A stretch of DNA of 64,000 nucleotides from Lytechinus pictus (lineage: Eukaryota), in assembly GCF_037042905.1 (NCBI RefSeq), contig NC_087245.1, forward strand, positions 18,044,001 to 18,108,000. Reading direction: 5' to 3'. Numbering within the stretch: position 1 is the first letter of the stretch; the number at the start of each line of letters is the position of its first letter. Shown here piece after piece: positions 1-64,000 of this stretch. The position numbers were made by a program, and so were the translations under genes. The notes under the pieces were generated by a model. The model was not told the origin of the DNA. It did not search any database and worked only from the letters and a program-made list of their open reading frames with translations.

Positions 1-2202
1 ATAAATATTAGTTCTATACATAAATACTATACTAAATCATATCTGGGAAATATGGTTTTTAAAAAAAGTCCACATGTTTATGTCCTTAATTGGACAGGAA
101 AGTCATCCTGACTACCTTGACTAGTGTTCCTGGGGGGCGTTTCATCAATATTTCCCAGATTAACTTTAAATTTTTAATTCTCTTTACAACAGATTGGAAT
201 AAGCATGATATTACAGCATTAAATCCTATCCAGCATTTCCTTTTTATTACAATAGGTACAAATATAATCATAACATACCATTACCTTATCGTCCATTCTC
301 AAAAATCATTCCAATGATTCTATCATACAATGGGAAGTCATGTGATTCTATACAAATGCACCAATTAAAAAAACATGTCCTATTCTTAATACCATAGAAA
401 CATACTACTGTATTCAATAAAAACTTTTAATAAACCTATCCTGTGCCTAGCAGAAGAGTACAAAATAGGTCAACAACAAACTCTAGAAATGTATTCCAAG
501 GTTAAAAATTAAGAAATTCAACAACTTTTTGTTTGAACCCTGCTGTCAGGCACATAAAATACAAAGTTCAACTACATGTAAATACTCCGACTCGAACAAT
601 AAAAATGACTATTACTATAATTCTAAATATCTCAAGAGCAAAATATGCCATAATTTTTTCTATTTTGCATAAAATAACAAAATAAGATACATACATGGCA
701 TTACCAATTGGAATATGATGGCAACAGAAGTAAAATGTTTGACTCTGACATTTTTCAGAAAATGATCTACTATGGCAACTTGGCTAAATGTAGATGTAGC
801 TATGAATGCATATGTTTTCTACGCAAGACTGGCATTTCAAATAGATTACAATTATCACACTTAAGTGTAATGTATTTTTTTTTCATTTATTGCTTGTTTT
901 GTTAGCCTTGGAATTACCATATGCAACAGAAAATATTCTCATACATGTACTGATATTTACACTGAATGTCACTCAATAGCAGAGAAAAAGTATACAGGAA
1001 CTCATTAGTATACATGTATATTCTTCTGTATCCCTCCAATCTCTCATGGTTTTAATTAGGAGTTTCTAAATCAATTATTCACTTGATATACTCCTTGTGA
1101 ATTTTCCTCTTATAAAAACATGATAACTTTGTGGCAAACTTCAGAAGAAACTTGCAAAACACATATTGTTTTCTCTTTTCTTTTATCCAATATTATTTGC
1201 TTTGAAATCTTTTTATCTGTACATATTAAAGCTGCCAAATCATTAATCAAAATATTGTAACTCATTCCCTCAAAACTCTTCCTTCGAAAGATAAAAGATA
1301 CTTTGCAATCTAAATACTCTGCATGCAATCTAAATACTCGGCATTTAATGGTTATTTATACGTAAAATTTTACAAAATTATATTTTATGGTGAATATGAT
1401 ATTAGATGGCGAGGTAATCTAATACTTAAGTAAGCACACTACTTCTACAGCTTGCACGCTACGTAGCACATTTCATACTGTTTTACTTGCTAAATGCACC
1501 ATTATAGACTTTATAAACCAACTTCTGTAACAACCAACTATATGAAGTGGCAATATGAAAAATATCCAAATACCAAATACTTCCATAATAGTAATCACTG
1601 CTATGTCCCTCATATTAAGTCCTACATAAAATTTGGAACAATAAATGCATACATTTAAATATGAATATAAATCATACATATAAATATTTGTATAAATTTC
1701 AAACACATAGTACTTCAATGTACATATATATATGATCAATAAAACACAAACTATAATCCTTTATAGCATTCTTGAAGAAAAATAGGGGGAAAAAATCATT
1801 GAGACAGGCAATGAAAGCTGAAAATGAGAGAAATTTCTAATAGAGTAGAATTACTCAAACTGCTTAATTAGTGGAGAGTGGCAGACTTGAAAGAATTATG
1901 ATTTATTTTTCTGGAAATCAAACCCTCAAAAGTTAACATTGCCATCTCCTCTTTCATCAATAATTTGCAAAGACAGATGATATATTTGAGACTGCATTCA
2001 TTCAAATCTGTACATCGAAATTACATTACACAAAGTACTTCGTCACATACATTTATATGTAGGAAAGCAAAAGCAATGAGTACAGGATATATATACCACA
2101 TTTCACAACAAATATAATATATATTAAAATAAAAAATTAATGGGAAGTATTTCATAAAGCTGTTTGTAAGTTATGGGTGAATTTACACAAGACTGTTGAC
2201 AT

Positions 2203-2334
2203 GGGTCCCATAACACATATGTTAGCATTATTCGTGTGCTTTATTTTTTTATGATTAATTGTACATCGTAGTCAATGAAATCAATCGTAAAGATATGTTC
2301 TATGGTGATTGCTAAGCTTTATATTACAGGCCCC
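2203..2334. mobile_element. ~130-bp MITE (GGG.CCC.TAACAC...GTTAC.GG.CCC family)
   Basis: Imperfect TIRs; related copies at 2524-2627 (opposite orientation), ~3540-3660 and 40504-40631. Confidence 0.6.
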
Positions 2335-2523
2335 TGTTCTAAAGTACCGACTCAAGAGTCTCAATCATTTTGATTTTCACTAAAATCCAATATTTGTAGC
2401 ATAAAAAGAGCATCTCTATGCAGTGGTTACTATACATGTAAGTCAAAATTTGATAAACATACATTTTTGGGAAATTTAGTATTATATTAAAACTGGTATT
2501 CTATCTCATTTATTATGAGAATA

Positions 2524-2627
2524 GGGGCTCGTAACACAAGGCTTAGCAATCACCATATAACTTTTTTTACGATTGATTGCATTGACTACAATGTACAATC
2601 AATCGCTAACCTTTGTGTTATAGGACC
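2524..2627. mobile_element. MITE, same family as 2203-2334, inverted relative to it
   Basis: ggggctcgtaacacaaggcttagc ... gctaacctttgtgttataggacc. Confidence 0.6.
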
Positions 2628-5011
2628 TAGGTTATCAGGTGTCCATTGCAATCAAATGCAACCTGATTTTTCAACCAATGAAATGAGTGCATTAGAGACT
2701 TGCACTTGATTTTTGTTCAGTTACAAACTTGACTCTTTCTGTATTTACAACAGACCCCAGTTGTGTGTTAAATCTCTTTTATAAAGACGATGGCTAAAGT
2801 TTGCCTGACTGGAAAATGCCAGATTACAAGCCTAAAAGTTTGACATTTGAAAGTAATGTCACTGAAATAAAAATTAGCTTACATATCTCAACTTCAACTA
2901 TTGTGACTAAAATGATTGAGACCCATTTTGACTTTCCATGTTCCAGTCATTTGTAAAGTTCTTAACAAGTTTACAAAAGGCTTTATGACAATTGATAGGA
3001 TTATATAATGGCACTATCTGGTACGATATTGGATGGAAATAACTATTCAAAGTCTCACTTTTACCGTAATACAAACCAATTATACTAAATAACTAAATTG
3101 AATGCAATTTTAACATAGAGGATAGGTGAATCCCATGTGTCAGCTCTGAGGAGTGTTTATCATACTTCAAACTAGGGGGGGGGGGGTAAATTCATAGTGT
3201 TGTCAACAGTGGAACTACACACTAAAATCAAAAGAAAATACCAATTTGTTATGAAGCAATACTCCACTAACGAACAAATACTGTCTACATTATCCCTGTG
3301 CAGTGACAAAAAATACTCATCGATGACCGACAATGACCGACATAACTCCACAGAGAACAATGTGGTCGAGTGCGAGCTAATTGTACAAAGTGCTTGGGAC
3401 GTTTCTTGATAAGGATCTGGATGGAATCACCGTTTGTTTGAAAGTAAATGATTCCACATTTCAAACTGGAATCTAGTACATGTATTAATCTAAATAACTT
3501 GCTGCTTGCGAGACAAATCCTCATATCTCAAAAGTTTGCTAAGACATATAGCGACTGATCGTATGGGTGATTTTTGTGATTGATTATACATTGTAGTCAA
3601 TGCAATGCGATCAATCATAAGAATATGATCAATTGCTATACTTTGTGTTACATAGCCCAGGGAAGTGAAAAGACATGGCTAATATCATCCACGTGACACT
3701 TTTCTCCTGAATTGTTGTAATAGCTTAAGTGTTTTTTTTTTTATTGAAAGCTAAAATCTGGGACATGATAGACAAGTTATATAGTTATTTTCCCAAAATT
3801 GTGAGCTATAAATCAGCCCAGTCAACGAACAAATTAGGCAATACAAAAACCCAAACAGGGTGTGTATATCATCCCCAGCAAAGAAATACCAACCTATAAA
3901 ATATGATCTTAACCCACTCAGAAGCATCTACATGTATCATTATCAAAACAATCACAACCACTTGAAAGAAATAAACCTAGAGCTAAAGTGCTTTGTCATA
4001 ATGATGAAAAAGTTAGTATCCAGAGGATTCTCCATGCTTAATATCATATAAACAAATGATAAGTAAAAGTTCACATCACCATTATAGAACATCTCTGAAC
4101 CATATACCCATTGAAACTGATTCTACATAACTTTTAAAAAGTATCTGTGGTGGCAGCACTTGCTAACACTATTAGTCTCCAGATCAAACCCATAAGCAAT
4201 GCTTCGTTCTGTACAACAAGCCTTTGCTTGGAACTATATATATTTGCGCTCATGTATACAATGTATTTGTGACATTCCTTCACTAATACATGTGATATTT
4301 GCCCTGTCCTATTATCCTATATTTATAAACATACTCAAAGATATGAAAATACACAAACCAGGACCCTGCATGGATTGAGTAAGTGAACAAATAAATATAG
4401 AAGGATATTTTATAATAGTTGATTTCCAAGTTTATTTTCAGAGCATTGACACCCCATTGTCAGAACAGAGTAATTCCCTCCTTAACACATCTTTATCTCA
4501 GAATAGATAAAAGATATCATTATAAAAATGATCTCAGACAATCCTTAATGAACATGGTGTGATCAGACCAATTTCTTGTTTTCAATAGAAAAGAATGAAC
4601 TATATCATATCTAAAACCACTTCAGCCTGATCAACAATGGTTCATCCAGGTAATATATATTTTTTCATAAGTCTAGCCCCTAGGTGAATTTCTTGTATGG
4701 GTCTCTTGTAGCTGAGAATGTCCCCATTCCACTTGTCATGATCAGTATTAGAGTAGCTTTGGAGTGTTGAATCTGTACATGTCTCTGATATAATAGAGTG
4801 ACCTTTCCAATTGTTGTTCTTAGAGTAAAGAGCAGTGATTAGCATGTCTCTGCCATAATGAGTGTTGAAGCTGGATGGGTCTATGGTAGAATAAAGTCAT
4901 CTTTCAATCTGTCATTCCCTGTCCAAGAATAACTCTGCTGTAATATTTATCAAAACTACTATGGCAGACCACATATTCTTACCACCATTGTTCCTTATCT
5001 TGGAATGTATT

Positions 5012-5117
5012 TTACCAGAGTTGAGTAAACTTCATGGTAGCAAATCCAGGATCATGCTTGAGGTCCCAGTAGTCGTTCTTACACACCCATCTATCCTTGC
5101 TTCCGTCATGACCTAAT
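5012..5117 (-). CDS. OSBPL6: ORP last coding exon: [34 protein letters not shown]
   Basis: tttacag acceptor; W..YW..LW-stop C-terminus typical of ORPs; TAA at 5014-5012. Confidence 0.95.
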
Positions 5118-8100
5118 CTGTAAATCAAAACCAAACAAAAAACAGTTATCATAACAAGGTGCTAAAATGAAACCTGGTGCTGGAGTAGGTAAAACTATTT
5201 CTGGTTCCAATGGTCAAAAGGAGGACAAAACCAAATCCTTCTAATTATGATAATTGATTATATTTGGATCACATAAACAAGAATGTTTTAATGAATTCAT
5301 CAGCAACATAATTTACTCTGTAATCCACAATATAAATATTGCTTTTATTACACAAATTCAGTCAATACACAGAAGTTATCCTCTTTTTCTTTGTAGCAGA
5401 GAGGAAATTAACTTTTACAATGCACTTTAGTAAAAGTCTAAGTAATTTCAGTTTTTGCTATTGGCGAAAAGTAATCAGCGAGAATCTCAGTAAACATCTT
5501 TTCCATTCTAATCCATCGATTCTGGTATGCTGCTTCAATATAACATATATGGTCAAAGTTATCAATGTTCTTGATGCATCAATTTTAGTGAAGAAAATGG
5601 TATTGAAGGCACTACAGATACCTGAAGAATCTTGGTTGATATTCAACACCTTGTTCTTCCCTGAGTTTTCTCCTTTCTCTTTGCATTGATTCTAATCTCT
5701 GTTTCTCAAGCTCAGCTCCCTTCAAATCACCTTCCTCTAGTAATCTACCAAAACAACAACAAAAATATCAATATCACTCTTTTTATCATGGCAGCACGAG
5801 CATTGAAACAATTTACTCTCTATTTATCTGAATCATTAATAAAACATTTGTTTCTAATTTTTTATTTCCTTGTTTTTGGTATTCTTGCAACTCCATCATA
5901 CTGGATCAGCAACTCCACCATCTATAACAAATGTCTGATAAAGCTTTCATAATCAGAAAAAAGCTTAATACAATGGGTAAATTTGTCCTGGGACCCGTTG
6001 CAGCAGTTACTATGATGGTAACTTTGCATCCAGTGGTATCTACCATGGTAACGCTGATCAACAACCAATCAAAATCAAGGATTCTATGCATGTTACCATT
6101 GGATCGCAAAGTTACAAAAGGGTAACTTTTATGCAACGGGGACCATATTATGTATAAAGAATGTTTTCTCACATCATCCAAACAATTAGATGAATGTTTA
6201 GAGCCACTGATGAATGTACTCATCTATCGCACTCAAAATTAAAGATTTTCCTCCTTTTTTAAAATAAAATATATCAATCAATTTCTATCTATCTATCTAT
6301 ATTTTGTTTCTTTTATCTTTCTATCTCACCTCTGATCTGGTCTGAATCTTGAGTCAGTAGGAGGTAGTGTGTCTTGTGTTTCATGGTCTAATTCATTGAG
6401 TTCTATTGCAAACCTGGTGAACCCATAGTAGATCTGATGATCTGAAGGCATGGAAGCTGATAGGAGTAGAATAGAAAGTAAAAGAGAAATTACTAAAAAA
6501 AACTGCTCATTGAAAATATAAGCATTGTATACCCTTGATTTAGCAAGAGAAAATGTCTAATAGAAATATTTATCAACTACAAGCTGATCCTTATTTAAAA
6601 AAAAAAGATTTTTTTTTTTCACCTAAAAAAAATGAATTAAATCATTCATCAACCCCTCACACAATGACAGAACATCCAACAATGGTTTGAATAAAATATA
6701 TGGCCTGTACAGAGCTGCCAACCAGAGCATGAACATTGCAGTATTTTAAAAGCTAAATTTTCTATAATTCATTCACGATTTATTCTTCTACATCCCCTTG
6801 AAGTAAAATTAGCTTGCATGTGTTGTAAATATGAGCAGGACGTTAGGTGTATTTTTTTACAAAATGAAATGAAAAAGTAGTAAAGTGACTTACCAGCTCT
6901 CCACACACATTTAGCTGAGGCTGATCTCCCGCAGTACAGACCTTCATTCCACTTCCCAAACAGTTCATGGATCATACGTCCTTCTTGATTCAAGATAACA
7001 CCAGTTACTTCATGTAATCTACTGCTCCAGAAACTAGCCTGAGACAAACCCAAATCAAACAATAAAATCATATTAAAAAGGAGAACACAATTATTCTGTA
7101 TGGATAATGGCATTTTCTCTAACGTTTTGAATTTGAGATGTTTTATATTAAATATAATAGCACTGAATATTAGTGGGAGGTTTTGGAGATTCACTTGCAA
7201 CTTGTTGGCTATTTTGAAATTATGAGAACAAATCACTGGTAGACCCCTGTATGTTGTGAGAAGCTACAAGTGCTTTTTCAACAATTAATTTTGTTCACAA
7301 TTTCACAACGCACTTATCAGTAAACATTGTCTACTCCCTAAAAACTATTTCACGTCCAACTGCTGCTTGATAGTACTGACAATTTTAAATATGAACAAAA
7401 TATTGCTAATTTCACAAATCATTCATTTACCAACTGGGTAGATATTGGCAAATGTTAATAATGCCTTGCACTACAAAGGGATAGAGAGCTGAGGTGGGAT
7501 TCAAACCCTTGACCTTGAAGATCATAGGATGAAGATTTATCCATTGATTATAACACCCTACAGCTCTCATTTATCAACAAAGAAATATTACCACTTGGAA
7601 CACTATTCCTCTTTCAATAAGAGAGGCTTCCAGTATTCTTGTCTTCTCTATTTTTTTCTTTTAACTACTGGTTGTTAATTTACACTTACTTATTGCACAA
7701 GTTATGCTACTTTTGCCTTTAGTTCTTCTAAATATTAATAATTATGAGACAATAAAATAAGAAGAAATTTTAATATTTTTTACACAATTTTGAAAATTAT
7801 TCCTGCATGTAAATCTTGCCCCACAAAATGTTATCAAATGGAAGATATATTCTGTTCTGATGAATTTACTTTACCTTTGTGAAAGTGAGTTTACATGATA
7901 TATCTCCATTCTTGATGACTGTTTCTCCATAATGATCCACCCATCTCTCTCCACTTAAGATGTTGTGAACACAGCTTGTTACTTTACTCAAGATGAAATG
8001 ATCATTGTACCTACGGAAGAGCAAAGAAAAATAATAAAAATAAATAGGATTGGATAGTACCATTGCCAATTGATTTGTTTTGTACAAAATCAATTAAAGC

Positions 8101-11100
8101 AAGAAATGCGCTGTCTTTGAACTTGATTGAAACTATAATCACACAATGTAATGTATAAGTGATAGTTACACCAGGACCATGATGCCATTGCCATTAATCG
8201 TAACTTCATTGTAAATGGTAACTGCCATGGAAATCTGAATCTCCATTGGACATTGAGCAATGCCATTTACACTAACAGCAAAGTTACAATCAAATGGACC
8301 CAGTTAATGAAATTGATAACCTCAGCATAGACAGTAACGAAACAAGAGGCGACATCAAACTTGATCATTCACACCAAATCTCGCATGAAATAAAGGATTA
8401 AGCAAAGAACATCTGAACAAATGCCACAGGAATGTTTGACAGGAAACAGATCGCTGGGCGAGTTGTCTCATGCTAGTCTGCACCAACGCTGAGTAAATAC
8501 TAGCGGTATAATGCATGTTTGAAGAACTGTACTGGATATCTGAAAGGAGAAGATGCTGTGTAGAGGATCTGCCTTCATTATGAATCAGTTCTTTATAACC
8601 GATATAAATAGAATTATCATAAGGATATCATAACCCTCATTTTCCATTTCCTTGTGTAAGTGGAACCTCTGCCAGCCTCGCCTGCATTACCCAAACTAAG
8701 ATGAATAACTATCAGGTTATATAGTTTATATTAAAGGACAAGTCCACCCCAACAAAAACTTGATTTGAATAAAAAGAGAAAAATTCAACAAGCATAACAC
8801 TGAAAATTTCATCAAAATCGGATGTAAAATAAGAAAGTTATGGCATTTTAAAGTTTAGCTTCATTTCACAAAACAGTTATATGCACATCTCGGTCGGTAT
8901 GCAAATGAGGAACTGATGACATCACTCACTCACTATTTCTTTTGTATTTTATTATATGAAATATGAAATATTTTTATTTTCTCGTCATTGTCATGTGAAA
9001 TGAAGTTGCATTCCTCCCTGAACACGTGGAATTCCATTATTTTAACATTTTGTGCTTCAGGCTAGGAGGTCCTAATCGTCAAATTCGTAAAAATTGAAAT
9101 ATTGTATAATTCAAACAATAAAAAACAAAAGAAATTGTGAGTGAGTGACATCATCGACTCTCTCATTTGGATGTAACTGGCTCGTTCATATAAATATTTT
9201 GTTAAAAATAAGCGAAACTTTGAAATGTCATAACTTTCTTATTTTACATCCGATTTTGATGAAATTTTCAGCATTGTGCTTGTCTGATTTTTCTCTATTG
9301 ATTCAAATCAACATTTTTCTGAGGTGGACTTGACCTTTAAGAGAAAAAATATAAACAAAATTTCAATCCTTATCCAAAATTACCTTGACCCGGTACCGAA
9401 GATCAAACTTAATTTCTCACATGTATGTAGCTTGCATATAAAACTTTGACTCAAATCTAATTAGCATAAATTGCTTTTGAGTTGAAAACGCAGCCCACTA
9501 GCAATCACCTATTCATGCCAGCCGAAAAAAGGCTGACATAAATAGATAATAAACAAGGCCAGCATAAAGGTTAGCTGGGGTTATGGTATGTTGTAGAGTC
9601 TTGTGTTGTGCATGTTTATTGTTATGTTGATGTGGTGACATCATCATGTAATGATATCATCATCACATGAATAGTCACACATTCTGTTACATGTGTCTCT
9701 CTACACTGGCCTTGCTTGCTCACTGCCTCCAGCTGATGAGCAAGCAAGGCCTGTCTTATATACCTCAGCAAATCTGAGGCACACTTTTTGACAGTTAGTG
9801 AAGAAACCATCACGCCTTGGTTTAACTTCCAAAATAACATGCATAAACATGATGTTTGACAATATACTTTAGTGGTTTCATCCAATAGGCAGAGAGGAGA
9901 TGAGAATCTATTATCATGCATTCATGAATACAAATTAGGAATTCATTAGTAAGTAGACTTGAATTCATAATGACCCATTCACAATAGGTATTCAAACATT
10001 AAGCCTACAATGCAAGTGAGCATCTCACTGGTTCTTTGAATTTCAATGATTGGTATTATATAAGGGTCTGTCTAATAAAAGTACTCAGAGGAAATGCAGA
10101 ATAAATAACATGTGCATCACCTTTAGGAATTTGTCTAATAATGGTGGCACACTAAACTTCAATGAATGCATTGTGATTGTTGCTAGGTTAGACAATCACC
10201 TGCTAGCTAATTTCACATACCATGCATACCTTTGAGACAAAGTTGAATGAATGTCTCATGGCTGTTGCTACGTCAGGTGAAGGTTGTTCTTAGGTTTTGA
10301 AAAGAAATCTAGAGATTAGCAACTCAATGAACCCAAGATACATGTAACTTGAACATGATAAGGAAATTGTGCATCATACTCATTTGGCCTGCACTACAGG
10401 GGAAGCGGGGGACAGCCCCTCTTCCTATGATTCTTCAAGTAGTAAAAAACTAGAAATGTTACGGAAGGTCATTAATGCCCATGCCCCATGCCGTTACCAA
10501 CACATTCAGAAAATGAGTCTTGCATGTCTTTACCCTAAGATAAATATTTGTGGCAACTTTCATGAACACTGGCTAATATTAGTAATAACTAAGGAAGTAG
10601 TTTTCCTGAATTTAGGCCACAATGTGTCGTTACCATGTTAACACAATTTCTGACTATTCATGCAAAAAATTTGCAATGGACTGACCGCCTGACTGTATAC
10701 TGATTCCTTGAATGCTTCAGTAGGAAGCAGATTAATTGCACCTATCAATTGGTTTACATGTATGCTGAAACATTTTGAATCACCCATATGTAATGAATAT
10801 ATATTAATTCAACAACTCTCAAGCACTAATAAAACACATAAATGCACTCATGGGACAACACACAAATTTTAGCTGGTTCTGTTTTTTCTTTGACACTTTA
10901 AATATGAGCGCTTTTAAGATTAAGCCCTTGCAGTGAACTAAAATAAAATATTCTTCCTTAAAGGAGAATGAAACCCTTGAAACCAGCTGAATCCATATCA
11001 AAGAGAAAAATAAAAGAAACATATTGTTGAAAGTTTGAGGAAGATTGAATGAATAATAAGAAAGTTATGAGCATTTGAATATTGAGATCACTAATGCCAT

Positions 11101-14100
11101 GTAGATCCTCCCATTGGCAATGCGACCAAGATCTGTGATGTCACACACGTACAACTCCCTCATTACTCTAGTACTTATTTCACTTATATTCTCACTTTCA
11201 TAGAGTCTATCACAAGGTGAGGTGTTCTCTTTATGAGAGGACAAGTACAGAGGTTTCACAACATTATATCATTGATGAATCGTTTGTCATATGATTAGAA
11301 TGAGCAAAAAGAGACGTTTTGGGGTATATTTTCAGTGTCCAAAAGGGGAGAGTTGTTCATCTGTGACATCATAGATCTTGGTCGCATTGCCAATAGGAGG
11401 ATCTCCATAGCATTAGTGATCTCGACATTCAAATGCTCATAACTCTTCTATTGCTAGTCCTATTTTACTCAAACTTTTGTTGATCTTATTCTTTGATTTT
11501 TCTGCTTTCACAAAAGCTAACTTGCTCCAAGAGTTTCATTCTCCTTTAATAACGTGAAAGCAACATGACAGATGGTTCACATTTATTGCTTTGACTTTGC
11601 CCTGAAGGTGAAAAAGGGAAGGTGAGAAAAAGGGGCAAGGAGACAGGGAAAGATAGCATATAAAGTAGAATGAAAAACATTTGTACATTTCAAGTAAAAA
11701 AATCTTAACTGAATATTTATTGATGTACATGCATCATATTGGTAAGTCTTACTTTGGTATGTGTATGTGAATAGTTCCTATAGGGATGACTTCCATTGAT
11801 TTGCCCCAGAACTTAGTCTTTATCCTCACATCCTGTGAGTAGATGAAGTTTTTACTGTTGCAATGGCAGGCAATAATGGGAGGATGGTGTGATACCTGGT
11901 GGAAGATAATCAAATGGAATTTGTTCAGCATGGTAAGTTTTTCATCTATTACTTTATATCATCATCACTATCACAATATTACCATTATCATAATGAACAC
12001 AATGATCACCAAACTAACTGCATTCATAAGCATTATATCATTCATCACCATCATCTTATTTATCATCATCCCCCCACCACACAATCATCATTATCATCAT
12101 CACATAACCCCCACCACCATCTCCATCACTATCTTCATCATCTCATTCACAATGCATGATTAATGTGAACACTTCCATCACAACACCAAAAAAACATCAT
12201 CTCTTCTATAAATCTCACCTTCTCGGCAATAAACTTGAACCCCTTGTCATCCCTGACACACTCAAAGGTTTCCCCCAGAAGAGGGTTGAAGGGCTTTGTC
12301 CCTGCTCTAGTATACGTTGAACTGTAGCTAGACACCGCAAAGGCTGCAATGTACACCATCCTCATGTAGGGGTCATCGACCTCTGATGCCTTGTCTAATA
12401 GTTCACTGTACTCTAGCTCTTCACATAGTACCTGAATCAAAGATTAAAATCAGTTGTAAGGTAACTCAATTATAAATTGAATGGAAATATACGCCAAATC
12501 CAAATTAAATCAGAGTTATCTATTTCTTTTAAATAAAACATTACAATTACCAGGATAAAACAAACAGCCTCAAAGCTTAATAGTGATAAATCCATTTACG
12601 TGAAAGCCAGAGGTGAAACAGACATGAACCAAAGGTAATCGCATAAAAGTCACATGAAAAAGAAATACAATTACAATACAAAGTAGATTTGACCAAATTT
12701 AAATGAAATATTCAAACATAAAATCAAAGAAAGAGGGTCAATTCAAACACTGTCTTTCAAAACATACAATCAACCGACTACAAGCTTTCACATACTCTAT
12801 AGAATATTGATTGCACAAAAATATTAAAAAATATGCCCAAATTTCTACCCATTATACTTGATCATCTACCATGAAGTATAAATTCTATGACTTTCACAAA
12901 AATGCATACAAATCATTAATGGTAATGAAATTGAGGATAAAATTACCTGTAGCATACTGAGTGGTTCATTGAGAGCAACAGGCATGGAGATCTTGGAAAG
13001 ATCTTTACCAATGTTTTTCTTGAGGATATTCCATAAACTGAGTTGACTGGTATCGGGCTGGGGTGATGGTAGGTGTGTTCTACGGCCAGTATGTGATCGA
13101 GATGGTGCCTCCTCTCTACCATTCTCCACTGTATAACATCAAATAAAACAAATAATCACAATTTTAATACGTCAATAATGCATTTCTACATCACAGTCCA
13201 TATTTACATGTGCTTTCACAGATGATTAAAACATTAATGTGATCAAAGAGGGGATCAGTGTGAAAAGGAATAAACTGGAATTGTGTGTTCTACGGATGGT
13301 ATGTGATCAAGATGATGCCTTCAGTCTAACCTCTCTCTACTGTAGTATCATCAAAATAAAACAAATAATCACCATGATGATAATAATATGACTAGTTGGT
13401 AGCACATTGTCCACATAGACATTAAAATACACTTTCAAAGATAAATTAAGAAATAAATGTGATCAACTACAGGAACACTGTGAAAAGGAATAACCAAAAG
13501 TGGTCATATTTCATGAGTATGATACGTTTAGTTCAATATTGCGGAAGGCATAGTGTTGATGGGGTATAGGTTGACATACTGAAAATGGACTAAGCAGACA
13601 TATAATGCGGCCTTTAGATATATACATATACCACTTATATACTCACAAAATAGTCCACTTCAGGTCAGTGAAATATTCATGACACTAAACTGTGTGTTTT
13701 GGAATAAAGTAATCCAAATTTAGAGGGCTCATATTAATATATTATCAAAAAAAAATTAATTTACCAGAACAGTGAAAGAGCAACTAATCATCTTTGTATT
13801 GATATCACGCACTATGGCCACAACTCATATAATATAAATAAATTAGTCTGCAAGACAACAGGCACAAGTTCCATTTTGTTTTCCCCCAATTTTATTTTTA
13901 AACATTCAGCCTAAAATTCATTAGTATGGCATCCAAAAGGGCCAAACTCAAAGTGACCATGTTCAATGGCAAATACAATTACACTCATCTGAGGCATCAG
14001 TAAAAGATTTCATCTCTGCCTTACTTCCATAATTTTGATCAACATGGAATTTATAACTGTTGCCTTCAACTTTGATTATTTGAGTAATACCAAAGATAAA

Positions 14101-17100
14101 AGTATAATTCAATTTATAATGCTGAGGGGTGTTCCATTTCAAATTCTGATATATTCATTAATTTCTACAAAGTAGACCTGTTAATTTTGATTCATTTTTT
14201 TTAAACGTGCATATTATAGCTCGACACATTTTTGGTATTATCAGCAGATAAACCATGTGTAGATTTTATTAATATCAAATTTTGGTTACTATGAGAGGGG
14301 AGGAAGATGGAGAGGGGGTAAGGTGTCAATTTGGATTCATTTTCATTATATATTCCCTACAACTTGCCTAGACTATTTTCTAATATGCCTTCAACCAGTA
14401 AATTTGAGAAAATCTGAAATGACATCTGAAAGAAAGTTGCATGCAGAATTAGTGACACAAGACAACAGATATTAACCTAATTGTACATGTATGGGAAATA
14501 TTAGGAGAGAAGATACATGTAGGCAAGCATGCAAGACCAGCAAATGAGATATCTCAGATGATCTGATTGTGTCAACTTGTTGGACAAGTGAATAAATAAA
14601 GGAGTGCGAAAGGAGTAATTATTGGAAGCAAGAAAATTAGGAGTCGGTCAGAATGACAGGACGTTTTCTTAAATGACAAAGACAAATACACTCTCACACA
14701 CATGTTTTCTCTCTCTCTTCCTCTTTTTTAAAATTTTCTTTATTCCCTTCTCTTCCGTGCTAATTTCTGGTTAGTCAGAACTCATTGTTTTTATGTTATT
14801 TGGCCGCATGTATTTTCAATTTTGGTGTATCATGATGGGGATGAATGTCGTAATTTAATACATGCGCCCCCAACATGATAAACAACCTTTCTATATGTTT
14901 TAATATTTCTTATGATGTAGAATTGAGCTTTTTTATTTGATGTTGATTGTATTTTTATGTAAATGATTGTAAAGGGTTATGCAATTTGGCTTTTCAGCTG
15001 CTTTAGATACCCTTGTTGAAATAAACCGTTACAAAAAAAAAAAAAATGAGAGAGAATGAGGACAGATGGAAGGAGGGATATGGAGGAGGAAGAGAGGAAG
15101 TGAGAAAGAAGGGGAGAATGATGAAGGGGGAGAATGGAATGAAAGGACAGGAATGAAAAGAAAGAGTAAAAAGGTGTATCTAGCGAGGGATATCAAGATA
15201 CAGTGTACAATTTAAAATAGGAAAGAGGAAACCAGAAAATACACATGCCCCCCACCAACCAAAAAAGAAGTCAAAGAAAAAGTTAAAGAGTAATGAAACA
15301 ACGGAAGAAGCATTACCAGATGAGTCGTGAGATAAACTGTACAAAAAATACAATAAATATTCATTCTTTCTCTTAACGTAACTTAACACCTTCTGGAGTA
15401 AGAGGTTATACATAGTACACGGGGAAGTCATACCCAGTTCATTCTAAATGTATTCAACTCTACCTTAACCCTTGACATATTTGCTTTTTAAAATACCTTC
15501 CTGTAATCTTGATCTCCTAGCAGGATAATACGTCCTACTTTCCTCCTGAAAATCCCTTTGAATTATTCCCATCGCTGGTACCTAAATTAGCCTAGTCCCT
15601 TTTGCCATTTGCTTTCATTTCCGGCTGACTGTGCGCATAATGTTCACAAATCTCCCTTGCCTAACTGCCGGTTTGGCTGGCTGGCTGGCCATTACTCGGT
15701 ATGGTGGTATGATCACTCTATTGCCATGATGCATACCTGTACAGGCGTACATGTATTAGTGCTATTTTTTAAAGTATCTACATGCACCAAACCAGCATAG
15801 GTTTATGAACTCATACCTATTTTTTGGTTTTGTCAATAACTTTTCATGAAGACCGCTAAAAGTCTTACAAATATATACGAGAAAAAGTACACGATTCAAC
15901 ATTAGGCCAATATATAATGCACCAGAATATATTGTCAAATATTAGGAAATCATAAATAGTGACTGAAAGACTTACAAAGAATATATGAAATTAATTTTTA
16001 AAATACTTGAATTGGCAACTGCGATGAAACTTCTGACCATACTCTGTAACTACATGTCCCTCCAATTATTTCAAACAAACTTTAAAAAGACAACAATCTA
16101 GCTGAGAAAAGAAATATTCGAACAATAAAAGCTGACTGAATAAATGTTAAACAACAACATGCATCAAACTAGCACATGTTGGCTGATAGTAACCAAATGA
16201 TATGTTCATATCTACTGCTGATAGCTATGCATAATGATCCTTTAATAACTCTATGAAGGAGAGTAATTTTTTCTAAAATATACTATAAAAATCATGTCAA
16301 CATACTTTCTATGCAGACTCTTTCTCTACAAAGGGGCAATCGTACAAATTGTGAAGTTTTTATACAAGATTCCTGTATTTAATAACATAAAATGCATGCA
16401 AAGAGCGTACATAGTAAATATGAAATAACAAATACATATTGTATATTTTATGTTGAGCCTCATGCTAGTAGGTTGAACTGAAAGAAACATGAGATCTCCA
16501 CTTAAACCAATAAATGGCGTCAATGTAATATAATCATAAACTTATTCATGCATCCCCCTCTCTCTCTCCCTCTCTCTTACAATAAATAACTCTCCATAAA
16601 GCTTTATTCATTTATGGCTATGAACAATTAACAGTACGTTATCAATTAATATTCTTCAGCAAGAAAATCATTGAGTTATATATCAACTCAGGTGAGGCGT
16701 ATTGGTAGCCGGCAGGATTTATTTAATGCACTGGAAACAGCAGCTGGAGCTATATAAACTATGGCCTCAAAATAGAATATTTCTAGGGAGGAGTGGGGAA
16801 ACTGGATAATGTGCATGTAGCCTGACTCTGAGGACTGTGGTATTATCATTATCCTGATGTAAATTGCTATTATTAAATAATTGCATTTTATTGCTGTTTT
16901 CATTATTATTAGAAGTATAATTTTTACTTGATCATGATGACAACTCACTTAAGATACCAACCATGGGATACATGTAGGTTCTGATATCTAATACAAAATA
17001 CATTTGGTTTACGACACTACCGTCTACCACAAGTTGCAAAGTACTTCAAAGTGAAATTTGAGTGAACTTTAAGAGACTTTTCTGACTACTTCATGCTGAA

Positions 17101-20100
17101 CCTTTGAATGGGGGATTATACACCGACTTGGAATGAATGAATAATGAGACAAACAGAGTAGCAATCCTTAACCAATACATTGCCCTTTAAAAAATGACAT
17201 CCAATATCTATCATGTTACTTGACACAAAGAGTAAGATATTATTGACCTAGAAAGATCGACAATTTGGAGTTCATATGCATTTACTACGGTATCAAATAT
17301 GAATACAAGAGGCAATTCATTTTGGTTTCTCTTATCTCTTTATCTCTTCCAGTTCATTGATTTTCAAGTGCAGTATTGTGTAAATCATAACAGCAAGAAA
17401 AGGGGAAATTCAAGCACACACTGTTCACTGCTCTCATGGTGTTTTCTCATTATTCTACATATGTATCAACTGCTAGAAACTTGAAAGCATTATGCAGCCT
17501 CATACACTGTATTTTCCAAACACTGCATAATTCAATTAATTACATGCCCAGCAAACTGTTGCATAGCTTTGTTGACACCCCTTGAAGCCTTTCCTAATTA
17601 TCCAAATCCAAACATTCAGGGTATTGGAAAGGTAGTCAGTCCCCAGCGTCAACGACTGCTGTAATTTATTCACCATGCTTGGTTTGTAATTGGTGATGTC
17701 TGGATGCCTGTGCAATTGAGCTGTAAGAAACGACGTGATATTCCCACCTGAAGAACAGGCAAGGTGAGAAAATACGCCAAGATGTCCTCGACCAATCTGA
17801 ATTATATATTGAAAGAGCTTTGCTCCGAGGAGATACGGAAACTCTGATTGCATCAGCAAGTCAGGAAAGAGCTAAGGCTTGCAACAAGTTAAGGAATTAG
17901 GAGGGTAGAGGGAGAAGACAATGAGGAAGGTTTAAAAGGTAAGGTGTACCCATCGAAAAATCCATTACTGCATACAAGCAGATTTTGTTTACAGAGATTT
18001 CTTTTTCTTTTTCCTTTCTCAAAATCATTATTATCTAAACTTCTGTACATGCCTATTTAGTACATAAACGAAAAAAGAAATTGTAAACATGTAAATAATA
18101 ATTTATTCTGTTACTAACTCCCAAATCATTAAAAAAAATGAAATAATGGTTTAGTATGTAAAGTTTTTTTTTAGAACTACTAAAGAGGAAACCACCATGT
18201 GTAACAACCCCCCCCCCCCAAAAAAAAAGAGAATATTAATTATACCCAAAAAAAATCAATAATAAAGTATTGCAAGAAGAGGAATGAATGCAATATCTAC
18301 TTGAAAAAATTAAACACCATCCTTAATCTCAACTCAGTGTTTTCATTTTGCCATTGACAAGAGAAAAAAAAGGGTAATCAAAGCTTTTTTTCATCTTTTA
18401 TTAAATTTTCATTTTACAAACCCCTTCTCTAAATTCTGTTTGCATTTGTTGAAGGAAAACAAAGTACATTTCAACATTAAACATCATCATTATTGAGGGT
18501 AATGAAGTCTTAACGTTAGACTTGGAACCATATTAGCTATCACTTTGATGAGAGTTCTGAGAGAAGCTTCTATGATAAAACATCTGTCACATGTAATATA
18601 ATTCTATGACAATATCATCTATTCAGCACTCCAGGGTCATTAAGTCTCGAAAAAGGCAAATACCCTCTAGCTCAAAGAAGTGATATCCCCTCTTCAGGAT
18701 CAGAAATGCATTTGCTCTTATTTCACAAGGAATAAATCCTTGTTGCTTTCAAAGAGATGTTTTAAATTGCTATGAGACGTGGATAAATCAATGCTCAGTG
18801 AACCTCAATGGTAGTATCTTCTTATCACCTGCTTTATAGTCTAGTCAACAAGGCAACCATAGAGAAAATAGTAAAAATACAACAGAATATGTGGAAGGTA
18901 CATAAGTCCTAGGTGAAAAATTCATGGGATATATTAGGGTGAACTGCCCCCTAAATGTCTACCATGGCACTTGTATCCTTTGGCAAGGTCTTTATCTATG
19001 TAAATTTACCACTCTCCACCCAGGTGAAGTAAAATGGATACCAGGCAGGAAAATATATATATATATATATTTGAATGCTGAAGCACCTGATCAGCTTAGA
19101 AACATTAGTTATTAGAAAGGTATGTTATTTTTGCTCCCATTATACCCCAGCGTTTCTGAGACATAAACTCAATATATACTTAAGATTGCAAATTTAAGAG
19201 CCCCAGGTATTAAGATATTCTAGTATATCTAGAGGGCAACATTGCCTTCAAGTTGAACTAATTGTGAGAGATGAAATGTAGAGTAATCTACCATGGACTC
19301 TGCTACATCAGCCCCTCTTATTTTACTTTATTTTAATCTCTAATGACAATAGCTGTCTTGAAATGGATCAATACATGTATGCAAGACAGTCTCTGTTTTT
19401 ATAATGACATTGGTTAACATCATTACAGAACAGAAGCATTGTTTAGCTTTTAAATGTCATCCATTTGCTTTCAACTTCAACTCATCATTCTCTCCATCTC
19501 TCTCACACACTATCACCCTCCACCCCCCCCCCCCGGCCCAAGTCCTGTCTCTTTGAAATAACGCTTGTAAATTTTTTCTATAATTTCATGATAGCCAAGT
19601 TAGTATTTGGGGGCTCCAGCATACTCTCGTATGCAAAGGAGCTAATCTGGTCCCTAATCAAACTCCTCTCAGAGTGAGATGAGGGACCAGCCCTGATGGA
19701 GTGATATTTCGGTCTTTCAAGAGTGAATTTTCACCTCTTTTGGAGTGAAAGTACACTTTCAATCAAAAAAAGGTGAAAACTCACTCTTGACAAAAACTGA
19801 AATCTCACTCCATCAGGACTTGTCCCTTATCTCACTCTGACAGTGTTATTAGGGACCAGATAAGCTCCTTAACATGTATCCCACGTCCTGCATTTTTGTA
19901 TACGTATTGTACAAAAGGCCTTGGGACACTGTATGTAACATGAAAGGTCAATACTTGATGTCAATTTGTCCTGAAAATAAATATAACTTTTCTAAATTCT
20001 ATAATTAATCATTATGTTTTTTTTTTCTTCTTTAAATGCACTTAATCTATGTACATGTACCTAGACTCTCAGTTGCATAACTATCACATATTCACACTTG

Positions 20101-22988
20101 TGTAAGAAGCCAACGAATATGACCTGAAATATATCCAACTCTAAATCCCAAGAATCTCATCAGGTGCCAAGTTTACTCACGTCCAACAAACCCATCCTGT
20201 CTACTTATCCCCTACCTCATCAGTTACCATGGCAACAGGTCGTTTCCATGAGGAAACCATACAAAAATCTGCATCTCATTTTATTAAGAAGCTAACTGGA
20301 TATTGCAGACCCTGCACCAGGTGAATTTCTCCCCTCCATTTTGAATTTGAAGCAATGCATGGTTTATGGGGATGACGGATAATGAATTATGATAGTAAGT
20401 TGAGTAAATGGATTGGAACAATATGGGGTAGGTCGGATGGTAATCTCTTCATAGTGCACTGGGATGAGAGTAGCATGCACTGAAGCTCATCAGCATACAT
20501 CACTAATGACTGACTGAGATTTAAGAGGACCACTGAATGAAAGGTTTTTAAAAAATGTAAACATGTAAAAAAAAAATGATATTGGAATATCCAGGGACCC
20601 ATTGATCTAACATACATGACACTATTAGAAATGAAACATGTGAAGCAAGAAGGCTTGAATATTTCTTCCTTTAACAAGAAATTTCTTTTATGATTTAGAT
20701 GATTAAACCACTCAAAAGTCTTTGATAGGTTTGAAGGTTCCATTGAAATAGAAGAGCTGTCAAGAGTTTTGTTATTCGATCTTGAAAAGCCACTACAACA
20801 TCATAACATTTGTCAAGAGTTATGTGCAAAGAGAGTGAGAGAGAGATTAAAGAAAACAAGAGAGAAAGGTAAATTATTTAAAATCATTGCAGATGCATAT
20901 TTAATTTTGAAAAAAAAATGGTATTCAAAATAATTCATGTTCTATTTTCAGTTTTTCGGTTTTCAAATGAAATTGTAATATTGATGTACATATAATTGTC
21001 GTGACATATTCATGATAAAAATATATTATATGCAGAAATGAATTGAAGGCAACATGAATCATCATCATAATTATTGCGCAATGTGAAATACTCTTTGTGA
21101 AAAAGAGCACACAATAACAATCACTTTAATCTACATTATATGTACATGTCTCCACATTTTATAACTCCATTTCCCCTTGTCTATTGCTATCTATGCCTAT
21201 AAACCTGTCTTCCTTTCTATCCCCTGTACTGACATATGTAGTACATACAGTCCCTCCATTCATCTATCTTTTAGTATCAGCTAATTTTCTATCTATCTAC
21301 ATGTCTATTTCTTTCTCTCTCTCTAGATATATATATATCTGCATATGTATTAAAACACCTTCAAGTCAGTAGACCTCTAAACCAAATAATAATCAATATA
21401 TTGTGGATGGATTAGAGGGAACACAAATACGTCTGAAATGAAAAGGGCAACATCCTCAGTATCATGACTCTTAATGACACAGTATTATATGAGACTGTCT
21501 GCCTTTTTATGACTTTAATAATGGAGACATAAAATCTTCAGATTGAAGAAAAGCAAAAGAGACATGTCTTTATCGGTTTTCGAATTTTTACTTGTGATTG
21601 CCAAGCTTTTTGAAGCTATTCAGATCTATATATATATCTATCTCCCTGTATGGTTATATATTCTTGGAATCCAGCTTGCTAAAAATATTTTTAACTCTGT
21701 TAGACAATCCTCTAGCATCTTTAAGGCTTAGACTACTGAATGCACCATTTGTTTTCAGAATATGCATTGATTCATAAACTGGTCAACTGCTGAATATATT
21801 GTAATGTGCACAATTCGCTTCAATGAAATCTAATGAAGATGTTAAAGTACTGACTGTAATTTAATACTTGAAGGATGACAAAAAGAGAATCATGGCGCCT
21901 ATATAAATTGAAGACACATGCACATCATAAAAACCATGATGTGCAATTTTTTTTCAGTCTTTTCTTCAATGTAGTATTTCCATGAACTCAAGAACCTCAA
22001 CCTCAAAATGGTATTGATTAATACCTATACATGTTTAAGACATGACAATGGTGCGATGGACATGTTAATGATACAATACTTGAGTGCTAAAAGGAACAAA
22101 GACTGATTGTTGTGGATGAGTGCTTGCTCAGTGCTCTAAATGTACCACTTTTCTAACATAAATCAATCTGATCATATGAAATAAATGAAAGAACAGAAAT
22201 CTTTAATAAACAAAATAATTTTAATATGAAACATGCATGGCCAGGAAAATGGTAAATATATCATCAATTTACATCAAAATCATGTGTTCAGATTGAATTA
22301 ATATTGTCAACTTTCCTATGCAATCACAAACTGATAATCATCATGTCATATGCTACAGATGTCAAGAACAGCTCATTTCTTTGGGTTCAATTCTAATAAT
22401 CAATGGCAATTATGACCTACATGGAAAGAGCCACTGGCAATACAGAAACAAGTGGAGATTACTGTACATGTACATGTACACAACAAGGTGGTTAGATTCA
22501 ATAAAAGACTGTTCAACCAAGCATGTAAGCACCTACCAGAGCATGGCTTGTCCATAAACGTTACTGTCATTCTCTCTATTGCTTCCAACACAAGACTATG
22601 TCCACTTAAAACATCTCATTTTTCAAATCCATCTGCTGGAACAGGATCCCCTCCTCACACAATTCCACAAGATAACACTTGTTAATGTCAGCCTTAAAAA
22701 ATCTATAACTCTCTCACTGGAGCAATTTGGAGTGCGAGGCTAGCTAGTGGCTATACAGACACGGCCATCCCACACACTCACCGGTTCTGACGACATTCGC
22801 GATGCAAGCCACACTTTAATTAATCTGCCATATATGCGCTCGTTCGGTGACGAGTATGAGCAGCGCAGAGACCTTTAAGATCATGTATTTGACTTGACAA
22901 TGTGAGTATGCATTGCAGTGAACAGAGGGGTGGGGAGAGAGGGTGAACAGAGGGGTGGGGAAGGGAAGAGAGCATAATGGACAGAGAG

Positions 22989-23025
<37 letters not shown>

Positions 23026-26000
23026 AAAAGAGAAAGAGAGACATGGGGACAGAGGATGGGAGAAAACCAGACAGAGGAAAAAAGGAAGTAGGAATGAGAT
23101 CAAGAAAGACAGAAAGAGATAGAAATAAAGAAGAGGGACAAGGAAAAACAGAGAAACAAATAAATATTTGTTTAAACAGAGAGAGAGAGGATAAGGATGC
23201 CAAATAATGAAAGTAAACAGTGTTAGAACTACAGAGAGTGCAGAGAGAAGATGGAGAAACTACAAAAGGGAAAGATAACTTTTTTTCAAAAAAGGACAGA
23301 GGGGAGAAGGCAGAGAGGGGCACACACGGTGCAAGGTGGGATGGGGGTGTGTGTGTGTTTTCAAACCAGTATGGTACAATGAATGAAGTACTTGTATAGT
23401 GATGAAATCAATTTGTGCATATGTCGATGCATGGTAAACCAAATTAGGACTTGCCATTCAACTATTCCATCAGTGAATACACCATGCATGAATCTGCATC
23501 AATTAAATAGTTCAATTACCTTTGTACTAGTTACTAAGCTCAAGCTGTCTTCTGGAGTGATGGTGCATCAGATAGCATTTAATACGGAAATATATTTCAT
23601 CATGTGTGCTTTAAGGCTTGTTCAGAAATAGTGTGTCAAAGCTCAGCAAGATTTTTGTGTCAAATGGATATAAGATATTGCAGAGGCAATATCAAAAAAA
23701 GGTTGGGTATTTCTTGTTTATAAAATTGCTAGGCAAATTTATCAATTCATAAATGAAATTTAGCTCAATAACTGGGAAACCTCAAATTTAAAAACTATTG
23801 GCCAAAATGTTGACTATTTGCAAGTGTTTATGTTTCAATCAGCAATATATTGCAAAACTGTTTTGTATGTTCAAAACGGTACAATGTCATTTTTCAACAA
23901 TTTTTGTGCAGGTTTTAGTGATTTCCATCCTCTTGCATGACAACAAAATCAGCAGACTAATCAATTTTTTCTGAAAAGTTATAGAAAATCAAGTTATTAA
24001 AGTAAACAAACTCATGACATGTGTAATAAGGAAATCCCCATGGCATCAAATAACATGAATCATGACATCAAAGATAAGTCTGTACTACTATTTGTTTTAC
24101 TTTCAATTAGAACAGTGCTATTTATCTCACTCTGTATGACAAATGGTACATGTACATGTACAGATGTAATTGGCTTGTACATTATGTGAACAAGGCTCCA
24201 ATCTTAATACTCAAAAGACACACATCAACGTGTCTACTTAAATTTGAGCATTTTTTGGTTACATTCAAAATGAACAAGCAAATATTTTCATATAACTAAT
24301 TGAGAAATAACTGAAACTGGGTCTTGGAAAATATTATCATCTGAATTATATGTCCACCTTTATAGCATAAAGCCTTTTATAGCAAACCTGTTGATACAAA
24401 TAGCAACATGCTCATTTTTATTTTCATTCAAGATCAAATGGCATTGGTGTCTGTACAAAAAAAATGCAAATACATGTTTATACTTTTGTTTTCAGAAAAA
24501 CATGTGTCATATGAATGCCACCTTCCACTAAAGCCCATGTGTTCTAACCCTAATGTGGTGTTTAGTAATAAACATGTAACAATAGCCCAATAATGTATCA
24601 AATCTCTTTTAAGTGTTCTTTGCCTGTGGAGGCAATATAGCATCATAAATGCAAACGATCCCTCCACTGATGCATCTAAAGCTGAGCTCTCCCAGTTAAT
24701 GATTATTTTGGCAGCCAGCAGTCTTCAAATATTTGCAGAGAGTGTAAGCAGAGTTCTATGTGTAGCTGCATATGTAATAGCCTACTGGAATTATAGTGGG
24801 AATATGCAGGATTAGATGGCTCCCGTCGTAAAAATATGACACCAATGAATATATCATCCACATTTATTTTAGAAATCCAATTTCATGTTGATAACAGAAA
24901 AACATTCATTTTGTGATTTCATAGTTTTTATTAAGCATTTATTGAAATAATTAACTATTCCTACCAAAAAGCTGTTAACCAGTAACCAACTCTTTCTAAA
25001 GAGTTTAAAGTTTAATTCAATCTTTCATCTCTGAATAATTTCTAATATAAATAATTTATTGGTTGGATTGCTTAACTAAGCTAGTCGTACAGACTGTTTC
25101 ACCCTAAGGCTCATCAGCGACTAGATGATATTGCAGTATATCACTACTTACTTACTTACCTAATTTCTAATATATTCAATCAATCAGTACTACATAGAAC
25201 ATGCAAACCCCACAAAATAATCATTTATCAGTTGATCACGTTTTATCTAAATATCACTACATAAACATATAGTACATAGCTAGTAGAGATATCCCTGGGG
25301 GGCACTCAAATTATTTTTTTTATGGGGGTGGGCCATACGAAACTCTGAAATGGGGGTCTAAGGAACTGACTAAAAGGGCAAAGTACGGGTCTTGGGAACT
25401 AGATATATACCGCGCGGTGTGAAAAACAGGGTCTACGGAACGGGATTGCGGCACTTCAATCAATTTCAATTTAAAAAATTGATAGTCTTAATTTTGAGTT
25501 TGTACAATATATGGATTTCAAGAAGTTAATTTCACGATGTTTAATCATTTAACAATTCAATTTGATAATGATCAATTTAGAATTGATTCCTCAAATAATT
25601 TTATTGCCAATTCAATAACATATCTATTTTTTTTTAATAATCATAAAGTAAAAACAAAAATCACTCTTTTCTTTAATCAATAAAAATATTGATGTGAGTG
25701 TGATTTCTCAAAATCATTCAAAAAATCTAATACAAAATTAATTTTCTTATCAAATTTGATTCTAAGAATGCAAAATAATACTCAGGGAAAAGTTGTCTTA
25801 AATCTTTTAATGCAAGGTCAAAATTGTTTTTCATGATTAAATCAGATCTCAATAGGTGGTTTCAAACCGCCTCGATCACAAGAATCCCCGTTAAATTACG
25901 AGAACATTTTTAGGCTAAAAAATACCCATTAATTATTCCTGCATTCAGACCGCCCCGAAACATACACTTCGGGATAAATTCCTGAAGTTAGGAGCATGCG

Positions 26001-29000
26001 CAGTATGGTCTAATAAGCAGGCAAGGCGCGAGATTCAAAACCACTAGCCCACCAGACACCCACGGCGCTGCACCCAACGACACGCTGGGCTAAAAGTTCC
26101 CGTAATTTGCTTTCACATCGCCAAAATACCTGCGACCTTGGAAAAATCCCCGTGAAAGTTCTCGTAATTTCGCCAAGTACTTACTATTTAGCGGGTATTT
26201 TCTTTCGGGGAAATTACGCGTAGTTTGCTTTCACATTACCAAAATACCTGGTATTTTCTGATTGGGGTAAATTTCCCGATCAGAGAATACCTAGAACTGA
26301 CGAACTTCGAGGCGGTCTGAAACCACCTAATGAGCTCACAAAATTGTGCTGCTTCAAGATGATGAAGATAAACACATTTTGATTCTAAGGCCATAAATAT
26401 GTTCTAGACCTCTATCTTGCCCATACTGGCAATGAATGCTATCTATGAGCACCGAAAGGTGGACCTGTGCACTACAGTCCGACCTTTCTTTTCCGGCCTC
26501 CTCTTATCCGGATCTCTCTATTATCCAGACGCACACTTGCCGAGTGTTTTTTTTTTTCAATCTAGTAGGTGGAAAAACGAGATTTCAATCTAAACTCAAA
26601 ATTCCTACGCAAACTCACTTTGATTACATACATTTTCCAACCTACAACCACATTATCTTTTATGAAAATATCTTACCCAAATCACCGAAAGAACTTAAAC
26701 AGGATGATTTTCCAGTAAATCATTAAAACCATTTTATCACATTCTCTTTTTTTTTCCCAGGAAAAAACAACACATGTCTCACTAACTAGCGCTAGGCCTC
26801 GATACAGACAGTGCCATCTATCATGTTTGAGCCTACAGTCATAACAATGGCCTACTTTGAGAAGCTGCGATGGTCGCCGCGATGATCCAATATTAAAACT
26901 TACATGTAATTTCATTCTCTTTCTTTCGAGGTATGCTCGATGTATACCTCAATCATTTCAGCAGGTAAATTTTCCAAGATTTTTGGTAACCAATTGATTT
27001 CATTTCCGTAAAAAACGCCTATAATTTGCACTGACACTGCAGTGAATACTGTCTGTGTATGCCCACTACAATAGATTATGTGTAGCTACCATAGGGGAGG
27101 CAGTTGCGTGTATTTGTATTGGGTCTCCCAGATCCGGATAAATCCCTTATCCGGATTGGTGCTGGTCCCAACGTGTCCAGATAAGAGAGGTTGGACTGTA
27201 GCCACCATTATTATTATCTAATATAATACATGTTCATTTCTAATTTTGGCAACCAAATAAATTTATATTTTACCCTGTAATCATATTCCTAGTGCTATAC
27301 ACTTTGGAAAAAATATAACCCCTAAGGGAAAATATGCCAAAATAATGTTATATTACACACCCAAACTTGGTCAGTCAATACCTGTATAACAGGACAGAAA
27401 GGGATACTAAATTATGGTATACTAAAATATATTTCATTCAAAACCCAGGATTTGCCATACGTAATGTATGCAAATTAAATTTTAATAAAAGACAAATAGA
27501 GAGTTCATCGTTATCTAAAAGAAAGAAATATTAATATGCAATCTGGCCTGTGCATGCTCCTTTTTAACAAAGACTTGAAGGTTAAGCATAAATACGGATG
27601 AATCCATGTATTTCATCACAATCACTACCATTTGCAAATTTATATTGAAAGCTGTTATCAAGCTTCAGATGACATTTAGTGTATGATGGTGGTCCCCAAG
27701 TGTGCGCACCTAACGATTTGAGTTAAGATTTAACATGAATTTCTTATTACTTCATAAAAATCTTTCAGTTGATAATGATCCTTATATTCTTATGAGTAAG
27801 TGTGCCAAATATCTCATAACAAATTTGAAAGAAATATATGATTTTCTTGGAAAAATCCTCAAGCAGTAATTTTCAGATTGAACAAAAAACATGCGATTCA
27901 GGGAGTTTGATGAGAAAGGCTGCATTGTGAGGCCGTCACATGAAATGCCCAAAATTCATTATTTTCCCACCATTTTGAGTCAGACTTTTTAATGAATATC
28001 TGTCTATGTATTGCATGTGTAAAGTTTGTGTTCGCTGCGTATCTTCTATCACTAGAATCGCGCAGATACGCGTATGCACAGACAAGAGGGACTGCGCAGA
28101 CTTGGGGGAACTTGCCATACATTTTAAAATTTTACCCACATTTCATATAAAATCATTTGGATTCTGTAGACTGTATCATACAGGAAAAACAAAATAATCA
28201 AGAAACTACATTTCAAATTAGACAAGACAAACTAACTATTGCATGTGCTGTATTCATCCCAATTGAAAAGCCTGCTTATAAACAGGGCATATAAGGAGAT
28301 GAAAATGCAACAAGCCAATAATTCCCTTTATTTCTCTAAAATGTTATTTGATATTGAAACAGATAGTATGCACAAAGTGAGACAAAAGACTAAACAAGTG
28401 GAACGCCTCTGGCAGTCTCGCCTGCATTACGCGATTTAATATAGCAGCAGTGCTAACTTTGAAAACTACTATAAAATAATCATTCACAAACACTCCATTC
28501 ATATAATGACATAATACCACGTTCATTGACCATAAATGACATTTGAACGGTGACTTAAGACTTGTCAACTACATCCATGTCCACATTTCAATCACTCTAT
28601 CTATAAACTTTCAAAGTTATGATGGCAATTCAACAAGTACCCCAACATGGCCTGAGTTTATTGACCTTAACTGACCTTTGACCTTGGTTTTGTGACCTGA
28701 AACTCACAGGGGATGTTCAGTGATACTTGATTACTCTTATATCCCAAGTTTTATGAACTAGATCCATAAACTTTCAGAGTTAGGATGGTAATTTAACAAA
28801 TACCCCCAACACGGCCAAAGTTCATTGACCTTTAATGACCTTTGACCATGGTCATGTGACCTGAAACTCGTACAGGATGTTCAGTGATACTTGATTACTC
28901 TTATGTCCAAGTTTTATGAACTAAATCCGTAAACTTTCAGAGTTAGGATGGTAATTTAACAAATACCCCCAACACAGCCAAAGTTCATTGACCTTAAATG

Positions 29001-32000
29001 ACCATTGACCATGGTCATGTGACCTGAAACTCGCACATGATGTTTGCTAATACTTGATTAACCTTATGTCCAAGTTTCATGAACTAGATCCATAAATTTT
29101 CAAAGTTATGATAGTAATTCAACAAATACCCCCAACTTGACCAAAGTTCATTGACCCTAAATGACCTTTGACCTTGGTCACGTGACCTGAAACTCGAGCA
29201 GGATGTTCACTAATACTTGATTAACCTTATGCCTAAGTTACATGAACTAGGTCCATATACTTTCTAAGTTATGATGTCATTTCAAAAACTTAACCTTCGG
29301 TTAAGATTTTGAAAATAATTCTCCCAACATGGTCAAAGTTCATTGACCCTAAATGACCTTTGACCTTGGTCATGTGACCTGAAACTCAGGCAGGATGTTT
29401 AGTAATACTTGATTAACCTTATGTCCAAGTTTCATGAACTAGGTCCATATACTTTCTAAGTTATGATGTCATTTCAAAAACTTAACCTTAGGTTAAGATT
29501 TGATGTTGACGCCGCCGCCGTCGGAAAAGCGGCGCCTATAGTCTCGCTCTGCTATGCAGGCGAGACAAAAAAACAAAAAAGGATGGTCAGATGACCTGCA
29601 AACATAATGGCATCTACCTACGAAGGGCACAGGGTGAAAACATTCTCTTCTATGGGGAAGGAATACATTTTCAAAAGGGCTTTTCAATAATTTCTTTCAC
29701 TCTCCACAGAAAATCACATACACCAAGCACATCAGCAACATTCAAATTCAAACTTTAATTAAATTTGGACTTTAACTCTTTGTGCGCTGGACCATGAACC
29801 CATCTGTACTGAATTATTTTCAGGGAGGGAAACAATGCGTTGTTTGTTGAGTGTTTGTGTTTGTTGAGCACCGAGTGTGCATTGGTGCGAAGTACACGTG
29901 AAAAGGGTTAAATGATACAGCAAAATGGAGACTAAGTTCTTATCTCAAGTAAACTAATTACTTTAGGTATCATAACAGGAATCACCAAACAGTTTTGAAG
30001 AAATGGACAATTTCAATGTGACATTACCGATCTACAACTGCTATTTCTTTCAAAGATTGTAGGCTTAGTGGTGACTAGATGCTGAACGAGATTCTTAGCA
30101 AAAGCTGTTAAGTTGCCACTTTTGTTAGGAACATTACACAAATATATAATAATAAGAATAGTTGTGCTTCATAACTTTTGTACGTAAGTATCTAATCCAG
30201 CTATAGATAAATACGATCATTATCACAGAGATGCCAACCTAAAGGGATGGTTGTCAGGAATATTTACCATATTTGTCAGGAACAAATGGGAGTTTCTCAG
30301 GAACATCCCGCGAAGTAGCATCGTTTATACGCTCAAAAAAAAAAAACTCAGAAAATGAGTGAACAATGTCTCCGCCTTAATGATTTCGTGATCAGCTGAA
30401 ATTGATGTAGAGGATTGGAAAAATGTATCGATTCCAGGAGCTTTCTGCAACTTGGCATATTCTTTATGCTTTTTGCTTGAAACATGTCTTCTACAGTCAT
30501 CGCGTCCTCCGTGTGAAATTGAAACATCCAGTTTGCACGCTGAACAAAAGATGTGGTTTTTACTCACTTTACTTGGCTTTAAAACTGGCCACACAGCAGA
30601 GTATTCCATTTTAAATGTCTGCAATCTCCTTTTTTTTGGTAGGCTGTGACTCCATTTCGCCTGCGTCCGTAATTCTTTTGCGCGATTCCATGATGTTAAC
30701 GATGTTAAACTTTCAACCACCAAGACGAATGCTACTTCGAAGTTTGAACTCGCTACAGTGCAATACACGTATATGCAGCGCAGTGACGTGCCTAGCAGTA
30801 GCACTGCACTAGCAGTTACATGCGATTACCATGTCACACATGTGTTCATGTGTACAGTCAATCGCCATTGACATTGTGCATGCATGAACCGCGGCTTGCA
30901 CTCCGCACTTCGCTGTGTATTCAGCAGCAGCGCGCGGAGGCGCTTGCAATAGAAATCTCAGTAGAGAAACTCCCGTTGGTTTACCGTTGGCCACACACAC
31001 GCTGCATGCACGATACATGTATACACAATACACGCATATACATGCACAATACACAATACACGCATATATACACATGCACAGCAAAGCAATACACAATACA
31101 CATGTATTGTAGTTGTTTTTTCCGTAACCTTTTTACTGTTGCCGTAACACCGTAATTGGAGGAATAAAATCGGAACAAATACGGCGAATCCGGAACGGTT
31201 GGCATCTCTGTTATCATCATCAGGAATTATGAATTATTATTATTCTTAAAATCAAGACACCCAGGCCTGTATTCTGGAGTCTAATCTAACTCGGCTAAAC
31301 TTATGGGTAATTGAAATTATGAGAATTGTCTTTGCACTGCATGCTTATATTCATTGTGCTCTTTAATGGTGAATAAAGCTATTTCATTTATCATTCCCAG
31401 TAAGTTATGAATGATTTGAACAACAAATGTGCTGACAAATGGAACTTCAATTACCAGAGACTAGTGTCGTAGTTAAACCACAACTTCACACAAGAGTTTA
31501 AATCGAACCTGAATTCAGAATACAAGCCATACACTTAATACAAACACTCCACAAAACGAAAAGTAATACTTACAATCTCGGAAGTCATCTTCCTCAAAGT
31601 CAGCTGCATCATCATCTTCGCTGGTTACCGAACTTTCAACCTCCTCCTCCTTACAAAACAAAATAAGTTGTGAAGCAATCAAATGTAATTCTGTCATCGC
31701 CTTTCCAGGCAATTAAACAACATAATTAGGTACAACCAGGGGAAAAATATTGCTTGCATTTTTTCCCTACAACTCTTTACATCAAAATTGTATTGAACCC
31801 AATAGCAATTTACAGAGGCTCTTTCACAGCAAACATTGTCATTTAATTTTGTATTTCTTTTTTGCCCTTACCCCCATCTACTTTTTAGTGCAATCTTTGT
31901 ACAGAAAATTTGAAATCTTGCTGATAAAAAAATTAAATTCATGATCATCAACCCTCAGTCACACAAGATTGGGCTTTAAAGCTTAACAAGTTTATTTAGT

Positions 32001-35000
32001 GTTCAGAGATATTGAGACAAATCGCCCATTCAATCTACCTATGTTTTGAAAAAACATTATGAAACTGCAAAAAACATGTCAAGTTTGTAAAAACACTCTC
32101 AAGACATTACTGCAATTTCACATTTAATGTTAATGTGATGATCTTGTCTGTGCAACCACCAGCAAACTTTACTCTGCCTTAAGTCTTAACAGATTGGTTT
32201 GCAGGTTTTTCATCCTCTAATTTTCCATTGAATTTATCAACAAAATGCTGCTGAATCGCGGTCAGCCATGTCGGAGTAATCCTTTACTGGTTAACAGAAA
32301 TCTTGACTTGTCAATATTTCCAATTTTGACTCACTGAGATGATAATAATGAGAGAAGTGTGATTTTTTTTACCTCATCTGATGAAGAAGCACTTGAAGCA
32401 AGATACTCCTGAGCATCGAAGAATTCCACAATTGATTCTGAACGTGATAATCTATCATCTGATAGCTGTGGTGTCAGTGGAGTGTGCTGTAGATTCAAGT
32501 AAAATCAAGTTCAAGTATCTAATATTGCAGCTTTTGAAAAGTGATCAAATGGTCCTGAAAATGCAACATTCTTATTTTAAAAAATCCTGCTCATTTTGTG
32601 TAAAAGTCGTTCCATAAATGCATTCAAGTTCTGAATTTTTATCAGCAAAATTTGAAGTAAGGAAAATGTACAATACAAACACACATTCGTATGTAACGTG
32701 TATTGTTACAACTGAAATAAAAAATAAAAATAATGGAAATATACATATTCATAAAATCATTTGTAATTTCAGAAAAGGTTACATAAAACATCCCACAGGA
32801 TGAAATGAAAAACAAGGCAAACGACAAGCGTTGTCTCGCCTGCATATTGCAGTCATGAAGAGACTGCATGTCAAATCTGAAGGGTAACATTTAAGAAACT
32901 TTGACAGCTTTTCTATTGCACCATTGGCAAATTTGTGTGAATATTATAAATGGTGCCAAGAACTATAGCTCATTAAATAAATAACAACAGTTTTTAAAGA
33001 ATAAACAAGTAAAATACAAAATCTGGTTCAGGTATAGAGAGTACTGAGTTCTGAAGTAAAATGTTAGTGTTAAAAAGTATAAAATTATAAAGTTCATGTC
33101 ACTAAAGGAACAAAGTAGTGTGAAAGTTCATTGACCTTTGACCTTAATCAAATTCAACTCACATTCGAACCTGACCTGCACCTTCAAGAGATGGACCTCT
33201 GTTACGAGTTTGGCGATCCCACCTCGAAGCTATAGAAAGTTATTGTGTGTACAAAATAGCACAGTGCCAGTCATGGAAAGTTCATTGACCTTTGACCTTA
33301 ATCAAATTCAACTCACATTCGAACTTGACCTGCACCTTCAAAAGATGGACCTCTTGTATGAATTTGGCAATCCTACCTCGAAGATATAGAAAGTTATTGT
33401 GTGTACAGCACAGCACAGTGCCAGTCATGGAAAGTTCATTGACCTTTGACCTTATTCAAATTCGGCTCACACTTGAACTTGACCTGCACCTTCAAGAGAT
33501 GGACCTCTGTTATGAATATGGCGATCTCACCTCGAAGCTATAGAAAGTTATTGTGTGTACAACACAGCACAGTGCCAGTCATGGAAAGTTCATTGACCTT
33601 TGACCTTTGACCTTATTCACATTCGACTAATATTCGAACTTGACCTGTGCCTTCAGGAGATGGACCTCTGGTATGAATTTGGCGATCCCACCTCAAAGCT
33701 ATAGAAAGTTATTGTGTGTACAACACAGCACAGTGCCAGTCATGGAAAGTTCATTGACCTTTGACCTTATTCACATTTCGACTCATATTCGAACTTGACC
33801 TGTGCCTTCAGGAGATGGACCTCTGGTATGAATTTGGTGATCCCACCTCGAAGATATAGAAAGTTATTATGTGTACAACATAGCACAGTGCCAGTCATGG
33901 AAAGTTCATTGACCTTTGACCTTATTCAAATTCAAACTTGACCTGTGCCTTCAGGAGATGGACCTCTGGTATGAATTTGGTGATCCCACCTCGAAGCTAT
34001 AGAAAGTTATTGGGTGTACAACACAATTGTTGACGACGACGACGCCGGAAATAGTGATACCTATGTCTTGCTCCGCTACGCAGGCGAGACAAAAACCCAA
34101 CACTTTCAGTGATCAACATTATCTCTTCTTTCTCTGTTTCATTGCAATAATTTGATGGACTGTATAACTTATCATACTTTCACTATGCTGATCTGTATTT
34201 CCATATTTCTATTTCAAGCTTCATTTACTGTCAATGTGGAAACTCATGAATTGCAACCTCATAATACAAATAACCTGAACTTTTCTCAATGCTAAAAATC
34301 AATGGAAGAACATTAACTGAAAAGCTTTGAATTACCTGTAGTGGAAGTGTCATATCTAGGTCAGGTTTAGCTGCTATAGGTGTGAAAGTGATGGAAGCCT
34401 CTTCAAAAATTCTGGAAAGACGTTCACGCATATCGTCATTCTGCGCTTTCAGCTGTGTGATAAAACAAAGATTAAATGATAAAGAGGATACAAAGGTTGT
34501 TTTTATCCTTTCCAATATAACCAAGAAGACTTCAGTAAAATATGAATGTACATTCTATTGCTTTTTCATACAATTTATAATTTTAGATCACATACTTATA
34601 TTCCCTTTTCTAACAATACTCACTAATAGAGTTTAAAATTTTGAACATTGTTCTTTTTTGGTGCATATGCTAATCAATATCATACAATCATAAAGTAATA
34701 TATACATGGTAAATCCATTTTAACTTAATTATTATAATGGGTAGTGTGTACAAATCATTCTGCTTGATAAAATCAACTTGACTGAGCTTCAAAGATTCAC
34801 TTTACATGCAAATGCCCAGTTTTGTCAGTGGCACCTCAACAAGGCTCTTATTTTAATGAAATTATCTTTAGATATAAATTGATTCACACATTTGAAACAT
34901 TTTTCTAACAGGTACATTGAAATTCATATTCTCGAATATAAAATTTTGTAAAATTGACTTCATATAAGGTCTTATTTTTTATTGAATAACTATCTTGACA

Positions 35001-37554
35001 AAAATTGGATATAAAAACCAGAAAAATCTTAGGAGGTTAATGTTTCAAGTTTAATGGAGTTAAGATCACCTTGTGCATAGAGTCTTGCATCATGGCAATC
35101 TGTCTGGATTGTCCTAATGCAGATCCCAGCGTAGAACCTAGCATGTGGGACTGTGCATCAACTACCTGCTTGCATTTATCTGATTGAACTGTCAGCCAAT
35201 GGAGGGCGCTCTTCAAGTTTCTGTGAACTGGAAGAAAGAGTGAAAGACCACATCTAGCATGTTGCTTGTACATCTCACCATATCATTTTTAGTAGTTGCT
35301 TAACCCTAAATCTCCCAGGGTATTTTGATTCTTGTCATTCCCGAGGGGGGGGGGGCATTATGGCCCCCCTTAACCCTAAATAGACTGGGCTATTTTGATG
35401 CCAAAGAAGACTGGGGGGGGCTGATTTAGCCCCCCCCCCTATTAATTAATTGAGTTTGATTAGTAAAATTGAAAATAATTATACATTCATGAATTTTGGC
35501 TAAAAACACAATTTGCATTGGATTTGTACACAAATTCAAGTTTTTGACCGATTTCGGGTCAACATGCACTTACAAAATGTTGCGTAATTTCGGAACCACG
35601 TACCCGGGCGTCGCAAATTTGGTCTCAAAAGTTGCGCAGGACTTGAAAGAAAAAAGTCATGGAACGGCGCGGCGCCAGCTTTTCGCGTTACAGATTTATC
35701 GCGAAAAATGTCGAGGGGGGGCTGAATCAGCCCCCCCCCCAGTCTTTTTAGGGTTAAGATCTCAGCCGCGGATTGCGCGATCACAACAAAAATTTGCATG
35801 ATGGTAGAGAATGACGTAATCTACGCAGTTGCATTGGTAAATTTCACTGAATTCATATATTTTTATTTTATATGAATTAATTATGCTAATTTATTCATGA
35901 AATCATACTTTTTGCTCTGATTCACAAAATTAAGCTCCTAGAATGCAATTTTTTGGTGAAAATATTCTTTATAGCATTCCTAACAATTGTGAATGAAAAA
36001 AATTCTGGTACCAAGACCGATTTCTTATGTATTTTATTGTTTTTTAAATTTCTTATGTATTTCCTTGTTTTTTTACTTTTTGTTTTTTATTGTTTTTTCG
36101 ATGGAAATCGTTCCAGACTTAATTCTGTTCATAAACAAGGCAAAATTAATTAAGTTTAATCAGTGAAAGTAGAAATAATGATACATTTATGAATTTTGGC
36201 TAAATACACAATTTGCATTGGATTTGTACATGAAATCACGTTTATGAGCAATTTGGGGTCTGACATGCACTTACATAATGTCGTAACCGCGTACCCGGGC
36301 GTCACAAATTTGGTCTCAAAATTTGCGCGAGACTTGAAAGTAAAAAGTCAGCGAGCGGCGAGGTCAAAAAATTTTGCGCAGCAGATATATCGCGAAAATT
36401 GTCGAGGGGGGGCCATTATGGCCCCCCCTCCCCCGGGACAATTAGGGTTAAGTGACCATGTCATGGGCCTTTCTTACACAACAATTGTAATTCATTGTGC
36501 ATAAATCATAAAATCTTATAATAAACATTGTCTGATTTTGAACAAAAGGTTGAGACAATGTTGCATATTTGTGCTACAGAGTGTACTTGTCCCATCCTCC
36601 AAAGTGTTCTCTTTCACTCCATAAATGATCACACACTGGTGGCAGCATTACTACAGGTAATGAGTGTTACATGGAGATACACCTCCACACTACAATAGTT
36701 GTGACCCAAAGAGCTCACAAAATACAAAAATCCTCTCGATATTATAACATTGAACCAATTACATGTATAATATTGGAAGACAATTTAAAATCCAATAAAA
36801 TCAACATCCAATCTGAATTCCAAACATGAACCCAATTCACCTTTACATACACTGCAGTATATAAAACATTGTTGAGTATAATTACCTTGACTGGCCGTTT
36901 CTAAGAAGTCATCCCGGTTCTTCTGATCAACCTCTTTTGTTGAGACGGTAGATGAGTACGATCTGATGCTTACTGTATCATCCTCGACTACTAATCCAGT
37001 GCCAGGTATTACTGATGATGGGTGACTGTTTGGCCTCTGAAAAAGAACAGATTGGTAAATTTAAATGGGGGACTGTTTCTTTCCATCACCCCTTCCTACA
37101 TGTACATGTAGCAAGAATATTGTGTCATCTCCCTTTTTATCAAAGGTGTATCTAACTTTTGTAGTATAAAATTCTGCATTCTATTCTTACCTTACTCCTG
37201 AAGATGGACAGTCAACCTGCCCGAAACGTCGAGTCTCTCTACCACTCATCATCTCTACTCGCCGACTCAAGCCAGCATCTCCTCACTAGCTCTACTACTC
37301 AAGCTGTTCTCAACTCATCTTTCCTGGTTTACAGTCCTTTTCAGGACTACTTTCAAGAAAGAATACCCTACTCTCAAATCTCCACTTTCTCGCCTATCCA
37401 TTTCTTCTCTTCTCCTATCCACTGTTTCTACAACACTTCACATGGTGTACCGTAAACCACATCAGCGATTGTACATACCACCATGCAAACCTTCAAACAA
37501 CATCTTACCTTACTATGTTATAAAATGCCTAATCCATAATAATGAAGTCATCAC

Positions 37555-37624
<70 letters not shown>

Positions 37625-40600
37625 TTCTTCTTCTTCTTCTTCTTCATCATCATCACCATCATCATCAACATCATCATATTCACCATCATTACCATCATCA
37701 TCACCCCCACCACAACCACCACCGCCGCCGCCGCCACCACCATAATCATTAATTATATTGTAATCATTATTACTATCATTACTACCGTTTCTAAATTTAC
37801 TTTTAGAAAAGATATCTTCCTTACCGATTTGATATCATGTACTTGTGGGTCACTGGGAACCTTTCTCCTCATCTTCTTGAGTGATTTACGTGCTTTAGAT
37901 TTCTTGTGTCCTGATACTGGATCATCAACCTGAAAGTGGACAACCAAGTGCATACCTAGTTTAATACCAAGAATGCGTATAGGATTTCCATTTATTTGAA
38001 TGGAGGATATAAGAGCATAGTCGACTATAAATGCCTTGCTAATGGGAAAAGATGCCGCAGCCGGGGATCGAATCCCGGACTTACCATGTATAGTCAGGCG
38101 CCTTAGACCGCTCGGCCAGGGCACCGCCACATGAAAATCCAAATGTTCTCAGTACTAACATAATGAGGATGTGTTCCTTTGAAAGAATAGTTTATTTTCT
38201 CAGATGTGATATCTAAGTTGAAAGACCACCAGTCTTATCATCTGGGCTGGGATATAATTCTGTTTTTGACAGAAGGATTTTCTTTTTCATTTGAAGCGGA
38301 GACCTGGGGTGTGTTTCATGAAGAAAATAGTCAATGATTTTCACTAATTTCTCTGACCCCATCAGATGTAAGGATTTAAATTGCCTATAATAGTTGTCAG
38401 TAAAAACACTGGATATTTGTCTCACGAAATACCCCCTGAATAAACTTACCTCATAGTTGCCGTCTGCGTAGGGAGGTAGCTCTGTGTTCAAGAGTTCTTG
38501 TAAGATGTTAGATAGACTAACTATACTCTCCTCTGCATCAGTTAGCTCTGTCATAAACGAATTATTAACACATTATGAATACGCACATCTGCTTGTTGAG
38601 TAAACATAACTATGGAATGGGTAAATTGTATTCATGAAGCACATATTTCTATCAGACAAGGTGCTTTAATATCACTGTTTATACTAAATGTGGGCTTCTG
38701 ATTTTGCTTACTATGAATTCAAGAGGTAACTCTTAAGTAATAATTAAATACTTCGGGACTTATCGGCACATTTAAATTTTTTTACAGATAAATGGTGCGA
38801 TACAAATGCTGTTCATCATCATCATCAGTGGATTAGTCTCCAGACTTTGAAACAGAGGTCCGTGGGTTCAAATCCCAGCCATGGCATAGTTTCCTTCAGC
38901 AAGGAATTCATCCACAGTGTGCTGCACTCGACCCAGGTGAGGTAAATGGCAGGAAGTAATCCCTCAAAAAGCTGTGTGCACCAGAATCGGTAGCCTAGCT
39001 TAGCCAGGGTAATAATAATAACAGGACCCGCTTTTCAGGACTTCACTCACTTTCAAGAAAAGAATACTTCTTATTTCCTCTTTTCATCCTTTCTCGTCTT
39101 TCCATTTCAATCTTTCTGCCTGTATTTCCTTCCCTTCTTCATATTACACATGGTGAACGGTAAACCTTCTCCATGTTATAACTGTTCAGACTAACAGACT
39201 ATAACAGGAAAAGTGATTACTAGGTCTCTGCCGAACTTCATTCAGGCAAGACAAAAACACTCTGGTTTAACTTAGACCATGGTTCTACTCTGTGCTGAAA
39301 TTATGGAAAGCTTAGAATGTGACAGGTTTGTTTACAGTATTTCTTTATTATGTTTACTTTGCTCTTTGAGAATTATTAACAGTGAAGAAACAATTTTAGT
39401 TATAATTTCCTTACAGTTATGAATAAATTCTGTGTCAAATGATCTGGTAAATACAACTTGCATTGTCAAGATATTTGTTTCATAGTTAATCCACAATTTT
39501 AAACCAAAGTCAAGAGTACAGGCCTATAACTTCAGTGACAGTCCTCTCTGATGTGACACAGTATTGGTTAATACAGTACGCAAGCAATTAACCATACCTT
39601 TATAACATTTATCAAGATCGATACCATCGCTCTTATAGCCGAAGGATGAGCCCATGAGGGAGGTACCGAGTCTGGCCTTGGAGTACTGTTTACGGAGACT
39701 CTGCCTACGTCTCTCTAGGGTTATTGCTTTGAGTGTGAGTTCACTGGTAGGTGTAGATGATGGTGGAGCCTCAGGGCTCAGTGGTTTGGCAAGGGTTGGT
39801 GAGTGCAAGGTTTGTTGTTTCTTGTAGAGTTGATGGTGTTGGAGGTGCTTCCTCCAGTCGCAGAACTCGTCAAAGGAGCTTGCCTGAATGCAAGAGAATT
39901 CACAAATAATTTCAATGTTGAATTCATTACTGACAACAAAGAATGAGATTTTTACAGTAAAGGCATAAACAGATAGATAGTGATAAGAAAGAATCATAAT
40001 AAGCACAAATGGAGTCTTAGTTTTAGCTCTGAGAATCAGAAGAGTTATAATTTGCAAGGTCTTTGGTAAACATCAATTCCATATTAAGTTGAAAGCACTC
40101 AAACCTTTTTTTTATATTATAGGTGGAAAAGTCATAACATGCTCACATCTTCCATATATCCTACAATTGTTCTTTGTGATTTTGTAGGATAGTATTTTTC
40201 AAGATCAAAATTATCTATGATGAGACCTGAGTTCTCTGGATTTCTCTTGCAGTCTGATGTAACCCTTTAATAATACTGAAAATATAAGCCTTTCTTTGTA
40301 TTTTTGTATCTTTGTATTAAAATGTCATATCTCTCTTTAATATCCATTGATGGATTTTCGTTAATCCTTTATGTCCTCTTTCATTATTTCTCTATTAAAG
40401 TTTTCTGCTTTTATTAAAACAAACTTATCGCCAGGAACTTCCCCTTTAAATAAATATATTGTACAATATTTTGTTTCTTGAAGAGCATTAGTATCCCCAT
40501 CAAGGACCCATAACACAAAGCTTAGCAAAGATCATAGACCATATTTATACCATTAAGTGCATTGATTAAATGTACAATCAATCATGAAAATCAAGCGTAC

Positions 40601-43600
40601 GATTCATCGCTAACCTTTGTGTTACAGGACCAAGTTCTGCCCTCAGAGCACTAACAACTGTTGTTTTTCCAAAACTTCACATATTTGTATAGTAAGAGTA
40701 TTTAATCTATTTAAATTCATACAGTTTCTGCAAAGCTATCTTTCACTATTACAAAAAAAAATACCTTGAGATGATAGACAAAGTCTTCTGTATCAATATC
40801 AATCCTTCTTGAGTTCTTGTGTTCTTCTCTCTCAGTGGCTATCACAGCCGACACTATGTCTACTGTACCGTGTATCTTCCCCTTTTGTAACTAAGAATCA
40901 AACATGGAAACAAAATAATTTCATTGAAAATCAGTTCAACTAAAGCGTTCCACAACATTTGGGGGAGTAACGTAATAACTATTTTACAACTGGTAGTATC
41001 TTTTTGCAAAAGGTCTTCCACAGAATAAGTTTGGCTTAATTGTATCTTTTTATGCTACAGGTCACTGTTCTAGCAACAATCGCTCCTATGGAAAATGTGT
41101 TCATCGTGCTGTGCCATATATTGTACATGAAACAGAACATTTAACCTAGTTAGTCCTAACCCTAAATTTATTTCAAACCTGTCTTCTTTAAAAAATAAAT
41201 ACCAGGACCTGAATCCAGGCTTTTGGCTGATAAAGTGGCACCCAAGAATATGTAGGTATGTAATTTCTGTCATATACATTTCATTTTTTCTTTTTTATAG
41301 CATCTAATTTCTGTCTATTTTTATTTTTAATAAGGGATGGGAGCTTGTGGTTAATTCATTTGGTTTGCAGCAGAGTATACATTCATGTATACAAATTATA
41401 TACATCTACATAAATATAAATGTTATTCAAGTCTCACCTCATTGGGGCTCTTGCCGTAGGTCAACATGGCCTTCTCCAATACAAAATATCTCTGCAATTT
41501 AAGAGATGTATGAGATATCATCTTTAAGACACAAATAGGTATTAAGCTAATTGATATAATTATATACTTTCTGCTTTCAATTATTGTTAGTGGTCATACT
41601 ATAGATACCCTTTAAAGGAAAAGGAAATTACAAAGGTTCTTGGGGCTTACAATGTAACCACTAAAATTGCCCAAAAGAGCCCTGGAAAATATAAAAGTCA
41701 AGGAAAATAATAATTCCCTAAAATTTTATAGCTTATTCAATGTTGGAGATTTGAAAATAAGCTCCTGAAAATGTCTGCCTCCTCCTTAAAAAATCAATGT
41801 TTTGAAATAAATGAAGATTTTACATACGTATTTCAGGGGGCATTTTATCCATGAAAATGAAATCCAAACTTTATTTCAAGTTTGACAGATCTCCCGAGGT
41901 ATAAAATTTTTATTTCTCGATATTCCAAGATCACAATGTACAATATATACATGTACAGATACGTAGCAAAACACAATTCATAAAAGGAAATGCATTATCA
42001 GGAAAAACATAAAGTACCAGCATAAGTCTCTGCTATTTATTTGTGAAATTAGAGAACAAAATTTGATGTGTTTGTCTGAAATATAATAAGTTTCATATTG
42101 AATTCTTAATAATGTACTGTACAATCAGGAAGCAATAGATACTTATGATTTTTTTTTATTTCCTCTCAAAACCATTAAAGTGGTTAACATAAAATTTAGT
42201 TCAATACACACATCTTCAAATTTTTTTGTTGAATCGTCATGTTGAATATCATGTTTACATTGTATGTACTCGAACCATTGCTTGTGGATTATTACCATTA
42301 CAATCCAATGTAATAACCTACAGTACATGTAGATTTTGGCAACAAACATATATCCTTTTCTACGGGAGCTCAAATAGAGTACCAAACTGTGACATCATCA
42401 ATTTTCAAATTTTGCATTTTCAGCATTTTTTATACCATATTTTGGTAAAGCATGATAAAATACCCCACTACCAAAATTTGGTTAGATATTCTAAAGGAAC
42501 CAGGCCAATATTACATTGACTTCAATGGGGCTGATTATTGTATTCATGAGGTCATATCTCAGGCCCCCATGGACCGATTTGCACCATATTTTGGTAGTGG
42601 AGGTATTTTATCATGCTCTACCAAAATACAGAATCAAAAATTCTGAAATGCAAAAAAGGTTTTTTGTAACGTCATCACTTCAGTATTCTATAAAGTATAA
42701 TTACCTCTGGTGGACATCAATTGAGATTATGGGAAATTAAACATACATTTAATTTTTATTTTAATTTATTAACAAACTTAAAAGCCCGTCTAAAATTTGG
42801 TAAGGTGTCAATAATGATAATTATACCAGAGTATCATTACAAAAGCAGGATGATTTTTCAGTGGTTTGAATCTAAATATGACATCTATCGCCCACTCTTG
42901 GTAATGGTTAATTTTTATTTACCGTAAAAATAGCACTTTAAGCACATTATAAATTTGATAATTTGACATGAGAATGCTTAAGATTATCATTATATCCTCA
43001 TATTTCCAGCCTATTTCATGCTTAAAAGGGGTTTTAACGAGACAACACACTTCATTTTATTATTATGAAAAAAATGTTTTATTTTGATTGGGTACCCGTT
43101 AAAAGGAACTGAATTTGTTGTTACTCCATAAATGTACAATATGTACAATAGATTCTAAGTGAGTGAATTAGTAATCCAAATAAATCGCTCTTCCTGGAAA
43201 CTGGTTATTTACACTTTGGATGTATCCTATCCAGATTATCATTACACTAATATCCTGTATTCCTACATGGTCAATTCATTTTATTACATTATTCACCTTC
43301 TTAACCATGAGTTGACACTTTAACACCTTGTATGGAATATACTGATCAATACAATGAAGATTATAAAGATTGTGTTGAAAAAGATAAAACATAACATTTT
43401 TATAATACATTTTGTGCTGTGAGAACTCGTTCATAAATGTAGCTGTATAAGGGTGCGTTTATCCGCCACTTTTTTACCCTATAATCATGATTCCAATCAT
43501 GATTCAAATCACGATTCTGCAGAATCACGATTGCGTTTAGTCGAAATTGAATATAATCATGATTAGAATCACAAACATGAACTACGAAAAAAAGGGCGTT

Positions 43601-46600
43601 TGGAAAGACGTTTCTGCAGAATCACGTACGAAAATGTTCGGATAAACGATATCGTGATTTGAATCATGATTATATGACGTCATTGTGTCGAGCTATTTCC
43701 GGTTCTTGCCAAGGCGCGCGCCCCACGTTGTCACATCACATGTACGTCGCCGACCTCCAATTAAGTGTCCAACGTTGACCTATACTTCCTGGGTCAAACT
43801 GCGCACTGTGATGCGCACTGGATCGGTCCGAATCCGAGGAGAAACAGCGTTGGAACGAAGGTCGTCTAAACCCTGATTCTGTAGTAATTGTGATTCATGT
43901 TTGTGATTTGAATCATGATTCCAATCATGATTCAAATCACGATTCTGGCTTGAGGTCGGATAAACGCAGCCTAATTCATACACATCTATGTAATTTGATA
44001 CTTTATCATCATGAATAGTAAATTATATGTAAATTGATTTGTTGAAACATGGACCTACTACTCTGAGTAGTAGGTCCATGGTTGAAACAAGAATGAATGT
44101 CAGAAACCAGTGTGGTTTCATAATGCTGGTGGCACAAACCTATTGTTTGCTAATTCATTACCTGACATTTCCATTGCTTCTGTCATACTTTTATGTATAT
44201 AGGTTAAAGCTTTAAGGCACTGACTTTTAAACATGGAAAGGTCAATATTTATTTTCTTCATTGCCCAAGCCTGAGGCACAGGTTATATTATCGAGTGTGA
44301 TGTAAAGGTAATTCAGCATGAATGCTATGAGGGTTGATTAAATCAAACCCTTTAATTCAATCCAACAATGGAGATGTTTGCATCTCCATGATCCAACCAC
44401 CATCTATAGGCATGTTTCTACCTTCCTGATCAAGTATATTCTGGAAATAACTACAGCTACATGTACTGTAGATCATTGCAGGCTTCAGAACACTTGTTTC
44501 ATTTCGCACACGTGTACAATACTACTCCTAACGAAAAGTAAACAGTAATGAACCTGCACATGACTTGCATTCACATATCAATACAAAAAAGTATTCTTCA
44601 GGGACTCGATTTTAAGGCGCGCGAGAGCGATCGCGCGCTACATGCGCGCCTTAATCCATTTTAGGTAGCGCGATTAATAGCGCGCCTCGCGATCGCTGAG
44701 CTGCGAGGAAATCTGAATGTCGCCCCGGCCCCCGGAATTACTGGCGAGTGATAACAACTCAACGGCCCACTAGCGCCATATGCACGAGCTCCGCTTACCA
44801 TTTAAAAATCATCCAAAATCCACACTCAAAATCATGAATAAGCCTTGAAAATAGCGAGGAGCGCAGTTTCAAATTTTGCGTCTTTTTTTCTGTACCACGT
44901 ACTTCCATACACATGGTACCAGGTATGGAAAAAAAATCAACGCAACGGCAGGTAAACAGTTGCATGTAAAGGGGTCCATTATGACTACCACCATGTGTAA
45001 TTTCGAATGCACATGTTTCCCCTACAGATATCACAATTTTGTGATAAAAGAGGAAATAAATACCACAGTCTAGTAACCTAGCATTGGTGAGTTGTCATTC
45101 GGCTTTGCTTTTCAAAACGGCCTATTAACATCCAAAATAAGTTACCTTATTTATTAATTATAACTAAAAATCATTTGCTTTCTTTTTCTAGGGGATGAGG
45201 TAAATATCAGACAATAAATCATTAAAAAAAGCTCCATCTATTTTACTAGGCCGGCGGCAGGTTCGCGCACGCATTGGCGTTTGTTCTAGCTAGCCAGTCG
45301 GAGCTCTGTCTCTCTGCCAGAGCTCTGGGGGACAATTCGCTCAGTAAAGGCCTCAATGATGGTGATTTCTGTTTCAGACAGAGTTTACATTTCAGGTATA
45401 TTATTCAAAACTGCCAATAAAGTTTGATGATTTCTTCATTGTCATGTATATTTAAGTTCTTAATGAATACATTCTCACCAAATTTAGACTCCCCCAGAGA
45501 GAAATGCAATTTTCATGGAGATCTGCGTTTTCAAAGAACTTCAGGAAAAGTTAGGGTATGTCACTCATCCTACGAACGAGGTTATGTGGGCCTTTATTAC
45601 ATGTACATGGCCGAGTACAGGGTATTGTACTGGAATAGATGGAGTAGAAATTAGATATTGAATTCATTTATATCCAAGTCCAACTCACAGTCACACACAC
45701 ACGCACACACACACCCACATCCAAGATTCTAAGCATGAAAACATAACTTAAAAAATCATAAAATATCAAACAAAAAGTAATATAATTCATTATTAATAAG
45801 TGAACAGGTATTCCTCAAAATACGAAAAGAGCATTTAAAAATAGCCCCCGAAATTTGACAAAAAATTTAAAATGGAGCCCCCGAAAAAAAAAAATTGTCA
45901 GTGACTTAACTTTTAGCCAAAGTCAAAACCTCACTCAAACAGGTTTTATAACACACAATCTCATTACAATACATTGTAAAACAATTATATTTCAAGAATG
46001 ACAATAACATGTTCCTTTGGTTGTTGATTGTAACTTAGTACATATATTTCCTCCATCCGTTTTGTTAATTGGACAAAATGCTCCCCTTGTATGTTGAAGA
46101 AGAGCTTTTTGCAGTGCTCCTCTACCGCTCTCCTTAAAAGTTCTAGGAGAGCTTTTTATTGCTCCCCTCATAATTATTAAACTGAGTCCCTGATTCTTCT
46201 TGACTCAGCTAAAATATTCTTATTTGCTTTTCATACTGCAAATATCCCCTCAACCTCACAGAAGAACGTTCTACTTCCTGACATTTTCTCTTGGAGATAT
46301 CCAAGATTTTACCTTCACATTTAGCAAAATATATTTTCTTTTCGGGGGAGAATCCCTGATCAGAATATTTCTTCCTTTCGTATCATGCTGGTGTGAAAAC
46401 ATCTGATGATGATTGCTCGAGACCATTATTTACAATCAATCATTATGGTTAAGGCCCACATCAGATGCTCACTCTGACTTCGGCTTTGAATATAACTGAT
46501 GAGAAACCAGCTTATATTTTACAGCCAAATGGTCTCAAATACAAATGAAGATAACAAATGAGATACTGGTAATTTGTAGGCCAACTGTTTTTTTTTTTGT

Positions 46601-49600
46601 AGTAGGTGACAACTTTAAAAGATGGGAAGAAAGTTTTGGGAGTACGCTCTGATATTAGGGATTTCTGTCATATACAGGTCTACAGTGTGTACAAGAAAGG
46701 AAGGAAATTGAAACTTGTTGATGTTTCATCATGTAATGGAGCTTTATACATGTATGACACAATTATTGTCAAAGATACCCATAAGTCATTTGGTAAACCA
46801 TATTTGGATTTCAAAAAGAAAATCATGTATAAAACTTTATTTTCTACCATTGTCATGTGACATCTCACCCAGAAATACACAGGCAACGTGACCCCCCCCC
46901 AAAAAAAAAAAAACCCACATCTTTAAACTTGGTTTCTTTTGTAATGTAAAATGGTCCTCCAGTAACCAGTCTATCATCCCTACAGTACCTTGCATTTGAA
47001 ATAATTTAATTATAAAACCATCACTGAGTAGCACAATCCATTAAAATTCAAGGACAGACAAATATGACATCTTTACATTTTGAAATGCCTTGAATCTTTC
47101 TTGACTGACACATTCCACATACCACCTCAATGTACCAGTCACACCAACTCAGTATACAGATTGATTCAAAATAATGCAATATTTAATGTCCAGTCTGCAG
47201 GTGAATAGAGTGTGACTGCATCACATTATACCAACCACAATATTAAGCCCTAAATGTTTATGTGTCTTGGCAAAACCCTTCCAGAGTCCCCTCCCCCTTT
47301 CAAAAGTAATCCACTTCCATCAATTTTCCGACTTATCTGGGACTTTCTCCCATCTGCCCCTCCTCCCCATTCATCCCTAATCCTTCTCCCTTTCTTCATA
47401 TTCCCCTTTCTTTTTGAACAGTCCAAGCACATCTATCCCTTTTCTCATCCTACACGTACCACTTCTACATATTCATCCTTCCACCCCTCCCCAACCCTTC
47501 TACCCCACCCTCACTCATCCCCTCCTCCTCTTCCTTTCCTCACCTTTTCATCATCCCTCAACATTTCCATCAATTTCCATTTCCATCCCTTGCACTCCCT
47601 TCCAAGCCTCTACATCTCTTCATCATTCCCTATCCATTTTTTCTATTTTTATCACTTTTGTCTTTTATTTCCTCCATCTCTCTCATAAATCTGCTTTTTG
47701 TTTTCACATCCATTTCCCTTCCATCACTGCACTTTTATTTCATCCCTACAATTTCCCCTTGCTTCCATCATTTTAATTTTAATCCCATACATTTCTTCCC
47801 CATCGTTTGCGAAACCTCCGCTTCCCTCCCCTTCCCTCCTTTCCACTCGTAAATTCATTTAAGGTATCTAATCAACTTCAACATATGCAATTGTTCATGC
47901 ACCAAATATTTGTAATTGGAACATCTGATTAAAATGTTCTTCAAACGTATACCATCGCCACAAGGAAAATTCTCCCAGGGATATACATGTATTTTATCCC
48001 AAGTAGATTTACAGCATAAACAGGAATATCCTCAACTACATTATTTCCAAAATAATGCTCATAAAATACAATTTATTGGGAGCATAAAGTGATAATCCTT
48101 TTCCCTTGTATAGTTGCTTGTCAGAATTGGCTTTAACAAGAAAATTGTGCTATCTTTTTTTTGGGGGGATGTCTTAAGAAATTGCTTTTCCAATTTTCGG
48201 GAAGTTTTTTTTTTTTTTTAACAATATTAAGCAATGATAACCAAATTTCAGTTACTGAGGGAACCCCCCCTTAAGAAAAGAATATATGGGCTTCTGACAG
48301 TGTGATCTAAAGTTAGCACAAAACCCTAGTACAAAATACAATGCACATCAATGAAATTTGAAAAAAATAACAAATCAACCAAGTAAAACTCATTACAAAT
48401 ATGACCAACTATATCAAGTTTAAAAGCAGTGAATTAAAAAATCAGTTGACGACATTGGTGTCCCTTCAAATTTCAATAATTTTGGCCCTAATGACCACAA
48501 CCAGTTACATGTACTGCATTAACTTCAAGTCAATTAGAAAAATGTAACTTCCACTACAGACAAAAAAACACACAAAAGAATTGAACTCTATAGCCTTCTC
48601 TTGACACTTACCCTGTGCCATCCTTTAAGAGGTCTCTTACGTCTCTTGAGTAGATAGCCCTCTATCTTGCCTGGTTCCAGGACTAGATCCTGGCCTGTCT
48701 CAACAATAATAGGTTCTAATTTCATGGTCTTGCCCGCGTCCAGGTCAACCATACCACTCTCTGCGGTATCCATCCTATTAGAAGGTCCTGGATCCTCCTG
48801 TGGTACGAGGAAAACAAACAATGGGGGAGGGACAGGTATAAGATTTCATTCAGTTATTACAAACTATTCATGTTGAGAACAGAAAAACTACATGGTGGGG
48901 GAAGGGGGTAACACTCAGATATCATATCACACTTCTGAAATCATGCCGTTCTTTATAAATTATAATAAAGCTTATGTTAGGGGAATGCAGCAAAAAACTG
49001 ATCCAAAACTAACTAACTGTACATGTAGTGTCAAAGCATTCAATTGATACGTCTATTACATTTCATTGGTGTAATCATTAATAATGATAATGATAATAAT
49101 AACATCATATTTTACCTAGGGTAGCCACTTCAGTAATGAAAACTGTTCTCCCAGCGGGCCCTGCTTAACATGATACTGTTATTATTACCCCTGCTTTAGG
49201 ATTCTTTCATTTATCATTCATCTTTCCTATTTCTTTCTATTAATTGTCCATTTAAGAAAACATAACAATATGGTGTTCAACAAAGAGCATTCTGTTTTCA
49301 AAATAGCATTTCTGATAGACAAAACTCCCAGCCTACTTGCTTGCATGGACCCACATGATTGAGAATATTCCCATTATTCCCATGTGGAATGGTGGGCAAA
49401 AACACAAACATCACACTTTGTATTCACAACTTCATGGATGAATGCAAAAATAATGAATTCATGAACCTGCGCATGGACTGTGCCCCCAATTACAGGGCAG
49501 TGTGGGTGCAGTAATAAGGACTTGATTGGATTCATGGTAATGCCAACACAAATGTAAGATACTGTCTATGTGACAAGGGAGTGGGATGAATATATGAAGA

Positions 49601-52600
49601 AAATGTCAAACAGGTCCTTGTACATGTAGTTGAAAAATATATATATATTTTTTTAATTTCAGTATTGCGTGAAAATGTTCAGCTGAATTCAGTTTAATAC
49701 CAATATAATACTGGGAGGATTACAGCCTTGTATCTCAACATTTAGGGGAAAACCATTTTCTTAAAATATTCAATGACTCTATCTCATTCACCCCCTCCCC
49801 CTGGACTGATCAATCAACTGTAGACAGACAAAATAAAAACTCATTAATTTCATTAAATATTATGTTTCTATTTTAATTCTTATCATAACTCTATATCTGT
49901 ATAATGAAGGACACACTCTGTATTCAAGGTACTTTACATGTACCTGATTTTTTTTTTTTAATAGAAATGTGTACTAAGTGATTGGAAAGCAATACATTGT
50001 ATCTTGGCTTCTGAATAGTAAACCAGTGATTCATTTGCTTCTGGGCTTCAGTAACAGAAGACTAGCAGGAAAACATGCAGTTCTCATTCATAGTGGTGGC
50101 TAGGATTACAAGTGCCTGGAGTGAAATACATGCATCAGTGTTTTTCTACTCTTTCCAAAATGCATTGTTTTTTTAAATCCCACTTTGAAGTTTCTATATA
50201 CATGTAGGAATTCCTAAAAAGTAGAATACATGTACACATTGTGAGAATACATCTTTACTAAAAAAAATTTGTTTGGTGTCAACTTCTTTTGGGTTCTCTG
50301 TTGTATGACCGATACATTACCATCTACTGAAGATAGCAAGGAGAGCTCTACACATGTATAATGCTGACAGCAATACATGTAAAGTATGAGAATGTTTACC
50401 TGTGTTTTGCATACTGTAGGTTGCTATTATTGATTGACTTCATCTGCACTACAGCAAGAAAGAGCAATGTTTAGCTTTGCCACCATGGGTGTTCATCAAA
50501 CCAAAACCCACTGGCCCGTATTCTGAACTCAGGTTTAAATTAAACTCTGTTTTAAAGTTGTGGTTTAACTATGGAGAGCCAATCTGGATAAAAATCCCTA
50601 ACAGAACAGATCCATAATTGTCTGGGAATGATAACTGATGTATTTGTTTTCATAATGAAAGCAACAGGAAACAAAACACTAAACATTCAAATATCAATAT
50701 AATTTTTGGCTCCCCATAATTTTAGCACAGAGTTAGACCGTGGTCTAAAGCTAAACCCGACTTCAGAATACAGGCCCTTGTCTGCAGAGGACCATATTAA
50801 CCTGTGTTAAAATTACACCATGAACTTGACTCCAATACAGACTGGGTTCAGAAAAATAATACATTTACCAAATGTTTTATCAATCAACACCAAGTGATGG
50901 CAATCCAAATACCAGTCTGAATTCACATTGAGTGTTGTGGCTGGTGTTATTTTTGCCAAAGAATTCTGAAGCAAACACCAAACACAGAACTCATTGGAAT
51001 AACCACTCATAAGAATGATACACTATATGTATTATTAAAAGGGAAAGAATAGGTATGGAGCACCCATATGGCATATCACAATTTAGTGAAATGAAATACC
51101 GGTAGTAAAATAAATAAATAGGATTGCTCTAATGACATGCCACTTTCATCATAGTGGAAGCGCCGTGGTGTAGCGGTTCTGACTCTCGCCTTGTAATCAG
51201 AGGGTCGTGTGTTCGAATCCCACCATGGCCTAGCATCCTTTGGCAAGGCGTCAATCCACAATTTGCCACTCTCCACCCAGGTGTTAAATGGGTACCCGGT
51301 AGGATGCGAAAGCCTATGTAGTATGCCTAGCAATTGAGTCTTAGAACTCTTGTTGGAATGCTCCCCAGGGAGTGGAGAAGGTGCATATATTGTATGCGGG
51401 CATGCAAGGATCCGATGATCGGGGTAATAATATATCTGTAAAGCGCTTATAGAGACGTCGTTCCGATGTGTTAAGCGCTATATAAATGCGGAATGATATT
51501 ATTTATTATTATTCTCACATTAAAAAAACCCAGTTTATTACACAATTTATATAGTTCAGCTGGTCGACCTTACATGTATGCTTTATTTGTCTTATACGGT
51601 ATGTATGTTGGACATGTACATGTACAAGTGAATATCACATTCATATGTCAAGCATTTTGTCACAACTCAACTCGTGAAAGATTGGATGCATTATCCATTA
51701 TGCAAATGGTGAGAGGCAAACGTGAGTATAAAGTGATTGATTCATCTAATAGATTACCATATTTTTGTAGCTTGAGCATTGCATTTCTGTATGAGAAGGA
51801 CCTTGACATTTCTTTCTCAGAAGAAAAAAACATGCAAGAAACTGTTTACATTCACGAGATACAGTATATCAAATGGATATCTCATCCATGCTGCAGTAGG
51901 TAACCTTTAAAACCAGTATAAAAAGATGACAAGTTTTCCACCTGCTCTAAATAATTTTTTGTTACAGAGCCTTGTTAATAGCTTTAATAAAGAAGGTTGA
52001 TCAGATCTGATGCTATTTGCCTTGTAATAGTGATATGATACACCATTTTAATACCATAGCCTTGTATGAAAACTTTAACGTTGACCTCAAAATAGCCTTT
52101 GACCTTACGCCTTTGACCTTACCAAGTGACCTCCGACATGCAGGTCTCCTATGTACATCTACAACCCAAGTTTGGGTGAAAAATGAATTATGGTTGCGGA
52201 GTTATGTGTCATAAGAGAGTCTTGCACGTAAACTTTAACGTTGACCTCAAAATAGCCTTTGACCTTACTATGTGACCTCTGACTGCGCCATGATATACAG
52301 GTCTCCTATGTACATTTACAACCCAAGTTTGGGTGAAAAATGAATTACGGTTGCGGAGTTATGTGCCATAAGAGAGTCTTGCATGTAAACTTTAATGTTG
52401 ACCTGAAAATGACCTTTGACCTTACCATGTGACCTCTGACTGCACCATAACATGCAGGTCCCCTACGTACATCTACCATCCAAGTTTGGTTGAAAAGTGA
52501 CTAAAGTTGCGGAGTTATGTGTCATAATGTTTGACGGACGGACGGACGACATTTGGATCCCTTAAGGCTGTGCTCCACCAGCCCGTGTTTGCTCAATCTC

Positions 52601-55600
52601 GAGATTTTAGCCCGATCGGCCCTCTTCGCGATTCATCTCGAAATTCAAGTCTCCACCATCGCAATAAGAGCGATTCCTGCTCGAGTGAGGCATTGATACA
52701 TTATGGTCTGATGCCGTGAATGAATAATCCTGAGTGCATCTGCACCTGCGTATTAGCGGGATAATTCGTAAAATAGCGCACTATTTTGCAAATAATCCCA
52801 AGTTGACTTGGGATTGCAATCTCGAGATTAATCCTACGAACTAGTGCGATAATTGCGTCTCCATTACAAATAATCTGGAGATTATTCAGATCGGGATAAT
52901 TTGCCGGATCAGAAATAGCGCGCTAATTTGAAAACTCGGGCTTGTGCAGACCGCCCTTTAGTCTCGCCTTCACCTCTGGTGGGCAAGACAATAAAACCCG
53001 AACATTTGTAAATTTGAATGAATTTTTCAGCGTTGGGTAAACTGGACTGGACCTTTCAGGAACTAGGGGGACCTTTTCTCGAATGGTAGGGTTATGCGAT
53101 TGCCTGACCAGACACAACCCTTGTATGATGGCACAAGCAGTCTGACTTTACATGTACATAAAGTACAGTGTGTAAAAATGCTGGTAGCTTTCTTGCACCA
53201 TCTGAACAAGGCTATCCTCCATGAACTGGACCTCCTTGGTGTTTTTTTTTTCTTTGTCTGGGAATGTGACTTTCCAGATTTAGTGCAGTTTGACTAAAGT
53301 TCTATATTAATATGCCATCTGGATACAGTGCTGATAAATTGTTGTTTTGTGCAAACTCTTTTTATTGGGATTATTATTGCCTTCTTTATTTTATAAAGAT
53401 ATTTTTATGAGACATCAATCCATTCACAAAAAAATAATTCCTGAGCTGGGATACTTGAATGAATGGGCAAGATAATGATTGCCCAACCAATTCTGTGAAT
53501 GTATGTATACATGTATGTATACACTATTCTGACAAACCCGCTGGTGGTACACAAAATGGTTTCTAACCCTTATCTCTCATTAAATATTGGAACAAATGCC
53601 CTACACAGATTATGATATCCTTTTGGATATGGGGAAAATTTCTTCTCTGTTTTTAAATATCACATACATGTACACGTACAAGCAGAACCATGCAAATATA
53701 GCAGTAAGTACGACAAAAAATATATATATATGTATGTTATATATTATGCAAATGTGAAAAATGCTATTCTACTACACAGATATGTAGGCAATCTCTTTAT
53801 TAATTATACAGTGGTGCTAAAAAGTTAGTGAACCCCACCAGAAAATGCACAGTTTTATGCTGAGTGTTGAACAGGGACAACAGTACAATGTTCAACGAGC
53901 CCATTGAAATTAACTAAATCTATCCCCAGACTTCACAATTATCTAAGACATGGCAGAACTTGAACCACTTGAAATATGTTTTTCTGGTGGGGTTCACTAA
54001 CTTTTTAGCACCACTGTATGTGTACATATATCCTGAATATCAAGAACAATTTTACTGTGCATGCGAATGCAAAAGCATATTAACAGACTTGAGGTTAATG
54101 GGTATAATGTACTTTTAAATTACCACTACATGTATCATGCAAACGTAAATATGTTGCTGATATGAACAGTATAATAATAATAATAATATTAAATAATAAT
54201 AAAAATAATAATAATGATGATGATAATAATAATAATAATAATAAATATAATAAACATAATAATAGGGTGCTTAATACTAGCATTTCTAAGCAGAGATTAA
54301 CATTCAAGTTCTCGATCACATGAACATTAATTAAAATGTCTTTTTAACTATCACTTTCACAAATAAAAAAGTGCATGTTCATTTATCTCTGGGATATATA
54401 AAAAAAAAAAACAGTACATGTATATGTGTACAAACTAAAAAATAACAAATGCAAAAAATTAATTTGGTATTGAAAAATGGACCTGGCTGGCTAGCAATTG
54501 ATGAAATACAATGAACAATCAATATCTGTCAGGTTTCTCTCATTTTAATACAGTATGTAGACTCCATGCACAATGCAACAATCCAATAATGGGACTCTTT
54601 AATGCAGCTCTTGGTCTGCAAAAATGTATGCAGTTTTGGAATATGATGCAAGCTTTTTTAGTTTGACGTTAATTGTAAATGAATTTTTGAAATAAATGGA
54701 TCAGCTTTTAAATTACAGTACCTGTCAGCAGCTATTGATGATAAATGGTTTGCTATAAAAGCTAGATATTACAGACATCGAACAACTGATCAATATAAAC
54801 AAAACAGTGAAAACACACATCATGCAATATACTTGAAGCAAGGTATGAAATGAGATGAGTTTTTTAATGGTAAATTGGCAATGGTGATCGATGTACGTAA
54901 AGGAGACGCTTCCTCAACTTACCTGGTTAACGTTTTTTAATTGCTTTCTTCTTTATTACAGTATTCTAAGATTCCTTCATTCAGGATAATGGACAAAAAA
55001 CAAAATAAAAGTCAGAGCGATGAGTTAGCGAATAAAAAATTAATCATGTGAATGTGAATGGAGAAAAGAGTGTAAAGTAGTAATGCATGATATTTACAGG
55101 TATGGATGATAACCACATTGCTGCATAGTAAACTTCAAATTTTACTGATAGAGAGGTGGGCTGTATGGATGATATTTCAAACCAAAGTTTAACTTCTTGC
55201 TTGATGTAGATTGTTCATAATGACATCATTGGAAAGATGAAAAAAATCGGACAGAGCAGATCAAAAAGCTATTTTGAAGGGGCATGGCCTAAATTTGCAG
55301 TTATTGTTTGTTGAAAACTTGACTTGACACATTCAGTGTTGAATTGGAGCCACTGCATTCTATGCCAGGCCAGTGCAGGCCAGTGCAGGCCTGTGCAACT
55401 TCCTGATTTTCTTTTCCTTGAAGCATGTCTTGCACATCACTTGATACCAAAATCATCAAATTTGGTCATACCATTACAGGAGCCATATGACTTTGTGTGA
55501 CCTCATACTACCCTAAAACAGATTCTGAGTTTTGTGTACAATACGGAGGAAGGCATTTTCAAATATTCCTCCTCTTTTCAAGCTGTTGTTATCCACAGAA

Positions 55601-57881
55601 TAATAGGTGATTCTTCATCAGCTTGAATTTTATAAATCTCGATCAGTCCTGAGTCGTCTCAATCCTGAAGGTACTCGAGCTAGTTTTCAGCAATTACAAG
55701 TTATGATCTTTGGACTTTTAACTGATATTTGCACATCACAATCACATGTATGTTAATACCACTACTTCATATCCTAGTAAAAAAAATAATCACTTGATAT
55801 TTACTTGGATTGCTGAGTGGAAACCACATTTTAAAACAATGTTCCCAATACTTGTATGCTACATTGATTACACACAATACAAGTATAGAGTGGGCTTTTT
55901 TTACTTAACCATTGCCAAGTAACAATATCTTAGCATTCTATTTTCCACTGACATACATGTAGTAGCTCTACAGCAGAGAAAAGGCAACAAAATTCACAAA
56001 TCATTCTACACCCCCCCCCCTTCAAATAGGCCTACACCATTACCATTGTCTCTGCCTTTCATATATTAAAACGAATTGCATTAATTTTCTTCAATAAAAT
56101 ATTCCCTCATCACTAAATTCTCTTGCTAACGTTAACATTACTAGATACTGTAGAACTTTATGCCTGACCATCTTTCTCTTTAAACTATATTGACATAATC
56201 AGGATAAAATTTGCATAATGGACTATCTGCCAGGCATGTAATTCTTCCTAATGCACTGAGTGATGATGTAGACCCTCATGGATATTGACCCAACCAAGAT
56301 GTGTCAATACCCCATTCATACTACCATGCCAAATAGAATATACATGTACAGAGGATTCCTCTGTGTAACACAATGGAGACGGGAGTCATGGAGTAAAATG
56401 AAACAAAACAATTTAAAGGTACCGGTAATTAATAAATAATACAATTTGTAAAATTCAAGGTATCAAAATGCTTTATCGTGTGAGCGATGCTTACAACAAC
56501 AGGGATGGGGTTCTCACCTATAACAAAACAGACAGGTTTTTTCTTCAAGATGGCCTAGGGATTTTGCTATAAGTATCCAATGTCATTCCTATCAAGAACT
56601 TCCAACATTCCACAATTTTAAAATTGAAACAATTTCCTGCAGCTCTACCAAAACCATACAAGCCACCCCATCCCAAATTATGCATTTAGGTGCTTTCATT
56701 CCCACCTGACCACAGAAATTATTTCCCTGGTTTAAAGCACAATACTTTTACATGTACCAGCAAGTTGGTAGATGTAAGTAGTTTTCACTCAGTGATGTAC
56801 GGAGGATTCAATATTAAGAGAAAATGTATCGCCAAATGCCTGTCATGACAAAGAACCACAAAGAAGTCTTTGTTTAAAATCGGTGCATCAAAACAGCAGT
56901 TTCGTCAATGATTCTGGACAAACGACATATTTGCATTTTTCGTCAGCTCTGAAACTTAGGATAAAACTGCTGGTCCATTTCACTAATTTCCAACAAAAAC
57001 CTCCAAGCTGTTCTTTGCTATTTGACGGGCATTTTCAATACATTTACCCTGTTCTTGAATACTCTGTGCATCGCCAAGCAAAAACTCCCTATTCTCAGGA
57101 TTAAAAGAACTGTAGATGTGATGCAAGAATTCAATTTTATGCGAGTTTTGTTCCTCTTTCATATCTATTGCAACATTATCTGGTTCAGACGGGAGTGAAT
57201 ACATGCAATCAAATATTGGTTATTTTGAAGCCTGAACAAGTTCCCATAATTTACAAGTATCTTTTTATCCAGTAGGTGTGAAAGCACCTGTAATCAACTG
57301 TACCATTCCAAACTTCACACTCGGATGACTACCACTCTGAAATATATCAAGCACTACAAGGTCACCTGTTCTTTGATACAAATTTATGTACTCACTGTAC
57401 ATTGAATGAATTCTTATGTACAAGGAATTACAGCGTATTAGTAAATATCAAATCAAGTCTAAAATTTAAAAAATAAATTGGCTCAATCTTTCACTACATT
57501 GTACATGTATGTATGTATGTAGATCTCCATTATTCTTTGCTCACATTATGACACTTCAAGGGTAGGCCTATTTGTTTATAAAAGATATTTTTCTTGTTTT
57601 AAAATTGCATACTAAATGAAAAGAAAAAATAACATGACAAGTCTTTAAAATCAAACAATTAAAATTATTACTCTGTTCACGTTGAAACCAAATGCATAAA
57701 TTGCAGCTGCTCTGATGGAATATTAGTAATTAAAATGCAAAATCAACAGGTACCATGTACATATAGGTGAATTTTGTTAATCAGCTTATATTAATTGAGG
57801 CAAGCTTACCAGAATGGGAGAAGTGCTGGGTGCATGCCTCTGCAAACGAAGTCTTTTATCCTTAATATCCAAATCCTCCAT
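5012..57881 (-). CDS. OSBPL6: Oxysterol-binding protein-related protein, ORP3/6/7 subfamily (PH + FFAT + ORD); spliced CDS of 20 exons, 2718 nt, 905 aa
   Basis: Manual assembly: complement(join(5012-5117,5622-5744,6330-6456,6894-7038,7875-8010,11753-11895,12219-12431,12947-13128,31574-31649,32373-32486,34336-34452,35070-35227,36886-37036,37825-37929,38450-38547,39598-39883,40765-40890,41438-41491,48612-48797,57810-57881)). All junctions are GT-AG, phases are consistent and there is no internal stop. Motifs: [22 protein letters not shown] (ORP3/6/7-type PH), EFFDAQE (FFAT), [53 protein letters not shown]. The symbol denotes the subfamily; it is probably co-orthologous to OSBPL3/6/7. Confidence 0.93.
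5622..5744 (-). CDS. OSBPL6: ORP coding exon 19: [26 protein letters not shown]...YQPRFFR (ORD)
   Basis: ttttggtag acceptor, CAG|gtatct donor; 123 nt, phase 2/2. Confidence 0.96.
5990..6144. mobile_element. ~155-bp palindromic MITE
   Basis: gggacccgttgca...tgcaacggggacc ends; inner inversion gtaactttgcatcca / tggatcgcaaagttac. Confidence 0.6.
6330..6456 (-). CDS. OSBPL6: ORP coding exon 18: [23 protein letters not shown]...[13 protein letters not shown] (ORD)
   Basis: cctatcag acceptor, GAG|gtgaga donor; 127 nt, phase 1/2; not represented in the ORF track. Confidence 0.96.
6894..7038 (-). CDS. OSBPL6: ORP coding exon 17: [13 protein letters not shown]...[23 protein letters not shown] (ORD)
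   Basis: gtctcag acceptor, CTG|gtaagt donor; 145 nt, phase 0/1. Confidence 0.96.
7875..8010 (-). CDS. OSBPL6: ORP coding exon 16: [28 protein letters not shown]...CKLTFTK (ORD)
   Basis: tcttccgtag acceptor, AAG|gtaaag donor; 136 nt, phase 2/0. Confidence 0.96.
8731..9340. mobile_element. Non-autonomous foldback DNA transposon, TTAA target, AGG...CCT termini (Kolobok-like)
   Basis: TTAA|AGGACAAGTCCACC ... GGTGGACTTGACCT|TTAA; imperfect inverted arms over ~250 bp (gaaaatttcatcaaaatcggatgtaaaataagaaagttat and its reverse complement). Confidence 0.8.
10958..11549. mobile_element. Second Kolobok-like foldback MITE (TTAA target)
   Basis: TTAA|AGGAGAATGAAAC ... GTTTCATTCTCCT|TTAA; inner arms attggcaatgcgaccaagatct / agatcttggtcgcattgccaat. 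Confidence 0.8.
11753..11895 (-). CDS. OSBPL6: ORP coding exon 15: [12 protein letters not shown]...[20 protein letters not shown] (OSBP signature)
   Basis: ccaccag acceptor, AA|gtaaga donor; 143 nt, phase 0/2. Confidence 0.97.
12219..12431 (-). CDS. OSBPL6: ORP coding exon 14: [13 protein letters not shown]...[26 protein letters not shown] (ORD)
   Basis: attcag acceptor, AAG|gtgaga donor; 213 nt. Confidence 0.97.
12947..13128 (-). CDS. OSBPL6: ORP coding exon 13: ENGREE...[47 protein letters not shown] (ORD lid)
   Basis: atacag acceptor, CAG|gtaatt donor; 182 nt, phase 1/0. Confidence 0.95.
13073..13500. repeat. Degenerate ~210-bp tandem duplication covering the 5' part and acceptor of exon 13
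   Basis: 13073-13280 vs 13283-13500 share gtgtgttctacgg..gtatgtgatc.agatg.tgcct, aaataaaacaaataatcac and gtgaaaaggaataa. Confidence 0.8.
19636..19870. repeat. ~235-bp imperfect palindrome (foldback MITE core)
   Basis: aaggagctaatctggtccctaat / attagggaccagataagctcctt; cctgatggagtga / tcactccatcagg; tcaagagtga / tcactcttga; centre near 19755. Confidence 0.8.
22920..23320. repeat. (GA)n microsatellite and purine-rich low-complexity tract
   Basis: (AG)n at ~22993-23020 within a GA-rich stretch. Confidence 0.9.
25050..25160 (-). mobile_element. 111-bp ribozyme-carrying insertion (Penelope pLTR- or retrozyme-like) flanked by a 14-bp direct repeat
   Basis: TAATTTCTAATATA at 25036-25049 and 25161-25174; insert on minus strand = (TAAG)n, small hairpin, hammerhead, AATAAA. 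Confidence 0.7.
25081..25124 (-). ncRNA. Type I hammerhead ribozyme, sense to the ORP pre-mRNA (intron 12)
   Basis: Minus strand reads CTAGTCG-CTGATGA-GCC(TTAG)GGT-GAAA-CA(GTC)TG-TA-CGACTAG: 7-bp stem I, complete CUGAUGA/GAAA core, stems II and III, GUA cleavage triplet. Confidence 0.85.
25293..25445. mobile_element. One end of a CCC(G)n-terminated DNA transposon with subterminal repeats (CACTA/EnSpm-like), truncated
   Basis: ccctggggggcactc followed by three gggtct..ggaac repeats; no partner end found. Confidence 0.4.
25854..26328. mobile_element. MITE with 22-bp TIRs and 3-bp (AAT) duplication, PIF/Harbinger-like
   Basis: aat|AGGTGGTTTCAAACCGCCTCGA ... TCGAGGCGGTCTGAAACCACCT|aat; internal repeats gctttcacat..ccaaaatacctg. 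Confidence 0.75.
26475..27198. mobile_element. Tc1/mariner-pogo-type MITE (TA target)
   Basis: TA|CAGTCCGACCTTTCTT ... AAGAGAGGTTGGACTG|TA; subterminal TTATCCGGA repeats. Confidence 0.75.
28392..29570 (+). mobile_element. Helentron/HINE (DINE-1/pearl/Tsp-like) element with a central ~163-bp tandem array
   Basis: Subterminal inverted repeats GTCTCGCCTGCAT (28415-28427) / ATGCAGGCGAGAC (29554-29566); 3' hairpin GTCTCGC...GCGAGAC; (GCC)n microsatellite; monomer anchors at 28673, 28837, 29000, 29163, 29355. Confidence 0.75.
30226..31210 (-). mobile_element. Internally deleted hAT-superfamily transposon, 14-bp TIRs, 6-bp duplication
   Basis: ttatca|CAGAGATGCCAACC ... GGTTGGCATCTCTG|ttatca; retains the transposase N-terminus. 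Confidence 0.8.
30350..30655 (-). pseudogene. Truncated transposase N-terminus with C2H2 (BED/TTF-like) zinc finger
   Basis: [28 protein letters not shown] followed by [15 protein letters not shown] at 30655 gives [18 protein letters not shown] if one A is removed from the A8 run at 30630-30637. Confidence 0.7.
31264..31528. mobile_element. MITE of the GGCC(C/T)GTATTCTGAA family
   Basis: ggcctgtattctgg ... ttcagaatacaagcc; related copies at 50513-50776 and ~39263-39525. Confidence 0.55.
31574..31649 (-). CDS. OSBPL6: ORP coding exon 12: [25 protein letters not shown] (acidic tract)
   Basis: ttttgttttgtaag acceptor, ATT|gtaagt donor; 76 nt, phase 0/1. Confidence 0.85.
32373..32486 (-). CDS. 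OSBPL6: ORP coding exon 11: [38 protein letters not shown] (FFAT motif at 32406-32426)
   Basis: ctacag acceptor, GAG|gtaaaa donor; canonical FFAT EFFDAxE. Confidence 0.93.
32810..34094 (+). mobile_element. Second Helentron/HINE-like element with six ~154-bp tandem monomers
   Basis: AACAAG start; GTCTCGCCTGC (32833) / GCAGGCGAGAC (34080-34090); (GAC)n; monomer anchors at 33123, 33277, 33431, 33585, 33746, 33901. Confidence 0.78.
34336..34452 (-). CDS. OSBPL6: ORP coding exon 10: [20 protein letters not shown]...TLPLQ (coiled-coil-like)
   Basis: cacacag acceptor, CAG|gtaatt donor; 117 nt, phase 0/0. Confidence 0.88.
35070..35227 (-). CDS. OSBPL6: ORP coding exon 9: [12 protein letters not shown]...AMMQDSMHK
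   Basis: ctttcttccag acceptor, AAG|gtgatc donor; 158 nt, phase 1/0. Confidence 0.86.
35304..36447. mobile_element. piggyBac-like MITE (outer), TTAA target
   Basis: TTAA|CCCTAA ... TTAGGG|TTAA; subterminal palindromes ggggccattatggcccc near both ends. Confidence 0.8.
35374..35753. mobile_element. piggyBac-like MITE (inner), nested in a TTAA of the outer element
   Basis: TTAA|CCCTAAATAGACTGGG ... CCCAGTCTTTTTAGGG|TTAA; 35450-35720 is similar to 36150-36410. Confidence 0.8.
36886..37036 (-). CDS. OSBPL6: ORP coding exon 8: [12 protein letters not shown]...[11 protein letters not shown]
   Basis: ttctttttcag acceptor, AAG|gtaatt donor; 151 nt, phase 0/1. Confidence 0.87.
37170..37520 (+). mobile_element. 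Penelope-like retroelement terminal-repeat fragment
   Basis: Contains the minimal hammerhead; its part 37337-37460 is homologous to 39031-39172 (cttttcaggact...ctttcaagaaa...cacatggtg..cggtaaacc). Boundaries approximate. Confidence 0.5.
37194..37234 (+). ncRNA. Minimal Penelope-type hammerhead ribozyme motif (antisense to the ORP gene)
   Basis: ACTC-CTGAAGA-T-GGACAG(TCAAC)CTGCCC-GAAAC-GTC-GAGT: 4-bp stem I, stem II with one A.C mismatch, palindromic ACGT stem III, GUC site. Confidence 0.7.
37547..37790. repeat. Compound (CAT)n(CTT)n(CAC/CGC)n microsatellite
   Basis: Directly visible; source of the poly-I/poly-M/poly-S ORFs in the track. Confidence 0.95.
37825..37929 (-). CDS. OSBPL6: ORP coding exon 7: [35 protein letters not shown] (basic patch)
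   Basis: ctttcag acceptor, TCG|gtaagg donor; 105 nt, phase 0/0. Confidence 0.85.
37982..38128 (-). mobile_element. tRNA-derived SINE head
   Basis: Minus strand ggcggtgccc-TGGCCGAGCGG (A box)-tctaaggcg...GGATTCGATCCC (B box), followed by tagcaaggcattt; no acceptor stem or CCA end. Confidence 0.7.
38303..38438. mobile_element. ~135-bp MITE
   Basis: ctggggtgtgtttcatgaag ... ctcacgaaataccccc imperfect TIRs. Confidence 0.5.
38450..38547 (-). CDS. OSBPL6: ORP coding exon 6: [33 protein letters not shown]
   Basis: gacag acceptor, GAG|gtaagt donor; 98 nt, phase 1/0. Confidence 0.88.
38828..39030 (+). mobile_element. tRNA-derived SINE (5' and 3' truncated)
   Basis: B box GGTTCAAATCCC, then ccttcagcaagg...cactcgacccaggtg...aaatgg, shared with 51156-51513; tail links to 58418-58520. 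Confidence 0.7.
39598..39883 (-). CDS. OSBPL6: ORP coding exon 5: [21 protein letters not shown]...DLDKCYK (PH C-terminal helix and linker)
   Basis: cattcag acceptor, AAG|gtatgg donor; 286 nt, phase 0/1. Confidence 0.9.
40765..40890 (-). CDS. OSBPL6: ORP coding exon 4: [13 protein letters not shown]...[15 protein letters not shown] (PH)
   Basis: ttcttag acceptor, AAG|gtat donor; 126 nt; IDxDTExxxYHLK is typical of ORP3/6/7. Confidence 0.93.
41438..41491 (-). CDS. OSBPL6: ORP coding exon 3: [18 protein letters not shown] (PH)
   Basis: ttgcag acceptor, GAG|gtgaga donor; 54 nt; continues the PH motif. Confidence 0.92.
42374..42691. mobile_element. Probable MITE
   Basis: atagagtaccaaactgtgacatca ... 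acgtcatcacttcagtattctat; inner accatattttggta / taccaaaat arms. Confidence 0.45.
43451..43971. mobile_element. PIF/Harbinger-like MITE with TAA duplication and AATCA(T/C)GATT repeats
   Basis: TAA|GGGTGCGTTTATCCG ... CGGATAAACGCAGCC|TAA. Confidence 0.8.
44048..44080. mobile_element. 33-bp perfect palindrome with 7-bp duplication (P-element-like footprint)
   Basis: gttgaaa|CATGGACCTACTACTC-T-GAGTAGTAGGTCCATG|gttgaaa. Confidence 0.7.
44367..44390. mobile_element. 24-bp palindrome with 7-bp duplication (P-element-like footprint)
   Basis: atccaac|aATGGAGATG-TTTG-CATCTCCATG|atccaac. Confidence 0.6.
44599..46192. mobile_element. 1.6-kb non-autonomous DNA transposon, CAGGG termini, 6-bp duplication (hAT-like)
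   Basis: attctt|CAGGGACTCGATTTTAA ... TTAAACTGAGTCCCTG|attctt; CpG-rich left end; gctcc repeats at the right end. Confidence 0.75.
47280..47850. repeat. Pyrimidine-rich low-complexity tract
   Basis: C/T-rich plus strand; gives spurious P/S/F/L-rich ORFs. Confidence 0.85.
48612..48797 (-). CDS. OSBPL6: ORP coding exon 2: EDPGPSNR...[19 protein letters not shown] (start of PH domain)
   Basis: Acceptor ttttcctcgtaccacag, donor AGG|gtaagt; 186 nt, phase 0/0. Confidence 0.93.
50513..50776. mobile_element. MITE with ~25-bp TIRs
   Basis: GGCCCGTATTCTGAACTCAGGTTTA ... TAAACCCGACTTCAGAATACAGGCC. Confidence 0.7.
51156..51513 (+). mobile_element. Apparently full-length tRNA-derived SINE
   Basis: A box TGGTGTAGCGG; B box GTTCGAATCCC (51211); CORE-like cctttggcaagg...ctctccacccaggtg..aaatgggtacc; tail aagcgctatataaat + (ATT)n; a fragment of the same core lies at ~18962-19050. 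Confidence 0.85.
52070..52995 (+). mobile_element. Third HINE-like element (three ~158-bp monomers, (GACG)n, 3' hairpin), interrupted by a MITE; 5' end not identified
   Basis: Monomer anchors at 52071, 52231, 52388; gacggacggacggacgac at 52533; 3' GTCTCGCC...GGCAAGAC at 52961-52989. Confidence 0.65.
52565..52957. mobile_element. PIF/Harbinger-like MITE (TTA duplication) nested in the HINE-like element
   Basis: TTA|AGGCTGTGCTCCACCAGCCCGTGTTT ... AAACTCGGGCTTGTGCAGACCGCCCT|TTA. Confidence 0.65.
53809..54016. mobile_element. Tc1-like MITE with perfect 37-bp TIRs, TA target
   Basis: TA|CAGTGGTGCTAAAAAGTTAGTGAACCCCACCAGAAAA ... TTTTCTGGTGGGGTTCACTAACTTTTTAGCACCACTG|TA. Confidence 0.9.
54170..54264. 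repeat. (AAT)n microsatellite
   Basis: Directly visible. Confidence 0.9.
57810..57881 (-). CDS. OSBPL6: ORP coding exon 1 (probable initiator): [24 protein letters not shown]
   Basis: ATG at 57881 with an upstream in-frame TAG; donor CTG|gtaagc in phase 0, matching the next exon; upstream acceptors ttctttcag at 57917 and 57930. I cannot recognise homology for this peptide. Confidence 0.65.
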
Positions 57882-58417
57882 TACTCTTAAGCAACACTAC
57901 TCCACCACATGATCACCTGAAAGAATCACCTGAAAGAACAATGTTATAATATGTTATTAATCTTTAAATCTTGTATGATAGATTGTGGTATCATGCAAGT
58001 AGTTTCAGAAACTGTCAGTTCCAAGAAGCAGTCGGTAAACTTTACCCAGAATTCAAAATCAAAATCACCTATATTATGAAAGCTAAAGTGATTCCTATTT
58101 CCTACCGCACCTAAAGTCCGCAGACACAAGATGCTGATTGAAAATTTGATCAACAAGAGGGGTTTCACACTTGACTCATACAAACATTGTACAACCATGG
58201 AGCTTGGTACTACCATACAAGAGGGTCCTTCTGTACAAAAATTACCAATCGGCAGGTACTCAATAGTCTGCATACATGTATTTAGATTCAGACCATTTTC
58301 TTCCAGTAAAGGGTATACATGCAAACTTTGCACATCAAATTATAAAACTAGGGACTCTCAGAAGACAGGATGTACAGAACATCCCAATTATTTATCGTTT
58401 TTTATTATCATCATTAC

Positions 58418-58520
58418 CCCGGCTAAAGCAGGGGTAATAATAGCAGGGCCAGCTGGGAGAACAGTTTTCGGAACTGAAGTGGCTACCCTGGGTAAATATG
58501 CCGTTATTATTATTATATCA
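58418..58520 (+). mobile_element. SINE 3' tail fragment
   Basis: ggggtaataatagcagggcc.gctgggagaacagttt...actgaagtggctaccctgggtaaa + (ATT)n; reverse-orientation copies at ~49080-49196 and ~59728-59832. Confidence 0.65.
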
Positions 58521-60187
58521 TAAAAATAATTGACTTTATTTTCATCGAAAACATTTGTTGAATTTTCCACTAGAATACGATATTTGTCACAAGTAAATTT
58601 TTTACTACTATTGAGGTAAAGCACCCATTTACAGACATGCCGAATACTATATTGTACTATATAAATGATATTCTGAATCAGATCTCATATCAAAGAAAAC
58701 TAGTTTAAGCAGGGTAGTGTTATTTCTGGTTAAAGATTAGGGTGGGAACAAATAGCAAAAAATGTATGAAATAAAAAAGCAAACTCACAATACTCTAAAA
58801 GTAACAGTGTGAAGAATAGATATGAGAATTTTATTGTGCACATTCCACAAAATCACAAGCATTTCACAGACAATTATAACCCCAAGCTTTCTTGGCAATG
58901 CAATGTGTACACTGTAGACAGAACATGCATAGAAAAACATAAGGCTGAAGGATATATTATTATCTGCCCTCAGGCCTCAAATTGTACAAATAGCCCATGT
59001 GATAGAACCCTGGCATACAGTACTGGTATCTTATGTACTGGGTTATATAATTTTGCATTAAAAACAAATGCAAAAAAATGTATATTTAGTTATTGTTTTT
59101 TTTCATACTACAGTTTACAGTACAATTTTAATGTTCCCTTTGTAATTTCATCTATCCCATGATTTCCTTCCATACAGCCTTTCCCTATTAAACATTTAAA
59201 ACGGGTACTCCGAGCTGAAAATGATTATAAAAAGAGTAAAAGGGCAATTCCATAAAATATATACGTCCGACCCCCTATATGTGGGACCTTTATGAAATTT
59301 CTGTCTCTGATTTCTGGTTCTTGTGACAGTCTGTAATGCTCTGAAATGACCATGACTTGGTCAGTTTACGAAGTGAAGTAAAACTTGTGGGGGTTGGATG
59401 TACAAAAAGGTTGATTATTTTACAGAATTGCCCAAAATTCACTGAGAAAAAACTAAAAATTTCTTCAAAACCTATAAACAAGTATAAATGAAGTCAGTGA
59501 ATTTTAAAGTTTAGCAATATTTTGTGAAAACAGTTCGATGCAGGATTACATGTAGGTGGGCTAATGATACTCTGGTGTGCAAACCATTCACTCCAGTAAT
59601 GGTCTCAATGTGCTGCCTACATGTAAATACCTAGTGTACTGCAAGATTTATATGTGCTTTGCGTGGAGACCCAATTGCTGATCAAATTTTCAATCAGGGT
59701 CTGTGCCTGCAGACTAGGCTGATGATGTAATAATAATAGTACATAATAATGTTCTATTTACCCAGGGTAGTCACTTCAGTTTATAGGAAACTGCTCTAAC
59801 AGTGGGCCCTGCATAACATAATATCATTACCCTTCTCCAATCTACTAAATGTATTTGATTCTTTCATATAGCAGATAATACAGTATGTCTCCCTTGCAGT
59901 TGCAATAAAATAAGTTGCTGCAATGATATCTTATGCCTGACATCAGGTCATATCATTTTTCCCCCTTTATGGTGGGCAAAATTTGATTACATATAATTTC
60001 ATAATAAAATATAAAAGAGGGGATATGACATCATTACATGTAGCTTGTTCGTTGCATAATCATGAGGACATGCATATTACTGTTTTATCGAAATAAGACA
60101 AAGCTTTAAAATGCCATATCTTTGTTATTCATTGTTTGATTTTGAGTTGTCAGTATTCTGTTTGTCTGATTTTACTTTTATCTGTTT

Positions 60188-60750
60188 CCCGAGGGGGCCA
60201 CTTACATTGGCGAGTGGATACCATGCGCGACCAAAAACATGTAAAAAGGATGTCTTTTTCAACATAGGGCACGTTAGGTACCTAACGTGATAAGTGTCAA
60301 AAACACTAAAATAATGAAAAAAGGTATCTATTTTCGCTAGAAAAGCTACGTGTTTAGGGTCAAATTTGCGAGGGTGTAAAAAATTATGACTAAAATGTTT
60401 TATAAAGGACGTACTTTTGCCCCAAGAGTCAACACTACATGTTTAGAGTACGATTTGCACAAGATGTGAGAGGTGGGGCTGTACTAAACCCAATGATGTA
60501 GGTGAAGGTAAAACCGACGTCCATGACATAACAATAAAAATATCGCTGTACTTGTTTAGGGGGTAAATTCAGGGAACTTGCCAAGAGTATCATTTTGTTT
60601 CCAATACTTGTTAAGGGTAGGGTTTCACATGCCAATACTTGTTAAGGGGTGCATTTTCAGAAAATGGAAAATACGTGTTTAGGGTGCTTTTCGAGACCCC
60701 ATGGTCGCGCATGGTATCCACTCATCAATGGAAGTGCCCCCCCCCCCCCG
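60188..60750. mobile_element. MITE with ~45-bp TIRs and CCC(G)n termini (CACTA/EnSpm-like)
   Basis: cccgagggggccacttacattggcgagtggataccatgcgcgacca ... tggtcgcgcatggtatccactcatcaatggaagtgcccc. Confidence 0.75.
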
Positions 60751-62635
60751 CCCCAGATCTGTTCAAATCATTTATTTTCAACCTAGAGTACACATTTAAG
60801 GAACCTGTATGTACAACATAGGCCTATACATTAAGATGCACATATGTAGTCCTCCGATTAAACAAAATAAATATGAACTGCTACTGACTCAGGCAATAGA
60901 CAGACCAGTTGTTGCATATCCCTGCATGTACACATACATTACTACCACAAACTATCCTTGCAATATATGGAAGGTCCTCAAAAGCACTTGTAACAATGAA
61001 ATTGGTTAGTGACGTCAAGTAGCCTAATGTAATGTATTTTGTTGTGCAATCTGTCAATCTGCACATCTGCAAATGTAGACATGGCCACATTGAAGTAGGG
61101 ACTGCAACACAAAGTGACATGCATGCAGTAGTATTAAATTTCAGTAAAGACAATTTACACGTAAAATCCTCTACAATATTCCCTCCAATACATGTACATG
61201 TACATTCTACATGTACTGTGTTTATCTCCACATTGCCAGATTGGATCAGAATAGTAATAACAATACTCTTCTTTTTTTATTTCACTAGTCGATTTATTAA
61301 TGACCAGTCCAGTAGACCACCTTTCTAATTATTACTTTCAATCATTCTCCAGTTATATGTCAAACATCAATCAGCTTCTGCATTTCATTATTCTTTTGTA
61401 GAAATTTCGCTAAACATTGAGCGAGATTATTTTTCGTAATTTGCATATTTTGTATGTTGATATTTGTAAGCAGTGCTACATGAGGGGGGAGGGGATGATA
61501 TGCTTCAGAGCAACAGCTATTTATTATGCTTTTCTCACCCGTGACCAGCATGTAGCACTGCTCCATTCTGCATCGTTTGTTTTTACAATGTATAATGTCA
61601 TCTATTGGTTGTATCATGATTTGGTCAAATAAATAATAATAATCATACACAGCTGTACAATATAACCGTTAAAAATAAAATACACAGAAAGGACTTGCAA
61701 GATTAACCCAAAGCTTAAACTTGAAGGTTAATTTCCCCTCAGTACTACAGTATGTGCAAAAAGTAAAACTTCATCAAAGTATTACATGTGGTGACAGTTT
61801 TAAATTTAGTCTTCACAATCAAAAGACAGTTATAATGCTCAACATGGGTTGCATACATGTACAAATGAGGGAGCCAACAATGTCATGCATTCACTATCAA
61901 TCACCTTTTAGTTTTATTTCATTTACCCCATAAACATATTGTGTATTCTGACTTGCCATGAAACTTTTAAATTCATTACTGTATCAACATACATGTACAT
62001 GTATTGTGGGAGGGTAAGCCAGAAACCAATGACTGTGAATTAAAAAAAATATGGTAAAACACTGAAGATAGTTGTCTTGACATTCCAACATACATTTAAG
62101 AGCAGAATAACATTATTAGTACAGTATATACAGTATAATAAATTGTGATTCAATTCAATGCTTGTTAATAATCAAATCCATGAATCTAAGGAATATGTGA
62201 GAAAATTAGGCGATTCAAGTTTTAAAATTAATATTATTTTCCCAATTTGTTCAAAATTTAATTATTCTTTTTTATTTATTTTGGTATAAAATAATGTTGC
62301 ACATACACTGGAGCAGCCATACGGCTGAATTGCGTACAATTTACAAAACTGAATGATGTACATGTATACAATACACTATTCTACAATACACAATACAATT
62401 ATAGTTGATAAAATTTATTAAAGAATATTGAAAAAAGACATAAATAACTAAACTCCGATCTAAAGTCAATGAATATTGGTAACAGAATTTAACAAATGCA
62501 TTTACTAAATGAAGATTTTATAATATAATTCAATACGGTTGCTTTGGGATGTATATACATGTCAAAGAAATATGCCATCTTTCATATAATTCATGTACCC
62601 CATGCAAACCAATCACCTCTGCTGCAATAATTATA

Positions 62636-63136
62636 CTAAACTCCTCAAAAAAGTTTGGAAATCTGACTTTGATCGATAATCCCTCCTCAGGATTAGTGAA
62701 TATTAATGTGTGATTGATACCAATGAATAGATCATTTAATTTCCTTTTAAAATGACACCCTACATTATATGATTATGGTTCACATGGAGGTGCAGTGCCT
62801 TGAAATGTGGGGCAAGGTCAAAATTCAAAAGTTGCCAAATGAAGGGGCTTGATTTGAATGGATTTTCATCTCTATTGACACAGACAAAAGATGAACATTC
62901 TTTATTGACCCTTCATGACCATTTCTGCTTGTTTTGCAGCTTTTCAATTCAGACCTCATCCAACACTTTTAAATCCTGCTCTTTTCGTGATGGCATGATC
63001 ATAACACGCATGGTATCATTTTAAAGAGAATTAAATGATCTTTTGAATATCAAATATGCATTACAAGTGTAAAATTGGGAGTTTTGAGAAATTAATGGCC
63101 AAACTCAGATTTCCAAACTTTTTTGAGGGGTTTTAG
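62636..63136. mobile_element. Tc1-like MITE with ~35-bp TIRs
   Basis: ctaaactcctcaaaaaagtttggaaatctga ... tcagatttccaaacttttttgaggggttttag. Confidence 0.75.
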
Positions 63137-64000
63137 ATCAAAGCAGAGGCAACCAACTGCCTTGCGTGAATTAAGGCATTTTTTTGTGCAAGTATAGGAT
63201 TAAGGATATAAAATTTAAGGTCATATAATTCATACAATATGAGTGGAAATGGAAATACTTTTTGTATCGACAAAACGCTGATAAATTGCTTTGGCAAACA
63301 TGATAACGACTAGCAGAATATCCAGCTTGAAATGTATAAAAGTTTTTTTTTTTTAATTTAACAATTATGATCATTTCATTTTTCGCCCTTTTTTTAAAAC
63401 TTGATATTAAAATCACTCTATATTTTGTAGCATATCAATCATCATCACATTGGTCAGATCATGCACAGAGGTTGTACCCTAATTAGTCATCAAAGATGTT
63501 ACAAGTAAAATATCTTAATGGCATTGACACTTAAGCATGACTTTCCATCATATGAACTTAATTATTTGTGAAACACCCACAGGTCATTAAGGTAATTACT
63601 TATCCAACGAACAGTATTGCAGACTCTGAATACTGTAAAATGCAAACTACACACGTATTCCATGCAGGCCTGATTCCATGTATTACAATTACAATCATTT
63701 TTTTGCGACACACACATACTAAACTGAAACCAGGAATAGAGGAAAGGTTCCTCTTTGTCTCATGATAAACCAGTAGTTAATTAATCAACCCCAACTATAA
63801 ATATCCACATTGTATTTAAATGCATTTACAAATATAGTTTATTTAGCTGTGATAAAAAATGAAACTATAACTGTATCACGTGTTTGAGCATAAAGAAAAT
63901 AAACTCCCATGGCAACTGTTTTAACTAGATTGTACAGAAAAATCACATAAAATGTAAACCTGTCTGAAAATTTTTGGAAAGATTCATGTGTACATGTAGT

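What the first reader, a model, noticed from the sequence alone, without database searches (positions are those of the whole stretch)
25081..25124. Intact-looking hammerhead ribozyme in the sense strand of the ORP pre-mRNA, between the PH/FFAT and ORD halves
Seen: the minus strand reads CUAGUCG CUGAUGA GCC-UUAG-GGU GAAA CA-GUC-UG UA CGACUAG. It has all conserved core nucleotides, a perfect 7-bp stem I, a 3-bp stem II and a short, near-palindromic stem III; the predicted cut is after GUA, between 25088 and 25087. Established: this is type I hammerhead topology, and short/palindromic stem III versions in metazoans are linked to Penelope-like elements and retrozymes and often cleave best as dimers. 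Inference: it lies on the transcribed strand of intron 12 (13129-31573). Co-transcriptional cleavage could therefore affect splicing of this long intron or favour ORD-less or ORD-only transcripts of a lipid-transfer protein.
Basis: partly seen in the sequence, partly recalled or inferred. Interest (0 to 1): 0.85.

Follow-up and report, generated by a model that had tools for sequence, protein, structure and literature searches.

The report
Retrotransposon hammerhead stub in an intron
The hammerhead ribozyme motif is really there, but it is the tail end of a young Penelope-like jumping gene that landed as a 115-base stub inside an intron, an ordinary and already described kind of sequence with no sign that it affects the host gene.

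Summary
The minus strand 25124..25081 carries a complete type I hammerhead: core CUGAUGA / GAA / A15.1-U16.1 / A17, 7-bp helix I, 3-bp helix II, 3-bp helix III, cut site 25088|25087. It lies in sense orientation in the GT-AG intron 31573..13129 of an oxysterol-binding-protein-related gene.

It is not a host feature. It belongs to a 77-nt tail (25122..25046) that is 100% identical to copies elsewhere in the genome. The 35-nt motif occurs 78 times (55 exact). The parent element encodes a telomerase-like reverse transcriptase with a C-terminal GIY-YIG endonuclease. Its motifs match the Hydra clade of Penelope-like elements, and it inserts into (TA)n as tandem or inverted copies.

The window copy is a 115-bp stub: a 34-nt inverted piece of the element's 5' region plus the tail, between 10-14-bp target-site duplications. 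Four related families in this genome carry covarying hammerheads at the same place, each with a 9-nt near-palindromic helix III of the dimer-dependent type.

No second copy lies in the window. The 10.1-11.1 pair is G.U, and the hammerhead fold is not the predicted minimum. No RNA data cover the locus. Cleavage of the host pre-mRNA is unshown and unlikely. The scan has already noted such stubs in this genome.

The parts
25081..25124 (-). Type I hammerhead motif: helix I CUAGUCG/CGACUAG, core CUGAUGA, helix II GCC-UUAG-GGU (G.U closing pair), GAA, helix III ACA-GUC-UGU, A17. The predicted cut lies between 25088 and 25087.
25046..25122 (-). 3' tail of a Penelope-like element (hammerhead plus 43 nt after the cut site, ending ..AATAAATTATTTATA). 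It is 100% identical over 77 nt to the copy in L019.
25055..25060 (-). AATAAA hexamer inside the element tail, about 10 nt before the element's 3' end. It is in sense orientation to the host pre-mRNA.
   Evidence: its role as a poly(A) signal is an inference
25125..25126 (-). Two filler bases (AU) between the inverted piece and the hammerhead. The next two bases, CU (25124-25123), are also not element sequence and lengthen helix I from the family's 5 bp to 7 bp.
25127..25160 (-). 34-nt inverted (reverse-complement) piece of the element's own 5' region (..GATATTGCAGTATATCACTA..), joined head to head to the tail.
   Evidence: X8 contig
25161..25174 (-). Upstream copy of the target-site duplication TATATTAGAAATTA. 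Ten bases (TTAGAAATTA) are certain. The first four (TATA) overlap what could be element end.
25036..25049 (-). Downstream copy of the target-site duplication TATATTAGAAATTA.
13129..31573 (-). Host intron (GT..AG) of the oxysterol-binding-protein-related gene that holds the insertion.

Best explanation
The motif is the conserved 3'-terminal hammerhead of a young, low-copy family of Penelope-like retrotransposons (PLEs) of the Hydra clade.

The parent element is about 2.5-3 kb. [quoted passage not shown] It is copied by target-primed reverse transcription into AT-rich DNA, mostly (TA)n. It leaves partial tandem and head-to-head inverted copies.

The window copy is an abortive product of one such event. 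It is 115 bp long: the last 77-80 nt of the element RNA (hammerhead plus tail), joined to a 34-nt inverted piece of the element's 5' region. It sits between 10-14-bp target-site duplications in an 18.4-kb intron.

Within the element, the ribozyme is of the kind that needs two copies to build an extended helix III. Its role in the element's life cycle is still open in the literature.

In the host pre-mRNA the single copy most likely does nothing measurable. Shown here: identity, copy number, anatomy of the insertion, and homology of the parent element. Inferred: lack of effect on the host.
For: Copy number and identity
- A 131-nt query gave 49 matches in the window's own 812-Mb genome, most 98-100% identical over 25122..25045.
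- The 35-nt hammerhead occurs 78 times at <=2 mismatches, 55 of them exact. The reversed control gave 0.

Parent element
- Longer copies carry an ORF upstream of the tail. It is 601 aa open in L031, and 719 aa in the 68%-identical family B copy L032.
- The ORF has the motifs RW, DKT, YRDD, CxCX5C, VVY..YIG with no cysteines between, CxxC..E..N..CxH. These fit the Hydra clade as described in Craig et al. 2021, section 11.
- The AlphaFold2 model (pLDDT 88.7) has telomerase reverse transcriptases as its best Foldseek matches: 3du5 E 2.7e-9, and 8 of the first 10 rows.

Insertion pattern in the family
- Of 77 unique copies, 63 end at the full tail. Of those, 28 are followed by (TA)n, 22 by the 5' start of a next copy, and 13 by other DNA.
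- 43 of 77 have their 5' boundary within 0-10 nt upstream of CUGAUGA. Of these, 20 are joined to an inverted tail and 7 to an inverted 5' start, as in the window.

Window copy
- The target-site duplication TATATTAGAAATTA lies at 25174-25161 and 25049-25036.

Conservation of the hammerhead within related elements
- Four related PLE families in the same genome carry a hammerhead at the same place with compensatory changes.
- Helix I is AGUCG/CGACU, UAGUUG/CAACUA, AGUUGC/GCAAUU or GUCUGC/GCAGAC.
- Helix III is ACAGUCUGU, ACUCAGAGU, ACCGCCGGU or ACCAUUGGU.

Literature (passages read)
- Minimal hammerheads sit in the repeats of all PLEs. They mostly occur as single dispersed motifs from truncated PLEs or as close pairs on opposite strands. 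One tested single S. mansoni motif showed no detectable cleavage (Cervera and de la Pena 2014).

No dimer partner in cis
- There is no other PLE piece in the window: tblastn found none, and blastn found only 25122-25046.
Against: - The core is intact and identical to that of 54 other exact copies. Helix I is longer here (7 bp) than in the family (5 bp). Helix III has 3 pairs, more than the 0-2 of many minimal hammerheads. Some self-cleavage as a monomer, or in trans with transcripts of the other copies, therefore cannot be excluded.
- The thermodynamic argument ignores tertiary structure and co-transcriptional folding.
- No RNA or population data for this locus could be obtained, so 'no effect on the host' is an inference, not a result.
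- Pfam gave no match for the ORF. A sequence search of solved structures gave only two weak, unrelated matches (E about 0.01). The protein assignment rests on motifs, one fold search and the literature description.
Confidence: 0.88

Rival explanations
1. The sense-strand hammerhead cleaves the nascent ORP pre-mRNA, alone or paired with another copy's transcript. That changes splicing of the long intron or favours truncated isoforms without the ORD.
For: - The motif is in sense orientation inside the intron.
- The core is complete, with a perfect 7-bp helix I.
- At least 77 other copies in the genome could supply a partner RNA in trans.
- Conserved intronic ribozymes with proposed roles exist in vertebrates. 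I saw this as a statement and references in de la Pena et al. 2020, PMC7761336, and in the listing of the CPEB3 ribozyme paper PMC10274809.
Against: - It is a recent transposon copy, not a conserved host element.
- It is of the dimer-dependent type, and the window holds no second copy.
- The 10.1-11.1 pair is G.U.
- Helix I is open, so no loop 1 exists to make the loop-loop contacts needed at low Mg2+. This step rests on established knowledge restated.
- The hammerhead fold lies 4.8 kcal/mol above the predicted minimum and is absent from the predicted fold in context.
- For another PLE, RNA-seq showed no reads beginning or ending at the hammerhead site (Frangieh et al. 2024).
Confidence: 0.07
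2. The copy is a member of a non-autonomous family rather than a broken copy of the autonomous element. In this reading, the roughly 80-nt 'hammerhead plus tail' unit is a self-contained small RNA, transcribed from its own start site and copied in trans by the PLE enzyme. It would be related to animal non-LTR retrozymes.
For: - 43 of 77 copies begin within 10 nt of the hammerhead's 5' edge, with a mode at 3-5 nt, and none begin between 11 and 14 nt.
- A TCAGT-like word, which resembles an initiator element, sits at that edge in 5 families.
- An AATAAA lies 10 nt before the tail end.
- Li, Clavereau and Pollet 2026 (abstract read) derive animal retrozymes from PLE pseudo-LTRs.
Against: - No direct tandem arrays of the 80-nt unit were seen. 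The 22 'tandem' cases are a tail followed by the start of a full element.
- Many of the short copies are joined to inverted pieces, as expected from template switching during one insertion event.
- In family E only about 3-7 of 28 copies have a boundary near the hammerhead.
- There are no transcript data.
Confidence: 0.04
3. The match to the hammerhead consensus is a chance event in AT-rich intron DNA.
For: A loose descriptor gives 2 further hits in the window that look like chance. It gives 0.31 hits per simulated window.
Against: The strict descriptor gave 0 hits in 300 simulated windows. There are 78 copies in the genome against 0 for the reversed control. Related families carry homologous motifs with compensatory changes.
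Confidence: 0.01

Closest known systems
Minimal or small type I hammerheads in the pseudo-LTRs of metazoan Penelope-like elements (Cervera and de la Pena 2014, PMC4209133, text read; Lunse, Weinberg and Breaker 2017, seen only as a reference in PMC7761336)
   Same: - The position is the same: near the 3' end or repeat of a PLE.
- The topology is type I, with a short helix I and a short palindromic helix III suited to dimer formation.
- Most copies are single dispersed motifs from truncated elements, or close pairs on opposite strands.
- Families within one genome covary.
   Different: - This family has G.U at 10.1-11.1 instead of the conserved G-C.
[quoted passage not shown] Family B in the same genome does have one.
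- Helix III has 3 pairs, where many min-HHRs have none.
- Copies are nearly identical, as in D. virilis, rather than highly variable.
Hydra clade of C-terminal EN+ Penelope-like elements (Craig, Yushenova, Rodriguez and Arkhipova 2021, PMC8557442, section 11 read)
   Same: - There is a single ORF of about 700 aa.
- It has the DKT motif in place of DKG, a CxCX5C linker, GIY-YIG without the CCHH cysteines, and CxxC and CxH around the conserved E and N.
- Insertions go into (TA)n, and a hammerhead is present.
- The hosts are aquatic invertebrates, echinoderms included.
   Different: I built no phylogeny, so clade membership rests on motifs only. This particular family may not be catalogued; I did not check Repbase or the paper's supplements.
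Animal non-LTR retrozymes (Cervera and de la Pena 2020, PMC7229834, listing only; Li et al. 2026 preprint, abstract and one section read)
   Same: They also carry a type I hammerhead, are non-coding, have a PLE-type origin and have target-site duplications.
   Different: Retrozymes are direct tandem repeats of 170-400 nt that give circular RNAs. Here the unit is single, about 80 nt long, and joined to an inverted piece. There is no tandem array.
Conserved intronic ribozymes of vertebrates (HH9/HH10 hammerheads; CPEB3 HDV-like ribozyme)
   Same: They are also self-cleaving motifs on the sense strand of an intron of a protein-coding gene.
   Different: Those are single-copy and conserved across species, and they are stable as monomers. 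This one is a copy of an active transposon. It gave no match to the Rfam models, and its conservation could not be tested.

Membership tests
Hammerhead ribozyme, type I | Catalytic core C3 U4 G5 A6 N7 G8 A9 ... G12 A13 A14 ... A15.1-U16.1, with H17 before the cut | tested here: met
   All positions are present on the minus strand 25117..25088.
Hammerhead ribozyme, type I | Three helices around the core, with helix I open-ended | tested here: met
   Helix I is 7 bp, helix II 3 bp and helix III 3 bp. The strict descriptor gave 0 hits in 300 simulated windows.
Hammerhead ribozyme, type I | Conserved G10.1-C11.1 pair | tested here: not met
   G10.1 faces U11.1, a wobble pair.
Hammerhead ribozyme, type I | Score at or above the gathering threshold of an Rfam hammerhead model | tested here: not met
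   There were 0 matches at gathering score. At E<=10 only RAGATH-1-hammerhead matched, at 16.9 bits against 56.3.
Hammerhead ribozyme, type I | Site-specific self-cleavage | not testable with these tools
   No RNA run holds the locus. An in vitro assay is needed.
PLE-associated minimal hammerhead (Cervera and de la Pena 2014) | Lies in the terminal repeat or tail of a Penelope-like element | tested here: met
   It lies about 180 nt downstream of an RT/GIY-YIG ORF and 43 nt before the element's 3' end.
PLE-associated minimal hammerhead (Cervera and de la Pena 2014) | Palindromic 15.2-16.2 and loop 3, allowing a dimer with an extended helix III | tested here: met
   ACAGUCUGU can pair with itself over 8 of 9 positions, with a central U.U. 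The same design occurs in 4 other families.
PLE-associated minimal hammerhead (Cervera and de la Pena 2014) | [quoted passage not shown] | tested here: not met
   No such reading fits family A. Family B fits it (A, then CCC/GGG).
Penelope-like elements, Hydra clade (Craig et al. 2021) | Telomerase-like reverse transcriptase | tested here: met
   The YRDD motif is present. The AF2 model has pLDDT 88.7. The top Foldseek matches are TERT, best E 2.7e-9. Pfam gave no match.
Penelope-like elements, Hydra clade (Craig et al. 2021) | C-terminal GIY-YIG endonuclease without CCHH; CxCX5C linker; DKT motif; CxxC and CxH near E and N | tested here: met
   The ORF reads CNCRKTEDC, VIY-x11-YIG with no Cys between, PADKT, and CNLC..WEK..N..CRH. 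These columns are invariant in 41 aligned relatives. This is motif reading only, with no profile or fold test of the EN domain.
Penelope-like elements, Hydra clade (Craig et al. 2021) | Insertion into (TA)n, partial tandems and inverted copies | tested here: met
   Among 77 unique copies, 28 full tails are followed by (TA)n and 22 by the start of a next copy. Twenty head-to-head joints were found.
Penelope-like elements, Hydra clade (Craig et al. 2021) | Placement inside the clade in an RT phylogeny | not tested
   I built no tree and had no reference sequences of the named clades at hand.
Animal non-LTR retrozymes | Direct tandem repeats of a 170-400-nt unit, each with a hammerhead | tested here: not met
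   The window holds a single copy. No tandem array of the short unit occurs among the 77 copies.

The most novel reading that the evidence does not exclude
In this PLE family the element RNA may begin exactly at the 5' strand of hammerhead helix I.

Three observations suggest this. A TCAGT-like word, which resembles an initiator, sits at that edge in five families. Of 77 copies, 43 start within 10 nt of it. Head-to-head joints turn around there.

If so, 'hammerhead plus tail' would be a minimal transcription unit of about 80 nt that is competent for retrotransposition. The ribozyme would sit at the capped 5' end of every element transcript. That would give it a defined job, such as removing the 5' leader or marking the pseudo-LTR boundary.

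An alternative is a 3' splice site at the same edge, as reported for D. virilis Penelope.
Probability: 0.2. Interest if true: 0.4.

Novelty: new member of a known kind. Interest (0 to 1): 0.12.

Why it matters
It matters little for the host gene. The result removes a tempting but unsupported story of a ribozyme regulating a lipid-transfer protein.

It adds one well-resolved example of how Hydra-clade Penelope-like elements leave short stubs that start at the hammerhead, with clear target-site duplications outside (TA)n. It also shows that five families in one genome keep a hammerhead of the same design: a 9-nt near-palindromic helix III.

The clustering of 5' ends at the ribozyme's edge could help to work out what the ribozyme does for the element. 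That role is still open in the literature (Craig et al. 2021; Frangieh et al. 2024).

Tried and rejected
- Rfam: no hammerhead family reached its threshold. The RAGATH-1 match at 16.9 bits is far below gathering score, so I dropped it.
- Pfam on the element ORFs and on three database relatives gave no RT or GIY-YIG match. PF26215 and PF28514, listed as precomputed for relatives, did not appear in my scans, and I do not know their names.
- A sequence search of solved structures gave only two weak, unrelated matches (MecR1, E about 0.01).
- Sequencing runs: no RNA holder was listed. All 16 rows held only 5-6% of the words.
- Laying 4 of those 16 runs showed that they hold only the two repeats, 25045-25176 and 25297-25455. 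They hold nothing of the unique flanks. Expression, RNA ends at the cut site, and presence or absence of the insertion in other individuals therefore could not be examined. The contig ends at 25099 and 25122 in run X4 are assembly breaks, not RNA ends.
- I tested whether the 5'-end hot spot at the hammerhead edge is general. In family E only about 3-7 of 28 copies show it, so it is not a rule.
- My first boundary classifier under-called short matches and mis-called diverged long copies as truncated. I replaced it. One of the 43 'short' copies (L067) is probably a longer copy with an internal change.
- RNAcofold of two copies gave a long intermolecular duplex, not the double hammerhead. Nearest-neighbour folding cannot judge the dimer, so I drew no conclusion from it.
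- Lunse et al. 2017 (PMC5785218) is not held.
Full report
**Observation**

The minus strand 25124..25081 reads CUAGUCG CUGAUGA GCCUUAGGGU GAA ACAGUCUGU A CGACUAG. This is a complete type I hammerhead:
- The core is C3-A9, G12-A14, A15.1-U16.1 and A17.
- Helix I has 7 perfect pairs.
- Helix II has 3 pairs around a UUAG loop.
- Helix III has 3 pairs around a GUC loop.
- The cut site lies between 25088 and 25087.

A strict descriptor of my own found this one site in the window and none in 300 simulated windows of the same composition. A loose descriptor found 3 sites in the window against 0.31 expected.

Two departures from the textbook motif should be stated. The 10.1-11.1 pair is G.U rather than G-C. 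No Rfam hammerhead model reaches its threshold: there were 0 matches at gathering score, and at E<=10 only RAGATH-1-hammerhead matched, at 16.9 bits against 56.3.

**Host context**

Minus-strand exon ORFs at 12869-13138, 12150-12443, 11752-11958 and 5615-5767 match Pfam Oxysterol_BP.

Further upstream on the same strand lie exon-like ORFs:
- an acidic stretch at 31518-31712;
- an EFFDAQE word at 32334-32504, which I recall as FFAT-like;
- PH-like pieces at 40720-40890 and 48591-48845. These are too short for Pfam and gave no match.

The intron starts with GTAAGT at 31573 and ends with CAG at 13129.

**What it is**

A 131-nt query around the motif found 49 matches in the window's own genome (812 Mb, 368 contigs). 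Most are 98-100% identical over 25122..25045. The 35-nt hammerhead itself occurs 78 times at up to 2 mismatches, 55 of them exact, against 0 for the reversed pattern.

In the longer copies the hammerhead lies about 180 nt downstream of an ORF and 43 nt before a sharp 3' end..AATAAATTATTTATA. That end is followed either by a (TA)n run or by the 5' start of a next copy, CTCAGCTCC...

The ORF is 601 aa open in L031, and 719 aa in L032 from a sister family with 68% identity. Its motifs, in order:
- RW, PADKT and YRDDGL;
- a CNCRKTEDC linker (CxCX5C);
- VIY-x11-YIG with no cysteines between;
- CNLC..WEK..N..CRH.

This is the set of features that Craig et al. 2021 give for the Hydra clade of Penelope-like elements (PLEs). 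They also report insertion into (TA)n, readily detected hammerheads and aquatic invertebrate hosts, including echinoderms (section 11 read).

Pfam gave nothing. An AlphaFold2 model built on 41 aligned relatives (pLDDT 88.7, pTM 0.86) has telomerase reverse transcriptases as its best Foldseek matches in the PDB. The top hit is 3du5 at E 2.7e-9, and 8 of the first 10 rows are TERT. That is what is expected of a PLE enzyme.

A database search found 3553 relatives of about 700 aa among 8000 scored candidates. The few named ones come from a bryozoan and a coral.

**Anatomy of the window copy**

Reading the minus strand:
1. TATATTAGAAATTA (25174-25161);
2. a 34-nt reverse-complement piece of the element's own 5' region (25160-25127);
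3. two filler bases;
4. CU followed by the element tail from AGUCG to ..AUUUAUA (25122-25046, 77 nt, 100% identical to L019);
5. TATATTAGAAATTA again (25049-25036).

This is a 115-bp insertion between target-site duplications of 10-14 bp. Four bases are ambiguous because the element ends in TATA.

The two bases CU that lengthen helix I from the family's 5 pairs to 7 are junction bases, not element sequence.

No other piece of the element lies in the window. tblastn with the ORF found nothing, and blastn found only the tail.

**The family as a whole**

3' ends of the 77 unique copies:
- 63 end at the full tail. Of these, 28 are followed by (TA)n, 22 by a next copy's 5' start and 13 by other DNA.
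- The other 14 have shorter or altered tails.

5' ends of the 77 unique copies:
- 34 extend at least 15 nt upstream into the 3' UTR.
- 43 have their boundary within 0-10 nt upstream of CUGAUGA. There are 9, 7 and 7 at 3, 4 and 5 nt, and none at 11-14 nt.
- Of those 43, 20 are joined head to head to an inverted tail, 7 to an inverted 5' start (the window's arrangement), 6 to (TA)n and 10 to other DNA.

These are the 'complex tandem/inverted insertions' described for PLEs (Craig et al. 2021). They also match the single dispersed or closely opposed hammerheads that Cervera and de la Pena 2014 attributed to truncated PLEs.

**Is the hammerhead functional for the element?**

Four other PLE families in this genome, at 68% to about 46% protein identity, carry a hammerhead at the same place.

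Helix I changes by compensatory substitutions: AGUCG/CGACU, UAGUUG/CAACUA, AGUUGC/GCAAUU, GUCUGC/GCAGAC. Helix II differs in length and sequence.

Helix III is always a 9-nt A...U word: ACAGUCUGU, ACUCAGAGU, ACCGCCGGU or ACCAUUGGU. It can form either a 3-bp hairpin or, between two copies, an 8-pair duplex with one central mismatch.

That is the design described for PLE hammerheads that work as dimers (Cervera and de la Pena 2014). Lunse et al. 2017 I saw only as a citation in PMC7761336.

The role of the ribozyme in the element is open. Craig et al. note that PLE clades without it do at least as well. Frangieh et al. 2024 found that catalytic mutants did not affect insertion in vitro, and they saw no RNA-seq reads ending at the cut site.

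**Does it act on the host pre-mRNA?**

Nothing shows that it does, and several things speak against it:
- The copy is a recent, nearly neutral-looking insertion, identical to its relatives.
- It is alone in the window, so it has no partner in cis.
- Helix I is open-ended, so there is no loop 1 for the tertiary contacts that make hammerheads fast at cellular Mg2+ (established knowledge, restated).
- The 10.1-11.1 pair is a wobble.
- The hammerhead secondary structure is 4.8 kcal/mol above the predicted minimum (-8.2 against -13.0). In that minimum C3-G5 pair with part of helix III. In 204 nt of context the predicted fold does not contain the hammerhead at all.
- Cervera and de la Pena report no detectable cleavage for a single minimal motif and only weak cleavage for dimers.

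Against this, the core is intact, helix I is unusually long here, and helix III has three pairs. Slow cleavage cannot be excluded, and folding energies ignore tertiary and co-transcriptional effects.

I could not test it. The run search listed no run holding more than 6% of the words. The four of 16 runs that I laid cover only the PLE tail and a second, very abundant repeat at 25297-25455, and nothing of the unique flanks.

**An open point seen on the way**

The 5' ends of the short copies cluster at the 5' edge of helix I. That edge carries a TCAGT-like word in all five families: TCAGTC, TTAGTT, TCAGTT, TCAGTC and TCAGTG.

The word resembles an initiator element, which I recall as TCAGTY. That reading would put the start of the element RNA on the first base of helix I. 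The pseudo-LTR is known to hold the transcription start in Penelope (Craig et al. 2021).

The word also resembles a 3' splice site (pyrimidine-rich run, UACUAAU, CAG|). Cervera and de la Pena note that the D. virilis Penelope intron ends at the 5' end of helix I.

In family E the clustering is weak, with about 3-7 of 28 copies. I leave this as a lead.

**Comparison and verdict**

The thing works like, and is, a PLE-associated small hammerhead. The parent element fits the Hydra clade by motifs, though I did not test this by phylogeny. It is not a retrozyme, because there is no tandem array. It is not comparable to the conserved intronic ribozymes of vertebrates.

Earlier notes of this scan reached the same conclusion for other hammerhead stubs in this same genome (e1-7810984, e1-7882047) and in another genome (e1-7788996). 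They call the organism a sea urchin, which I did not check.

The finding is real but ordinary. I rate it a new member of a known kind, of low interest.

Noticed in passing
window 25297-25455: A second repeat about 160 nt long, 170 nt from the PLE stub, is held at very high depth in the contigs of runs of three coded organisms (summed word depth up to about 46,800 in X1). It is probably a very abundant short interspersed repeat. I did not classify it.
   Followed up: no
window 28521-29505: A tandem array of about six units of 163 nt (one spacing of 192 nt), with 69-90% identity between units, lies inside the same intron.
   Followed up: no
L001-L079 (family A copies); L032-L043 (families B-E): The 5' boundaries of 43 of 77 family A copies fall within 10 nt upstream of CUGAUGA. 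A TCAGT-like word, resembling either an initiator or a 3' splice site, sits at that edge in five PLE families. In family E the clustering is weak (about 3-7 of 28).
   Followed up: partly
G000:C15:1879589-2021411 (rows): There are dozens of regularly spaced matches (about 2.8-3.2 kb apart) to the first 195 residues of the query (a 334-aa C-terminal part of the family A ORF), at 44-47% identity. Each has an open frame of about 535-539 aa. It looks like a long tandem array of a related RT-bearing unit that lacks the endonuclease part.
   Followed up: no
window 22919-23320: A purine-rich (AG)n-like low-complexity tract lies in the intron. It shows up as many overlapping direct and inverted repeat families.
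   Followed up: no
window 55558-55627 (minus) and 7852-7917 (plus): Two further loose hammerhead-descriptor hits have long irregular helix II or III regions. They fall within the number expected by chance (0.31 per window; 62 of 300 simulated windows had at least one).
   Followed up: partly
runs X4, X8: Contigs from two other coded organisms carry the family A tail with 0 differences and continue into the element's 3' UTR or 5' start. The same PLE family, nearly identical, is therefore present in samples labelled as other organisms. These could be close relatives, or the labels could differ for one species. I did not pursue this.
   Followed up: no

What the first reader, a model, noticed from the sequence alone, without database searches (positions are those of the whole stretch)
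25036..25174. The ribozyme sits in a 111-bp mini-retroposon with a 14-bp target-site duplication
Seen: TAATTTCTAATATA flanks both sides (25036-25049 and 25161-25174). On the minus strand the insert reads GG(TAAG)3, a TGATAT/ATATCA hairpin, the hammerhead, a GCTTA/TAAGC hairpin, then AATAAA. Inference: this is a very small non-coding mobile unit (solo Penelope pseudo-LTR or retrozyme monomer) that may represent an undescribed family. Its 5' junction also creates a consensus donor, AG|GTAAGT at 25160/25159, in the host's sense orientation.
Basis: partly seen in the sequence, partly recalled or inferred. Interest (0 to 1): 0.7.

Follow-up and report, generated by a model that had tools for sequence, protein, structure and literature searches.

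The report
Tiny Penelope-element end with hammerhead
This 111-base insertion in a sea-urchin intron is a real, repeated piece of mobile DNA carrying a self-cleaving-RNA motif, most likely the clipped end of a known kind of jumping gene (a Hydra-type Penelope-like element) and not a new self-contained mini-element.

Summary
In detail: an exact 14-mer brackets 111 bp containing an intact type I hammerhead, sense to an OSBPL6-like gene in an 18-kb intron of a Lytechinus-like urchin. Contigs of a related urchin show many dispersed copies with sharp ends at both duplication borders and AT-rich, unlike flanks, so it is mobile DNA; no empty site was seen. The '111-bp unit' is doubtful: in all four runs laid, contigs leave the window at 25122 into one shared longer upstream sequence, no listed contig bridges 25122-25127, and one contig holds 25127-25155 on the opposite strand downstream of the ribozyme. 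Best reading (0.6): a head-to-head pair made of about 77 bp of a Penelope-like element's hammerhead end plus its inverted 34-bp tail. The ribozyme's geometry matches published Hydra-clade hammerheads. No parent ORF was retrieved, so clade membership is inferred. The splice donor is real as sequence; use is untested. The scan noted similar Penelope ends elsewhere in this genome (e1-7810721, e1-7882047). New member of a known kind; modest interest.

The parts
25036..25049 (.). Left copy of 14-bp direct repeat (putative target-site duplication); its last TATA is shared with the family's end, a likely priming microhomology
   Evidence: Exact repeat; contigs of other copies match to 25045-25048 and then diverge. 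Empty site not seen.
25050..25080 (-). 31-nt 3' stretch after the ribozyme: 4-bp hairpin, then a G-free A/C/T stretch with AATAAA (25060-25055); no poly(A) tail
   Evidence: Hydra-1_aJap and Hydra-1_Amil end 40 nt after their hammerhead
25081..25124 (-). Type I hammerhead: stem I 7 bp (25124-25118/25087-25081), CUGAUGA from 25117, stem II 3 bp with G.U closing pair and 4-nt loop, GAAA, palindromic stem III ACAGUCUGU, predicted cut after GUA at 25088
   Evidence: covariation with unrelated metagenome motifs; no cleavage assay
25123..25127 (.). Inferred inner junction between the two pieces (exact point ambiguous)
   Evidence: Contigs diverge at 25122 from the left and at 25127/25128 from the right
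25127..25160 (+).
   Evidence: Record 11 of run X4 holds it on the opposite strand, 29 letters downstream of the hammerhead end; 5 X1 contigs end at 25162 in unlike flanks; composition
25154..25161 (-). Consensus 5' splice donor AG|GTAAGT made by target plus insert; use not shown
   Evidence: One of 3 such octamers on the minus strand of the window, the only one in this intron
25161..25174 (.). Right copy of the 14-bp direct repeat
13129..31573 (-). Host intron (about 18.4 kb, phase 1 inferred) of an OSBPL6-like gene whose coding exons span 48773 to 5015
   Evidence: tblastn of P0002 and local alignment of the missed exon

Best explanation
The insert is a very short insertion product of an endonuclease-bearing Penelope-like element (PLE), probably of the Hydra clade. 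Shown: a duplicated AT-rich 14-mer, a multi-copy family, a hammerhead 31 nt from one end, and a longer shared sequence upstream of the hammerhead in other copies. Inferred: the parent's GIY-YIG nuclease nicked both strands 14 bp apart; one nick primed reverse transcription at the TATA just behind the ribozyme and copied only about 77 nt; the other primed at the end of the optional 'tail' and copied about 34 nt; the two cDNAs were joined head-to-head near 25123-25127, leaving a 5'-truncated ribozyme end plus an inverted tail between the duplications. The copy cannot move by itself. Its ribozyme is probably weak alone, since the palindromic stem III favours a dimer, and the splice donor is a by-product of reading the inverted (CTTA)n tail next to a TA target.
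For:: 79 contigs of run X1 lie on the stretch; summed word depth is about 31 on the orthologous flank and 1,220-5,315 over the insert (a rough 70-170-fold ratio; not a copy number). Loose ends sit at 25045-25047 (8 contigs) and 25162 (5 contigs) with unlike AT-rich flanks. At 25122 contigs of all 4 runs (3 in X1, 1 each in X4, X7, X11) run on into one similar upstream sequence, 255 or more letters in X4 and X11. X4 record 11 holds 25122-25046 and, 29 letters further, 25127-25155 on the other strand; one X1 contig has (AT)n before 25128; X11 has no cover beyond 25122. None of the 16 listed pieces crosses 25122-25127, and X1's list goes down to 59 letters. Both outer ends are a hairpin plus a G-free stretch against TA, like the AC-rich stem-loop RT starts and both-strand nicking at AT-rich DNA shown for an anole PLE (PMC11167929). 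Head-to-head inversions, a 31-bp optional tail and 8-10 bp TSDs are described for PLEs (PMC3846280). Of 26 Hydra-clade hammerhead rows, 14 print the second core as tgaa, 17 have four-base stem III arms round one base and 4 have acag/ctgt arms; 26 of 27 Hydra families list (TA)n as target (PMC8557442 supplement).
Against: 73 pieces and 17 loose-end rows were not shown, so a short bridging contig may be hidden. The depth by bin fits a contiguous 111-bp form as well as two pieces. The opposite-strand arrangement rests on one contig of depth 4.5, and its 29 spacer letters were not printed. With that spacer the tail would be about 63 nt, longer than the 30-40 bp described. Organism A is a relative, not the window's own species, which may have its own 111-bp subfamily. 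No parent ORF was retrieved. The same stem III occurs in short hammerhead repeats of unrelated metagenome contigs with no PLE-like ORF seen in the two loci whose ORFs I listed, so the motif alone does not prove PLE origin. No empty allele was seen.
Confidence: 0.6

Rival explanations
1. A defined, colinear 111-bp non-autonomous PLE derivative that is copied as a unit: either an internal-deletion product (element 5' end joined to its 3' end) or the spliced form of a pLTR transcript whose intron ends at the AG before stem I, as in D. virilis Penelope.
For: Both outer ends are sharp in several X1 contigs, and the two parts are of similar depth. The divergence point is an AG at the 5' edge of helix I and the loose letters upstream are pyrimidine-rich on the minus strand, the place where the Penelope intron ends (PMC4209133). 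The window's stem I is 7 bp. The minimum-energy fold pairs the TAAG repeats with sequence 3' of the ribozyme.
Against: No listed contig bridges the junction; the 5' piece is found on the opposite strand in X4 and after (AT)n in X1; no loose end showing an intron start after 25121-25123 is listed. No look-alike in the scan's indexed windows (weak, the index covers 296 windows).
Confidence: 0.25
2. Monomer of a non-LTR retrozyme: a tandem repeat unit cut out by its hammerheads, circularised and reinserted by a PLE enzyme.
For: Canonical type I hammerhead with short palindromic helix III, low GC, long TSD (PMC7229834); solo monomers and consensus lengths of 51-972 bp are described (bioRxiv 10.64898/2026.07.22.740005); contigs of run X11, guessed to be RNA, carry the ribozyme end at depth 156-365.
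Against: Single copy here; no joint that goes back from the 3' end to the 5' end is listed in any of the 4 runs (table 5); copies continue into a longer upstream; the 111 nt are not a stable self-paired RNA (z -0.73).
Confidence: 0.07
3. A host-recruited regulatory cassette: the donor defines a 30-nt poison exon (25189-25160) or the ribozyme cuts the OSBPL6 pre-mRNA.
For: Sense orientation; perfect donor; an AG 30 nt upstream would give an exon with an early stop in phase 1 (read by hand); ribozyme core intact.
Against: The hammerhead fold has an ensemble weight near 4e-5 as a monomer; there is no second copy in the window to dimerise with; the upstream pyrimidine tract is weak; no RNA evidence; the intact state is explained by recent insertion.
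Confidence: 0.05
4. The 14-mer match is a local AT-rich coincidence, not a target-site duplication.
For: The 14-mer is 93% A/T; one X1 contig matches on to 25037 with 3 differences; no empty site seen.
Against: 12 of 20,000 simulations, and the family's ends fall within 5 bp of both repeat borders.
Confidence: 0.03

Closest known systems
Hydra-clade Penelope-like elements and their 3' hammerheads (Craig et al. 2021, PMC8557442; e.g. Hydra-1/2_aJap of sea cucumber, Penelope-1/2_SK, Penelope-1_NV)
   Same: CUGANGAN core, short stem II, frequent U before GAA, palindromic ACNN-n-NNGT stem III, hammerhead 30-40 nt from the end, TA-rich target.
   Different: Different stem and flank sequences; no ORF in the insert and none retrieved; no Lytechinus or Strongylocentrotus entry in that supplement.
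Inverted head-to-head PLE insertions with optional tail and TSD (Adineta Pen2a_Av, PMC3846280; anole PAc mechanism, PMC11167929)
   Same: Inverted piece at one end, tail-sized segment, TSD at AT-rich DNA, two apparent RT start points.
   Different: Here the inverted piece would be the tail alone and the whole insert only 111 bp; TSD 14 bp against 8-10 bp in the passages read.
Minimal hammerheads (min-HHR) of metazoan PLEs (Cervera and De la Pena 2014, PMC4209133)
   Same: Dispersed single type I motifs left by truncated PLEs; AG at the 5' edge of helix I; likely dimer dependence.
   Different: This motif keeps a 9-nt stem III, has a short stem II and G.U instead of the G10.1-C11.1 pair; the two S. 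purpuratus motifs in the supplement differ.
Animal non-LTR retrozymes (Cervera and de la Pena 2020, PMC7229834; Li et al. 2026 preprint)
   Same: Non-coding, type I hammerhead, long TSD, proposed PLE-driven mobility.
   Different: No tandem copy, no circular joint listed, shorter than the 150-450 bp units, attached to a longer upstream sequence in other copies.

Membership tests
Type I hammerhead ribozyme | Core CUGANGA, GAAA and NUH in order, with helices I-III able to form | tested here: met
   86% of cells paired and 4 pairs changed on both sides across 5 motifs, 3 of them close kin
Type I hammerhead ribozyme | G10.1-C11.1 pair | tested here: not met
   G.U here; unchanged in the X4 and X11 contigs; U before GAA is common in Hydra rows
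Type I hammerhead ribozyme | Reaches an Rfam hammerhead family's curated score | tested here: not met
   No gathering hit; best 16.9 bits against 56.3
Type I hammerhead ribozyme | Self-cleavage at the predicted site | not testable with these tools
   Needs transcription assay; monomer fold is rare in silico, stem III self-duplex -8.3 kcal/mol
Hydra-clade PLE | Single ORF with RT and C-terminal GIY-YIG lacking CCHH, DKT and RWK motifs | not testable with these tools
   Insert is non-coding; no genome held; parent sequence not retrievable from the contigs laid
Hydra-clade PLE | Canonical hammerhead near the 3' end | tested here: met
   31 nt from the end, Hydra-like geometry
Hydra-clade PLE | Insertion into (TA)n | tested here: inconclusive
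   Ends abut TA/TATA and AT-rich flanks, one (AT)n tract; this site is AT-rich but not a microsatellite
EN+ PLE in general | pLTR, tandem or inverted structure with optional tail | tested here: inconclusive
   Inversion inferred from one X4 contig and from missing bridges
EN+ PLE in general | Target-site duplication proven by an empty site | tested here: inconclusive
   Orthologous X1 contig stops at 25003; no cover right of 25175 in any of 4 runs
Non-LTR retrozyme | Tandem hammerhead-bearing units | tested here: not met
   One copy in the window; no back-joint listed; other loci of the genome not seen
Non-LTR retrozyme | Abundant circular RNA | not testable with these tools
   Only contigs were served; RNA status of X7 and X11 is a guess
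min-HHR of PLEs | No non-conserved helix III nucleotides | tested here: not met
   ACAGUCUGU stem III present

The most novel reading that the evidence does not exclude
This family inserts by twin priming on one RNA: each of the two PLE RT start sites is used by one target strand, so every insertion carries the inverted tail at one end and the ribozyme end at the other, with the TSD recording the nick stagger. The 111-bp copy would be a minimal record of that reaction, and the inverted (CTTA)n tail beside a TA target would plant a consensus splice donor at each insertion.
Probability: 0.35. Interest if true: 0.55.

Novelty: new member of a known kind. Interest (0 to 1): 0.27.

Why it matters
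As a sequence it adds one undescribed sea-urchin family to a known class of hammerhead-bearing PLE ends. The more useful point is mechanistic: why PLE copies carry inverted ends and a tail at only one end is unsettled (antisense self-priming was proposed in PMC3846280; two-strand nicking and two RT starts were shown in vitro in PMC11167929). A family with tens of short copies whose two outer ends are both sharp would let twin priming be tested by counting arrangements in one assembly. My searches for twin priming with Penelope terms listed no PLE paper using the term (listings only, open-licence library only). If the donor is used, such insertions could also seed cryptic exons.

Tried and rejected
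Run search: 14 runs, all small shares (0.05-0.08), no RNA holder listed on record; 4 of 14 were laid. Exact or degenerate patterns found 0 matches in viral contigs, 0 in metagenomes, 0 in prokaryote genomes; these collections are not expected to hold urchin DNA. Relaxed patterns gave 2 viral and 24 metagenome matches; 21 of these 26 lacked convincing stems and were dropped, 5 (L011, L012, L016, L017, L022; L017 and L022 are the same locus) look like hammerheads of other families; 4 were aligned. ORFs were listed for 2 of them and none looked like a PLE protein by eye (no family scan run). No other copy of either piece in the window. No look-alike among earlier scan windows. Rejected: SINE (no poly(A) tail by direct reading; no tRNA scan run); introner-like reading (the insert lies inside an existing intron); ATG in the core as ORF start (stop after 11 codons, read by hand). 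PMC5785218 was not held. Supplement file 1 of PMC4209133 could not be searched and the preprint's supplements were not seen; either, or Repbase/Dfam, may already list this family.

Full report
1. What is in the sequence. The 14-mer TAATTTCTAATATA is exact at 25036-25049 and 25161-25174 and encloses 111 bp. Such a bracket arose in 12 of 20,000 local simulations. The minus strand carries a type I hammerhead: 7-bp stem I, CUGAUGA at 25117, a 3-bp stem II closed by G.U, GAAA, the palindrome ACAGUCUGU and a GUA site cutting after 25088. It is the only such motif my scan found in 64 kb, and 1 of 300 simulated windows matched it. Rfam does not call it. The monomer fold has a computed weight near 4e-5, while stem III pairs with a second copy at -8.3 kcal/mol, in line with dimer-dependent metazoan motifs (PMC4209133, parts 1-2 of 4 read). 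The first hairpin, (TAAG)3, AATAAA and the donor are as described; the second hairpin is 4 bp, not 5.

2. Setting. The window holds an OSBPL6-like gene on the minus strand (Pfam Oxysterol_BP in 3 of 9 frames scanned), whose exon is 97% identical to a Lytechinus variegatus protein. Exons mapped by tblastn and local alignment place the insert in an intron of about 18.4 kb, 31573 to 13129, sense to the gene. No second copy lies in the window, and none of the frames I scanned gave a PLE domain.

3. Copies elsewhere. No genome was held. The run search gave 14 runs with small shares; I laid 4 on 24500-25290 at 80% likeness. All were contigs. In X1 (organism A, a close relative by its diverged flank) 79 contigs lay on the stretch. 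Summed depth was about 31 on the flank and 1,220-5,315 on the insert, and zero right of 25175. The ratio of 70-170 says 'many copies' but is not a copy number. Loose ends lie at 25045-25047 (8 contigs) and 25162 (5 contigs), with AT-rich consensus of mostly low agreement. The family's ends therefore coincide with both repeat borders. The orthologous contig stops at 25003, so no empty site was seen.

4. The 111 bp are probably two pieces. At 25122 contigs of all four runs continue into one similar upstream sequence that the window lacks (3 in X1, one each in X4, X7, X11; 255 or more letters in X4 and X11). The ribozyme part itself is almost invariant: 0 differences over 77 bp in X4 and over 53 bp in X11. 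X4 record 11 holds the ribozyme end and, 29 letters further on, 25127-25155 on the other strand. One X1 contig has (AT)n before 25128. None of the 16 listed pieces crosses 25122-25127, though X1's list reaches down to 59 letters. Against this: 73 pieces and 17 loose-end rows were not shown, the depth by bin fits both models, the inversion rests on one low-depth contig, and organism A is not the window's species.

5. How it most likely arose. Shown elsewhere: an anole PLE protein nicks and extends both strands of AT-rich DNA and starts reverse transcription at two sites that bound the tail, in an AC-rich stem-loop; its hammerhead cut only with protein present and was not needed for insertion in vitro (PMC11167929, parts 1-2 of 4). 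PLE insertions often have a head-to-head inverted piece, an optional 31-bp tail and 8-10 bp TSDs (PMC3846280, passages; PMC8557442, passages). Inferred here: one nick primed at the TATA behind the ribozyme and gave about 77 nt, the other primed at the tail end and gave 34 nt, and the two were joined. Both outer ends read as a hairpin, a G-free stretch and TA. This resembles twin priming of L1, a model I recall and did not read; searches listed no PLE paper using the term. The wording 'head-to-head pair' came first from scan note e1-7882047. I give this reading 0.6, a colinear 111-bp unit 0.25, a retrozyme monomer 0.07, host recruitment 0.05 and chance 0.03; PLE origin in some form is about 0.85-0.9.

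6. Comparison with known families. The motif is not a min-HHR, since it keeps stem III, and differs from the two S. purpuratus motifs listed by Cervera and De la Pena (supplement file 2, part 2 of 3). It fits the hammerheads of Hydra-clade PLEs (PMC8557442, section 11 and supplement part 2 of 59): of 26 rows, 14 print tgaa, 17 have four-base stem III arms round one base and 4 have acag/ctgt arms; 26 of 27 families list (TA)n targets; two of the three consensus ends I saw stop 40 nt after the motif, the third about 96 nt. The clade is defined by its protein, which I could not test, so the insert looks like a Hydra end but is not filed as one with certainty. Non-LTR retrozymes share the motif type and long TSDs but are tandem 150-450 bp units (PMC7229834, passages; PMC7761336, passages); a 2026 preprint derives them from PLE pLTRs and reports monomers (parts 1-3 of 5). 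Penelope repeats are annotated in another urchin (PMC11066563, passages). Five of 26 relaxed pattern matches are hammerheads of other families with the same stem III and compensatory stems I and II, which supports the fold but shows that the motif is not specific to one family.

7. The donor. AG|GTAAGT is perfect and the only one in this intron. An AG 30 nt upstream could define a small exon with an early stop (read by hand). No RNA evidence bears on it. Under the best reading it is a side effect of the inverted (CTTA)n tail meeting a TA target.

8. Verdict. Real, mobile and apparently recent; an undescribed family of a known kind as far as reach (Repbase, Dfam and unseen supplements were not searched). 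The scan has noted similar PLE ends on other DNA of this genome. Interest 0.27; the twin-priming reading, if confirmed across copies, would deserve about 0.55.

Noticed in passing
window 25845-26337: Element with 31-bp terminal inverted arms (90% complementary) and internal direct and inverted repeats, MITE-like; 25854-25947 has a 73% match at 57196-57289.
   Followed up: no
window 25290-25470: GC-richer block starting about 115 bp right of the insert, with three 13-nt GGGTCT..GGAAC repeats; probably the end of another transposon.
   Followed up: no
window 28599-29501, 33122-34025, 52070-52527: Three tandem arrays of 154-192 bp units sharing TGACCTTTGACC words, all in introns or upstream of the host gene.
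   Followed up: no
window 30325-30825 (-): 166-aa open frame with a C-x2-C ... H-x5-H pattern like a BED-type zinc finger of hAT transposases (label recalled); no Pfam hit at E 0.01.
   Followed up: partly
window 24745-24911: Organism A's orthologous intron has different sequence here (165 bp replaced by 117 in X1; 99 by 58 in X7), so this intron turns over fast.
   Followed up: no
L012:340-414, L016:1067-1126, L017, L022:2986-3060: A short dispersed hammerhead family of about 75 bp in apparently animal DNA of metagenome contigs, same stem III as the window, with an interrupted stem I extension; L016 has (ACTAG)n repeats at its 5' side; no flanking duplication of 10 bp or more found.
   Followed up: partly
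L011:700-745: Another hammerhead with the same stem III inside a roughly 773-bp tandem repeat unit, a retrozyme-like arrangement.
   Followed up: no
window 58092-58523 (+): 143-aa open frame with no Pfam hit, outside the mapped host exons.
   Followed up: partly
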